The notes under the pieces are model-generated. The model made no database searches, had not been told where the DNA came from, and saw nothing but the letters and a program-made list of their open reading frames with translations. A program made the position numbers and the translations under genes. A stretch of DNA of 64,000 bases from Eledone cirrhosa (Eukaryota). The first letter of the stretch is position 1. Each line of letters starts with the position of its first letter. Positions 1 through 64,000 of the stretch are shown in pieces. The stretch is taken from the NCBI GenBank assembly GCA_964016885.1, contig OZ024743.1, positions 78,120,001-78,184,000 of the forward strand, read 5' to 3'.

Positions 1-465
1 AAGACCCGTCCATAAGCAAACAGTACAATATGACCTGACCCATCCATGAGTTCCCCCATTCCACTAGCACTCCCCAGCAGCTATCCCCACCACTGCTGCA
101 GCCATCCTCCATCCAGTACCACTCCTTAGCTATTACCCCTGAAAAACTCTTAGATACTCTCACTAATGCACCCACTAATGCACCTACTAGCATTGCCCAC
201 AACAGGACAACCCGTCTAACCCATGCTAGCATGGAAAATCGACATAAACATCCAGCCGACAATGTAAAGTGATCATGTAAAAGACAGCAAAAAAGACCCA
301 GCACATGTTGTAAATGTGGTTGGCACTAGGAAGGACATCCAGCCATAAAAAAAACAGCCAGAAACAGTCCTAAATGAGCGAGATACAGTCACCCAACCCA
401 ACTTGCCCCTAAATGGGGCAAACCCGTCTAACCCATGCTAGCGTATAAGATGATGATAATGGTGA
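1..465 (+). mobile_element. RTE-LINE 3' tail fragments
   Basis: Similar to the RTE 3' UTRs at 7545-7945 and 44400-44740 (cccgtctaacccatgctagc, (GAT)n tail). Confidence 0.7.
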
Positions 466-777
466 TATATATATATAACCAACAGAGAAAAATAAAAATG
501 TTTTACCATAATACATGGAACATCTCAATGAATGAGACACGTAAAAATGTCTAGATCAGAAAAGCATATAATCAGTTTCACTTACGCCAAAGATGCAAGT
601 GAAATTCTCTTGTATTAGTTAGTTTGGTCTGCATTTTCACCTTTTGGAGATTTTGACATAAGTTAAACAATGTTTATATATATAGTATTTAAATTAACTA
701 TGGGTTTCTCCACAGTTGGTGTCTACCACATTTCAATTGCAAAGCCAACTCCTAAACCACACAGTCATATCGGTACC

Positions 778-1129
778 TACCGTATTTCCCGGCGCCGAAG
801 ACACTTCGTCCTCGAGGATACACTCTAATTTTGGCAACCAAAAATTTTATTTTTAAATAATTGTTTCTAGTTTTGTCACAAGGCCAGCAATTATCCCAGT
901 GCCTTACTGGTACTTTATTTTATCGACCCCGTAAGGATGAAAGGCAAAGTTAACCTCAGCGGGATTTGAACTCAGATTGTAAACTCTATGCTGCAAAGTA
1001 TGGCGTCCGACCCTCTACCGATACTGCCAATCCACAATAATAAACAACCTTCGGCCTCCAAGACGCAAGGTAGATTTTTAGACCTATTTTAGGAAAAAAG
1101 GAGCATCTTCAATGCTGGGAAATATGGTA
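778..1129. mobile_element. TA-flanked MITE (Tc1/mariner-pogo type) containing a SINE
   Basis: Imperfect TIRs taCCGTATTTCCCGGCGCCGAAGAC / CATCTTCAATGCTGGGAAATATGGta; minus-strand SINE at about 865-1040. Confidence 0.6.
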
Positions 1130-1197
1130 ATTTATTTTACATTCTTCAAACACTAAAACTCAACATCCTTTCTTTATTTTTTATATTAATATTCCAG

Positions 1198-1467
1198 GTG
1201 TATTCCTGAGTCTCCAAGGTGGCTTATTGGAAGAAAACATTTCAGAGAAGCACAACTAATTTTAAAGAAAATTATGAAGAAAAATAAAATAGATCATGAA
1301 GAAGTTTTTGATATTTTTACAAATAATGAGGAGATTTCATTGGAAAACAGTTTTCAACAAAATATAGATGAGAAAAAAATATCAAAAAAAGAGCGAAACT
1401 ACAGCTTTATTGATCTGTTTAGAACATTCCGGCTTGCAATGATCACACTTAATATTTGTTTTAGTTG
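1198..1467 (+). CDS. SLC22/organic cation transporter-like MFS gene, internal exon (upstream exons lie outside the window)
   Basis: ttccag acceptor; reads (W)CIPESPRWLIGRK...YSFIDLFRTFRLAMITLNICFS(W), containing the PESPRWL signature; TG|gtaagt donor, phase 2. Confidence 0.92.
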
Positions 1468-3559
1468 GTAAGTATGTCTTTGTTATATTCTTCAATGTCT
1501 CATAACATATGGCTGTCGATAGAATAAAGTACCAGTAATGCATTGAGTAATTGCTGGCCTTGTGCCAAAAGTAGAAACAATTATTATATTACTGTAATGC
1601 ATTAAGTTATACATATTATAGAGCCCTTTAGAGGGGTGGGGGGACACAATATTAATTTATTATACATATCATGAGGCCTGTTTGGTGGGAGTGCAATGTT
1701 TAGGTGTATTATTGTATTACTGTAATGTATTAAGTTATACATTACATGGGGCCCTTTTAAGGGGCAACATTTAGCTGTGTAGTGACCTACATTCCGCGGG
1801 CTCATATACATTCTCCATGCGTTATTTGGCTCAGCCCAGCCAATGACCGCCAGTGGAGGAGAATGTATCTCTACGCGCCCTGAGGGAAAAATTCCCGCGT
1901 CAGCTCAAAAAAATCTCTCTCTTGCAGCTTGACTATGGTAAGGTAAAGATCACTTATTCTCTAGCTCTGTAAGCACAAACAACATGTAACGGTGAGATTT
2001 GCACTTTGGCCTGTCGGCCTTCCTTGGGCCTGGCACAATGCCACATTCCTTTTGTAACCCTTTTATGTTTAACATCAACTATACAACTAAACAAACATTA
2101 CTTTGTGCTACAACAAATAAACATACATTTCATCTCCTATTTCTGCTGTTGACATCATTATTATGTTACTCGTGTCCCAGTTACTTTTATATACATAACT
2201 GCTAAAGGTGTATTAAAGTATAATTGTAAAATATTTAGTTATACATATCACAGGGCCCTTTTGGGGAACAATGTTTTATGGCTTCATGCCCAGCTTCCTG
2301 TTATCAACCGTTTTTAGTCATCACCTCTTACAAACTGCAGAGATATGGTGTACCTATTCAAAACCAAGAAATGGAATGAGATGGTTGGGTCATGTGTTGA
2401 AGAAGGATGAATATGGCTGATTGACAGGAATAAGGTAAATGAATGTGAAAGGAAATGGAAGAAGCAAACAAACATGAAAGACATGGCTTAATATGATAGA
2501 AGAAAAAATGAAAACCAGGGAGTTGGTGAAGGGGAGGTGCAGAAGATAAGACAAAATGGAGTAGCTTCTCATTGTGCCTAAAAGGTTAACCCTTGATTTA
2601 GTTTGGAAAATGTTCTTAAAATACTTGTTGTTGTATGAGGTATTGAGATGAACTGAAGAATATCGAAGATTTAATATCTTTATATTGATAACATTTTTGT
2701 GTTTTATTGTACTATGATATTTTTCACCATGCTGACATGTATGTGTATATGTGTGTGCATGTGTATATAAATATAAGCGCACAAGCGCAGACGCACTTAG
2801 AAAAATACACACTCACAGATATACATTCACACAAATACACATACATTCACACAAACTCACACATACATTCTCACAAACACACACATACATTTAGACAAAC
2901 ACACATATTCACATACACAGCATAGCAAATTGAACGCCAGCTGATGTTTTGCTATAATTTTTCACCATCTCCTTCCTTTTACATGCTTGTATGGGTTAGA
3001 CAGGTTGTTACGTTATGAAGCCAGGCAGGTTATGTGACAACGTATTTCTCTTACAATCTAATTTTGGCTGGGTTTTCTACAGCTGGATGCCCTTCCTAAT
3101 GCTAGCCACATTACAATGTGTACTGGGAGCTTATTTTTATGGCACCAGCACCTTACATGGTGGACTGGATGCTTTTTGTCAAGGCACATGTGAGGGAAAT
3201 TTAGTAAACAGAAATTGTGTGTAAGTCAGTTAGAGAGATTATTCTCGAATATTAGAGAGAAAAATCTGGTTCGTGTGTGCCTTTAACAGAATCCACTCAG
3301 TTGCAAGCATTCAGGTCTGAAGATGTTCCTCCAACCTTCTCTCCAGTCTTGCTGACACTAAAAAGGGTCATGGCTGCTTTCCTTCTTCCTATGACTAAGT
3401 GATAAAAAAAATGTTGGAATCAATCCAATTTAGTATTGTTTTCTCTCTTATGTAATTGGTCTTGTAAAATAATTTTTTTAAAACTCAATATTTAGCTCTT
3501 AACATTCTGAACAATTAGCCCAGTAATAAAGATAAGACAATGTAAACATTTAAATTAAC

Positions 3560-3745
3560 CTTCTTCTTCTTGTTGAGAGGGTTGTGGAGAAGAGTCTTCA
3601 AACACTCCTTCCAGCAGGTCCTGTCAGAAACAATCGTCTCCAACTGATCCAACTAGATCCCCAAGTAAGACCAGCCAAGCTCATAGATGTTATCCAACCA
3701 TCTTGCTCAGAGTCTACCACTGGGTCTCCTGCCGGTTGGTTTTTC
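3560..3745 (-). mobile_element. RTE-type LINE 3' coding remnant
   Basis: Minus strand reads PTGRRPSGR..RWLDNI..DRTCW; (GAA)n tail. Confidence 0.55.
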
Positions 3746-4394
3746 TCGTATATAAGATGTTAAGAGATAAAAGCCTCTGGTAGTTCAATAGAATGAGTAC
3801 CAGTAATATACTGTTTTATTTTATCTCCAAATCTATGAAAATGTTCTTGTGTCTAATCAAAAGATATCAACATCCGATGAATTAAATGAGATATTTTCTT
3901 TTTCTTCAAAAAAGATATATTGTTAATAATACACTATATGTGTGTGTATGTATGTGTTTATGTTGGGTTCCTGGTATGTCCTGTAACTTAGCAGCTAGAA
4001 AAAACAAGCATCAATAAAATAATTACTGGGGTTATCATAGGTGGTCAATATGGCAGGGTTGTCAGAACATTAGATATTTTTTCTAGGTCTCTGTTTTCAG
4101 TTCAAACCCTACTGAGGTTCACTTTGCCTTTCATCCTTTAGGGGTTGATAAAGAAAGTACCAGTTCGGTGCTGGTGCAGCCCTCTCTCCTTCCAGGTTCC
4201 CACATCCTGGATGATCTACTGCAGAGCTTCTCAAAAAAGGTCCAGGGGGCACTGGGGCCTAAGGGGTGGTTAAGGGTAGAGGTAAAGATGATATAATACT
4301 ATATTAAATATCAAATTATACATATTATATATAAATATAGTAAAATAAAAAATTATATTTATTTATACATAGTATATATTATATTATTTACTCA

Positions 4395-7300
4395 GTGACA
4401 ATGCCAAAGATAAAGACAAATTCACCTCATGCTGCCGGACGAGAATGCAAGGACTCCTCTTTATTTCGGCCGCGGATGGCCAACATAACCCTCCCCCCTG
4501 CGCCCCACCGTTCCCACCCTCCAAACGCAATCCAAAACTTCAGAGTTGGTACCATGAATATAGGTACCTTAAAAGGTCGCTCTAACGAGGTTGTAGAAAT
4601 GCTTGAACGTAAGGAGGTCGATGTTTGCTGTATTCAAGAGAACAGGTGGAGGGGTGGATCTGCCAGATTCATTGTGGGTAAAAAACGATGCTATAAGCTT
4701 TCTGGGTAGGAAATGACAATGGGCTGGTTGGAGTAGGAATCATGGTAGCAGAAAAGTGGGCAGATAAGATAATAGACGTAAATAGAGTGAACAACAGAAT
4801 AATTAAAATAAGACTTGTCCTCAATAGAACTACTGTGACAATCACATCTGCACATGTACCACAATCCGGACTGCCTGGCGTTATAAAAGACAGATTCTAT
4901 GAGATGTTAATGCTCACTACCTTCCAAATAACCGACAGTGACTACATAGTTATCGCTGGCGACCTAAATGGTCACGTTGGACAACATTGTGATGGCTATG
5001 ACCGAATCCATGGAGGCTATGGTTTTGGTACTAGAAATGAGGAAGGCTCCAGAATCCTGGAATTCTGTGATGCAAATAACCTAACTATCTGTAACACTAA
5101 CTTCAAAAAACGAGACAATCACTTGATCACCTATAGATCAGGGGAACACACCAGCCAGGTAGATTATATCCTTACCAGAAGACGTGACAGAGTGTCTGTT
5201 GTAAACACTAAATCCCTCCCCCATGAAGAATGCACCTATCAACATAGACTCATAATTAGCGACCTCATAGTCAGGGCGAGACGTACAACAGAAGAGGACT
5301 ATCCTCAGGAGAAAAATATGGAAGCTAAAGGACCCCACAGCCAGTAATAAATTTAAAAGCATATTACTTGATGCTTTTGATAGTAAGGAAGAGCAATTAG
5401 AGTCGTACAATATAGAGGAACAGTGGGGATTCCTGAAAGCTAACCTGCTGAAGGCGACAGATGAAATCTGTGGCTGGAGCAGACCTATAGGCAGGAGGAG
5501 AGTAACTTGGTGGTGGAACAGTAAGGTGGAGGGATCAATCAAGGCCAAAAAGCAGGCTTGGGAAGCATGGCGGGATGGGGAAGTAGAGAAGACTATCAAG
5601 TGGCCAGGAGGGAAGCTAGGAGATAAGTGTACTTCACAAGAAGGGAAGCAGAGGAAAGAAAGTTCAAGCATGTTCTACAACACGAGGACCCAAAACGTGA
5701 GGTGTTCAGGATTGCTAGGCAATGTGTCAAGGAAAACCGTGATATTGTCGGGGAGAAGTGTGTCCTTAATAATGATGGTGTACTTGCCATCACTGACGCT
5801 GATAAGAAGGTAGCTTGGAAGTGTCACTACGAAAGGCTACTAAATGAGGAGAATAATTGGGAGAAAGACAGTCTCCCCCATATCGATCCAATAGAGGGAC
5901 CAGCAGTGCAAGTTGAAGGTAGTATAATAAGTAAGGCGATCAAAGACATGAAGACAGGCAAGGCGGCTGGGCCTTCGGAAATAGTTGCTGAAATGATGAA
6001 AGCATCTGGAACGGTGGGACACACTATGGTCACCCGGATAGTAAACCAAGTCATACAGAATTGGGTCGTTCCGAAGGACTGGCGTAGCAGCAGCATCATC
6101 ATTAACTGCTACAAGGGTAAAGGAGATGCCCTAGATATGGGAAACTATAGAGGCATTAAATTAATTGACCAGGTCATGAAGGTCACAGAAAAAGTAATAA
6201 CGCAACTAATCAGAGAGCGAATTGATCTAGATGAAATGCAGTTCGGGTTTGTGTCAGGTAAAAGTACAACAGACGCTCTTTTCATTGTACGACAACTACA
6301 GGAGAAGTACCTAGCTAAAAGTAAACCCCTATACTTAGCTTTTGTTGACTTGGAGAAAGCCTTTGACAGAGTACCCCGCTCGATTATCTGGTGGGACCTT
6401 AGAAAACTAGGGGTTGATGAATGGCTTGTGAGAGCTATACAAGCCATGTATAAAGAAACAGTCAGCAAGGTTAGAATTAACAACGAATATAGTGAAGAGT
6501 TTAGCGTAAAAGTTGGTGTTCATCCGTCCTTAGCCCCCTACTATTTATTATTGCCCTTCAGGCTATAACAGAGGAGTTCAAGACCGGCTGCCCATGGTAA
6601 CTTCTATACGCAGATGATCTAACGCTCATAGCTGAATCAATGGCTGAACTAGAGAAGAAATTCCAAACATGGCCTAGAATCAAAAGGCTTTAAAATTAAC
6701 CTGTCTAAGACTAAAGTTCTAGTTTGTAGGAAGGAAAATAGGGCACTGGTCCCATCTGGGAAATGGCCATGCTCAGTGTGTAGGAAAGGAGTAGGCAGAA
6801 ACTCCATTTTATGTCCCAAATGCAAAGTATGGGTGCATAAAAGATGTAGTGGGATCACAGGTAAGCTAACTAAGAATATAGATTTTATATGTGGCTGGTG
6901 CTCAGGTGCAATAACTAGTAGCAAGTGCCCACAGAATACTAGCTCATTCCATTGCACAGATGGTTCTATAGAAATAGTGGACACCTTCCGTTACCTGGGT
7001 GATAAAATCAGCAGTGGTGGAGGGTGCTCTGAAAGTACAGTAGCTAGAGTCAGAACGGGATGGAAAAAGTTCAAAGAGCTTATACCACTATTGGAAGCTA
7101 AAGGGTTCTCTCTAAAAATGAAAGGCAGGCTGTATGATGCCTGCATACGAACAGTAATGTTACATGGCAGTGAGACCTGGGCATTGTGTGCAGAGGATAT
7201 ACGCAGACTGGAGAGGAACGAAGCTTGCATGCTCCGCTGGATGTGTAATAGTAATATACGTGAACGGCAAAGCATAAATGAACTAAGGGAGAAATTAGAA

Positions 7301-7945
7301 ATAAGAGGGATCAGATGTTGTTTACTCGAGAGAAGGCTACGTTGGTATGGTCACGTGATGTGCATGAAAGACGACAGCTGTATAAAAAAGTGCAGGACGA
7401 TAAAAATAGACGGTAGCCACGGAGTAGGCAGACCCAGAAAAACCTGGGACGACTTGATAAATTCCGACATCACACACTTGCACCTCAAAAAGACAATGTC
7501 ACTGGACCAAGATCTTTGGTGCTACACAGTAATACAGAAGACCCGCTTTGGCTAAGTACAAAGCGAAACCTACAGTCAGTAGCCACCTCTAACAAAAATA
7601 CACCCCCGTCCCACCACCCCCACCCCATCCACACCACCCCTTTCGATGTAAAGTTATGTTGGTACCACAACATCCAGTCCGAAATAAATGAAGTCGTGTA
7701 GGTGTCACAAAAAAAAAAAACACACAGTCCACGCTGTAATGTGGCCGTGTAGGTAACACGGTAAAAACCTCTCAGTCCACACTGTAAATGTGGTTGGTGT
7801 TAGGAAGGGCATCCAGCCGTAGAAAACCCGCCAGGCAGTCCTATACGAGCATACAACCAATCTTGCCTCAAGTGGGAAAATTCCCGTCCAAACCCATGCA
7901 AGCGTGGAAGATGGACGTTAAACGATGATGATGATGATGATGATA
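4395..7945 (+). mobile_element. RTE-clade LINE, near full length, frameshifted
   Basis: APE endonuclease (GTMNIGTL, CCIQE, GDLNGHVG, QVDYIL); RT (NYRGIKL, QFGF, FVDLEKAFDRV, YADD); C-terminal LHGSETW and RGRP-like motifs; (GAT)n tail. Confidence 0.95.
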
Positions 7946-8652
7946 TAAATTAATGATTTTATCTATTACTAGCAGTGTATCCCGGCATTGCACAGCTAAG
8001 AACATTGGTAATAGCACCTCCAATGAGAGACGTTTATTTGCGAGTGCCTGTTAAAAACTCACGAAAATATACTGACAGGAAACTTGTTTTATTTGGAGCA
8101 AATTAAGAAGTTGAAAGTACAGTTTAGCTGTCTACGTGCATTGTTCATAGGAATATTGTTGAGCCCCTTCTTTTCATACTACTCTGTTTTGGCCTATTGG
8201 AGTAAATGTGAAAGAGAAAGTCACAGGTTAAGTTGGAAGAAGGTTCTAGTGTCATAGCAGTAAGGCGTAGGCTACTTACCTCAAAAGTTCATTCGCACAT
8301 TTTCCACTAAGTTACTCTTTCTCTCTATCCCTCTCGGTGCAGTCCCTTGCGAATTTCTGCCCGATTCACATGTCTGCTTTATACGGCTTTTGGAGGAAGG
8401 AGTGACAAGCAGTACATTGTTCGGTATTATTACGAAAAGGTGTAGCGGAGAATTCCGCGTGACCTAACAGCTCGGGAGGAAACTGCTTATCGAAGATTCA
8501 TTCGGCATCGTTCTTGTCAACGCTGCGTTTAGTTGGTATTTGTTAGTCTACAGTTAGATGAATGGCGCACAGAGGGTTAATGTTTATTGGCAAGAAGTTT
8601 TTTGAATAATAAAAGACGGGTTAAAGAGACCTACAATGTATCTGTGTGTGTG

Positions 8653-8689
<37 letters not shown>

Positions 8690-8691
<2 letters not shown>

Positions 8692-9070
8692 TGATTAATG
8701 TTCAGAGCCATCCTCAGCATTCTCATGTAGCACTCATTCACCATCAGAGTGAGTTTCTTGGTCAGTGTCCAAGTCTCAGACCCGTACAGCAGCACAGACT
8801 CCACTACTGCTACAAAGAGTGACACAGAGGAGACTGAGGTTAGCTGGACATGCCCACCAACATCCAGAGTTGACACTGCACTCAGTGCTCCTTGGGAGCC
8901 CCTGCATGGACACACTCGAAGAGGAAGACCGAGGTTAACATATGTTGATACCCTAAGGACAGACACCGGTCTGTTGGAGACGCAGGACGTTGTAGCGATA
9001 ATGAGGGACAGAGACCGCTGGAGAGAACTCGTCCATGGATCTCGGGAATTTTACCCGCCTTAGATAGATA
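8690..9070. mobile_element. 5'-inverted RTE-type LINE 3' fragment
   Basis: 8690-8820 minus: FVAVVESVLLYGSETWTLT..YMRMLRMALNI; 8822-9063 plus: QRRLRLAGH..RRGRPRLTYVD..DRDRWR. Confidence 0.8.
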
Positions 9071-9142
9071 TATTTTTATGTGTATAGTTATATATATGTA
9101 TATGTGTATATATGTGTATATGTGTTTCTATATGTATGTATG

Positions 9143-9238
<96 letters not shown>

Positions 9239-9325
9239 TATATATATGTATATAATTATGAAGAGAGAAGGAACATTTAGATATAATTAGTAATAAAATG
9301 CATCATACCTAAACTGCTCCTAGAT

Positions 9326-9415
9326 TCCTCGACTACGTAGTTTCGTGGCATAATCAAAAACAATACATCATAAAGATATAGAGTCCCTGCGAGGTCTGCC
9401 AACTTATCAAGAGGA
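9326..9415 (-). ncRNA. Type I hammerhead ribozyme, inverted copy
   Basis: Reverse complement of 9738-9827. Confidence 0.72.
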
Positions 9416-9737
9416 TACCTCATTTTACTAGTCTCAAGAACGCGTCTACACGACGTGAGAAAGAATCCCAAAAGGTGGAGGGGGAGATAGTCACGCGATA
9501 TAACGGTCGAGAAACAGTCGATATAACGGTCGAGAAACATACTTCTTGCCCCCTTCACCACCTCTTCTACGGCTTCGATATGAATACCCCCTCCGCCTCT
9601 GTGGTATTTTATTCGGGGTTATAAGAGGCTTAGCTCTGTTTCTCGACCGTTATATCGCGTGACTATCTCCCCCTCCGCCTTTTGGGATTCTTTCTCACGT
9701 CGTGTAGACGTGTTCTTGAGACTAGTAAAATGAGGTA

Positions 9738-9827
9738 TCCTCTTGATAAGTTGGCAAACCTCGCAGGGACTCTATATCTTTATGATGTATTGTTTTTGTT
9801 TATGCCACGAAACTACGTAGTCGAGGA
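9738..9827 (+). ncRNA. Type I hammerhead ribozyme, U3-A8 core variant
   Basis: tcctc-TTGATAA-gttggca..tgccac-GAAA-ctacgtag-TC-gagga. Confidence 0.75.
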
Positions 9828-10332
9828 ATCTAGGAGCAGTTTAGGTATGATGCATTTTATTACTAATTATATCTAAATGTTCCTTCTCTCTTCATAATGT
9901 ATTTTTAACTCTGATACTGGTTCAGTCTAGTTCAACCGGATTGGTCTGTCCCAGTCATTCATTGAGCAACATCGGTGAGGTTGGCACCCTTAACTCACGG
10001 TTGGGTGTGGATGCATTCATGTATATGTGTGTGTCCACATGTATCTGTGTGTTTCTAAATATATTGTTAATAACTCCCTCTCTGGTTGAGTAATCTTTGA
10101 AGTGTGGTGGCTGCTGGAAAGCTGCCATTACTCATACTTCTCTCCTCCTTCACCACCTCTTCTACGGCTTCGATATGAATACCCCCTCCGCCTCTGTGGT
10201 ATTTTATTCGGGGTTATAAGAGGCTTAGCTCTGTTTCTCGACCGTTATATCGCGTGACTATCTCCCCCTCCGCCTTTTGGGATTCTTTCTCACGTCGTGT
10301 AGACGCGTTCTTGAGACTAGTAAAATGAGGTA

Positions 10333-10422
10333 TCCTCTTGATAAGTTGGCAGACCTCGCAGGGACTCTATATCTTTATGATGTATTGTTTTTGTTTATGC
10401 CACGAAACTACGTAGTCGAGGA
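10333..10422 (+). ncRNA. Type I hammerhead ribozyme, second tandem copy
   Basis: Same motif 595 nt downstream. Confidence 0.75.
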
Positions 10423-11487
10423 ATCTAGGAGCAGTTTAGGTATGATGCATTTTATTACTAATTATATCTAAATGTTCCTTCTCTCTTCATAATGTATTTT
10501 TAACTCTGATACTGGTTCAGTCTAGTTCAACCGGATTGGTCTGTCCCAGTCATTCATTGAGCAACATCGGTGAGGTTGGCACCCTTAACTCACGGTTGGG
10601 TGTGGATGCATTCATGTATATGTGTGTGTCCGCATGTATCTGTGTGTTTCTAAATATATTATATATGTATATATATATATATATGTATGTATGTATATGT
10701 GTATATATGTGTGTGTATATGTATATATGTGTATATATATGTGTAATTCTATATATGTATATATATATATATATATGTGTGTGTGTGAATGTGGTGATGA
10801 TAATACGTCAGCAATGACGAGTTGGTCATAATGTCGTTTTGCAGACAAAAGACATACAGACAGATATTATAAGGGCGCGACAGAGATCGATAACCGGCGC
10901 CTAACACCCCTTTAACAACAGAAAATTGAAAAATAAAAGCTGCAGTTAATATCTTTAGACCACAAGGAATATATAAATGCAAGTTTGAAGTCAATTGGAG
11001 TAGAAATGTGGATTTGTATAGACTTTGCAAAAATGAGGACACACACAGACAACTACAGTTTTATATATATGTATAGATATATTATTTACAATTTGTGTAT
11101 AGGCTGTGAGTGGGGTAGCAAAAGGTTTGAGAACCTATGATCTACTAGATCAAAGAATGGAGGATCAAGAGGCTGTTTGTGTCTGCTCATCACTGTACAA
11201 GCACCTAAAACCTTCAGTAAAAGCATGGTTCATACTACCAAGTCATACTTGTTTGTAAGTGGTGGCTGTAGTTATAATGAAATAAACCCCTGAATGCAAT
11301 GTCCCAGTATAACCACAGAGGTAAAAGAATAAAAAAAATGTAACAAGAATAAAATTCAAAAGACTATTAAGCTTTAGTGATATAAGCAGATATATTAAAT
11401 TTTTCTTATCTAAAATTAGTTGTAGCATTAGTAGTTAGTATTGGATTATTTTGTGAGAAGACAAATCAACAAAGATTAATCTTGTAA

Positions 11488-12543
11488 CCCTTTAGCATTT
11501 AAACTGTCCATATCCGGCTAGAATTCTCTCCCCCCTTTCATCAACCTGGTCGAAAACGGCCCCTCATATCGACGTTAAGGTATTCTCAAAATAAATAATA
11601 TCATCAAAATCTCATAGATTCGATATTATGAAAGATAATTATGTAAATCTAGCAGAAAAACCACCTGAAGGATGGTTTTCTGCTAGCATGTGTAGTGTGC
11701 ATATTGATATAATATGCAGGTATATATACATGTAGCTATGATACATCAAATAAAATCGTAATTGACAATATACACAGAAATTGAACGAAGACTGCGTTAC
11801 ACTGACTTATGTAATCAGGAACGTAATCCATGGTACATTAAAAAAAAGACAATATTCGGGCTAAGAAGGCCAAACTCTCCATGTACCGTTCGCTCTCCGA
11901 CAGTTTCGTGGTCGTGCCTTTGGCATTGGAGACTTCTGGTGTTCTTCGCCCTAGGGCTACCTCCCTATTCACCACCATAGGCGCTGAGCTAGCCAGCCGC
12001 AGGTGTGAGCCTCGCGAGTTGGAATGGCTGTTCCAGCGCATCTCCCTTGCCATCTTCCGGGGAAACGCCTTCTCCATCCTGTCCGTTGGGGCTGTGAGGA
12101 GGCCAGCACGTGGGACCCCATTTGCTCACCATACGGATTAATAGGCAAAGTTATAAACTATTGTAAATAAATGTTTGTGAATCAACGCTAGTATGACGGA
12201 AAAAAAATTATATATTAACTGCATTAGGAGAAAATTAATGACGGAAATATATGAATGTTTATTTAAGTGATCGCTAACCTGAAGTGTTCACATTTGAAAA
12301 TTTTAAAGAAGTGAATTATTAAATAAGCAATAAAATATATTTAATCAACAGCCACGAAATTTAGTAGATAAATTATGTAATATTCATTCATTATTTATTC
12401 AAAATAATCCAACTTATTTTACAAACGGGATAAAAAATTATATTCTGGATGCAGTCCCGCACTCCTTTCATTATTATAGTTAAGATAAAGCCTTTACCAA
12501 AAAAATACTATAGTAAATATAGAGTAATGTAAATGCTAAATGG
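11488..12543. mobile_element. piggyBac-like non-autonomous TIR element (shorter relative at about 13465-13682)
   Basis: taa-CCCTTTAGCATTTA ... TAAATGCTAAATGG-ttaa termini. Confidence 0.55.
11880..12175 (+). mobile_element. CRE-clade LINE 3' fragment
   Basis: GC-rich island; FVVVPLALETSG...WLFQRISLAIFRGNAFSIL resembles the CRE restriction-like endonuclease C-terminus. Confidence 0.7.
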
Positions 12544-13219
12544 TTAAGCTGAAAGTATGTTTTAGGTCAGTTGATACTTTAAATTTAAGTTATGTACAAA
12601 TATTAGTAGGGTTTGTTGTAGTGCAGGCTCAAGAATTAGGTTATGATTAGTTTAAAGTTTTTTTTTAACCAGATATTTTATATAGAGTTTAGAAATGAAT
12701 AATTAATTCTTTCATGACTGTGTTTCTAATGAAATACACTCTATTTTAATTAGTTAATTTATGAAGAATTTTGAGGGATTTACTAAAATTATTAATTATT
12801 TCATTACTAAGAGTGTAACTTAATGCAATGGAAGATATGGAAGATTTTAGTTTAAATTGGAAACCTTTAAAATGACTGATTTTATTTCATAGAACCAGAG
12901 TGGGGTTGGTAACTAAAGGGTTAACTCTTAATATCTTACACCACATGAAACCACATTAACAAGGCATTATTGAAAAGTACAAAACAACACTATGAATGCA
13001 TCACATAAAAAACTAGTCTTTATTAGCATATTTTTGCAATGTCTGTAAATGTACTATATACTTTTTGAATTAGCAAGACATTCTTAAAATCACAAAACAA
13101 CATTATAACTATATCACATTAAAAATTAGAGTCCCCCTCCTCCTTTGCCCACCTATAAGTGTGCAAAAGCTACATTTAAACACGATAAATTGACAGCTCA
13201 ATGTAATAATGACACAGTT

Positions 13220-13460
13220 ATCATGGATCTGGATCAAGGGAGGCTTCAATAATTATCTTGGTGTAAATGAAGGAAAAGGGATTCAGCATGATCAATGAAA
13301 AACAAGATCAGGAAAGAATATTATAGACGTGTTAAAATGGTCCAGAATAGAATTGAAGCTATAAACTCCATAGCTGTGCCTGTTGTCCAGTATAGCCTTA
13401 ATCAATTGGAGTTTGAATGAACTCCACCGTATGGACATAAAACTAGGAAACTGCTGACAT
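13220..13460 (+). mobile_element. R4/Dong-like LINE decayed fragment
   Basis: Broken reading RKEYYRRVK..NRIEAINSIAVPVVQYS..INWS..KTRKLLT. Confidence 0.55.
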
Positions 13461-13849
13461 TATCTCTTTAGCAATTAAAACCAGCCGTGTCTGGTCAGAA
13501 TTCTCCCACCTTTTTCTGTTCAAACTAGCTGTAAATGGCTATTCATATATATGTAAGATATTGCTCTCAAAATAAATATCAAAATCTTGTAGATTCGATA
13601 TTATGTGAGATAATTATGTGAGATAAAGTGTTTACCATGGAAATATAATAATAAATATAGAGTAATATAAATGCTAAAGGGTTAACATATTCGCCTGTTT
13701 ATATTTAAGCTAAAATATAAGTTATCACCTTTTTTGTCTTTTCAACTTCAAAATATCTACTTTACTGAACATTTCAATATCGTCACGTCATTTATTGTCA
13801 ATGTTTAAATCTCTATGTACCTTTAAATATGTAATTACAATAACTATAG

Positions 13850-14045
13850 CAGTAAAGTATCGGACAACATGCTTTTCAGCATAGTTACGACCCTTTATGT
13901 TCTGTGTTCAAATCCCAAAGTTAGCTTTGCCTTTCATCCTTAGAGGGTCGATAAAATAAAGTACCAGTAACTAACTGGGATCGATTTAATCGACTTTCTC
14001 CTTCCCACAAACATTGTTGGCCTTGTGCCTGAATTAGAAACCAAT
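13850..14045 (+). mobile_element. tRNA-derived SINE (related copies at about 4050-4170, 19020-19130, 48870-49080, 55855-56070, 62060-62125)
   Basis: GTTCAAATCC B-box followed by the recurrent core ttgcctttcatcc..gtcgataaaataaagtaccagt. Confidence 0.75.
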
Positions 14046-15879
14046 AATTATATCCTCTATAGAGAATAATCTATTATTTTTCTACTGGTTTTCATAGACT
14101 AATAGCATCTATATTTATTAGGTTTTTTCCATACGCTGACGTGTATGTGTGTTAGTGCATATGCATACATTTATATGTATGAGTATATAAATATAAATAC
14201 GCAAACACAGACATGCTTACAAAAAAAACACACTCACAGACATACATTCACACAAACACACACACATACATTTACAGAAACACACATACACTTACACACA
14301 GCGTAGTTTTTTCACCATCCCGTTCCTTCTTTTTACACACACATACATTCACACATGCAGCAGACATAAAGAGAGAGGAGTAGTATGAGGTAGTCAAACT
14401 ACTCCTCTCTATTTACATGTTGAGACAGAATCGCAGAAATTTATATATAGATTTCATTACTGTAGAGCTGACAAGTATAACTCTATGTCAATGTAACAAT
14501 ATATATTTTCAAAACAAATGTATATATATATATATCTCACTTGACTTTATTTATTGTAAGTGAAACAAGTAAAATATGATTTAATTCCAACAATAACCTT
14601 GTTTCTTTATTGAATATATATAATTCAAGATTTCAAAAAAGGAAACAGTCACAAAAATACAATTACACAAAGTCTTATTAATTTCATGCTTACAGGAAAA
14701 GGATGAAGAATGATTCAACATATTGGATGTTATTCCTTCATCAAGAACAAGTAAAGTTATGAGAAAGAGTAAGCTGGAAGATTGAAAACATATGTATGTG
14801 TGTACTGGAGCCACAAAAAAGGTCCCAGTACATGATTTTAAGTTGTCAGCACTAGGAAGGATATCTAGCTGTAGAAAACCAAACACAAAACATAACCTAT
14901 GAGCAAGATGTGGCCCCCTAATCTGTCGAGCCTCATAATGTGATAACCCATCTCCCCCATGCAGGCATGGGAAACAGATATTAAACAGTGAAAGCTGATG
15001 ATAATGATATATGGATATATGTATGTGTATATAACATTGTAATAAAGGACATGTGATATATATGATATATATATGTGTGTGTGTTTCAGTTCAATAATCC
15101 ATGCTGTTTGATCTAAACAATCAATTAATTATAGTGTAATCCAACATAAGCACTCCACGTCAATGGTATCTATAAAGATATTACATATATAGTATCAAAC
15201 GGATTGTCAATATTTAGTAAGAAAAGACGATTTTACATTTTCTCCTTCAGATTATTGTCTTTTATCTTACCCATTATGCACATTTCAAAGGCATTAAAAT
15301 GTCATTGGGTAATAGTTATTTAATGCATGTTCGCCAGTGAGGTGCTGAAAATGTAAACAGAGTTTTGATTTTGGGTTTTTGATATGTTCACTGTTGAAGA
15401 GATGTTGTTCATTTGGGATATATATAACAACCTACTACAGGACATGACTATAATTGAGAGATGATAGATACATATCAATAGATATTGTATATGCATATTG
15501 CCTATATTTTACCTTTTTCTCTACCAAAATACAGTCGCTGTATCTTCTATTAACTAAATGTGTGCAGTCTGAACAGCTGATTGCAGTTGAATTTCTGCAA
15601 TTCAGCAGATTCATTGAGTGAGCTAGACGTTGGCTGGAGAACGTTGACTTAATACCAGCGATCTTCATCACTTTTATTTTATATATATATATATATGAGA
15701 GAGAGATAATAAGAGTGAAAAATAACCCTCTATTATTTTGGTTAGGTGTGTCGAGCTTCATACATTAGTATAGAAATAATTGTAAAAATTAAAGATGGAA
15801 TTTGAATAACAACCTTTTTTTTCCCTTTTTGCATTAATTATAAATATATATATGTGTGTATGTATGTGTGTGTGTGTGT

Positions 15880-15938
<59 letters not shown>

Positions 15939-16346
15939 TGCGGTGCTGAGACCAATGGCACCACTGATCATGTCCGTACTCGTTACATGGGGAGATGTAG
16001 AGTGGCATTACAGTTGGGATTTTACACATCTATATGTGTATATATATATTATATATAGATCTATAAACTCAAAATAGTCTTTTACAATTAAATAACTCAA
16101 AGAAAGGAATATTTCCGAGCCGTATAATACAAATGAATATATGATAGGGATAAACACTGATACAAGTATACATGTGTTCGCATTGCAAATGACCAAGTTA
16201 GCTAGATTGAAAAATACTAATTAAAATAATACGGTTTGTCTGTCTCGATTTAAAATAATAAATCAATAAAAACAAACCTATATTGGCAATAGCCGTGATA
16301 CCCGGACAGATTTTAAATTATATATATATGTATATATATATCTGTG

Positions 16347-16378
<32 letters not shown>

Positions 16379-16387
16379 TATACATAC

Positions 16388-16502
<115 letters not shown>

Positions 16503-16547
16503 GTGACGAAACATAAGTCAATTGCATGAACGCATAATCCTTTATTT

Positions 16548-16603
16548 ACTGCTATATATATTTCGATGATAGCCATTGAATGGCTATGACCTCATCAGGC
16601 AGT
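16548..16603 (-). ncRNA. Type I hammerhead ribozyme
   Basis: Minus: actgc-CTGATGA-ggtcatagccattcaatggctatcatc-GAAA-tatata-TA-gcagt. Confidence 0.75.
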
Positions 16604-16819
16604 TAGTCAGTTCTTAGATATGCCAGCTCTGTGTGTATAGCGTTGATGGTATCAGAGCCTTGGGACATATGAGCTTGTTAGGAATATTTTGATGTTGTCA
16701 GCAGGAATAGTCTTGATTCTCATTGGTCAGTTTGTAGATGGTAGTAGGTTGGTATTTGACCTCAAAGAGGCAGGTGGTTCTGTAAGGTTCAAACCGTCAG
16801 GCAAGATGACAATAGTTCC

Positions 16820-16852
<33 letters not shown>

Positions 16853-16887
16853 TTACAATAATCAAAGTTCAGTTTAAATCATTTATT

Positions 16888-16934
16888 TGCTTACAATTGT
16901 TTCCTCCAAGCCGAGGTTTGGATTCTTCGGACCA
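16888..16934 (-). ncRNA. Degenerate hammerhead-like motif (CCGAAGA core)
   Basis: Minus: CCGAAGA-atccaa..ttggag-GAAA-caattg-TA; weak stem I; same family as 55002-55048. Confidence 0.4.
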
Positions 16935-17520
16935 CCCTGGTGATATTTGAATTTACCAGGGATTCAGTCATACAATGACCCGGAACTTACCGGGAGTCTT
17001 ATATAGTAATAAGACCCTTATTAGTAATAAGACCCTTATACATATAATTGATTTTGAAGTCTGTCTCTTCTTATAGATTGTTCAGGTGTGGCACTCCATA
17101 TTGGATTGTAATCATCATGATATGAACTCCTTTAGTACTTCTTAATAGACTGCACTCTAATTTATAGATAAGAAACCTAATTTAATTTATATATGAGATG
17201 GGAGTTTATGTATTGCTGGATGGCCAGACTAGTGTCTTTATATGAGAGAATTGATCTCCGGACCACCCTGGAGATATTTAAATTTGCCAAGGATTCAGAC
17301 ATACAATGACCCAGAGCTTACCGGGAGTCATATATAATAATAAGACCATGCCAGGTTCTGCGGGTGGACTACACTTACAAAGAACATTGATTTGGAGGTT
17401 TGACTCTTCTTATAGAATGTTCAGATATGACACTCCTTAATAGAAGGTAATCATCCTGATATATACACCTTTAGTACTTCTTAATAGACTACACTGTAAC
17501 CTATAGATAAGTAACCTAAT
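16926..17520. repeat. Imperfect tandem duplication, period about 331 bp
   Basis: ggaccaccctgg..gacccggaacttaccgggagtc..tttagtacttcttaatagact occurs twice. Confidence 0.75.
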
Positions 17521-18127
17521 CTAGAAATTAGTTATAACATCATATGATAGGCACTTATTTGAAACACCATTAATGTAATTTAGGATAATAAATTTAACTA
17601 AGAAAATCAGCTAGTTACCTCCCCTTACGCATTAACTCCCCTTGGTCACACACACACTTCTGGAATATAATATCATCTCACAAAACTAAACACCATGATC
17701 TATTAATTAAGAATCGACAAGATATGGTTTATAACTTGGTTCTATGCTGAACCATCGTGGATTGTATGATAGACCTGTAGTCTATATATTGCGTTTCATG
17801 GATTATGTGAGTGGTGGTGTGCGCGAAGACAGTGGTACTGTTTTGCCTATGTTATAATATGTTTTATAATATGTTTGATATTTTTGATATTTTGGTGTTT
17901 ATCTACATTCGGGATTGTATATCATACAGGTGTATGCGAAAAAATGATTTAACAATACAGCCCACATAATACTATCGATTGCCTGCTTTAACTGCCTGAT
18001 CCTACAATTAACAATCTACCGCACTCTAATCCTGTATAAATAAGGCACGCGTGCATGCTACACGTGAGATTGTTTCATACACTGCCTACTCTAAACTTTC
18101 CTCTTGCTTTATCTTCATAAACTGCCA

Positions 18128-18209
18128 ATGTTTTTGTTTTTGTTTTTGTTTTTGTTTTTGTTTTTGTTTTTGTTTTTGTTTTAGTTTTACTTTTACTTTT
18201 ACTTTTATT

Positions 18210-18246
<37 letters not shown>

Positions 18247-18340
18247 TTATTTTTTTTAGTTTTAGTTTTAGTTTTAGTTTTAGTTTTATTTTTATTTTTA
18301 TTTTTATTTTTATTTTTATTTTTATTTTTATTTTTATTTT
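18128..18340. repeat. Compound T-rich microsatellite
   Basis: (TTTTTG)n, (TTTTAC)n, Tn, (TTTTAG)n, (TTTTTA)n in series. Confidence 0.9.
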
Positions 18341-18352
18341 TAACCTTTATAT

Positions 18353-18397
18353 GTAAATTGCCATGCTATATCATTATGATATAGCATGGCAATTTAC
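18353..18397. repeat. 45-bp palindrome
   Basis: gtaaattgccatgctatatcat-t-atgatatagcatggcaatttac. Confidence 0.9.
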
Positions 18398-18573
18398 TAT
18401 AATCTCTATATAACTGCTCTGTAAAACAACCGATGTTATTACATTGAGCTATTTATCTTACTGGTAATAAGATAGTAATGAATGACTATCTTTCACTATT
18501 TGGGGTTTGTATAAAAAATATATAACCATAAAAGGTTTTATTATATACATAACCATAAATAGTATCCTTAATA

Positions 18574-18614
<41 letters not shown>

Positions 18615-18669
18615 GTGAGGTTTTTTTTACAAATTGAAAAATAACCGAGGTGTCCTACACGACTGAAAG

Positions 18670-18972
18670 TATAAAGAAAAAGAGATGAAATCGAAAATGC
18701 AACTGGAGTCTTATTTTTTAAAAAAATATATATATTTATTTGGTTCCTTTACCGGTTTCGCAGTTCTTCTGCTTTTCAAAAGTAGACTTGAGATGGAGGG
18801 TCTGTGGTTTTTCTCACATCAGATGTGAGAAAAACCACAGACCCTCCATCTCAACTCTACTTTTGAAAAGCAGAAGAACTGCGAAACCGGTAAAGGAACC
18901 AAATAAATATATATATTTTTAAAAAAAATAAGACTCCAGTTGCATTTTCGATTTCATCTCTTTTTCTTTATA
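18670..18972. repeat. Near-perfect 303-bp palindrome beside (TA)n
   Basis: Centre 18821 (ctcacatc-a-gatgtgag); one mismatch noticed. Confidence 0.92.
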
Positions 18973-19173
18973 TATATATATATATATATATAGGAGGTGA
19001 GTTTTATTTTAGTACAATAAAGCAATGCAAATATCGGATAAGTAGCACTCTACAGTTTGTAGGACTGGAGTCTAAATAATTGTTTTTACCTTTGGCACAA
19101 GGCCAGCAATTACCCAGTGCATTACTGGAGTATAAATAATATAAGATCAAAAGATGGTTAAAAGAGTTCCAAG

Positions 19174-19244
19174 TATTTTATTATGCGCATTTCAAAAACA
19201 AATATCATCATGAGATGATATCTGCGTTTTCATCAGATAAAATA
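19174..19244 (-). ncRNA. Type I hammerhead ribozyme, mirror copy
   Basis: Reverse complement of 19363-19433. Confidence 0.82.
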
Positions 19245-19362
19245 GGGATACATGATATGAAGGTTAAAAAATACTTGTGAATAGTGAAGTTTTAAATCAA
19301 CATATGTTGATTTAAAACTTCACTATTCACAAGTGTTTTTTAACCTTCATATCATGTATCCC

Positions 19363-19433
19363 TATTTTATCTGATGAAAACGCAGATATCATCTCATGAT
19401 GATATTTGTTTTTGAAATGCGCATAATAAAATA
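19363..19433 (+). ncRNA. Type I hammerhead ribozyme
   Basis: tattttat-CTGATGA-aaacgcagatatcatc..gatgatatttgttttt-GAAA-tgcgca-TA-ataaaata. Confidence 0.85.
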
Positions 19434-19612
19434 CTTGGAACTCTTTTAACCATCTTTTGATCTTATATTATATATATATATGGAAAGTTATATTTAAAAT
19501 TGTTGGGTTACAACTAGTAAATATTTATAACTGATATAAAAGCACTCGACAAATATTTGGAGTATATTTACAATATTAAATAAATGGAAACTATATTTAT
19601 AAAACCATATTT

Positions 19613-19676
19613 ATTTCATTATATATATTTCGGGGATATCATATTAACAATATGCTATGCCTTCCTCAGACAAAAT
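19613..19676 (-). ncRNA. Type I hammerhead ribozyme within an inverted repeat (arms 19569-19651 and 19679-19761)
   Basis: Minus: attttgt-CTGAGGA-aggcatagcatat..atatgatatcccc-GAAA-tatata-TA-atgaaat. Confidence 0.7.
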
Positions 19677-19922
19677 ACATTGTTAATATGATATCCCCGA
19701 AATATATATAATGAAATAAATATGGTTTTATAAATATAGTTTCCATTTATTTAATATTGTATATATATATATATATATATATGTACATATAAGTGTAGTG
19801 TTTGTACCAGAGTTTTCAAGTCACTGGCTGGACTAAAAAGTCACACTCGTTCAGCGCATCGGTAGGGGTTCTCCTACATGCATATAAAGTAGTGGCCATA
19901 CTCGAAAACGAGTTGGCAGCCA

Positions 19923-20109
<187 letters not shown>

Positions 20110-20114
20110 TATGT

Positions 20115-20597
20115 ATATCATCATCACCGTTTTACGTCCGTTCTTCCACGCTAGCATGGGTTAGACGGGTTGTCCTGTTGTGGGCAGTGTCTGGTCGGCT
20201 GACCATGCCTTGCTCATACAGGAACTGATTTTGGCTTGCTTTCTACAGCTGGATGCCCTTCCTAACACCAACCTCATTTACAGTGAGTGCTGGGTGCTTT
20301 TTTCCGTGGCGCCTACACGTCCACTTTACAGTGTGGGTTGGGTGCTTTTTTACCGTGGCACCTCCACGACCACTTTGCAGTGGAAGGGTGTGGGGGTATA
20401 TTGTCTGTATGCATCAGCTTGTACCCATGGGAGGTCGGGTACTCTGTATTACTGCGTGACGCCAGAGGTCACGATCGTGTGTCATTGACTTTGAGAGGTG
20501 TAATTGGGTAAGGTCGGCTTTTATCACCTCATCCCAGGTCTTCTTGGGTCTCCCCACTCCGCGGCTTCCATTGACTTCTAGTGCTCTGCACCTTTTT
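20115..20597 (-). mobile_element. 5'-truncated RTE LINE 3' end
   Basis: Reverse complement of the last ~500 bp of RTE 42082-44740, including the (GAT)n tail. Confidence 0.85.
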
Positions 20598-20648
20598 ATG
20601 TATATGTGTATACATTTATGTGTGTGTGTGTGTGTATATATATAAATA

Positions 20649-20731
<83 letters not shown>

Positions 20732-20776
20732 GTGTATACATGTATGTATGTGTGTGTGTGTATATATGTATATATA

Positions 20777-20868
<92 letters not shown>

Positions 20869-20899
20869 ACCCATTTCCAACCACGCGCCACGCCATTTT

Positions 20900-20943
<44 letters not shown>

Positions 20944-20974
20944 GTATATACACGTATGTGTTTGTGTGTATATG

Positions 20975-21010
<36 letters not shown>

Positions 21011-21041
21011 TATATATATATATATATATATATAAATATAT

Positions 21042-21153
21042 ATAGGAACCAGTAAGACCCCGACGGCTGAGCTCAAGCCGTTTCGACGGCTAATTCTGGA
21101 ATTAGCCGTCGAAACGGCTTGAGCTCAGCCGTCGGGGTCTTACTGGTTCCTAT
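21042..21153. repeat. 112-bp palindrome made from the 3' half of an HHR
   Basis: Centre aattc-tg-gaatt; right arm gccgtc-GAAAC-ggcttgagctcagcc-GTC-gggg. Confidence 0.85.
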
Positions 21154-21252
21154 TACCCACTCTACTACTCTAAGTATTGAGTACTTTGGTGCGTTATGGT
21201 CCACCGGGTTCCTTACCACATTTCCTTCGTTATAAATATATATATATATATA

Positions 21253-23105
21253 GGCATACGTCAAAACGGTCGGTCGCAAAAGTGAAACAAATTTTTGACG
21301 ACAGTTACGTACGTCATTACTTTCAATTTGGATTGGGAATTTGTTTGTTTTTTTACAACAGGTCTCAATAGTGAAAGTGAATTTTGTTGATGGTGTTAAT
21401 TAGTATTGCGTGTACGTGATAATTTTTTTAATTCTTTTTTTGTGTATTGTGTGTACGTAAAAAAATTTTTTAAATAATGACATTGTGTTGAAATAAATAA
21501 ATATTGAAAATCCTTATTTAAATAGTGACATTGTGTGTTGAAATAAATAAATATCGAAAATCCTTATTACACCCTATAAATAGCTGAAATACAGTTGATC
21601 ATCTCGCCAAACTTGTTGGCACCAACTCTCTGTCGCCAAAGAAATTAAGGTAGGGTCATAAGAAGGACAGAGAATGATAAGGGATTTGGGTCAGAGGGGC
21701 AGCTTGTGGTCAGAAAGGCAGATTGGCGTCAGAAGAGCTGGGAACATTTTTTTTTTTTTTAAACTTAGCACCGAAGGGCTGGATTGTAATACAGTGTCAC
21801 ATCAAATATGGCTGGACGAGTGTATGGTCGCGTTACCTTAGTTGAAGATATTTTGGATACCAATGCTATTCTTAATCGTTTTGAAACAGTGTATACACTG
21901 TTCCCGGCGATACACGGTGACACGTTGTGTATGTTACAGTGGTTGGCGAGTCGGCGTCTGTTGGCGAACAGTGTGAATTGTCCTGTCTGCAATGAGGCGT
22001 GCACATTGCAAAGAAATTCTGAGGGGATTGATAAATGGAGATGGCGATGCGCCCGCGATAAATTTAGTCAATCGGTGCGACGGAATTCTTTATTTTATCG
22101 AAGCCGTGTTCGACTCGAACACCTTATTGGCATTATCTATATGTGGTGCTACGATCATGCCCAAACTGAGATGATGAGAGAAACAGGACTTAGCAAGCCG
22201 ACAATTATAGACTGGTACAATTTCCTTAGAGAAATTTGTGAGCAGTATTTGGAGGCGAATCCTCAACAGCTTGGAGGATTCGATGAGAATGGTTCGTCGA
22301 TCATTGTAGAGATCAACGAATCAAAATACTTTCATAGAAAGTATCATCGTGGCCAGTGGAGACAAGGCCACTGGGTCTTCGGCGCCGTAGAACGCCATTT
22401 GGACGCTGCTGCCTCATCGAAGTCCAAGATCGAAGCCGTGAGACTCTTGTCCCCATCATACAGCAATGGATTTTGCCCGGAAGCCACATCATGTCTGATG
22501 GTTGGGCTTCCTATTCGGATATTGAAGACATTCAAGGTGGCATTTACCTCCATGATGTTGTTGTGCACCTACGGAACTTTGTAGATCCTGAAGACCCTAA
22601 TGTGCACACACAACTCAGAGAACACATGGAGCCGTGCAAAGAAAAAGTTTCGTCGCCAGCATGGGACAAGCGATGCTTTATTCCCCTCATATCTAGCTGA
22701 ATTTCTTTGGCGGTAGAGAGTTGGTGCCAACAAGTTTGGCGAGATGATCAACTGTATTTCAGCTATTTATAGTGTGTAATAAGGATTTTCATAAGGTACG
22801 TCAATTTATATTTTATATGCAACAAACGTACAACTATGTAGTTATTTTTAAAAAAAAAATGTATTTCTTTCAACACACAATGTCATTATTTAAAAAAAAA
22901 TTTCCGTACACACAATACACAAAAAAATAAAAAAATATATATATCACGTACACGCAATACTAATTAACACCATCAACAAAATTCACTTTCATTATTGAGA
23001 CCTGTTGTAAAAAAACAAACAAATTCGCAATCCAAATTGAAAGTAATGACGTACGTAACTGTCGTCAAAAATTTGTTTCACTTTTGCGACCGGCCGTTTT
23101 GACGT

Positions 23106-23110
<5 letters not shown>
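21253..23110 (+). mobile_element. Merlin (IS1595/ISXO2-like) DNA transposon, defective
   Basis: Long TIRs starting GGCATACGTCAAAACGG; transposase 21808 to about 22780 with CPVC..WRC zinc ribbon, VEINES (D to N), WVFGAVER, IMSDGWASY, NFVDP..HTQ; frameshifts; (TA)n flanks. Confidence 0.9.
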
Positions 23111-23136
<26 letters not shown>

Positions 23137-23142
<6 letters not shown>

Positions 23143-26100
23143 AGTGTGCCACCGAAGAGCTGTTCATTTCCTTTCAAATCTTTTAGTGTGTTATTAAGCG
23201 CTTCCAATGATTTTTTGTGCGCCATAGTACATTCGTCCCATATAATGATTTGACATGATTGGAGTACTTTACCTATACCAGAATTTTTGGTGATATTGCA
23301 TGTTGGTGTCTCAGTGATTTGCATATTCAATGGCAATTTCAGTGCTGAATGTGCCATTCGGCCACCATCCAAAAGAGTTGCCGCAATTCCAGATGATGCG
23401 ATTGCCAGTGCAATATTATTTTGTGATCGTATAGTTGCCAAAATAAGTGAAATGAGAAAGGTTTTGCCTGTACCACCGGGCGCATCTATAAAATACAATC
23501 CGCCGCTTTGATTTGTAATTGCTTGCATAATTTTGTCATATACTATGCGTTGTTCTGGTACCAATTTCAGAAGATTCGTTTGAACAAATGTACCCAATTC
23601 GGCGACATCAAAGTTTGTTTCTCGTTGCAAATCACGATCGAAAATGTTGTTTACAGATCGATTCGGCGCAGGCATTCACAATTGTACCAGTGTTTTGTTA
23701 GCGATTGCTAAACATATGACCTCAATCGAAACCAATGCTTCATTATACACGATTGGTGTGAATTGAATATTCAGATTTTGATTTGTTGCACGCAAACGAT
23801 GTAGTATGTCTTCACTCATGTAGTCTTTGTATTTTTCCCAAAGATCTTTTGGATTTGATGGAAAGCACGTTGTCAATATTATTGCGAATAACGTGCGTAT
23901 TTGCTGTGGTCGAGGAGTATTCGATGCATCAGCGAGTCAAGTGTCCCAATGTCCATAATTTTCAAGAAGATTTAATTTTTGGCAAGCTTCACGATAAGTG
24001 GCACATACTTGACCGTTTACTGATCTCAATTCTTGGAATAATGTCGGTCCACGTACGTTGATTAACAATAATCGCAAGTAAAAGCATTCTGCATTATTTG
24101 GGTGAACAGTGTACAAACGGCCTAACGCGTCGGTCGAATATAAATTTGGATGTCCTTCAACTACTTTACCCTGTTTGCGACGTTTAAACTTTTTCGTTGA
24201 TGTATTCCATGTGTAATATGTTGGCACTTCAGAATAAAGTATGTCTTTGCAAACACATCTTCACTGCACAATGAGAAAAACGCAGTTAACGTTGTTGGCG
24301 GTGGTGTCAATGCCCTTGCACGTATATTTTCAGTTGTGAAGTATACGCGCTGTCCATTTTCAAGGTGCACTGCCAAATGAACAACTGTTGGATGTCAATA
24401 ATGGATTGGAAATGATAAAATGCGCCATACTGCTTCATTACTACTAATGTAGCGTCCCAGTTGGTATTGGTCGATTTCATCGATAGATGCATTTGCATTG
24501 CACACTCCAAAAGCTGCCACATCGCTTCCTTTGTTGATATATTTGTAAATGTACTTGATCGCTTTCACCGAATTGCAATACTCGACATTGATGTGTGCTT
24601 TGAACGTCTTTGAGAGTAACGGTGAATATGGTACAACCCAACGATTATCGACTTCAACATAATTGTTTCGTACTTTTAAAGTGATGGATTTGCCGCCATC
24701 TTCAGTTGCTCGTCGACGATAGAGTGGATATCCGTCATTGCCAGTGATAGTCTCGGCAATTAAGTCTCTTGGGTATTGTTTCGTGCATTTCCCATCAGAC
24801 ATGCATGATGAATTGTTGTTGAGTAAGCCACATGGACCATGAATCATGTTTTTAGTGACGACTTCAAATAAGTCTGGATCAACGTCGACATCTGGTATTT
24901 CTGCTGAGATGATTTGATCAATTTGATCTGGTGTGACTTTTTCAATTAACCAAATCAAAATGTGTGCATGTGGCAATCCTCTTTTTTGCCATTCAATGGA
25001 AAACATCCAACAGCGTGTCTCTCCAAAAACATGATGCTTGACAATTAAATCCGTTAAAGATTTCAATTTTTGTTTGAACACACGCGCTGTAATATCATGA
25101 CGATCCGAAGACGATTGACCAGGTAACAAAAGTTCTTTAATTCCATCCCACGTAGGATTGCATGTGAATGTAATAAAAAAAATCTGGACGGCCATATGCG
25201 CGAACATATGTCATTGCATCTTGTGCGTATTCATGCATGTGCCGTGGGCTCCCTGTAAATGTAGCCGGCAGTATGACCATTTTCCCCAATTCATTAGGAT
25301 TCATATTGCCATCATTAACAATCGCATCACGTAAATGAATGTACTCTTCTGAACGTAGCTTGGTTTGATTCAATCGAATGTAGAGGAGTCGTTCGGTTTC
25401 GATTTTTGCATACATATCGACAATATATTGATGGAACAATTGTCGACATTTCAAAATATGATTTTTACCGTTTTCACGAATCATTAATCTATATGAATAA
25501 TAATTCATGGCACTGACTTTCTTATTCGTTTCCTCATCTGTTTGTGGATTTCTCAGTTTGATGTTGAAATGATATCCATCTTCTCCTTGCCAAAATAAAA
25601 TCGGATATTGCAAACCATCGTATGACCGATGCGTTTCTGAGACTCGCTGAACATCACCATTTCTGCGGTGAAGAATTATATCACGCGAGTTAATTTCTTC
25701 ACCTACAATAACGATCGCCACTTCATCAATTGTTGGTGCATTGTACTGTCTTTGATGTTAGCCAACAGGTGTTTTGTCTGCTCTAACTACAATTGTGTAG
25801 TCATCACTTGGCATTTGTTCAAGGGCAGCTCTGAACAATCGAATTAATTTGTTGTGTTGATTGAATAAAGTTTGTAATGCAGTAACAATTTCTCGTTTAG
25901 TTCCCGTATTGAATTTGCAACGTTGATCTATTTGGTCATCAGTGTTTCCCATGAAATAAATTTGAAGAAATTTGTGATCTGCGTCCGGCAGTGGTAGTAG
26001 TGATCCAGCACGATGATAAATTTGCCCTTGCACTTTGAATGTTGGCATGTAATTCTCGTGCACGATATTTGTTGCACCGAACGATGTCATTTGGAAACAT

Positions 26101-26924
26101 GAATTGTACTTGCGTATGTTTGCCAAGAAATGTTTAGATTCGCTTGTGTCACCTGATACTAACGTTGATAATGGTTCAGGTGGTGTATGTAATTCTGGCA
26201 ATTTCACTTTTCCACCCGAGCAGCACATTCCTGGTGTTTCATTTTTAAATTTGAGGGCACCACAATACCCGCATAATTTATCCATTTTTCCAATAATCAC
26301 ACTTGGATGAAGACTGTAATCATAATTTGAATCGTAATGAAATGCACCAAGATTTAAATCAGCGTGCAGTATTCTTCTGGTGAGAGCATTGCGTAGTCGA
26401 TTCGTTTCCACTCTTGCTTCCCGTTGCTCGTCTGTTTCAGATGAACGGGCTTGAGCAGTTCTTACTCGAACGGTTTGCAATCTTGCTTCCCGTTGCTCGT
26501 CTGTTTCAGATGAACGGGCTTGAGCAGTTCTTACTCGAACGGTTTCCAATCTTGCTTCCCGTTGCTCGTCTGTTTCAGATGAACGGGCTTGAGCAGTTCT
26601 TACTCGAATGGTTTCCAATCTTGCTTCCCGTTGCTCGTCTGTTTCAGATGAACGGGCTTGAGCAGTTCTTACTCGAACGGTTTCCAATCTTGCTTCCCGT
26701 TGCTCGTCTGTTTCAGATGAACGGGCTTCAGCATTGCGTAGTCGATTCGTTTCCAATCTTGCTTCCCGTTGCTCGTCTGTTTCAGATGAACGGGCTTTAG
26801 CATTGCGTAGTCGATTCGTTTCCAATCTTGCTTTCCGTTGCTCGTCTGTTTCTGAAGCTCGTAATGCATATTTTTTCCTTGCTTGAGGTGTAGATTGACC
26901 AATCGCTCGTCGTTTGGGAGGCAT
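23137..26924 (-). mobile_element. Helitron Rep/helicase pseudogene, 3'-truncated
   Basis: Rep motifs FITFTCNP, EWQKRGLPHAHIL, KYIYKYINKG; PIF1 helicase DAPGGTGKTF, IIWDE; in-frame stops and frameshifts. Confidence 0.95.
26385..26865 (-). repeat. 69-bp coding tandem repeat, 7 x 23 aa, STPR-like
   Basis: Unit RSSETDEQREARLETVRVRTAQA. Confidence 0.9.
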
Positions 26925-26934
26925 AATTGAATAG

Positions 26935-27002
26935 AAAATGGGGAATCGAACTCACAACCTCATGATTGTGAATCCAACTCTCTAACCACTCAGCCACGTG
27001 CC
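26935..27002 (-). mobile_element. tRNA-derived SINE head
   Basis: Minus: GGCACGTGGCTGAGTGGTTAGAG (A box) ... GAGTTCGATTCC (B box); similar heads at 45221 and 56211. Confidence 0.7.
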
Positions 27003-27033
27003 TATATATACATATATATATATAGAAGCACAT

Positions 27034-27319
27034 TCATGGTGTTTCATTTTTAAATTTGAGGGCACTAGAATACCCGCATAATTTATCCATTTTTCCAATA
27101 ATCACACTTGGATGAAGACTGTAATCATAATTTGAATCGTAATGAAATGCACCAAGATTTAAATCACCGTGCAGTATTCTTCTGGTGAGAGCATTGCGTA
27201 GTCGATTCTTTTCCACTCTTGCTTCACGTTGCTCGTCTGTTTCAGATGAACGTAGATAAAGGACAAACATACAAACAAACAAATATACATTCATTTATAT
27301 ATATATATATATATACAGA
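27034..27319 (-). mobile_element. Internally deleted Helitron derivative
   Basis: Helitron-type 5' end A|TCTG(TA)nAATGAATG fused to a copy of about 26234-26446. Confidence 0.7.
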
Positions 27320-27510
27320 TTAATCTACCCGAGTGTGGAGAGATCATAAACAATTCATATAGTTAATTAATGATGCAAAACAATAGGAAAACAGAGTCAA
27401 AATAAGACATTGAAAAACAATGAAAAATTAAACAAACAACATGTTATTCATATTAATATTGATTTATGCATCTTCATAAAAAAAATATATCTACATATAC
27501 ATATATACAC

Positions 27511-27547
<37 letters not shown>

Positions 27548-27881
27548 CACATATATACATACACATACATATATACTATATTTTACAAATTATACTGAGA
27601 TAAATGCAAACCTACCTCCTTCAGTCCTCTATCATCAGTGAAGAATGAGAAAACAGTAAAACAATTGTGGAAAAAGATGGTATGGTGGTTACAGTAGAGA
27701 AAGATAATTAGGTCAGACCAATGGACAGCAAATTTAAGTACAATAGATTAAGATGAAGAACATGTTATTTGTTTAATTTTTCATTGTTTTTCAATGTCTT
27801 ATATATATATATACACACGTAGTAAATAAAGAGGTATTCCCCCTCCTTCCTGGACATACATACAAACAAACATACATTTAT

Positions 27882-27941
<60 letters not shown>

Positions 27942-28041
27942 TTTATATATATGTATATGTATATGTATATATTTGTGTATGTGTATTTATATATATTTCT
28001 GTATAAGAGTATATATTTGTAGATGTGTTTGTATATGTGTA

Positions 28042-28103
<62 letters not shown>

Positions 28104-28180
28104 TCCGGGAGCTTCCAACAGTAATGGTTGCACTTTTTAAAGGTATGTCAATATTTATTTATAAAACTGATCTATATTAT

Positions 28181-28243
28181 ATTTTGTCTGATGAAAGCAC
28201 ACCATAATTTAACTTGGTGTCCTTGAAATATGTATAATGAAAT
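28181..28243 (+). ncRNA. Type I hammerhead ribozyme in a (TA)n-flanked PLE remnant (about 28100-28377)
   Basis: attttgt-CTGATGA-aagcacacca..tggtgtcctt-GAAA-tatgta-TA-atgaaat; family shared with 19480-19760. Confidence 0.8.
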
Positions 28244-28372
28244 AAATATGGTTGTATAAATATAGTTTCCATTGGTTTATGTCGTATGTTTACTCCAAAT
28301 ACTTTTTGAGTGCTTTATATCAGTTATAAAAAATATTTGCTTGTTGTATCCCAACAATTTAAATAGAACTTT

Positions 28373-28442
<70 letters not shown>

Positions 28443-28534
28443 TATTGAAGTTTCCGTTGAGAATTGAAAAAGTCATAGGAGTGCTCTATGTAAGTACCAG
28501 AGCAAAATTTTATGTATAATAAACAATACAATAT

Positions 28535-28612
28535 AATTACCTCATTACCAGAGGTTTCCCGAATAAGTCGAATACGAAAAACGTCCGCATTCGTTCGTCG
28601 GACAAGGCAATT
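28535..28612 (-). ncRNA. Type I hammerhead-like motif, element-sense copy
   Basis: Reverse complement of 31787-31864. Confidence 0.65.
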
Positions 28613-28719
28613 TAAAACATAGTGAAATATTTGGAAAGTCTCCTCAAGAAATGCGAAAAATATATAAATAAAAGTAATGCAAGAGATATTAAAAAAATAT
28701 ATATATAAAAGAATATATA

Positions 28720-28779
<60 letters not shown>

Positions 28780-31623
28780 TATAAAAAATATATTTAAAAA
28801 ATATAAGGAAATATAGTTAGGGTATGTGTATATGTATGTATATACACTCACAAATGTACATATGTGTGTATGTACAAATGCATGTGTATGGTGAAAATGT
28901 GTGCGTAAGTACATATATGAGGGCAAGTATATTTGTGTATATGTGAACACAAATACGTATATAATATGAGTTGAAAAAGAAAATGATAATATAGTTGACA
29001 CGCATCCAGATACAGGTATTAAATACACATACGAGTATGAAAGCACGCGTATAAACACACACACGCGCGCAGTCACTTATATGCGGAAGATAAAGCGGGA
29101 AGGGAGTGTAATAGTAAAAAGAAGTGTCATTCTCGATATATGTATAAAAATGAAACAATATATGAGAATGAAAAACATTTTTAAATCAAAGAGAAAGTAA
29201 TCAATTAACACTAGAGAAAAGAAAACAAACATAGGTACGCACGTACATACACATATATCTATAAAAAAATATTTATACACACAAATACGTACAGACAAAA
29301 GCGCATGCATGCGTACATACATACACACGAGGCACGTATATATATATATATACATATCGCCCCATGTATATCTAATAACACGTACGTACGCAACTATATA
29401 TATATATATACACATACATACCCATACATACATATACATATATACACATATACATACACATTCACATACATTCACCCGCATACACACACACGTAAAAATA
29501 AGAATGTAAAAACATAGATATAAAAAAAACATAGATATAAAACAACACACATACACACACATATATATACACGTACGCACGCACACATACGGAGGTGTTC
29601 GTATACATATACAGAACGTATACACACATAAGCACACTCAGACACATAGATACAGATTATAAATCAGCCATATGAATAAATGAGTACAAATATAAAATCG
29701 GCTGCGAAACAACAGAATATATCTGGAGTGGAAAACGCAAGTGACATTTGAAATCAGGCAGTGAAAGAAAATGGGGAAGTAAAATATGAAATGTGAAGGT
29801 ATTAGGTAAGTGAATCGAAAAGTAGGGGGGGGGGGGGGGTACTGGTGGATGTGAAGTAAAAATTAAAAATAAACTTAAAAATAAAGTTAAAAATGAAAGT
29901 AAATCCGAAAGAGAAGTCTGTAAAGAGAATAATTTAAGGAAAGTGAAGAATAAGAGTTTATGGAGGATATGTATCTGAAAGTGAGTTAAGTTTATATGAG
30001 CTGGAAAGCAAGTGTGATTTCATGTGTGGGTAACTGGTGAAAATTTCTGTTTTTGTATTTAGGCAGGTTTTTGGTGATTTAAGGTTTTGTAAAATCCAAT
30101 ATTTTTCACTTATGCAGAGTGTGCATCTTCTTGTTCCTCTTGCATATTCTTTAGATTGGTTCAAAATTGACCAATCCAATTTATATTGGATACCTTGGTC
30201 TTTCAAATCCCATATTCTGCTAGCCAGAGCTGTTGTGAATCTTTTTTCTGGATGTCGGAAAGATGCGACATGTGAGTAATAACGCGTTTTGAATTTGTCT
30301 TGTGTCATACCCACATAACGTTCGCTGGTGGCTGGTTGGTTGTTGCTGATGGTTGTCACTTTAGCCGCATATACAATGGCTTTGGTGTTGCATTTACCTT
30401 GTAATGAGCATTCACTTTTGACTCTACAGGAGCAATTTTGATGTTCTCTGGGTGATTTCTTATTGATGATATAAGATTTAATAGGGGGACCGCAGGAGTA
30501 GCTAATTGGTCCCTGATTTACTTTCATTTTTAACTTTATTTTTAATTTTATTTTTTATTTTTGCTTCACATCCACCAGTACCCCCCCCCCCCCCCCATAC
30601 TTTTCGATTCACTTACCTAATACCTTCACATTCCATATTTTACTTCCCCATTTTCTTTCACTACCTGATTTCACTTGTCTTCAGATATATTCTGTTGTTT
30701 CGCAGCCGATTTTATATTTGTACTCATTTATTCATATGGCTGATTTATAATCTGTATCTATGTGTCTGAGTGTGCTTATGTGTGTATACGTTCTGTATAT
30801 GTATACGAACACCTCCGTATGTGTGCGTGCTTACGTGTATATATGTGTGTGTGTATGTGTGTTGTTTTATATCTATGTTTTTTTATAGCTATGTTTTTAC
30901 ATTCTTATTTTTACGTTTGTGTGTATGCGGGTGAATGTATGTGAATGTGTATGTATATGTGTATATATGTATATGTATGTATGGGTGTGTATGTGTATGT
31001 GTATATCTATATATAGTCGCGTACGTACGTGTGATTAGATATACATGGGGCGATATATATATATATACGTGCCTCGTGTGTATGTATGTACGCATGCATG
31101 CGCTTTTGTCTGTACGTATTTGTATGTATAAATATTTTTTTATAGATATATGTGTATGTACGTGCGTACCTATGTTGTTTTCTTTTCTCTAGTGTTAATT
31201 GATTACTTTCTCTTTGATTTAAAAATGTTTTTCATTCTCATATATTGTTTCATTTTTATACATATATCGAGAATGACACTTCTTTTTACTATTACACTCC
31301 CTTCTCTCTTTATCTTCCGCATATAAGTGATTGCGCGTGTGTGTGTGTTTATACGCGTGCTTTCATACTCGTATGTGTATTTAATACCTGTATCTGGATG
31401 CGTGTCAACTATATTATCATTTTCTTTTTCAACTCATATTATATACGTATTTGTGGTCACATATACACAAATATACTTGCCCTCATATATGTACTTACGC
31501 ACACATTTTCACCATACACATGCATTTGTACATACACACATATGTACATTTGTGAGTGTATATACATACATATACACATACCCTAACTATATTTCCTTAT
31601 ATTTTTTTTATATATTTTTTATA

Positions 31624-31665
<42 letters not shown>

Positions 31666-31786
31666 ATATATATTTTTTTTTTTTATATATTCTTTTATAT
31701 ATTTTTTTTTAATATCTCTTGCATTACTTTTATTTATATATTTTTCGCATTTCTTGAGGAGACTTTCCAAATATTTCACTGTTTTA

Positions 31787-31864
31787 AATTGCCTTGTCCG
31801 ACGAACGAATGAGGACGTTTTTCGTATTCGACTTATTCGGGAAACCTCTGGTAATGAGGTAATT
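31787..31864 (+). ncRNA. Type I hammerhead-like motif, CCGACGA core
   Basis: aattgccttgt-CCGACGA-acgaat..attcg..-GAAA-cctctgg-TA-atgaggtaatt (11-bp stem I with GU pairs). Confidence 0.65.
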
Positions 31865-31877
31865 ATATTGTATTGTT

Positions 31878-31922
<45 letters not shown>

Positions 31923-31924
<2 letters not shown>

Positions 31925-32579
31925 CATACGTTAAGACGGGCGTTCGTGAAAGTGAAAGTAAATTTTTTGACAAGTGAATTTTTTTTTTTTTTTTTTACAA
32001 TGAAAGTTACGATACACCAGCAATTGTATGGATTTCTTAAAATATATATATGTGTGGGTGTGTATATGTGTGTATATATGTGTGTACACTGTGAATTTGT
32101 TTGTTTATTTACAACGGGTCTCTATAGTGATATGGTGTTAATTAGTATTGCGTGTGTGATTATTTTTTCTTTTTCTTTTTTTGTGTATTGTGTGTACGGA
32201 AATGTTTTTAAAAAATAATGACATTGTGTGTTGAAAGAAATCAATTTTTTTTAAATAACTACATAGTTAGACGTTTGTTGCATCAGACACATATATATAC
32301 ACACATATACACACCCACACATATATATATAAGAAAAAATAATCACACACGCAAAACTAATTAACACCATATCACTATAGAGACCTGTTGTAAATAAACA
32401 AACAAATTCACAGTGTACACACATATATACACACATATACACACCCACACATATATATATTTTAAGAAATCCATACAATTGCGTGTGTATCGTAACTTTC
32501 ATTGTAAAAAAAAAAAAAAAAAATTGACTTGTCAAAAAATTTACTTTCACTTTCACGAACGCCCGTCTTAACGTATGCC
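31923..32579. mobile_element. Merlin-related non-autonomous foldback MITE
   Basis: TIRs GGCATACGTTAAGACGGGCG.. of about 240 bp; shares blocks with the Merlin TIRs at 21253 and 23110; (TA)n flanks. Confidence 0.85.
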
Positions 32580-32647
<68 letters not shown>

Positions 32648-32651
<4 letters not shown>

Positions 32652-33050
32652 TCATCATCATCATCATAATTGTTTAACGTCCATCTTCCACGCTTGCATG
32701 GATTTGGACGGGAATTTTCCCACTTGAGGCAAGGCTGGTCGGGTGACCGTGTCTCGCTCATATAGGACTGTCTGGCAGGTTTTCTACGGCTGGATGCCCT
32801 TCCTAACACCAACCACGTTTACAGTGTGGACTGGGAGGTTTTTACCGTGTTACCTACAGGGCCACATTACAGCGTGGACTGTGTGTTTTTTTTTTCGTGA
32901 CACCTACACGACTTCATTTATTTCGGACTGGATGTTGTGGTACCAACATAACTTTACATCGAAAGGGGTGGTGTGGATGCGGTAGGGGTAGTGGGACGGG
33001 GGTGTATTTTTGTTAGAGGTGCCTACTGACTGTAGGTTTCGCTTTGTACT
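32648..33050 (-). mobile_element. RTE 3' UTR fragment
   Basis: Near-identical reverse complement of 7555-7945; another copy at about 41000-41320. Confidence 0.85.
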
Positions 33051-33221
33051 ATATATATATATATATATATACAGTATTTTCCGTTGTGTTGTAATATAAA
33101 TATTACACACAGTAGATTATCAGCTCACGTAGAGTTTGCTCGACGGTTCCAGTTGTAGTTCCAAAAGTAATCCGGAGAAAAATAGAAAGATTTGAATGGA
33201 TACAGTTTAGTTGAAAGGAAT

Positions 33222-33341
33222 TTATTGACACGTGTTTCTATAACAGTTACGTAACCTAAAACAGCTGCTATCTACAAACTTTTAGTTATGCAGACATTCA
33301 ATATTTCAATGTTATTATTTACTGTCATTTCATCAGAATAA
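33222..33341 (-). ncRNA. Hammerhead ribozyme in the 3' pLTR
   Basis: Reverse complement of 37512-37631. Confidence 0.78.
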
Positions 33342-33883
33342 TATTACTGAGGACCTATTTAGTTTTTATAGAGAATATTAGGAGGGAGGGGTGAAGTTGT
33401 TAGAAGAATAGTTGAAGGAGTGGTTTTTCGATAGCAGTGAGAATTCTTGGTGGCAGTGAGTAATTAGATTCCCATCTGTTGTTTTGACATTTTTTATAGA
33501 ATATATTATTGGTTATTTTTCTAAATCTATAGAAGGATTAGAGATAGTAAAGATATGCGTGGTTGGTTTTGTGTTTGCACTTAATTAACATTCAGACTTA
33601 AATTTTTCTTTCAAGTGTAAGTATCCTTTCACACACGCATTCACACACAAATATATTTGCGCACCTCTACAAAATACATATACTCACAATTCACATATTC
33701 ATACTGACATATATATACACACATGTATTCATGTACATACATACGCGCTCATGTGTATACATTTTCATACTCAACTTATCTTTATATACACACGTATAGA
33801 CACACACATATATACATACATACTCTAGTCCATGTGTACACACATACACATACATACACATCTATATACACATACATACACAC

Positions 33884-34038
<155 letters not shown>

Positions 34039-34305
34039 CACTTTAATACATGAATACACTTACATCTAACTATACACATCAAACATATATATATATTTAC
34101 TTATTTATATACATTTTCACATATATATACATACTTATGGACGTTTTTAGACACATTCATTATCGCATATTTGCACCTATTCTCATCAGCATATCTTTCC
34201 ATTATTAGTGTGGTAATTTAAGGTTATTAATATATGTTGAGAAGAGATTGTTTTTATATTTTTCTAACTAGATTAAGGTTTATATAGTTGGGGGATGTCC
34301 CTCTT

Positions 34306-36627
34306 TTATGTAATATTCGGCTTGTAGTGGGAAAAAAGGGTTTTAGTTCTGTGACGGCAGAATAATGTTCGTTCAATTCTGTTATTCAGCAGTTTCTTCT
34401 TGTGTGTGATTATGTAATAAATCTCAAGATTACACAATTTGCAGAAATTTTGGCTCCTGGAAAAGCTTTGGGTTTTAGCTAATTTCTCCCATTTTAGGGT
34501 AAACTTTTGATCGCTATCCCTGAGCGTCCAAGCTTTTTCTGCTAAAGTTGTTACATTTCTTTGGCTCTGGTGTTTTATTGAGTAAGAATGCCTATACAAT
34601 CGAGATTTAAACGATGTTGCCGTTGATCCCACGTAATACCACTCGTTGCCTCCGGATTTAATGGTACACTTATAAATAATATTTTTTTCCAGGCAGTTAT
34701 TGCCGAGGGGGCACTTGTCAGGATAGGTGCAGTTACAGTTGTGTACGTTGGGTTTTCTCTGGAGTAGTATTGTGGACGAACTTAGGTGTGGTTTATTTAT
34801 GTTCTGTAGTGTATTGTCTACTGTTTTTTTTGTGTTCTTTGTACTTAAGTTCTTAGTGTTTTCGTTTAACCTTCTAGTATTGATCTTTTTTATGTGTTGT
34901 TCAAGGTTTAACGCTGTAGAGTATGACAGTCTTATAGTGGTAGGGTTTAGGATTTTGTGGTATTTGTGTGATGTGGGAAAATGTCTTTTAATTATTTTAA
35001 AGAAGAGTACTGGTAAATTTGTACTAATGGAACTATTGTATTCGGGGTTATACCATAAGTATTCTTTGCATCGCTTTCTATTAGTTTTGTTTGTTGGTTT
35101 ACTGGTGTGCATACTATGGTAGTAAGTGTGGTTTGGTGTTGTGTTATTATATCTACCTATGTGGGATTTATTTTGGGTGTTTTAATTGTTCCCATCTATG
35201 TACTCTATTTTGTTGAGGTAGCCTGCTTTACTAAGGGCGTTATCGTAGTACTCGGCGTGTTCCTTAAATACTTGTATGTTAGAAGATAGACCCGAGATTC
35301 TAAGGGAAATATTTTTAGGGATAGATTTAATTATAGAGATGGGGTGGTTAGACCCAACATTTACGTATTTGAGATTTTCATTCAATTTATGAAACGGTTT
35401 AATCAAACCAGAGTTTAAATTGAGTGTGACATCCAGGAAGTTAACTACTTTAAGGTTGTATTCATATGTTATAGTTAGTCCTATTTCGAGTAGTAGTTTT
35501 CTTATATCTTTGCGTAGTTTTTCTAGTTTTTGGTTATTAAGGTTTTTAGCTAGGAGGAGAACATCGTCGCGGTATATTCCGCCGTGGAGATTGCTGAATT
35601 TTTCCTGGAGTCTAAAGGCGATAAATAACCCCACAATATCAGTTATTTCCGCCGAATCGTTAGAGCCCATTGTTATGTCAAAGTTAGAGGGTCTATCTTT
35701 ACGTACCCAATAACTGTTCTCAAATTTGACTATAGTTTTCCTAGCTTCTAATATAATCTTAATTTCATCGTTTGTAAGGTCAGAGTTATCCTTAGCAAAC
35801 TTAATGGCTCTATTCAAAGTTTCAGGTGATATCGATGAGTAATATTCATCGATATCAAACTGGATAAACTTAGATTTATTCTTATTGCTAATGCTATTAA
35901 ACCATCTTATTGCTTCTTGGGTCTTCCCCCAGAGTTTAATGTTAACCTTAGCCTTAATTTGGGGGATGATTCTATCTAAGATATATTTGCTTATTTTACC
36001 TATATCTGATTTAGAGGGGCAGATTAATCTAATTTTAGGGTCATTATCAAAGTTTACCTTGTGGTCCTTAAGATTGAAGGTGGGTACCGCCGGTAAGAGT
36101 GGTCCTGTCTTATCTTCGATTCCGAGATTTTTCACTATTTCGCATGCCTCATCATTGATGTGCTTAAGGGTTACTTCACTCGTTTTTCTATATTTTTTAT
36201 GTAATTCTTTTCGAATGAAGTTGTTGTATGTAGTGCAATCCATAGTGTACAGGTTTGATGTTTTGTCCGCTTTTACTACAATTCCTTTGGTGTTTTTAAG
36301 GTCGTCCAGTAGTTTTTTTATATCTTTCTGTAATTTGCTGTTGGTGTTGCGTCCTTTGAATTTAATTTTAAGGATTAAGTTCATAAGGTCCTGCTCAAAT
36401 GCATCTAATAGTGGGTTGGTGGGTGGGTTTTTACAAGTCCTAAAACCGAATTTGTTTTTTACACCACTTTCTAATGTTGAGTTCATACGGCTTCTATCAT
36501 AGTGGAGCGTTTTCCACCTGACACGTCGAATGAATTCATTAGTTTTTTGAATCAAACTCAATAAATATTCCTTTCTACCTTGGGTTGGTATGTTTTTGAG
36601 TGACATATCCAGGTAGTGTTTTTCCAT
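34306..36627 (-). pseudogene. PLE reverse transcriptase + GIY-YIG endonuclease ORF with a single in-frame TAA
   Basis: SLKNIP, RRVRWK, ADKT, LKDHK, FIQFDI, TMGS, IYRDD, FLDV; CNC..CPLGNNC, IIY..YVG, CKLC; both ORF pieces are in one frame, separated only by TAA at 35182-35184. Confidence 0.92.
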
Positions 36628-36831
36628 TGTTGTGGTTGCGTTTGCTGTGTGGGTTGCTCGACTTTACAGGAGGTAAATATACAGTATTTTCCGTTGTGTT
36701 GTAATATAAATATTACACACAGTAGATTATCAGCTCACGTAGAGTTTGCTCGACGGTTCCAGTTGTAGTTCCAAAAGTAATCCGGAGAAAAATAGAAAGA
36801 TTTGAATGGATACAGTTTAGTTGAAAGGAAT

Positions 36832-36951
36832 TTATTGACACGTGTTTCTATAACAGTTACGTAACCTAAAACAGCTGCTATCTACAAACTTTTAGTTATG
36901 CAGACATTCAATATTTCAATGTTATTATTTACTGTCATTTCATCAGAATAA
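36832..36951 (-). ncRNA. Hammerhead ribozyme in the 5' pLTR
   Basis: Direct copy of 33222-33341 (+3610). Confidence 0.78.
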
Positions 36952-37511
36952 TATTACTGAGGACCTATTTAGTTTTTATAGAGAATATTAGGAGGGAGGG
37001 GTGAAGTTGTTAGAAGAATAGTTGAAGGAGTGGTTTTTCGATAGCAGTGAGAATTCTTGGTGGCAGTGAGTAATTAGATTCCCATCTGTTGTTTTGACAT
37101 GAATACATGTGTGTATATATATGTGTATGCATGTGTATATATATGTAAGTATGAATATGTGAATTGTGAGTATATGTATTTTGTAGAGGTGCGCAAATAT
37201 ATTTGTGTGTGAATGCGTGTGTGAAGGGATATTTACACTTGAAAGAAAAATTTAAGTCTGAATGTTAATTAAGTGCAAACACAAAACCAACCACGCATAT
37301 CTCTACTATCTCTAATCCTTCTATAGATTTAGAAAAATAACCAATAATATATTCTATAAAAAATGTCAAAACAACAGATGGGAATCTAATTACTCACTGC
37401 CACCAAGAATTCTCACTGCTATCGAAAAACCACTCCTTCAACTATTCTTCTAACAACTTCACCCCTCCCTCCTAATATTCTCTATAAAAACTAAATAGGT
37501 CCTCAGTAATA

Positions 37512-37631
37512 TTATTCTGATGAAATGACAGTAAATAATAACATTGAAATATTGAATGTCTGCATAACTAAAAGTTTGTAGATAGCAGCTGTTTTAGGTT
37601 ACATAACTGTTATAGAAACACGTGTCAATAA
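37512..37631 (+). ncRNA. Type I hammerhead ribozyme with expanded stem II (inverted pLTR)
   Basis: ttatt-CTGATGA-aatgacagt..actgttata-GAAA-cacgtg-TC-aataa. Confidence 0.78.
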
Positions 37632-37665
37632 ATTCCTTTCAACTAAACTGTATCCATTCAAATCT

Positions 37666-37770
<105 letters not shown>

Positions 37771-37787
37771 CATATGTGTGTGTGTGT

Positions 37788-38120
37788 GACACCTGAAATA
37801 TAGCTTAAGAGAAACTTGACAATAATGATAGGCACCCAGTATTTGAACTGGTTTATAGAATTCTCTTGGCCTTTGCCTCTCTAAGTAGAGCTTTAAAGAA
37901 TTAGCTTTTAAAGAATTTCCCTTTTTTTAAAATCCACCAACCATGACCGACCCCTGACCATTTTATAGACACCTGAAATATAGGCATTGTTAGCTTAAGA
38001 GAAACTTAAAAATAAGGAGTAGCACCCCAATTTGAACTTGTTTATAGAAATCTTTCTGCCTATGTCACTCTAAATATAAATTATAGCCTTAAAGAATTAG
38101 CTTTTAATGAATTCCCTTTT
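37788..38120. repeat. Imperfect ~180-bp tandem duplication
   Basis: gacacctgaaatatag..gcttaagagaaactt..gtttatagaa..aaagaattagctttt occurs twice. Confidence 0.65.
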
Positions 38121-38347
38121 CTTTCAACCAATGATCTCCACCCATGCCACTCCCCACCCTCTCCTTCCTCCAGAAAAGATATAAATAGCACAACATTTAT
38201 TTTGGACAGCCAGATTCCTGATGATTTCTAAAGGATGAAACAGTTCTAGTCCTGTAGAATCTCATCTATATTAAAACTTTTTTACTCTGCTATGTATTGA
38301 GTACCTTACTTACTGTGGTTACCTCCGATTCAAACCGGAATAACTTA

Positions 38348-39214
<867 letters not shown>

Positions 39215-39312
39215 TATATATATATAATAGCTTACTGCAGGACATATCTACTATTCAGATGTAAACAACATATAGTTGTTTATTTAATGTTGTTGCTGTT
39301 GTTGTTTTACAG

Positions 39313-39527
39313 GATGGTGATGAGTATGCTGTACTATGGAACAACAATTAATGCTGTTGACATGGCCGGAAACAAATACATAAACTTCCTGCTGATGATG
39401 GCAGTAGAGATACCATGCTATTTATGTAGTTACTTTTTATTTATATGTTTTGACCATCGAAAACCCATTAGTTTTTTCATGATGTTTAGTGGATTAAACT
39501 GCATCATCTCTAATTTTGTACCCAAAG
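39313..39527 (+). CDS. SLC22-like transporter exon
   Basis: ttttacag acceptor; first G completes the TG|G Trp codon from exon 1198-1467; MVMSMLYYG...GNKYINFLLMMAVEIP...; G|gtaata donor. Confidence 0.92.
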
Positions 39528-39550
39528 GTAATATATATATACATAAATAC

Positions 39551-39585
<35 letters not shown>

Positions 39586-40416
39586 CATGCAGGATATCCA
39601 TAGATAAAAGGCCAATGAAAATAATGCTCTATTTATTTGGAAGACAGCTTATGTAGGATAATTAAAATGTAATACACTTAACATATATGCACGACCTTAG
39701 GTGTCAGGGTCATGTTATGGCCACTACTATATAATAGAGGAGCTATATAGTTTTAATACAGCGGAGAGCCCGTTTTCGCGAACAAGGGAAGTAATTCCAA
39801 AGGTCTGAATTTCTCTTTGAAACGTGTCTGTGTGTAATATGTGCATAACTTAATTTATAAGCTAATCTGTATGTATGTATATGTGAGTAACTTGAGTTGT
39901 AAGCTAATTATCTAAAGAAAATTTAAACACTTTAAAGGAGTTAGTTACAGACAGAGATTGTAGATTGTTTACCCTTGAGGGGCCAATGTCGATATCTTCT
40001 GATGGAATATATTTATATCTGTGTGTAATCTAGTGGGAAGTTATTTTGCAAATATCTAAGTCCCTTTTAAAAACTTCGCAATAATTAAAATTTGAACACA
40101 CAAAAAATGTTTAATTGTATGTGTGTTAATTAGCGTGCAATGTGATTTTGTAAGGCTGAAACCTCTTTTAACATTCTATCATGTTGTGTGTATGTGTATA
40201 TGTGTATGTGGATGTGATGTGTTTAATTTTTTGTGACAGAGAGGAATTGGATCATGGAGGATTTAGCAGGTCTGGTGAGGAAGGGGGGGGGGGCATCTTG
40301 TAGTGTAAGTTTTACCTATTAGATATTCACCTGTAATGTAATGTATAACGAGGAGGAGGAGAAGGTGAAGGACTGAGGCATCTGCTCTAATATGTTTTGA
40401 TTTAATTATGTTTTAG

Positions 40417-40525
40417 GTTCATATTGGTTTCCTCTGATCCTGGTTATTCTGGGAAAATTTGGAATTTCTGCAGCTTTTGGTTCAATTTATCTGTTAACAG
40501 CAGAAATATTTCCAACAGTAGTTCG
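40417..40525 (+). CDS. SLC22-like transporter exon
   Basis: ttttag acceptor; GSYWFPLILVILGKFGISAAFGSIYLLTAEIFPTVVR (ELFPT-type motif); CG|gtaag donor; phases compatible. Confidence 0.93.
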
Positions 40526-40597
40526 GTAAGTTTTGTTGAGACATCTTTGTAAAAATCCAAGAATTTTTGATTTGCCAAAGTCCATAAAGTAACAGAT

Positions 40598-40960
40598 AGA
40601 ATGAGGTGTATATAATGAGGTGTGTAGATTGTAGTATATATGATTTGGTGGGTAGATTAATGTGTGTATATAATGAGGTGTGTAGATTGTAGAATATATG
40701 ATGTGGTGGGTAGATTAATGTGTGTATATATTGAGGTGTGTAGATTGTGGTTTATAGAATGAGGTGTATATAATGTGGTGTGTAAATAGTTGTATACATA
40801 ATGAAGTGTGTTGAATGAGGTCTATATAATGTGGTGTGTAAATAGTCATGTACATAATGTGGTGTGTAGACTGAGGAATATATAATGCGTTGTATTGATT
40901 GTAGTGTGTAGATTGATGTGTATAGAGTGAGGTGTGTAGAATGAGGTGTATATAATGTAT
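40598..40960. repeat. Degenerate minisatellite
   Basis: Recurrent tataatgaggtgtgtagattgt-like units. Confidence 0.7.
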
Positions 40961-41410
40961 TTAGAAGAGACATTCAGTTAATCAGAAGTAATGAAAGTTT
41001 CACCACCATCATCATCATCGTTTAACATCTATCTTCCACGCTAGTATGGATTTAGACGGGAATTGTCCCACTTGAGGCAAGATTGGTCGGGTGACTGTGT
41101 CTCGCTCGTATAGGACTGTCTGGCAGGTTTTCTACGGCTGGATACCCTTCCTAACACCAACCACGTTTACAGTGTGGACTGGGAGGTTTTTACCATGTTA
41201 CCCACACGGCCACATTACAGTGTGGACTGTGTTTTTTTGTCATGACACCTACACGACCTCATTTATTTTGGATTGGATGCTGTGGTAGCAACATAACTTT
41301 ACAGAGAAAGGGTGGTGTCAGATATATAATTGAAATACTTAAAACAAACACATATTAGTCAAATTCTAACAGAAATATATGTAAAGTAACAAATTATTTT
41401 TGTTTTTCAG

Positions 41411-41621
41411 AACAAATGGTTTAGGCATATCTTCTGTGTGTGCTCGTATCGGTGGTATCTCTGCCCCATTTATACTTCAACTATCATTCTATGTTTCATG
41501 GCTTCCTCTAACCATCTATGGTCTTTTGTCTGTGATATCTGGTTCATTGTTGCTACTACTACCAAATACGAAAGATAAAGATTTACCTCAAACACTTGAA
41601 GATGTAAATGAAATGTCATGA
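41411..41621 (+). CDS. SLC22-like transporter last coding exon
   Basis: tttttcag acceptor; RTNGLGISSVCARIGGISAPF...LLPNTKDKDLPQTLED, TGA stop; AATAAA at 41743 and 41946. Confidence 0.92.
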
Positions 41622-42043
41622 TAAAAAAAAGAAGAGCAATTTTCTCTTGAATATATTAAAAAATCCCAGTTTTTATAAATTCATAAATACTTATATTTTA
41701 TCTCCATATAAAAACCAGTGTCTGTGTCTCTGTCCTCTAGGAAATAAATACTGGTAAACAAAATTGAATTAAATTCACATTCAAATATGTTAGTGTTAGT
41801 TCATACTCATACATTGTATATGTTACAAGCATTGTGCAAAGCTTATGTATTGTACAGAATACATAATGCCTGGACATTCCCTCTTTGCTGGTAACATATA
41901 TATTAGCAGAAATTTTCCTGGAAGGCAGGTGCTGTTCCTACTTGTAATAAATAAGTTTTGAAAGCAAAATTAAATGAGATCATTTTAATATTTGTATTTG
42001 AAATATCTTATAAACAATTTCCCTTCCATTCTAAGCAAACATA

Positions 42044-42081
<38 letters not shown>

Positions 42082-42083
<2 letters not shown>

Positions 42084-44740
42084 CGTAGTGGGGAATGTAC
42101 CTCCCATCATAACCCAGTTGTCAGCGACTTCACTGTCAGAACTGGACAAACTTGGAAACAGAAGGCAACTTGGAGGAGAAAGATCTGGATGGTGAAAGAC
42201 CCCTTAGCCAGTAACAGATTTAAAGATATTTTACTCGACGCCTATGACAGTAAAGAAGAACAGATACAGACATTCAATGTAGAAGAGCACTGGGAGTTCC
42301 TAAAAAATAGCTTACTAAAGGCGACGGATGAGATTTGTGGTTGGACCCCAGGCAGGAAGAGAGTGACTTGGTGGTGGAACAATAAGGTAGATGAGGAAGT
42401 TAAGGCAAAGAGACAGGCATGGAAAGAATGGAAGAAGGGGAAGAAGGGTACATTACATAGAGACCAGGAGGGAAGCTAGGCGATAAGTATACTTAGCTAG
42501 AAGGGAAGCGGAGGATAGAAAATGCAAGCATGTTTTGCAACGTGAGGACCAGAAACAGGTGTTCAAGGTTGCGAGGCATTGTGTCAGAGAGAATTGTGAT
42601 GTCATTGGAGAGAAGTATATCCGGAATGATAAAGGTGAGCTTGCCCTCACAAGTGCTGAGAAGAAAGATGGGTGAAAGAGCCATTATGAAAGATTACTAA
42701 ATGAGGAGAATGCATGGAAAAAAGAGACCCTACCCAAGTAGACCCTATGGAGGGGCCAGCAGTACAAGTCAGCAGCAACGTAGTAAGTAAGGCAATCAAG
42801 GATATGAAGACTGTGAAAGCTATCGGTCCATCGGGTATAGCTGCCGAGATGCTGAAGGCATCTGGGTTGGTAGGTCACACCCTAACCACACGTATTGTTA
42901 ACCAGGTAAAACTAGAGGGTGTCATACCAAAGCTTTGGTGCAGCAGCATTATTGTAAACTGCTACAAGGGTAAAGGTGATGCACTAGATAGAGGAAACTA
43001 TAGAGGTATAAAGCTGATGGACCAGGTCATGAAAGTAATGGAAAGAGTTATAGCACAGTTGATTAGGGACCGGGTGAAACTAGATGAGATGTAATTTGGG
43101 TTTGTGCCAGGAAAATGCACCACTGATGCGCTATTCCTTGTGAGGCAGTTACAGGAAAATTACCTAGCTAAAAGTAAACCGCTCTAATGGCATTCGTCGA
43201 TCTGGAGAAAGCCTTTGACAGAGTCCCCCATGCTATAATCTAGTGGGCTCTTAGAAAACTAGGCGTAGATGAATGGCTTGTGAAAGCTGTACAATCCATG
43301 TATAGGGGAGTAGTCAGAAAAGTTAGGTTTAACAATGAATATTACGAGGAATTTAGCATACAGGTTGGTGTCCACCAGGGCTCTGTTCTTAACCCTCTAC
43401 TGTTAATCATAGTTTTGCAGGCAATAACGGAGGAGTTTAAGACCGGATGCCATGGGAATTCCTGTATATGGATGACCTCGCACTTAAAGCTGAATCTATG
43501 GTAGAACTAGAGAAGAAATTCCAAACATGGAAGCAGGAACTAGAAAGAAAGGGTCTTAAAGTCAACCTGACAAAGACTACGGTCGTTGTAAGTAGACAAG
43601 AAAACAGAACCCAGATCCCCTCAGGGAAATGGCCTTGCTCAGTATGTAGAAAGGTGTAGGTAGGAACTCCATCCTCTGCCCCGAATGCAAACAATGGGTA
43701 CACAAGAGATGTAGTGGAATCTCAGGAAGCTTAACTTAGAATGTAGGCTTCACATGTAGCAGCTGTGCTGGGACAGCAAGCAGCAAACAGCCACAGGAAA
43801 CAAGCACCACCAAACTCGGTGAGGGCTCTGTAGAAACAGTAGACGGCTTTTGTTACCTAGGTGACCAAATTAGCAGCGGAGGTAGGTGTTCGGAATGTAC
43901 AATAACTAGGGTAAGAACGGGATGTAAGAAGTTCAGGGAGCTACTGCCACTGCTAGCTGTAAAAGGCTTTTTCCTCAAAATGAAAGGTAAACTGTATGAT
44001 GTGTGTATATGAACGGCAATGTTACATCGTAGTGAGACCTGGGTGCTGTCTGTAGAAGACTAGCGTAGATTAGAAAGAAACGAAGCTTGCATGCTCCGAT
44101 GGATGTGTAATAGTAATATACGCGAACGACAAAGCATAAACGAAGTGAGAGAGAGACTGAGCATAAGAGGAATCAAATGCTGTGTGCAGGAGATGAGATT
44201 GCATTGGTATGGATATGTGATGTGTATGAAGGATGAGAGCTGCATAAAAAGATGTAGAGCACTAGAAGTCGATGGAAGCCGCGGAGTAGGGAGACCCAAG
44301 AAAACCCGGGATGAGGTGATAAAAGCCGACCTTTCCCAATTGCACCTCTCAAAGGTGATGACACACGACCGCGACCTCTGGCTTCATGCAGTAATACAGA
44401 AGACCCGACTTCCCACAGGAACAAACCGAGGCTGAAGCATATAGACAATATTCCCCCATCCCCTCCCACTGCAAAATGGTCGTGGAGGTGCCACGGAAAA
44501 AGAGCACCCAGCCCACACTATAAAGTGAACGTGTAAGCGCCATGGAGAAAAAGCACCCAGCACACACTGTAAATGAGGCTGGTGTTAAGAAGGGCATCCA
44601 GCTGTAGAAATCAAGCCAGAACCAGTTCCTGTATGAGCAAGACAAGATCAGCCGACCTGACACTACGCACAACAGGACAACCCGTTTAATCCATGCTAGC
44701 GTGGAAGAACAGACGTAAAAAGGTGATGATGATGATGATA
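42082..44740 (+). mobile_element. RTE-clade LINE, 5'-truncated and decayed
   Basis: Colinear with 5216-7550 (WWWN, NYRGIKL, DLEKAFD, GVHQGSVL, YMDD, WPCSVC, RGVGRP); many stops; (GAT)n tail. Confidence 0.93.
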
Positions 44741-44938
44741 TATATGAAGATAGTCTGCTCCGTCCAAAGCTTGACCACTTCTTGCACTTTATGTCTGTTC
44801 CCTCCTGGCATGAGATCTCAAATAGCTTTTGAGTCCTGAAAGCCTGTGAAAGACCCATCCACAAACCATACAATGATGTCTCATTTCATTCATGTTTCCA
44901 CTTTGGGTTTGCTTACTGTGTTTGTTCAAATGTCACTT

Positions 44939-44987
<49 letters not shown>

Positions 44988-45031
44988 TTCCTGATTATTA
45001 CTGGAATTCTATAAGAATCCAACATTTATAA

Positions 45032-45124
45032 TTTTCAACAGACAAAGGCGAGTGCTTAGCTCTGATGATTACCAACAGTATGAAACAGAGATCTGTCAGC
45101 TTATCTCCCTTTGTTTGTTGAAAA
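45032..45124 (+). ncRNA. Type I hammerhead ribozyme with long stem I
   Basis: agct-CTGATGA-ttaccaacagtat-GAAA-cagagatctg-TC-agct; distal stem ttttcaacagacaaagg / cctttgtttgttgaaaa. Confidence 0.82.
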
Positions 45125-45217
45125 GACAAGTAAGCGACATAGTCACTACTTTAAAACAATAGCGTAAGGTCTTCAAAATATTTTTAATTAAGCATACAGT
45201 ATATTGCCAAATATAAT

Positions 45218-45560
45218 GGAGGCATATGGCTTAGTGGTTAGAGCATTGGCCTTGCAATCGAAAGGTTGTGAGTTCAATTCTCAGACCGGGTGATGTGTTG
45301 TTTCCTTGAGCAAGACACTTTATTTCACATTGCTCCAGTTTACTCAGCTGTAGAAATGAGATGATAAAGGACTGGGGTCCATATTATTCCACTGCAAAGT
45401 GGTCGTGGAGGTGCCACGGCAAATAAGCACCCACCACTCACTGTAAATGAAGTTGGTGTTAGGAAGGGCATTCAGCTATAGAAATCAAGCCAGCATCAGT
45501 TCCCGTCCCACCCTTGCAAGCAGGGAGAAGCGGACGTAAAATGAAATGATGAATCATGAT
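45218..45560 (+). mobile_element. tRNA-derived SINE followed by RTE-like tail
   Basis: tggcttagtggttagagc (A box), gagttcaattc (B box), ccttgagcaagacactt core. Confidence 0.75.
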
Positions 45561-45610
45561 GATAATATTATATATACATTCATGTATACATCGCTATTTC
45601 AGAGCACCAA

Positions 45611-45644
<34 letters not shown>

Positions 45645-45680
45645 CTGATTGGGGATTGAATTAATTTATATGAGATGCAG

Positions 45681-45718
<38 letters not shown>

Positions 45719-46286
45719 TAAAACATTAAAACATTGATGTAATTCAATTCGAGATCTCAACAGGGGAACAGGCATTCGCTTCATGAATATCGTGTTTGTC
45801 CGTTCCCTTGTCACTTCAATTTTGGAATACCTCCTGATTGTAACCTTATCATGTAAGAAGCTGTCTGATGAGATCATGGCACTGGGTACTACGCAGAATC
45901 GCGTGGCCACTGTCGTCATCAAAATATGTATTACGCCCTTATCAATAAAGGACTTTGACATCTAAACTACTTTGTATTTCCTTATTCTCTCTCTCTCTAT
46001 ATATATATATAAATAAAAGTTATCAAGGAAAAAGCACAGGAGAAAAATACTTTACAATGATGATGGATATTAATTTAATGCTTGATATAGGAAAAGAGGC
46101 AATGTTTTGGACATTAGTCTTTCATTGGAGGATAAAATGAAAGAGGGAAAAAGAAATAGGATAAAGTGACTATTGTGAACACAAAGTCCCTCCATATTGG
46201 AGAATGCACCTTCCAACATATCTTAGTAGTTAGCAACCTTATAGTCTGGGCTAGAAGAACCTAGCAACAAGAGTTCCTGAAAGATA

Positions 46287-46339
46287 TCCTACTGAAGACG
46301 ACAAATGAAATCTGCAGTTGGAAAATATCTATCGGAGGA
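46287..46339 (+). ncRNA. Degenerate hammerhead-like motif
   Basis: tccta-CTGAAGA-cgac..gttg-GAAA-atatcta-TC-ggagga; imperfect stems I and III. Confidence 0.35.
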
Positions 46340-46409
46340 AGGAGAATGTCTTGGTGGTGGAACAGTAAGGTAGATGAGACAATTAAGGCCAAAAGACAGG
46401 TTTGGAAGA

Positions 46410-47035
46410 ACTAATAAAGATCTTTCTCTCCCTTATTAAGAAGCATTTCCCCTCAGCACATAAATATAATAAATTTTTTATTAGAAATACCATTAAAATA
46501 TCTTACTCCACGACTCCTAACGTTGCACATAGATTCACTGCTTCAAATTTAGCTAAATTACCTAGCCGTAGTAACCTGGGCAACCCTGTTACTAGTACTA
46601 ATTGTAATTGTAGGAATCGGGTTAACTGCTCTCTATCCGGGAAATGCCTCTCCAGTAACATTGTCTACAAATGTAAGGTCGAAACAGCCACGTCTTGTAG
46701 GGCCTACACAGGGTTAACAGCCAATAGATTCAGGCAGCGTCTTTACATGCACACCCATTCTTTTCTTAACCATTTAAGAAGGAATATGACGTCACTTTCA
46801 GCTTATATCTGGAGTCTAAAAGACAACCACACTGAATATAGGTTACACTGGAAGATCCTAAAAAGAGGTAGATTGTATAACGGAAATAAAAGATCATGCG
46901 ATCTTTGCGCCGCTGAAGCCTTGGAAATACTCTACGCCAATGATCACATCTTAAACAAAAAATCTGAGGCATTTTCGACTTGTAAACACAAATTGCATAA
47001 AACTTTCCTGTATTACAGCCCCACATTATACCTTA
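46410..47035 (+). mobile_element. Naiad-type PLE GIY-YIG fragment
   Basis: LIKKHFP..HKY..KISYSTTPN, CNCRNRVNCSLSGKC, IVYKC, YTGLT, CDLC, CKH. Confidence 0.88.
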
Positions 47036-48373
47036 ACGCAAAGGTTCTCAACGGGGGGGGGGGGGGGGGTCGGAGCTCCATGGGGGGGGGGGCGTTCTGG
47101 AGCAAGGGGCGTTCTGGAGCAAGGGGCGTTAGGGGGAAGTTTGAAGCTTTGTGAGGCGCTAAGGGGGCACTGGAAAGCTATTTACTTAGGTAAGTTTTAT
47201 AAGCCATATACGTACGTCTCTGAGACAGCCAGTATGAATGCATTTGAATGAAAAAAAGGAAAAAAATAAATAAAAGAAACTTGTCAACGAATTCCCTAGG
47301 GAAATAAATGAAAGATATCAAAGAAAATGAACATATGTACAACTTCAACTTTGACGACAGTTACAAAAACAACAGAAACGACGGAAAAAGAAGCAGGGGA
47401 TGAAAGGTGTGGGTATATACATACAATCATACACACACATGCATACGTACATACATACATACTTACACACATACATGGTGGCTGCCAACTCGTTTTCGAG
47501 TACGGCCACTACCTTATATCTATGTAAGAGAACCTCTACCGATGCGCTGAACGAGTGTGCTTTTTAGTCCAGCCAGCGACTTGAAAACTCTGGTACAAAC
47601 ACTACACTTGTGACAATTATTGACACAGTGCTGTCCCATGGTACCATGTGACGACAAGTGCAGAGAGATCTCCAGATACAAAGCAATGCCTGTGCCGTAA
47701 AGCTTTTATAGTGAGCAAAGGCACTGCACAAAGCCAGTCCCACTCTCTTAACCAAGATGATATTTACCAAAAAGAAGAAAAAGTCAACATCATTGGATAC
47801 CATCAGGGTTGCAAAATTCTAGAAGAAGGAAAAGTCTGATATAACATACATACATATTTACATACATACATACATACACATATATACACACACAGGCCGG
47901 AGTTGGTGTTTGATGAGGTTGAGACCCTGGTCAGCTTTCAGTCAGAGCTGTGGTATTTAATCTCCCTAGGTAATAAAATCTGGAGTCAAAATTCTCTCCT
48001 TGCCAAAAAAACAAAACATAAATCATGTCACCATCCTTACACACTTAAATATAAATGCATGTATATATATATAGAAATGTATAACTACATATCTATATAC
48101 ATAGGTAAATGTATGTATGTGTGTAGATTTATATATATATATATTATACACACCACACACATATATATATATATATTTTTTTCTTTTTTCGGTCTGGTCT
48201 ACCTCTGGATAGAACTCAATGTAATCTTGTAAAATGCGTAGAGAAGTTCTGAGTTTCGCTGAATTAATTCTTTAGATACAGAGTCAGATATTAGGTATTA
48301 AATTAACAATAAAAATAAAAACAAAGTTATAAAGTAACTTGAATTTGTTCTTTTTATTTTCATTGTTAATTTG

Positions 48374-48492
<119 letters not shown>

Positions 48493-48775
48493 AGTCTGAC
48501 AAGAAGCTTGCTTCCCAACCACGGGTTTAGTCCCACTGCCCGGGCTGACCAGAGCCCTGTGAGTGGATTTGATAGACAGAAACTAAAGGAAGCGCGTCGT
48601 ATATATGTATATATGTCTGTGCGTGTCTTTGCGTTTGTGTTTGCGCTCCCATCAATGCTTGTTGGTTTGTTGACGTCCCCATAACTTACCAACGTGATGC
48701 TCTAGCATGGGCGTAGTTCAGAGACAGAATAAAAGTAAAGTGTATATATATATATATGTGTGTGTGTGTGTAGAA

Positions 48776-49172
48776 GAGGGGTCTCAAACTCAAGGGCATA
48801 AACGGGCCATTACGTCAGGCACAGTGGGCCAAACGTGGTGGTGGGTGATGATTTTCATCACTTATGATCATTTCTACTATCGGCACAAGGCATGATATTT
48901 AGGGTTTAGGGACCCGTCGATTACATCGATCCAAGTTCACAACTGGTACTTAATTTATCGACTCCAAAAGGATGAAAGGCAAAGTTGAGATCGGCGGAAT
49001 TTGAACTCGGAATGTAAAAACGGAAGAAGTACCGCTAAGCATTTCGCCAGATGTGCTAACGATTCCATCAGCTCACCGCATTATTTTCACCAGTAATAAT
49101 GGAATCTGAAATATTGGTTCTACCACGGGCCATAGAAAAGTAGTTCACGGGCCGTATGATTGAGCCCCCCTG
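48776..49172. mobile_element. hAT-like MITE containing a SINE
   Basis: gAGGGGTCTCAAAC ... GATTGAGCCCCCCTG termini. Confidence 0.5.
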
Positions 49173-49179
49173 TTGGAGG

Positions 49180-49242
<63 letters not shown>
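49180..49242. repeat. (GATA)n microsatellite
   Basis: About 15 perfect units. Confidence 0.95.
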
Positions 49243-49243
<1 letters not shown>

Positions 49244-49618
49244 TGTTTCTTTATTAGCCACAGGGGCGCAAAAGGATGGGACAAATACAAGGAGTGAAGT
49301 TTACATACAATAAAAACGTGTAAAATGCTATCACAAATGCAGTTTAAAAATTAATCGATTTTCCCCAATAGGGGGAGACATTTCATATGGGTAACACATA
49401 CTCCCGAAAAAATGTGCAATCCTCATCTCCAGGAGTACGAAGAGTTTGTACCCCTTTCCTCTCTTCCTCTTTTTCCTCAGCCTACAGGCTGATATAGAGA
49501 GAAGGCCCATTCACTCGGGCCATTCTCGCCACTTTCACCCACCTTTCATAAAACTTGCTGGGGTACAGCACCTCTCTCTCCATCCTGATTCTTCTTCCAA
49601 AGTGGTATTTGAAAAAAA
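49243..49618 (-). mobile_element. Older 5'-truncated Tx1/L1 3' fragment
   Basis: Diverged copy of 49624-50040; 3' end aataaagaaacat runs into (TATC)n. Confidence 0.8.
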
Positions 49619-49623
49619 TAGAT

Positions 49624-52600
49624 GTTTCTTTTATTTGCCACCCACCAGGGCATCAAAAGTGGGACAAGTACAATGGGGGGAGTTTACAAAACAAGGCGTC
49701 CTCAATAAGTAGGAGGCAGTAACAATATATAAAAATAAAATAAAATATAACAAAGATAAAATTTATAACAAAGTCTTCAATAGAGAGGAGGCGCCTTGGG
49801 GGGGGGGGGGGGGGGGTCGCACACCCCCCTAAAAAAGTGTGCAACCCTTCTCCTGAGGAGCACAGAGAAGGGGTGCTCCCTTGGTCTTTCATCTTCCTCA
49901 CCTATAGTCTGATGTGGAGTGAAGGCCCATTCACACGGGCCATTCTCACCACTTTCACCCATCTTTCATAGAAACGGCTGGGGTGCAGCACCTCTCTCTC
50001 CATCCTGATCCTTCTTCCGAAATGATATCGGAAGAAACGGACCAGTTGTTGGCCAGAGAGAAAGGTGTCTGACCTCAGTCCTTTCAGACGCGTCCACCAT
50101 ACAACCTCTTTCGCCATGGCTATTACGCACAGAAACACCGCCTCTCCTTCGTTTGAAGAGGGGAGGCGGCTTGATCGTTACAATAGACTCGGTGGTCAAC
50201 CGGATCGGTCCCACCCTTGACAGCAGTTGTTCGACATAGCCCCACAGATCGGCAATGCCCGAGCAGTGTACCAATGCGTGTGCAACGGTTTCCTCGTCGC
50301 ACACGTATCTGGGACAGATCTTTTTCGATGGGTCCCTACCCGGGCGCCCGTGTCTGTAGAGCCTTTCTCGAACGGGCAGAGCCCTTCTGTAGCATTGCCA
50401 GGCCAGGGACCTCTGGAAGTTATTCATGGGTCCCGGGCTGAATGTCCTATCGAACAGGTTGGCCAGTTCGTCTTCCTCCATGTCTAGGGCTTCTCTGAGG
50501 GCGTCGTCGCACCTGCTAACCACCAGCCCTCTATAGAATGACGAGGTGGATTCTCCACTGACAGCCGGGTCCGCCTGCCAGAGAGCCGTGAGCGCCTGGG
50601 CACACTCGATGTGCCAGGCGCCCAGTTTTCTCGGTCTTTGCTTGACCCAGGATTGCAGCTCGGTAAGTGAGACGAGTCTGGGAAAGGCTCGCCTCACAAA
50701 CGGGGACCACACCGGTTGACCGGAGAGGAATACCTGAAGGTGCCGTAGCCTTAATGCGTGTTTACGTATCCTTAGCCACGGCATCCCCAGCCCTCCTTTC
50801 GAAGGGTGTTGACAGCAGATGGATCTCCTCACCATAGGAGCCCGCTTCTTCCAAAGGAATTGGAAGAGTGCGCGCTCCATTTTGGCGAGCGTTTACCTTG
50901 GGCAAGGCACAACGGTCAGGCGGTAGTAGATGACGGACGCTATATAAGTGTTCGCCACCTCCGCCCGACCTTTCAGGGACAGTTTGCACTCGGCCCACTT
51001 CTGGGTCAGTGCAAACACCCTGTTCGTCACCTCACCCCAGTTCTTCTCCACCTGGAGGTCTGGTCCGAACCAGACCCCGAGCAACTTCACCGGGCCCTCC
51101 GTCCAGCGCCCGACGACGCCATCGGAGGGCATCGATCTGCCCCTCCACGTGCCGAGTTGCAGACCGATCGACTTGTCCCAGTTCAGCTTAGCCCCTGTAA
51201 ACCTTTCGTACTACTCCAGTAAGGTGCCGATCGCCCCGATTTCCGAGGCCGTCGACACCATTACTGTTACGTCATCGGCGTAGGCTGACACCGCTTTCCG
51301 CAATCCCGGTTCCAACGGGATGCCCTGCAACAACTCTAACTTCCGCAGCAGTGGCTCTAGAGTCATTACATACAGAAGGGAGGAGAGAGGGCACCCCTGT
51401 CGGATGGACTGCGCGATTTCGAACGGCTCCGAGAGGTAGCCGTTCACCTTGACCCTAGAGCAGATGCGGCTGCTGTGCATGGCATTGATCCAGCCCCTGA
51501 AAACGGGTCCGAAGCCTGCCGCCGCTAGCACCGCATCCACGTAACCATGGTCGACCCTATCGAACGCCTTAGATTGATCCAAGTTGATCAGGGCCCCACC
51601 AAAGCCGGGTTCGTTCCCAACCCTCTCTATGATGTATCGCATGAGGTGGAGGTTATCGTGGATGGACCTGGACGGGATAGCACATGTCTGCGCATCTCCC
51701 ACCAGGTTGCCCATGACAAGCGCCAACCTCTTTGCTAGCACCTTGGCCAAAATCTGTAACTCTGTATTTAGCAGAGTTATGGGCCTGAAATTATTTATAT
51801 CGTCCCCCTTGTTCTCGTCCTTCCTCACTAGCGTGACTACGCCCTTGGTCACAGCACAGGGAATTCTCCCGTTCTGTTGCCAGTTGCAGTAGACCGCCTC
51901 GAGGAGCTCGGGGAACAAGTCCGGCATAGCTAGATATAGTTCGTATGGAAGACCATCGAGACCCGGGGATTTGCGTTTGCCGCATTGGCTCAGCACGTCC
52001 TCTATCTCAGCGGCTGAAATCGGCTCCTCGCAGGACTTCGCCTCCCTGTCCGAGAGACGCGGCAGGCCGTCGAGGTATGGACCGAAGTCCACGTCCCCAA
52101 CCGGCCCCCCGCCCCTTCCGAACAATCCAGCAAAGTGCTTTTGAAAAGCCTCGCACATCTGCTTAGGTTCAAGGATCACCCGTCCATCCTGGTCTCGCAA
52201 AGACCGGATAGTGGATCTGCTCCCTCTTTTGGCTTCTGTCACGCGGGCCCAGCTAACAGCTTTGGTCCCCTCGTTTCCCAGAGCACGTATTTTGCTTCGG
52301 ACGATGCAGCCTTCGTGTTTCGCGTCGAAGAACTGGCCCAGGGCCGTTCTCGACGCTAGCACTCTGGCCACGTCGCCGCTTCTAATTGCCTCTTCTACAC
52401 TATCTACCAACTCCCTTTCCTTCCTATTTCTATTGGAGGCTAACTCCTTACTAAATTCTATAGAGACTACTCTAATCTCTCTTTTGAGAGATCCCCACCA
52501 CCTGCTGTTGACGATGGCGCCCGTCAACCGCTCCTTAACTAAAGTTCTAATCCGGTCCCTGTAAGCCTTACTTGCCGGTAAGGACAAGTTGAGCTTCCAG

Positions 52601-54739
52601 AAACCGGGTCCCTGTCTATGAGTTCTGTCAAGGTTGATCATGCAGGTCACTAACTTGTGGTCTGAATAGCCAACCATGCGCATTTTTGGACAACTTAAAA
52701 AGTCCTTATCCTTAATTCTAACTAAGAACCTATCTAGGTACGACCTAGATGATCCGCTACGATTTGCCCAAGTCCAGGTTGGCGCAGTCGGAAAATCTAG
52801 TCGATATCTATCGGCCAGGTCAAATCGACCGATTAACCCTTTGAGGCTATTACACCCCTCTCTATCGGGACAGGCCCCTACGTAGTCCCAGCGTGCATCT
52901 AGGATACCATTCCAGTCCCCCACTAATAGCAAGGAGCGGGACGTCCCTAGAAAAGTCTCCAGACGATGGAAGAAGTCCGGCCGCATTGACGCGAAAGGGC
53001 CGTAGGCGGCTACCAACCTAAACGCTCCGCCTTTAGGTTGGTAGCCGCCAAGGTCCAGAACCACTAGTCGACCCTCCGGGTCCAAATGTACCATCTGTGT
53101 TGCGAGACCCAGATGTTTTTGCAGCAGAACGACAACTCCACCCCCACCTCCGGGCTGACAGAGAGATGCGTGCATCTCAAAGTCATCAAAGGTGGGGGTC
53201 AGCTGTCGCACGTTGCTGATCCGGGCCTCGCAAATAACCATCACATCTATACGTTGTGACCTGAGGTCATTTAGAAGCATTGCTTGCTTCCAAGTTGAGC
53301 CCAGGCCACGCGCATTTAAACAGCCTACTCTTAGCATAGCCATGTTGGTGGTGAAGAGAAAAGGCACTTACCTCTCTGCGTCCCGGGTATCGGGCTGCAC
53401 AATTTCCATTAGGGTGGGGGATGGGTTGTTGGGTGGGGTGGTGGTTTGTGGAAGTGTAGGGGCATCAGTGTGTTGTGTGGTTGGGGAGCTTGGAGTTGTG
53501 TGGGTGTTTTGGGAGGGGGTGGGGTAGTTTTTTAGGAGGACGCGGTTAATGGGCCCGAGGCAGGGGGACCCACGTCCTCTTTAAAATTGTTTTTTAAAGT
53601 TTTATAGGTGTCCTGTGGGGCCTTAATCATTTTGAGGTGGGGGAAATCCCTGCCTGGGTGAAGTTAGGCCCTTGTGTTTTTATTAGATTGTTGTTGTACA
53701 CAATGTTTAACAGTTTTTTGTTTCTTGTGTTTATGTATGTGTATGCATGTTTTTGTTTTTGTGTGGTGTTTTTTGTTTGCTGTTGTTGTGAGCTCTTTTG
53801 TGTTGGTGTCAGTGTTATGTTTTGGGGAGGGGTTGTTTTCATTTGTGTGTCTGAGGTGTGTTTTCTTTTTTTTCTTCTGATTGTGTGGAAGTGCTCCTCC
53901 TCGTCTAACGACGAACTAGGGTCATCTTCCGCGTTGGAGGGGAGGGGTATATTTTCGGGTTATGTTTGCGGTGCGGGTGTTTTGGAAATTGTTTTTGTTT
54001 TTTGAGTGGAGGGGATGGGTTGGACATTGTTTTGTTTTGGTTTGAGCTGTGGTGGTTGTTTTTGTAGTGGTAGTTGTGGTGATTGTGTTGGTTGTGCAGT
54101 TGTTGGTGGTGTAGGCAGGATTGGGGTTTTCTTATTAAGTTGGGGACAGACAGCCCTCAGGTGACATCTGGTTCCGCAGAGGTAACACGAGGGCCGTCTA
54201 CCCTCAACGGTAATGTTGATGAAGGTTAGATCATCCAGTATGACGCGTTCAGGGATCTGGGCGATCCTTTCGGGCCTCATTTGAACTACAAGTTCGAGGC
54301 TCGTTCCACTGAACGCGTCACCCGATGCCTTTCCCATGGACACCAGCATGTCATCCTCCAGGTCCAGGAAACCTGTCAAAACCCACCATATGTCCATAAT
54401 CGGCAGGATGGTGTGGATTTTTATTTTTTGTGTTCTTCTACCCATGTACGTAGGGTAGAAGGTGTATGCGGTGGATGTGATTGGTTTGATGGACAGTTTC
54501 ACTGCTGTGTCCCTGTCCTTCATGAGAATGGATAGACTCCCGTAGAGTCTATCCTTCTGAATGAAGGTGATGTCCTTCATGACGTCTTTTAAAACCAGCT
54601 CTATCTCACTCTGTGATGGTTGAGCTGGTTTTTTACTTTTGTTCGAGATTGTCCTAAACATGACCGTGTTTAGGAGTCTCTGGCTTTTTGGTTCCGGGGG
54701 GAATGGATTGTGAATGAACCATTTTCTCCGTACACTATA
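49624..54739 (-). mobile_element. Tx1/L1-clade LINE, near full length
   Basis: ORF1 53960-54661 with CYLCGTRCHLRAVC knuckle; ORF2 53367 to about 49902 with APE (LNARGL, GDWN, SYLDRF, SDH), GPGFWKLN, RT (KSPGLDG, FRPITLLN, DQSKAFDRV, RQGCPLS, YADD), KGGLG, ETVAHALVHC; 20-bp TSD-like flanks. Confidence 0.95.
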
Positions 54740-54828
54740 TATTTGAAAAAAATAGATACACTATAGGTATTTGAAAAAAATAGATAGATAGATAGATAGA
54801 AGTGTACCAAACACACACACACATTTCT

Positions 54829-54954
<126 letters not shown>

Positions 54955-55001
54955 CTCTTGCGTTGGAAAGAAGGTCAATTATATGTACAAACACTGAAAA
55001 A

Positions 55002-55048
55002 TGCTCCGAAGATATCAAGCCTAGGTTTGGATGAAACAATTGTAAGTG
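55002..55048 (+). ncRNA. Hammerhead-like motif, CCGAAGA core
   Basis: tgct-CCGAAGA-tatcaagcctaggtttggat-GAAA-caattg-TA-agtg; downstream 55085-55250 matches 18400-18575. Confidence 0.5.
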
Positions 55049-55359
55049 AATAAATGCTTTGAACATAGCTTTGATTCTTGTGAATTCTATATAACTGCTC
55101 TGTAGAACAACTGATGTTCTTACATTGAGATATTTATCTTACTGGTAATAAGGTAGTAATAAATTACTGACCTTCACTGTTTAAGGTTTAAAATATACAT
55201 AACTATAAAAAGTTTAAAATACACATAACCACAAATAGTATCCTTAATATTACATATATATATATACATACTCTTTTACCTGTTTCAGCCATCCGGCTGA
55301 GGCCATGCTGGGGCACCGGCCTTGCACATATATATATATATACATATATATATATCTCC

Positions 55360-55730
55360 TTCTCTGGTAAGTTTTACCAACAGGTCACTGGAATAGCCAT
55401 AGGCACAAGAATGGGCCCAAACTATGCCAAACTTTTCGTTGGCCTTGTTGAGGCCCGAACCTTTTCCCAGTACACCGGTCCCACGCCCGAACTGTACGGT
55501 CGTTACATCGACGACTGTATCGGAGCCACGACCCTCACCCGAGAACAGCTCGACTCCTTTCTCTCCTTCTTCTGCTACTTCCACCCCTCCCTCCACTTCA
55601 CCACCTTTATCTCCACCACCCACGTCCACTTCTTGGACATCTCCATCGCCATCAACCCCTCGCATCACTCCCTCGTCACCTCCGCCTTCTTCAAACGTAC
55701 CGACTCCCACTCCTACCTCGACTTCAGCCC
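55360..55730 (+). mobile_element. PLE reverse transcriptase fragment (Neptune-like)
   Basis: FYQQVTGIAIGTRMGPNYAKLFVG..YGRYIDDCIG..HPSLHFT..FLDISI..TDSHSYL. Confidence 0.85.
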
Positions 55731-56337
55731 TCCCCTGGTCGGTAAAATAAAGAACCAGTAATACACTGACATCGATTTAATCGACCCCCCCCCCAAAAAA
55801 AAAATTACTGGACTTGTGCTTAATGTAGAAATCATTATTATAGTCATTTGTCAAGGGCAGTGGATTGGCAGTATCGGTAGAGCGTCACACAACAGATTTG
55901 TGACATAGTTACAACTCTTTATGTTCTGAGTTCAAATCCCACCAAGGTTAGCTTTGCCTTTCATCCTTACGTGGTCGATAAATAAAGTACCAGTAATGCA
56001 CTGGGGTTGATTTAATCGACTTTCCCGTCCCCAAAATATTATTGGCCATATCTAAATCAGAAACCATTATTATAGTCATTTCTGATGGGACACACGTTTC
56101 ATAAAATAAAACTCCAAAGAAGTGAAATTGTTCATTACCAGTTTGTGATAAGGACATTTCATCTAAGTTATTTTTCTTAAATCTAATTTTCAGCCAATTT
56201 ATTGAATACAAGGCATGTGACTGAGTGGTCAAGATGTTGTACTCATGGTCATAGCCCCTTGGGTTCGATTCTTGGACAGGGTGGTACGTTGTATTTTTTA
56301 GAAAAATATTGTGTCATGGTGCCTTTTCTGCCAAGAG

Positions 56338-57028
56338 TATCAGCAATGGAAAGACCAATGGAATCCTTGTTTTCTTGGTCCAATCTAACAAGCAACAGAT
56401 AATATCAGCAATGGAAAGACCAATGGAATCCTTGTTTTCTTGGTCCAATCTAACAAGCAACAGATAATATCAGCAATGGAAAGACCAATGGAAACCTTGT
56501 CTCCTTGGTCCAATCTAACAAGCAACAGATAATATCAACAATGGAAAGACCAATGGAAACCTTGTCTCCTTGGTCCGATCTAACAAGCATCAGATAATAT
56601 CAACAATGGAAAGACCAACGGAAACCTTGTCTCCTTGGTCCAATCTAACAAGCAACAGATAATATCAGCAATGGAAAGACCAATGGAAACCTTGTCTCCT
56701 TGGTCCAATCTAACAAGCAACAGATAATATCAACAATGGAAAGACCAATGGAAACCTTGTCTCCTTGGTCCAATCTAACAAGCATCAGATAATATCAACA
56801 ATGGAAAGACCAACGGAAACCTTGTCTCCTTGGTCCAATCTAACAAGCATCAGATAATATCAACAATGGAAAGACCAACAGAAACCTTGTCTCCTTGGTC
56901 CAAGCAACAGATAATATCAACAATGGAAAGACCAACGGAAACCTTGTCTCCTTGGTCCAATCTAACAAGCAACAGATAATATCAGCAATGGAAAGACCAA
57001 TTGAAACCTTGTCTCCTTGGTCCAATCT
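56338..57028 (+). repeat. 65-bp minisatellite, about 10.5 copies
   Basis: Unit cagataatatcagcaatggaaagaccaatggaaaccttgtctccttggtccaatctaacaagcaa; follows the SINE head at 56211. Confidence 0.95.
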
Positions 57029-57313
57029 CATCATCAGATTGAATCAGTTTCATTCTTTTACTCAAAACAAGAAAGGAGGATGAGCTGACTCTAAGTTTAT
57101 TTTGGACTTGCAAACATACACACATACTCTCTAATATATATAGATACGTATATTCATATAATGAAGTACTTAAATATACACGTGTTTGTATACTTGTGTG
57201 TATACATAAATATATACAAATATATATATACACATATGTGCATATATATATATATGTACGTGTGTGCATATGTGTATGTGTATATATATATATACACTCA
57301 CACATGCATATGC

Positions 57314-57348
<35 letters not shown>

Positions 57349-58174
57349 TATATGTGTGTATATTTAGCATTTTATTATACTTACCTTATTATATGTGGCA
57401 TATTTAGGTGGTAGCTGCATTATCGATAATTCATCAGAGTCGACTGTAGTGTTGCCGTATATATTTGTGTTGTTGTTGAATTCATCTGTTAATGAGATGT
57501 CGGCCATGTTTATACCATCAATCTTGTCTGGATATTTATCTCTATTCTCTGAAGTTTCTTGGTTTAGTTTCATCTGTTTGAGCCACCTTAATTTCTTGTT
57601 AAAGTGTTTGTCACATTCTTGAACAATGTACTTTTCTTCGAGACATATAAGGTTTATATATATTCATTTTTCTCTTGGTGTGGTGATCTTAGTTATTTGT
57701 ATTAGGTTACGCTTATGTTTTTCTTGCTGACTTAATTCTCTGTAAATCTTTTTTATGCTTAGAATTAGTGTTCGTTTTAGCCTATGTGCTTGCTTTTGGG
57801 TAAGTTGTAATCTTCTTACATCGTTGTTGATGGTGTTGGTGTAAACTCGGGACGAGGCACTTTCTTTTATGAAGTGTAGTTGTCGTGATGTTATTGTTTT
57901 CGTAGGCAACAGAACATGGTGGTTTTCAGTATCTTGTTAGCCTGGCTAAGGCTTACGATATTTCGTTTCTGAATTTGTTTAGCAAGATTCTTTATCTGAA
58001 AACGTGTGTTGAAACCGATATTGTTATGCTTTGGTTAGGGTCATGTTGCCAATAAGAAACACACGCACCAGTTATTTTCACTCCAATTTATTATAAATTA
58101 AATTCATTAATTTAAGAATTTATAAATTTCCGGTTGGTTGGTTAGTTCCATAAGCGGGCGGTTGTTCATATATT

Positions 58175-58217
58175 GTCAAAGTTCTTTCGTCACACATTCC
58201 GTGGCCTCTTCAGTGAC
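58175..58217 (-). ncRNA. Type I hammerhead ribozyme in pLTR
   Basis: Minus: gtca-CTGAAGA-ggccacggaatgtgtgac-GAAA-gaac-TT-tgac. Confidence 0.7.
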
Positions 58218-61200
58218 TGGGGATTCTTTTCTTTGTTTTGTGCCTCTCCTTTGTTATGTCCTACGTCATCTTGTTTTTGAGTGTGTTGTGTGCTTAGTTT
58301 GCGCATGTGTTACATCCGGGTGTCTGTGTGTGTTTTTATTTGTTTATTTATTTGTTTATTTACATGTTACTGGTTGGTTGTTTGTGCTATGTGTGTGTGT
58401 GTGTTTTCATGTTGTCCTTAATTGTAAGTTGTGATGTTGCTATTCAATTCATGTTTTCTATTTAATTTTGGTTGGAGTTCATTTATGTTTATTGCCTCTG
58501 TGATTTGTCTAAACATTGCGCCTTTTCTGTGTGTAGATTCTATTTTTATTTCTATGTTCTCTAATTTGTCCTTATGGTCTATTTTAGCATGTTGGTGGAG
58601 TATTGATGATTCTTTTTTATCTTGAAGTTCTCGCCAGTGTTCATTTAACCGTTCTCCTATACTACGAGCTGTCTCACCTATGTACACTATATTCTTATCT
58701 TTACATTGTCCTTCAGTACATCTTATGCTATATACTACATTTCTAATTTTACAGTTAATATGGGGGATTAGTATACAGATTATGCATTTCTTATCTATAC
58801 AGGGAGGTCTTTGAAAAGGGTATTATTGCTAATAAGTGTTTTTATGGAGGTACCTGGTCTTTCTACTATCTTAATATTAAGTTTATGTTTATCTAGGGCC
58901 CTTCTAAATTTTTAAGCTAATTTACCTCTAGGGGTTGTATTGATGAACATTACACTCTGGTATTTATTGCTATGAGTTTATTCTATTAACCTTATTCCTA
59001 GTTCTTTTTATTCTATTCCAAATGTGCTCCTATACAAGGAGCAGGTCCCATTTGTATCATTATTTACCATTTTTTTCCATTTGGTTCTGGCTCCTCTATA
59101 TACTCTGAATTTATCTCTCTGATTGTAACCAGAGAACTGCATACGGCGGATGAAGTGTTGTATGTGTCTCTCTAGTTCTTTGGGGTTGCACATGCGGGAG
59201 ATGTTTCTCATCACCCGTACCAAATCCGCAATCAGTATGTTGATTTTGGTGTGATCCGAAACAGCTGAGTTTCGTTGGATCAGATATTTGGAAGTCATGG
59301 GTTTGGCATAATGGGAATGGAGGATTTGTTTTTTGTTATTAATGGTTTCTAACCAGAGCTCTGTATCTAGTACAGGTAATCGATGGTTGGGGGTGTTTGC
59401 TTGGGTAGTCTATAGTAACTCTAATACTCTGGTGGATGCTTTCCATAGTGTTTTTCTCTAATTCCTGACTGTTCTCTAGTGGGGGTGTTTTTACTACGAT
59501 GTTTATATCATCAACGTAGCGGGAGTACATTATCAGTGTTAAGAGGTTGCTGTCTTCTAATTGTTCTTTAAGTTTAAGTTTATGTTTATTGTCCCACCAT
59601 ACCATGAATAGGTTAGCTATGTCACCTGCAATGCTAACACCAATGGCTGCTCCCTCCTCTTGGGCATATGTTTTTCCTTTAAATTTGAACATATGTTCCT
59701 TAAGGGTTAATTTTATACTGGCCCCCACCGTATGTGCAATCATTTTCTTTAGTTGATCGTGGTTTTCGGGGGTCCGTATGGCTCTGGTCCACCTGTTGCA
59801 TCTTTCTGTGTGGGTTTTCTTGGCCATTGAGCTAATGGTAGGTGGTCTGCTTCTTGCTGGTCTTGTAGGGCACAGGTTGCTAAGGTCATATGTATCTAGA
59901 TAATCATTAATATAGGTAAGTTTAAGTAGGAGTCCCAGCTCACTGCTATCAATCCCACAGAATTCAACATTGTTCTCACTGATCATTTCTACGCATTTCT
60001 CCACAGCAAAATCCACGTCAATGGATGGATATAGGGACACAACATCCATACTACCTATTATACAGTTTGTTAGGTCCCTAGATCGGTTATTTTCGCTGAT
60101 TCTGCTGAGGAGGTCCTCCGTGCTGTCACATATATCTGGGGACATTTCAATGATGGGGCGTATGATCAGGGAGAGGAAGTAGGAAGGTCTGTAGTTACTA
60201 GCAATGTTAGCTCCACAGACTGGCTGTGTTTGTGGTCCTGTGACAAGGTCACTGCTCGTTTTATGGTCTTTTCGAAGCCCATACAACGCTGGCACGTCAT
60301 TGTTCCAGGCCTGGAAGTTGTTGGCAGCCATTTTATTGGGCTGCATTATGTTTGACCACATCATCATATGGGCATTGAGGGTTATCTCCCTATCCTCATG
60401 CTCTTGTGGTATTACTTCTCTTGTCTTAGTGATGTGGGGTTGCATTGCCTGGATGTTGTTTGACAGACTCTCAACCGACATTCTGCCAGACTTGTCTGTT
60501 GGAAAGCATGCAATCTCTCCATTACGCAAGCGCTGCATGAGCTTACGCAAGCCATTTGCAGATTTTTCTCCCAGTTGCTGGGCCTCCATTCTATTTTGCT
60601 TCTTGCTATACTGTTCTATAATATTTCTAAGTTTAGATCTAGCTATACTAAATTGTGCTTCTGTGTGTTCATCGACCTGCGACGGCAATTGCGTGCGTTT
60701 GTTAAAAGCTAAAGTCGTGGCGTGGACTCGTCGTAGGTCGAAGGACACATGGGAAGGATTATAAAGAGTAGAATTACAGGCTGCTGCTTTATGTGTACTA
60801 TTGCTATTGTTAGTTGTGTTGTTTCTATTTCTATTTCCACCAATAGCCTCATGGTTGATTCTATGTCTCTCATTATTACTCCTGTCTCTTTCCTCTGGCT
60901 CATTGTTATTATCTACTCTATTTTGTGTGTCTGTGTGTTCGTCCTAGTTATTTTCTCTGTCAGTATCGATAGTCTCCCTTCTCCTTTCAATCCCATTAAC
61001 TTCCCTTACTTCTGTGTTACTGTCATTACCTGTTTTCTGTGTCTGTGTGTTAGTTAAGATTGTGGTGGTGGTTAGAGGCATAGTATGTGTGTGTTGTTGT
61101 TGTTGTTGATGTGTGTTGTTGTTGTTGTTGATGTGTGTTGTTGTTGTTTCCGTGTATGTTATTATTGTTGATGTGTGTTGTTGTTGTTATCGTTGTTTGT

Positions 61201-61835
61201 GTCTGTTGTTGTTGTCTCTGAGTATGTTATTATTGTTGATGTGTGTTGTTGTTGTTATCGTTGTTTGTGTCTGTTGTTTTGGGGATGTGTGTTGTATGTG
61301 TGTGTGTGCGTATGTTGTTACTTTTGTTTTTGATTTTGAGGCTCCAACGTAATTTTGTAAATGATTTTTCTATTTCTGACAAGCATTTTATCATATTTAC
61401 CTTATTATATGTGGCATATTTAGGTGGTAGCTGCATTATCGATAATTCATCAGAGTCGACTGTAGTGTTGCCGTATATATTTGTGTTGTTGTTGTTGAAT
61501 TCATCTGTTAATGAGATATCGGCCATGTTTATACCATCAATCTTGTCTGGATATTTATCTCTATTCTCTGAAGTTTCTTGGTTTAGTTTCATCTGTTTGA
61601 GCCACCTTAATTTCTTGAAAAATGTACTTTTCTTCGAGACATATAAGGTTTATATATATCAATTTATCTTTATCTGAAAACGTGTGTTGAAACCGATATT
61701 GTTATGCTTTGGGAGGGTCATGTTGCCAATAAGAAACACACGCACCAGTTGCTTTCACTCCAATTTATTATAACTTAAATTTATAAATTTCCGGTTGGTT
61801 GGTTGGTTCCATAACCGGACGGTTGTTCATATATC

Positions 61836-61878
61836 GTCAAAGTTCTTTCGTCACACATTCTGTGACCTCTTCAGTGAC
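61836..61878 (-). ncRNA. Type I hammerhead ribozyme in pLTR
   Basis: Minus: gtca-CTGAAGA-ggtcacagaatgtgtgac-GAAA-gaac-TT-tgac. Confidence 0.75.
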
Positions 61879-62129
61879 TGGAGATTTTTTCTGTTTTGTC
61901 CTACGCCATCTTGTTTTTGTGTGTGTTGTGTGCTTAGTTTGCGCATGTGTTACATCCGGGTGTCTGTGTGTGTATTTATTTGTTTATTTATTTACATGTT
62001 ACTGGTTGGTTGTTTGTTCTATGTGTGTGTTTTCATTTTGCATTATTTATACTGGCCTTTTACATTTGAAGTTCAAATCCCACCGATGTAAATTTTACCT
62101 TTCATCCTTCCAGGATCGATAAAATATAC

Positions 62130-62161
<32 letters not shown>

Positions 62162-62688
62162 TTCTGTGTTTAATATCAGCTTTGACCCGGGTGTCCTACG
62201 CTGTGTGTGTGTGTGCGTGTGTGTCTGTGTATACATTTATATGTGTATGGGTGTACGTGGTTGTATATGTCTGTATATAAAAAAATATATATATACGTAT
62301 ACCGTCTCTGCATATGCATGTGGTGTGTATATGTGCATATACGTGCTGAACATATTGGTGTGTATAATCTTGTGATGTCCCAATGCGGTGACTTCATGGC
62401 TCTTGAAGCTATTTTTTATATATCTTTTGTCTTTTTATATATCTTTTGTATGCGCTCCAACTGTGTCTGCTTGCTTTGGCTAACCCGCCTGCACCTTGCT
62501 TTCGGCCTCTCGCTACTGCACGTGAATTCTCCTACCTTCCTTCGATGTACCTCTGTTTGACCATTGGACTCCTGCCCGGGTGTGAACCGGTTTGTGATTA
62601 CCCCACCGCTCAACTGTGTGAATGCACACCCGTGACTTTCGAGTGAACTTTTGAGACTGCCCAACCTGGGACGCCTCCATTGCCTTGC

Positions 62689-62850
62689 AATGGTCAAGTG
62701 ATACTGGTGACTGTGACACTTAGTGCCTTCGTGGGCCCCTGATATTTTCAAGAAATATATTCTAAAAAAATGGTCAAGTGATACGGATAACTGTGACACT
62801 TAGTGCCTTCGTGGGCCCCTGATATATTCAAGAGATATATTCTAAAAAAA
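62689..62850. repeat. 80-bp tandem duplication
   Basis: aatggtcaagtgatac..gacacttagtgccttcgtgggcccctgata occurs twice. Confidence 0.85.
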
Positions 62851-63612
62851 AATATATATCTTATCTCAATTTACTTTATTTTATTTTATTTTATTTCATT
62901 TCATTTTATTTAATTTTATTTATTTATTTATTTAATCTCATTCATTCATTTATTTATTTATTTATTTACTTATTTATTTATTTATTTATTTATTTAATTT
63001 TAATTTTAATTTTAATTTTATTTATTTATTTAATTTTAATTATATTTATTTATTTATTTATTTATTTAATTACATTTAATTATATCTTTAATTATATCTT
63101 ATATTATATTATTTTACCTTAGTCTATTTTATTTTATTTTAGTTTACCTTATTTTATCTTATTTTATGATTATATTATATTATGTTCTATTTTATATAAT
63201 TTTAATTTTAATTTTATATTATTTTATTTCATTCCTTACCCTGTATCACTATTATCTGTATATTTTATATTTTATATGTATGTTTGTTATATTTTTTTAT
63301 ATTTTCTTATATATATTATAAGTCTGTTTTTCACCTATTTTTTACCTACTCTTACCTAATCCTATCTATCTTATCTACTCTTGTCTGTTCTCTTATCCAT
63401 GTGTATGCTTGTATGTAACTATATGTTGACAGCACCCCGCCCAACTGTGACTGATAGCACCCCTTATTTTTCATTGTTTATTTTATTATTTTTATTTTTA
63501 TTTTTATTTTTATTTTTACTTTTACTTCCTTAATATCCTTTATCTTCTATTATTTTTCATTCTTCAATGTCTTGGATTTGTTATTGCTTGTGTGGTATGT
63601 AATTAACCTTTA

Positions 63613-63658
63613 TGCTCTGATGAGTCCCACTTATAGTGCGGATGAAACAATGTTAGCA
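63613..63658 (+). ncRNA. Type I hammerhead ribozyme
   Basis: tgct-CTGATGA-gtcccacttatagtgcggat-GAAA-caatg-TT-agca; follows a long T-rich tract and precedes (TC)n(TA)n. Confidence 0.78.
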
Positions 63659-63842
63659 AGTAAAGATATGCATATGCTATAGGCGTTCTTTGTTATTTAT
63701 TATATCACGGCTCTGTCCTCAGACATCGAGCTAACCTTATACTGCCTGCTGGATAAGTGGAGTGTTATACACCCCTGATCCTCTCCCTAGTATACATATT
63801 TATATACATTTAAGTGTGTGTATACACATATATGTAGATAAA

Positions 63843-63914
<72 letters not shown>

Positions 63915-64000
63915 TATGTCTGTGTGTGTGTGTATATATATATATGTGTGTGTGTGTATGTAAGGATGGATATATAAACAGATCTGTATATATACTTAAA

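What the first reader, a model, noticed from the sequence alone, without database searches (positions are those of the whole stretch)
9254..10660. ORF-less 595-nt HHR tandem: candidate retrozyme or circular-RNA replicon
Seen: a non-coding unit repeats with period 595 (9538-10132, then 10133-10660, about 1.9 copies). Each copy has one HHR; an inverted partial copy precedes them and (TA)n tracts bound the whole. Cleavage after GUC at 9822 and 10417 would release a unit-length 595-nt RNA. Established: non-autonomous retrozymes make HHR-processed circular RNAs. Inference: this was produced by rolling reverse transcription of a small (circular) RNA by a Naiad-type RT in trans, since it shares the inverted+direct+direct architecture of the autonomous element at 33067-37670. 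Possibly an undescribed family.
Basis: partly seen in the sequence, partly recalled or inferred. Interest (0 to 1): 0.85.

Follow-up and report, generated by a model that had tools for sequence, protein, structure and literature searches.

The report
Hammerhead retrozyme with Hydra-type Penelope signals
This is one insertion of an abundant, protein-less jumping repeat of a known kind (an animal retrozyme) that carries a predicted self-cutting RNA, and its ends and two small RNA stems suggest it is likely pasted into TA repeats by a borrowed Penelope-type enzyme, possibly reading round an RNA circle.

Summary
Observation confirmed. There is a 595-nt period (6 mismatches in 528), a 263-nt inverted arm, (TA)n flanks, no ORF over 80 codons, and three type I hammerhead motifs with a U3-A8 core, 59-nt helix II and palindromic helix III. 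Contigs of 4 of 4 laid runs show the head-to-tail joint, and two show (TA)n junctions at the same two ends. So it is an abundant family, not an artefact.

The partner is probably not a Naiad. The autonomous element at 33064-37671 is Hydra-clade. It has no DNA similarity to the unit but shares the hammerhead architecture and a bulged CUC..NN-GAG stem just after each of the two ends.

Both arms read through the cut site, so the template was a circle or an uncut multimer, not a cut linear monomer; these two are not separated here. Cleavage, expression and circles are untested, and in host read-through the inverted arm is predicted to block the first hammerhead.

The class is published (non-LTR retrozymes as Penelope derivatives). 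The scan already noted what looks like this 591/595-bp family on other DNA of this genome. New member of a known kind.

The parts
9064..9254 (.). left (TA)n-rich target tract
9255..9517 (-). inverted arm, 263 nt, equal to 10231-10493; its outer end is end site A
9322..9420 (-). hammerhead motif in the inverted arm (core 9410-9331)
   Evidence: outer limits mapped from the fold
9496..9539 (.). inversion junction: 21-nt duplication of the arm's inner end and a 2-nt overlap with the direct arm
9538..10065 (+). 5'-truncated direct copy, 528 nt
9733..9831 (+). hammerhead 1 (type I, U3-A8), predicted cut after 9822
9909..9966 (+). bulged stem A in copy 1 (CUC-helix-NN-GAG)
10066..10660 (+). full 595-nt ORF-less unit; 10660 is end site B
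10073..10091 (+). bulged stem B, just after the head-to-tail joint (its CUC starts 9 nt after the end-B position 10065)
10328..10426 (+). hammerhead 2: helix I 5+4 bp, core 10338-10344, 59-nt helix II, GAAA at 10404, 3-bp helix III with ACGU loop, predicted cut after 10417
10504..10561 (+). bulged stem A, starting 11 nt after end site A (10493)
10661..10776 (.). right (TA)n-rich target tract
33064..37671 (-). context: Hydra-clade Penelope-like element (RT then GIY-YIG, one in-frame stop), with a long-helix-II hammerhead and the same twin stems; not the sequence parent
1468..39312 (+). context: probable intron between two consecutive SLC22-like transporter exons; the direct copies lie in its sense strand

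Best explanation
The locus is one insertion of an ORF-less 591-595-nt repeat family with a predicted hammerhead, likely copied into a (TA)n tract by the RT/GIY-YIG protein of a Hydra-clade Penelope-like element acting in trans, most likely from a re-ligated RNA circle. Shown: the unit, its two recurrent ends (10493 and 10660) joined to (TA)n, a bulged stem a few bases after each end, and arms of 263 and 1123 nt that cross the predicted cut site once and twice unchanged. Inferred: tandem loci are transcribed, and the hammerheads release a monomer (9823-10417) that contains both stems. The borrowed protein cuts TA repeats and primes cDNA from both DNA ends, one at each stem. The two cDNAs are then joined at their truncated ends, giving inverted+direct+direct. 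A cut linear monomer would give cDNAs of only 76 and 243 nt. My odds for the template are circle about 0.5, uncut multimer about 0.4, template jumping about 0.1.
For: Family status: 1503 and 1335 contigs laid in X1 and X2, over four identity bands. The head-to-tail joint appears in 4 of 4 runs (3 samples, 2 studies). One 621-nt contig in X4 wraps the whole unit (591 nt if 31-mers). (TA)n loose ends occur behind 10497 (X1 5 contigs, X2 5) and behind 10659 (X1 4, X2 3) (all). The same layout is in the Hydra element, with ends 113 nt apart against 167 here. Twin stems follow 4 of 4 ends (unit A and B, Hydra A and B). They are the only such stems in the unit, none lie on its minus strand, and 561 of 127,800 window positions (0.44%) have one 4-12 nt downstream. 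Both hammerheads have a long helix II (59 and 91 nt) and an ACGU-capped palindromic helix III. The unit folds on the hammerhead strand only (z -6.1 and -6.2 against 0.0 and -0.3). Of 24 common variant places, 5 break a predicted pair against 10.0 expected (P 0.012). Published: PLE protein extends both cut strands from two internal start sites that define the tail (PMC11167929); Hydra elements target (TA)n and carry hammerheads (PMC8557442); animal retrozymes form circles (PMC7229834) and derive from PLE ends (10.64898/2026.07.22.740005).
Against: No coding parent with sequence similarity was found: blastn and tblastn of the unit against the window gave only low-complexity or chance hits, so the Hydra link rests on structure. 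The stem descriptor came from earlier AI notes and was loosened after I saw these four sites. Stem A in the Hydra element is not in that segment's own minimum-energy fold. The active hammerhead fold has little predicted weight: helix I and III are near 0 in the whole unit and at most 0.32 and 0.02 in growing transcripts, though only 1.2 kcal/mol above the free fold locally. Only 1 of 9 Xenopus retrozyme dimers cut in vitro, and cleavage was dispensable for PAc insertion in vitro. A circle and a tandem array give the same contig. Unchecked notes report arrays of this unit up to about 5.8 kb, which could supply linear multimers. Two of 8 control stretches also reached z below -5.9, though on both strands.
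Confidence: 0.7

Rival explanations
1. Same element and same enzyme, but the template is an uncut linear multimeric transcript of a longer array; the hammerhead is a passenger or rarely cuts, and no circle is needed.
For: Uncleaved RNA was the dominant substrate for PAc in vitro. The active fold has weak predicted weight. Longer arrays of the unit are reported in unchecked notes.
Against: A locus primed at end B lacks stem B after its last unit, so linear copying would shorten arrays each round unless they regrow by recombination (inference). The three copies differ only by private changes in their shared 263 nt (2, 0 and 2), which fits one template but does not exclude a homogeneous array.
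Confidence: 0.35
2. The unit is only the pseudo-LTR or a deletion fragment of a longer coding Penelope-like element, tandem at this locus by accident.
For: Loose ends before 10232 in X1 (3 contigs) and X2 (1 contig, 255 nt) coincide with the inverted arm's inner end and could mark a parent (20 of 154 loose ends shown). Summed depth falls steeply over 10066-10165 in X1 and X2.
Against: The ORF-less head-to-tail joint is in 4 of 4 runs, carries depth 131 against about 110-620 along the body in X6, and closes an unbranched contig in X4. A coding ancestor may exist, but the unit moves on its own.
Confidence: 0.08
3. The driver is a Naiad (N-terminal endonuclease) element.
For: Naiads also target (TA)n and make tandem/inverted insertions; an Octopus Naiad is listed with a half core.
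Against: The cited neighbour is Hydra-clade. Canonical-order hammerheads are reported absent from Naiads. The twin stems are shared with the Hydra element.
Confidence: 0.07
4. A satellite that spreads by DNA-level recombination, with a fossil hammerhead.
For: Tandem layout; the preprint discusses local amplification by unequal crossover.
Against: Two fixed ends joined to (TA)n, the inverted arm with a slippage-like duplication, and one-strand folding point to reverse transcription of RNA.
Confidence: 0.04
5. An autonomous viroid-like circular RNA replicon that occasionally integrates.
For: Highly paired 595-nt circle predicted (-181 kcal/mol, 62% paired); a closed contig at depth 7.8 in a run labelled as another organism (X4).
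Against: Hammerhead in one polarity only and no structure on the minus strand. Integration marks are those of Penelope elements. The X4 sequence shares its differences with the main X6 variant, which trace DNA or RNA of a high-copy repeat would explain; the kind of both runs is not on record.
Confidence: 0.03

Closest known systems
Metazoan non-LTR retrozymes (Cervera and de la Pena 2020, PMC7229834: passages and sections 14 and 17 read; Li, Clavereau and Pollet 2026, 10.64898/2026.07.22.740005: parts 1-3 of 5 read, supplements not seen)
   Same: ORF-less tandem unit, one type I hammerhead per unit, GC under 45% (42.7%), highly self-paired predicted circle, PLE-related. 595 nt lies inside the 51-972 bp range of the preprint.
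   Different: Longer than the 170-400 nt circles tested; U3-A8 core with a 59-nt helix II; the parts read do not describe two fixed ends, an inverted arm or initiation stems, and the preprint sampled no mollusc. Circles and cleavage are not shown here.
Hydra-clade Penelope-like elements (Craig et al. 2021, PMC8557442: passages, section 11, supplement part 2 of 59 and searches read), e.g. Hydra-1_Obim
   Same: (TA)n target, partial tandem with an inverted 5'-truncated copy, one-sided tail, hammerhead near the 3' end with a palindromic helix III.
   Different: No ORF; tail of 167 nt against the 30-40 bp described. All 26 Hydra rows of File S2 have a C3-G8 core and loop 2 of 3-10 nt. 0 of 6 short unit motifs were found in the supplement.
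Poseidon_Ac of Anolis (Frangieh et al. 2024, PMC11167929: parts 1-2 of 4 read)
   Same: Two internal RT start sites define the tail; both cut strands are extended; AT-rich target.
   Different: Autonomous, another clade; its start sites lie in an AC-rich stem-loop inside the ORF.
U3-A8 hammerheads of Schistosoma Cercyon PLEs (Cervera and de la Pena 2014, PMC4209133: parts 1-2 of 4 read)
   Same: Same compensatory core change, in a PLE context; palindromic loop 3.
   Different: Those are minimal motifs, mostly single; here helix III has 3 bp and helix II is extended.
Non-autonomous Chlamys PLEs such as MRC1 (PMC8557442, passage read)
   Same: Non-coding PLE derivative forming pLTRs and head-to-tail insertions.
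   Different: Green algal; most Chlamys lack hammerheads; those resemble their autonomous partner at the 3' end, which is not shown here.

Membership tests
Non-LTR retrozyme | Tandem units with at least two consecutive complete type I hammerheads | tested here: met
   9733-9831 and 10328-10426
Non-LTR retrozyme | No protein-coding capacity | tested here: met
   Longest internal frame 80 codons; no Pfam hit; no tblastn hit under E 0.37 elsewhere in the window
Non-LTR retrozyme | Multi-copy family | tested here: met
   1503 and 1335 contigs in X1 and X2, many variants, independent (TA)n junctions; no true copy number
Non-LTR retrozyme | Highly self-paired monomer | tested here: met
   Circular fold z -6.05 against 60 shuffles; minus strand z 0.0; prediction only
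Non-LTR retrozyme | Self-cleavage | not testable with these tools
   Bench test needed; predicted active fold is weakly populated
Non-LTR retrozyme | Expressed as circular RNA | not testable with these tools
   Only contigs of unrecorded kind were laid; a circle and an array look alike
Type I hammerhead | Core N3-N8 pair, GAAA, NUH, three helices | tested here: met
   U3-A8 variant, GUC, helix I 5+4 bp, helix III 3 bp; 0 of 2000 shuffles; no Rfam hammerhead hit
Type I hammerhead | Loop I-loop II tertiary contact | not tested
   Helix II is extended; no contact was modelled
Penelope-like insertion | Partial tandem, inverted 5'-truncated copy, one-sided tail | tested here: met
   both ends recur
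Hydra clade (neighbour 33064-37671) | RWK, DKT, C-terminal GIY-YIG, CxCX5C linker, (TA)n, hammerhead | tested here: met
   by motifs, no tree built; Pfam gave no hit for either ORF
Hydra clade (the unit as its derivative) | Sequence homology to a Hydra 3' end | tested here: inconclusive
   None to the one intact Hydra end compared; shared structures only
Naiad clade (neighbour) | N-terminal GIY-YIG before RT | tested here: not met
   RT precedes EN
Viroid-like replicon | Ribozyme or structure in both polarities, RNA-RNA replication | tested here: not met
   No hammerhead and no excess folding on the unit's minus strand; replication itself untestable

The most novel reading that the evidence does not exclude
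A Hydra-clade Penelope enzyme recognises two bulged stems on a small hammerhead-made RNA circle and copies it from both ends of one TA-repeat break. That would name the driver clade and the cis signals for animal retrozymes and give a compact system to prove rolling-circle reverse transcription, proposed since 2014 and not shown in the papers read.
Probability: 0.4. Interest if true: 0.65.

Novelty: new member of a known kind. Interest (0 to 1): 0.42.

Why it matters
How animal retrozymes get back into the genome, and why Penelope elements insert as inverted-plus-tandem copies with a one-sided tail, are open questions. This window holds a non-coding passenger and an unrelated Hydra-clade element that share end geometry, hammerhead design and twin stems. 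The pair gives a direct test: mutate each stem and compare circular, cut and uncut templates. The variant core and long helix II also explain why Rfam misses the motif, so such families are probably undercounted. The class itself is known, and the scan has met this family before.

Tried and rejected
Rfam: no hit at gathering score in the window; at E up to 10 only low-complexity miRNA-type hits. A 24-nt hammerhead pattern gave 0 hits in metagenome, viral and prokaryote genome contigs. No whole genome is held for this window, so copy number, array lengths and a coding parent could not be searched. No RNA holder listed among 23 runs; this says nothing on expression. No raw reads were laid, so the shares of the two end types and any molecule ends at the cut site remain open. 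A 19-nt match between the unit and the Hydra ORF (E 0.077, opposite sense) and a TG-rich local alignment (4 of 300 shuffles as good) were rejected as chance or low complexity. The 5' fall in summed depth was not read as truncation, because the window copy differs most there and short contigs drop out. An RNA-editing reading of the G/A differences was left open: 6 of 8 paired sites lie opposite U (P 0.02), but direction is unknown and structure selection gives the same pattern. None of the 39 variant places lies in the catalytic core or helix III, but that is expected about one time in five by chance (my arithmetic). No promoter was identified. Sequence look-ups in earlier findings were blank although word look-ups found the family. 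Literature searches that found no report of this family, of a cephalopod retrozyme or of the twin stems.

Full report
Observation. The window is animal DNA rich in (TA)n; earlier notes call the genome octopus-type or cephalopod, which I did not test. The repeat is as described. 9538-10065 equals 10133-10660 with 6 mismatches in 528, and 9255-9517 is an inverted copy of 10231-10493 with 2 mismatches in 263. (TA)n-rich tracts bound both sides. The inversion junction holds a 21-nt duplication of the inverted arm's inner end. No internal frame exceeds 80 codons. The better register is a full unit, 10066-10660, preceded by a 5'-truncated copy.

The hammerhead. Rfam misses it. A descriptor finds it three times, and in 0 of 2000 shuffles. 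It is type I with a U3-A8 core, helix I of 5+4 bp, a 59-nt helix II, and a 3-bp helix III capped by a palindromic ACGU loop; the predicted cuts are after 9822 and 10417. U3-A8 is published for Schistosoma PLE hammerheads (PMC4209133). The active fold is 1.2 kcal/mol above the free fold locally, but helices I and III are near zero probability in the whole unit and low in growing transcripts. Cleavage may therefore need a dimer, tertiary contacts or protein, and is untested.

Is it a family? X1 and X2 (one sample) gave 1503 and 1335 contigs on the unit, X6 gave 35 and X4 gave 4. The head-to-tail joint appears in 4 of 4 runs. One X4 contig of 621 nt wraps the unit, which is 591 nt if the words are 31-mers. 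(TA)n loose ends recur behind 10497 and 10659, the two ends seen at this locus (20 of 154 loose ends were shown). This excludes an assembly artefact and shows an ORF-less unit with two preferred ends. It does not give a copy number, does not show RNA, and cannot tell a circle from an array. X1 may be related to the window's own source, so it is not fully independent.

RNA-level structure. The unit folds far below shuffles on the hammerhead strand only (z -6.05 and -6.2; minus strand 0.0 and -0.3). Two of 8 control stretches also scored below -5.9, on both strands. Of the 39 variant places I took the 24 with a share of about 0.24 or more in X1. Eight are unpaired, 11 keep the pair and 5 break it, against 10.0 expected (P 0.012). 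The fold was predicted from the window copy, so this test is partly circular.

The partner. The element at 33064-37671 has the same layout. Its RT precedes the GIY-YIG domain and it has RWK, DKT and CxCX5C, the Hydra-clade diagnostics (PMC8557442 section 11). It has one in-frame stop, so this copy is probably inactive. It shares no significant DNA or protein similarity with the unit and is not the parent. It does carry a hammerhead of the same design, with a 91-nt helix II and an ACGU-capped helix III. Published Hydra hammerheads have loop 2 of 3-10 nt and C3-G8 in 26 of 26 rows. Following a lead from earlier notes, I searched for a CUC-helix-NN-GAG stem. It starts 11 and 9 nt after the unit's two ends and 3 and 5 nt after the Hydra element's two ends, 4 of 4. 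The unit has no other such stem and its minus strand none; the background is 0.44% of positions for a 4-12 nt window.

Mechanism. Frangieh et al. showed that a Poseidon protein cuts AT-rich DNA, extends both strands and starts at two internal sites that define the tail (PMC11167929). Applied here by inference, one DNA end primes at end A and gives the 263-nt inverted arm; the other primes at end B and gives the 1123-nt direct arm (1.89 units); the truncated ends are then joined. A hammerhead-cut monomer contains both stems, but its 5' end lies 76 and 243 nt from the two starts. Both arms are longer and cross the cut site intact, so a cut linear monomer is excluded unless the enzyme jumps templates. 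A circle or an uncut multimer remains. For the circle: linear copying loses the last stem B each round, and retrozyme circles are shown in coral, mussel and axolotl (PMC7229834). For the multimer: uncut RNA served PAc in vitro, only 1 of 9 Xenopus dimers cut, and notes report longer arrays (unchecked).

This locus as a source. It lies in the sense strand of a probable 38-kb intron between consecutive SLC22-like exons (OCT-family residues 277-351 and 349-432; GT and AG in frame). Host transcription would read the inverted arm first, and that arm is predicted to pair with 97 of 99 letters of hammerhead 1. Monomer release here would need a start inside copy 1, and no promoter was identified.

Comparison and verdict. 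It works like a non-LTR retrozyme and meets the sequence criteria; cleavage and circular RNA could not be tested. The link of retrozymes to PLE ends is argued in a 2026 preprint (supplements not seen, no mollusc sampled). Searches found no report of this family or of the twin stems. The scan has already noted 591- and 595-bp U3-A8 units and several sister families in this genome with the same reading; these are unchecked notes, not support, and identity with my unit rests on length and core, not on an alignment. New member of a known kind; interest 0.42.

Noticed in passing
window 33064-37671 (-): Young Hydra-clade PLE with one in-frame stop at 35179-35181; its hammerhead (33336-33227, also 36946-36837 and 37517-37626) has a 91-nt helix II that a short-loop descriptor would miss.
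   Followed up: yes
window 1190-1467 and 39313-39545 (+): Two consecutive SLC22-like transporter exons separated by about 38 kb of transposon-filled intron.
   Followed up: yes
window 28511-31888: Nested inverted repeats around a Hydra-type GIY-YIG fragment (29958-30554, 32% identical to the neighbour's EN); another such fragment at 46387-47154.
   Followed up: partly
window 63617-63654 (+), 61874-61840 (-), 38218-38256 (+): Further hammerhead-like motifs with C3-G8 cores; the second lies in the direct repeat of another PLE (57395-61899).
   Followed up: no
run X6, joint 10651 to 10153: A more divergent subfamily (depth 36.8) that appears to replace or lack the unit's 5' 87 nt; letters between not known.
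   Followed up: no
window 10231-10232: The inverted arm's inner end coincides with loose ends in X1 (3 contigs) and X2 (1): a recurrent RT stop at the base of a long hairpin, an RNA start, or the edge of homology to a parent.
   Followed up: partly
run X4: The unit closes into one unbranched contig at depth 7.8 in a run labelled as another organism and shares its differences with the main X6 variant; trace carry-over or diet is the plain reading.
   Followed up: partly
window 9547-9551: Three of the six differences between the direct copies cluster within 5 nt beside the inversion junction.
   Followed up: no
window 22992-26951 (-): Frames that look like a broken Helitron Rep-helicase with a 69-bp coding repeat (recognised from recall, not searched).
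   Followed up: no
window 18670-18972, 19131-19476, 31923-32579: Near-perfect hairpin insertions between (TA)n tracts, possibly short fold-back PLE ends.
   Followed up: no
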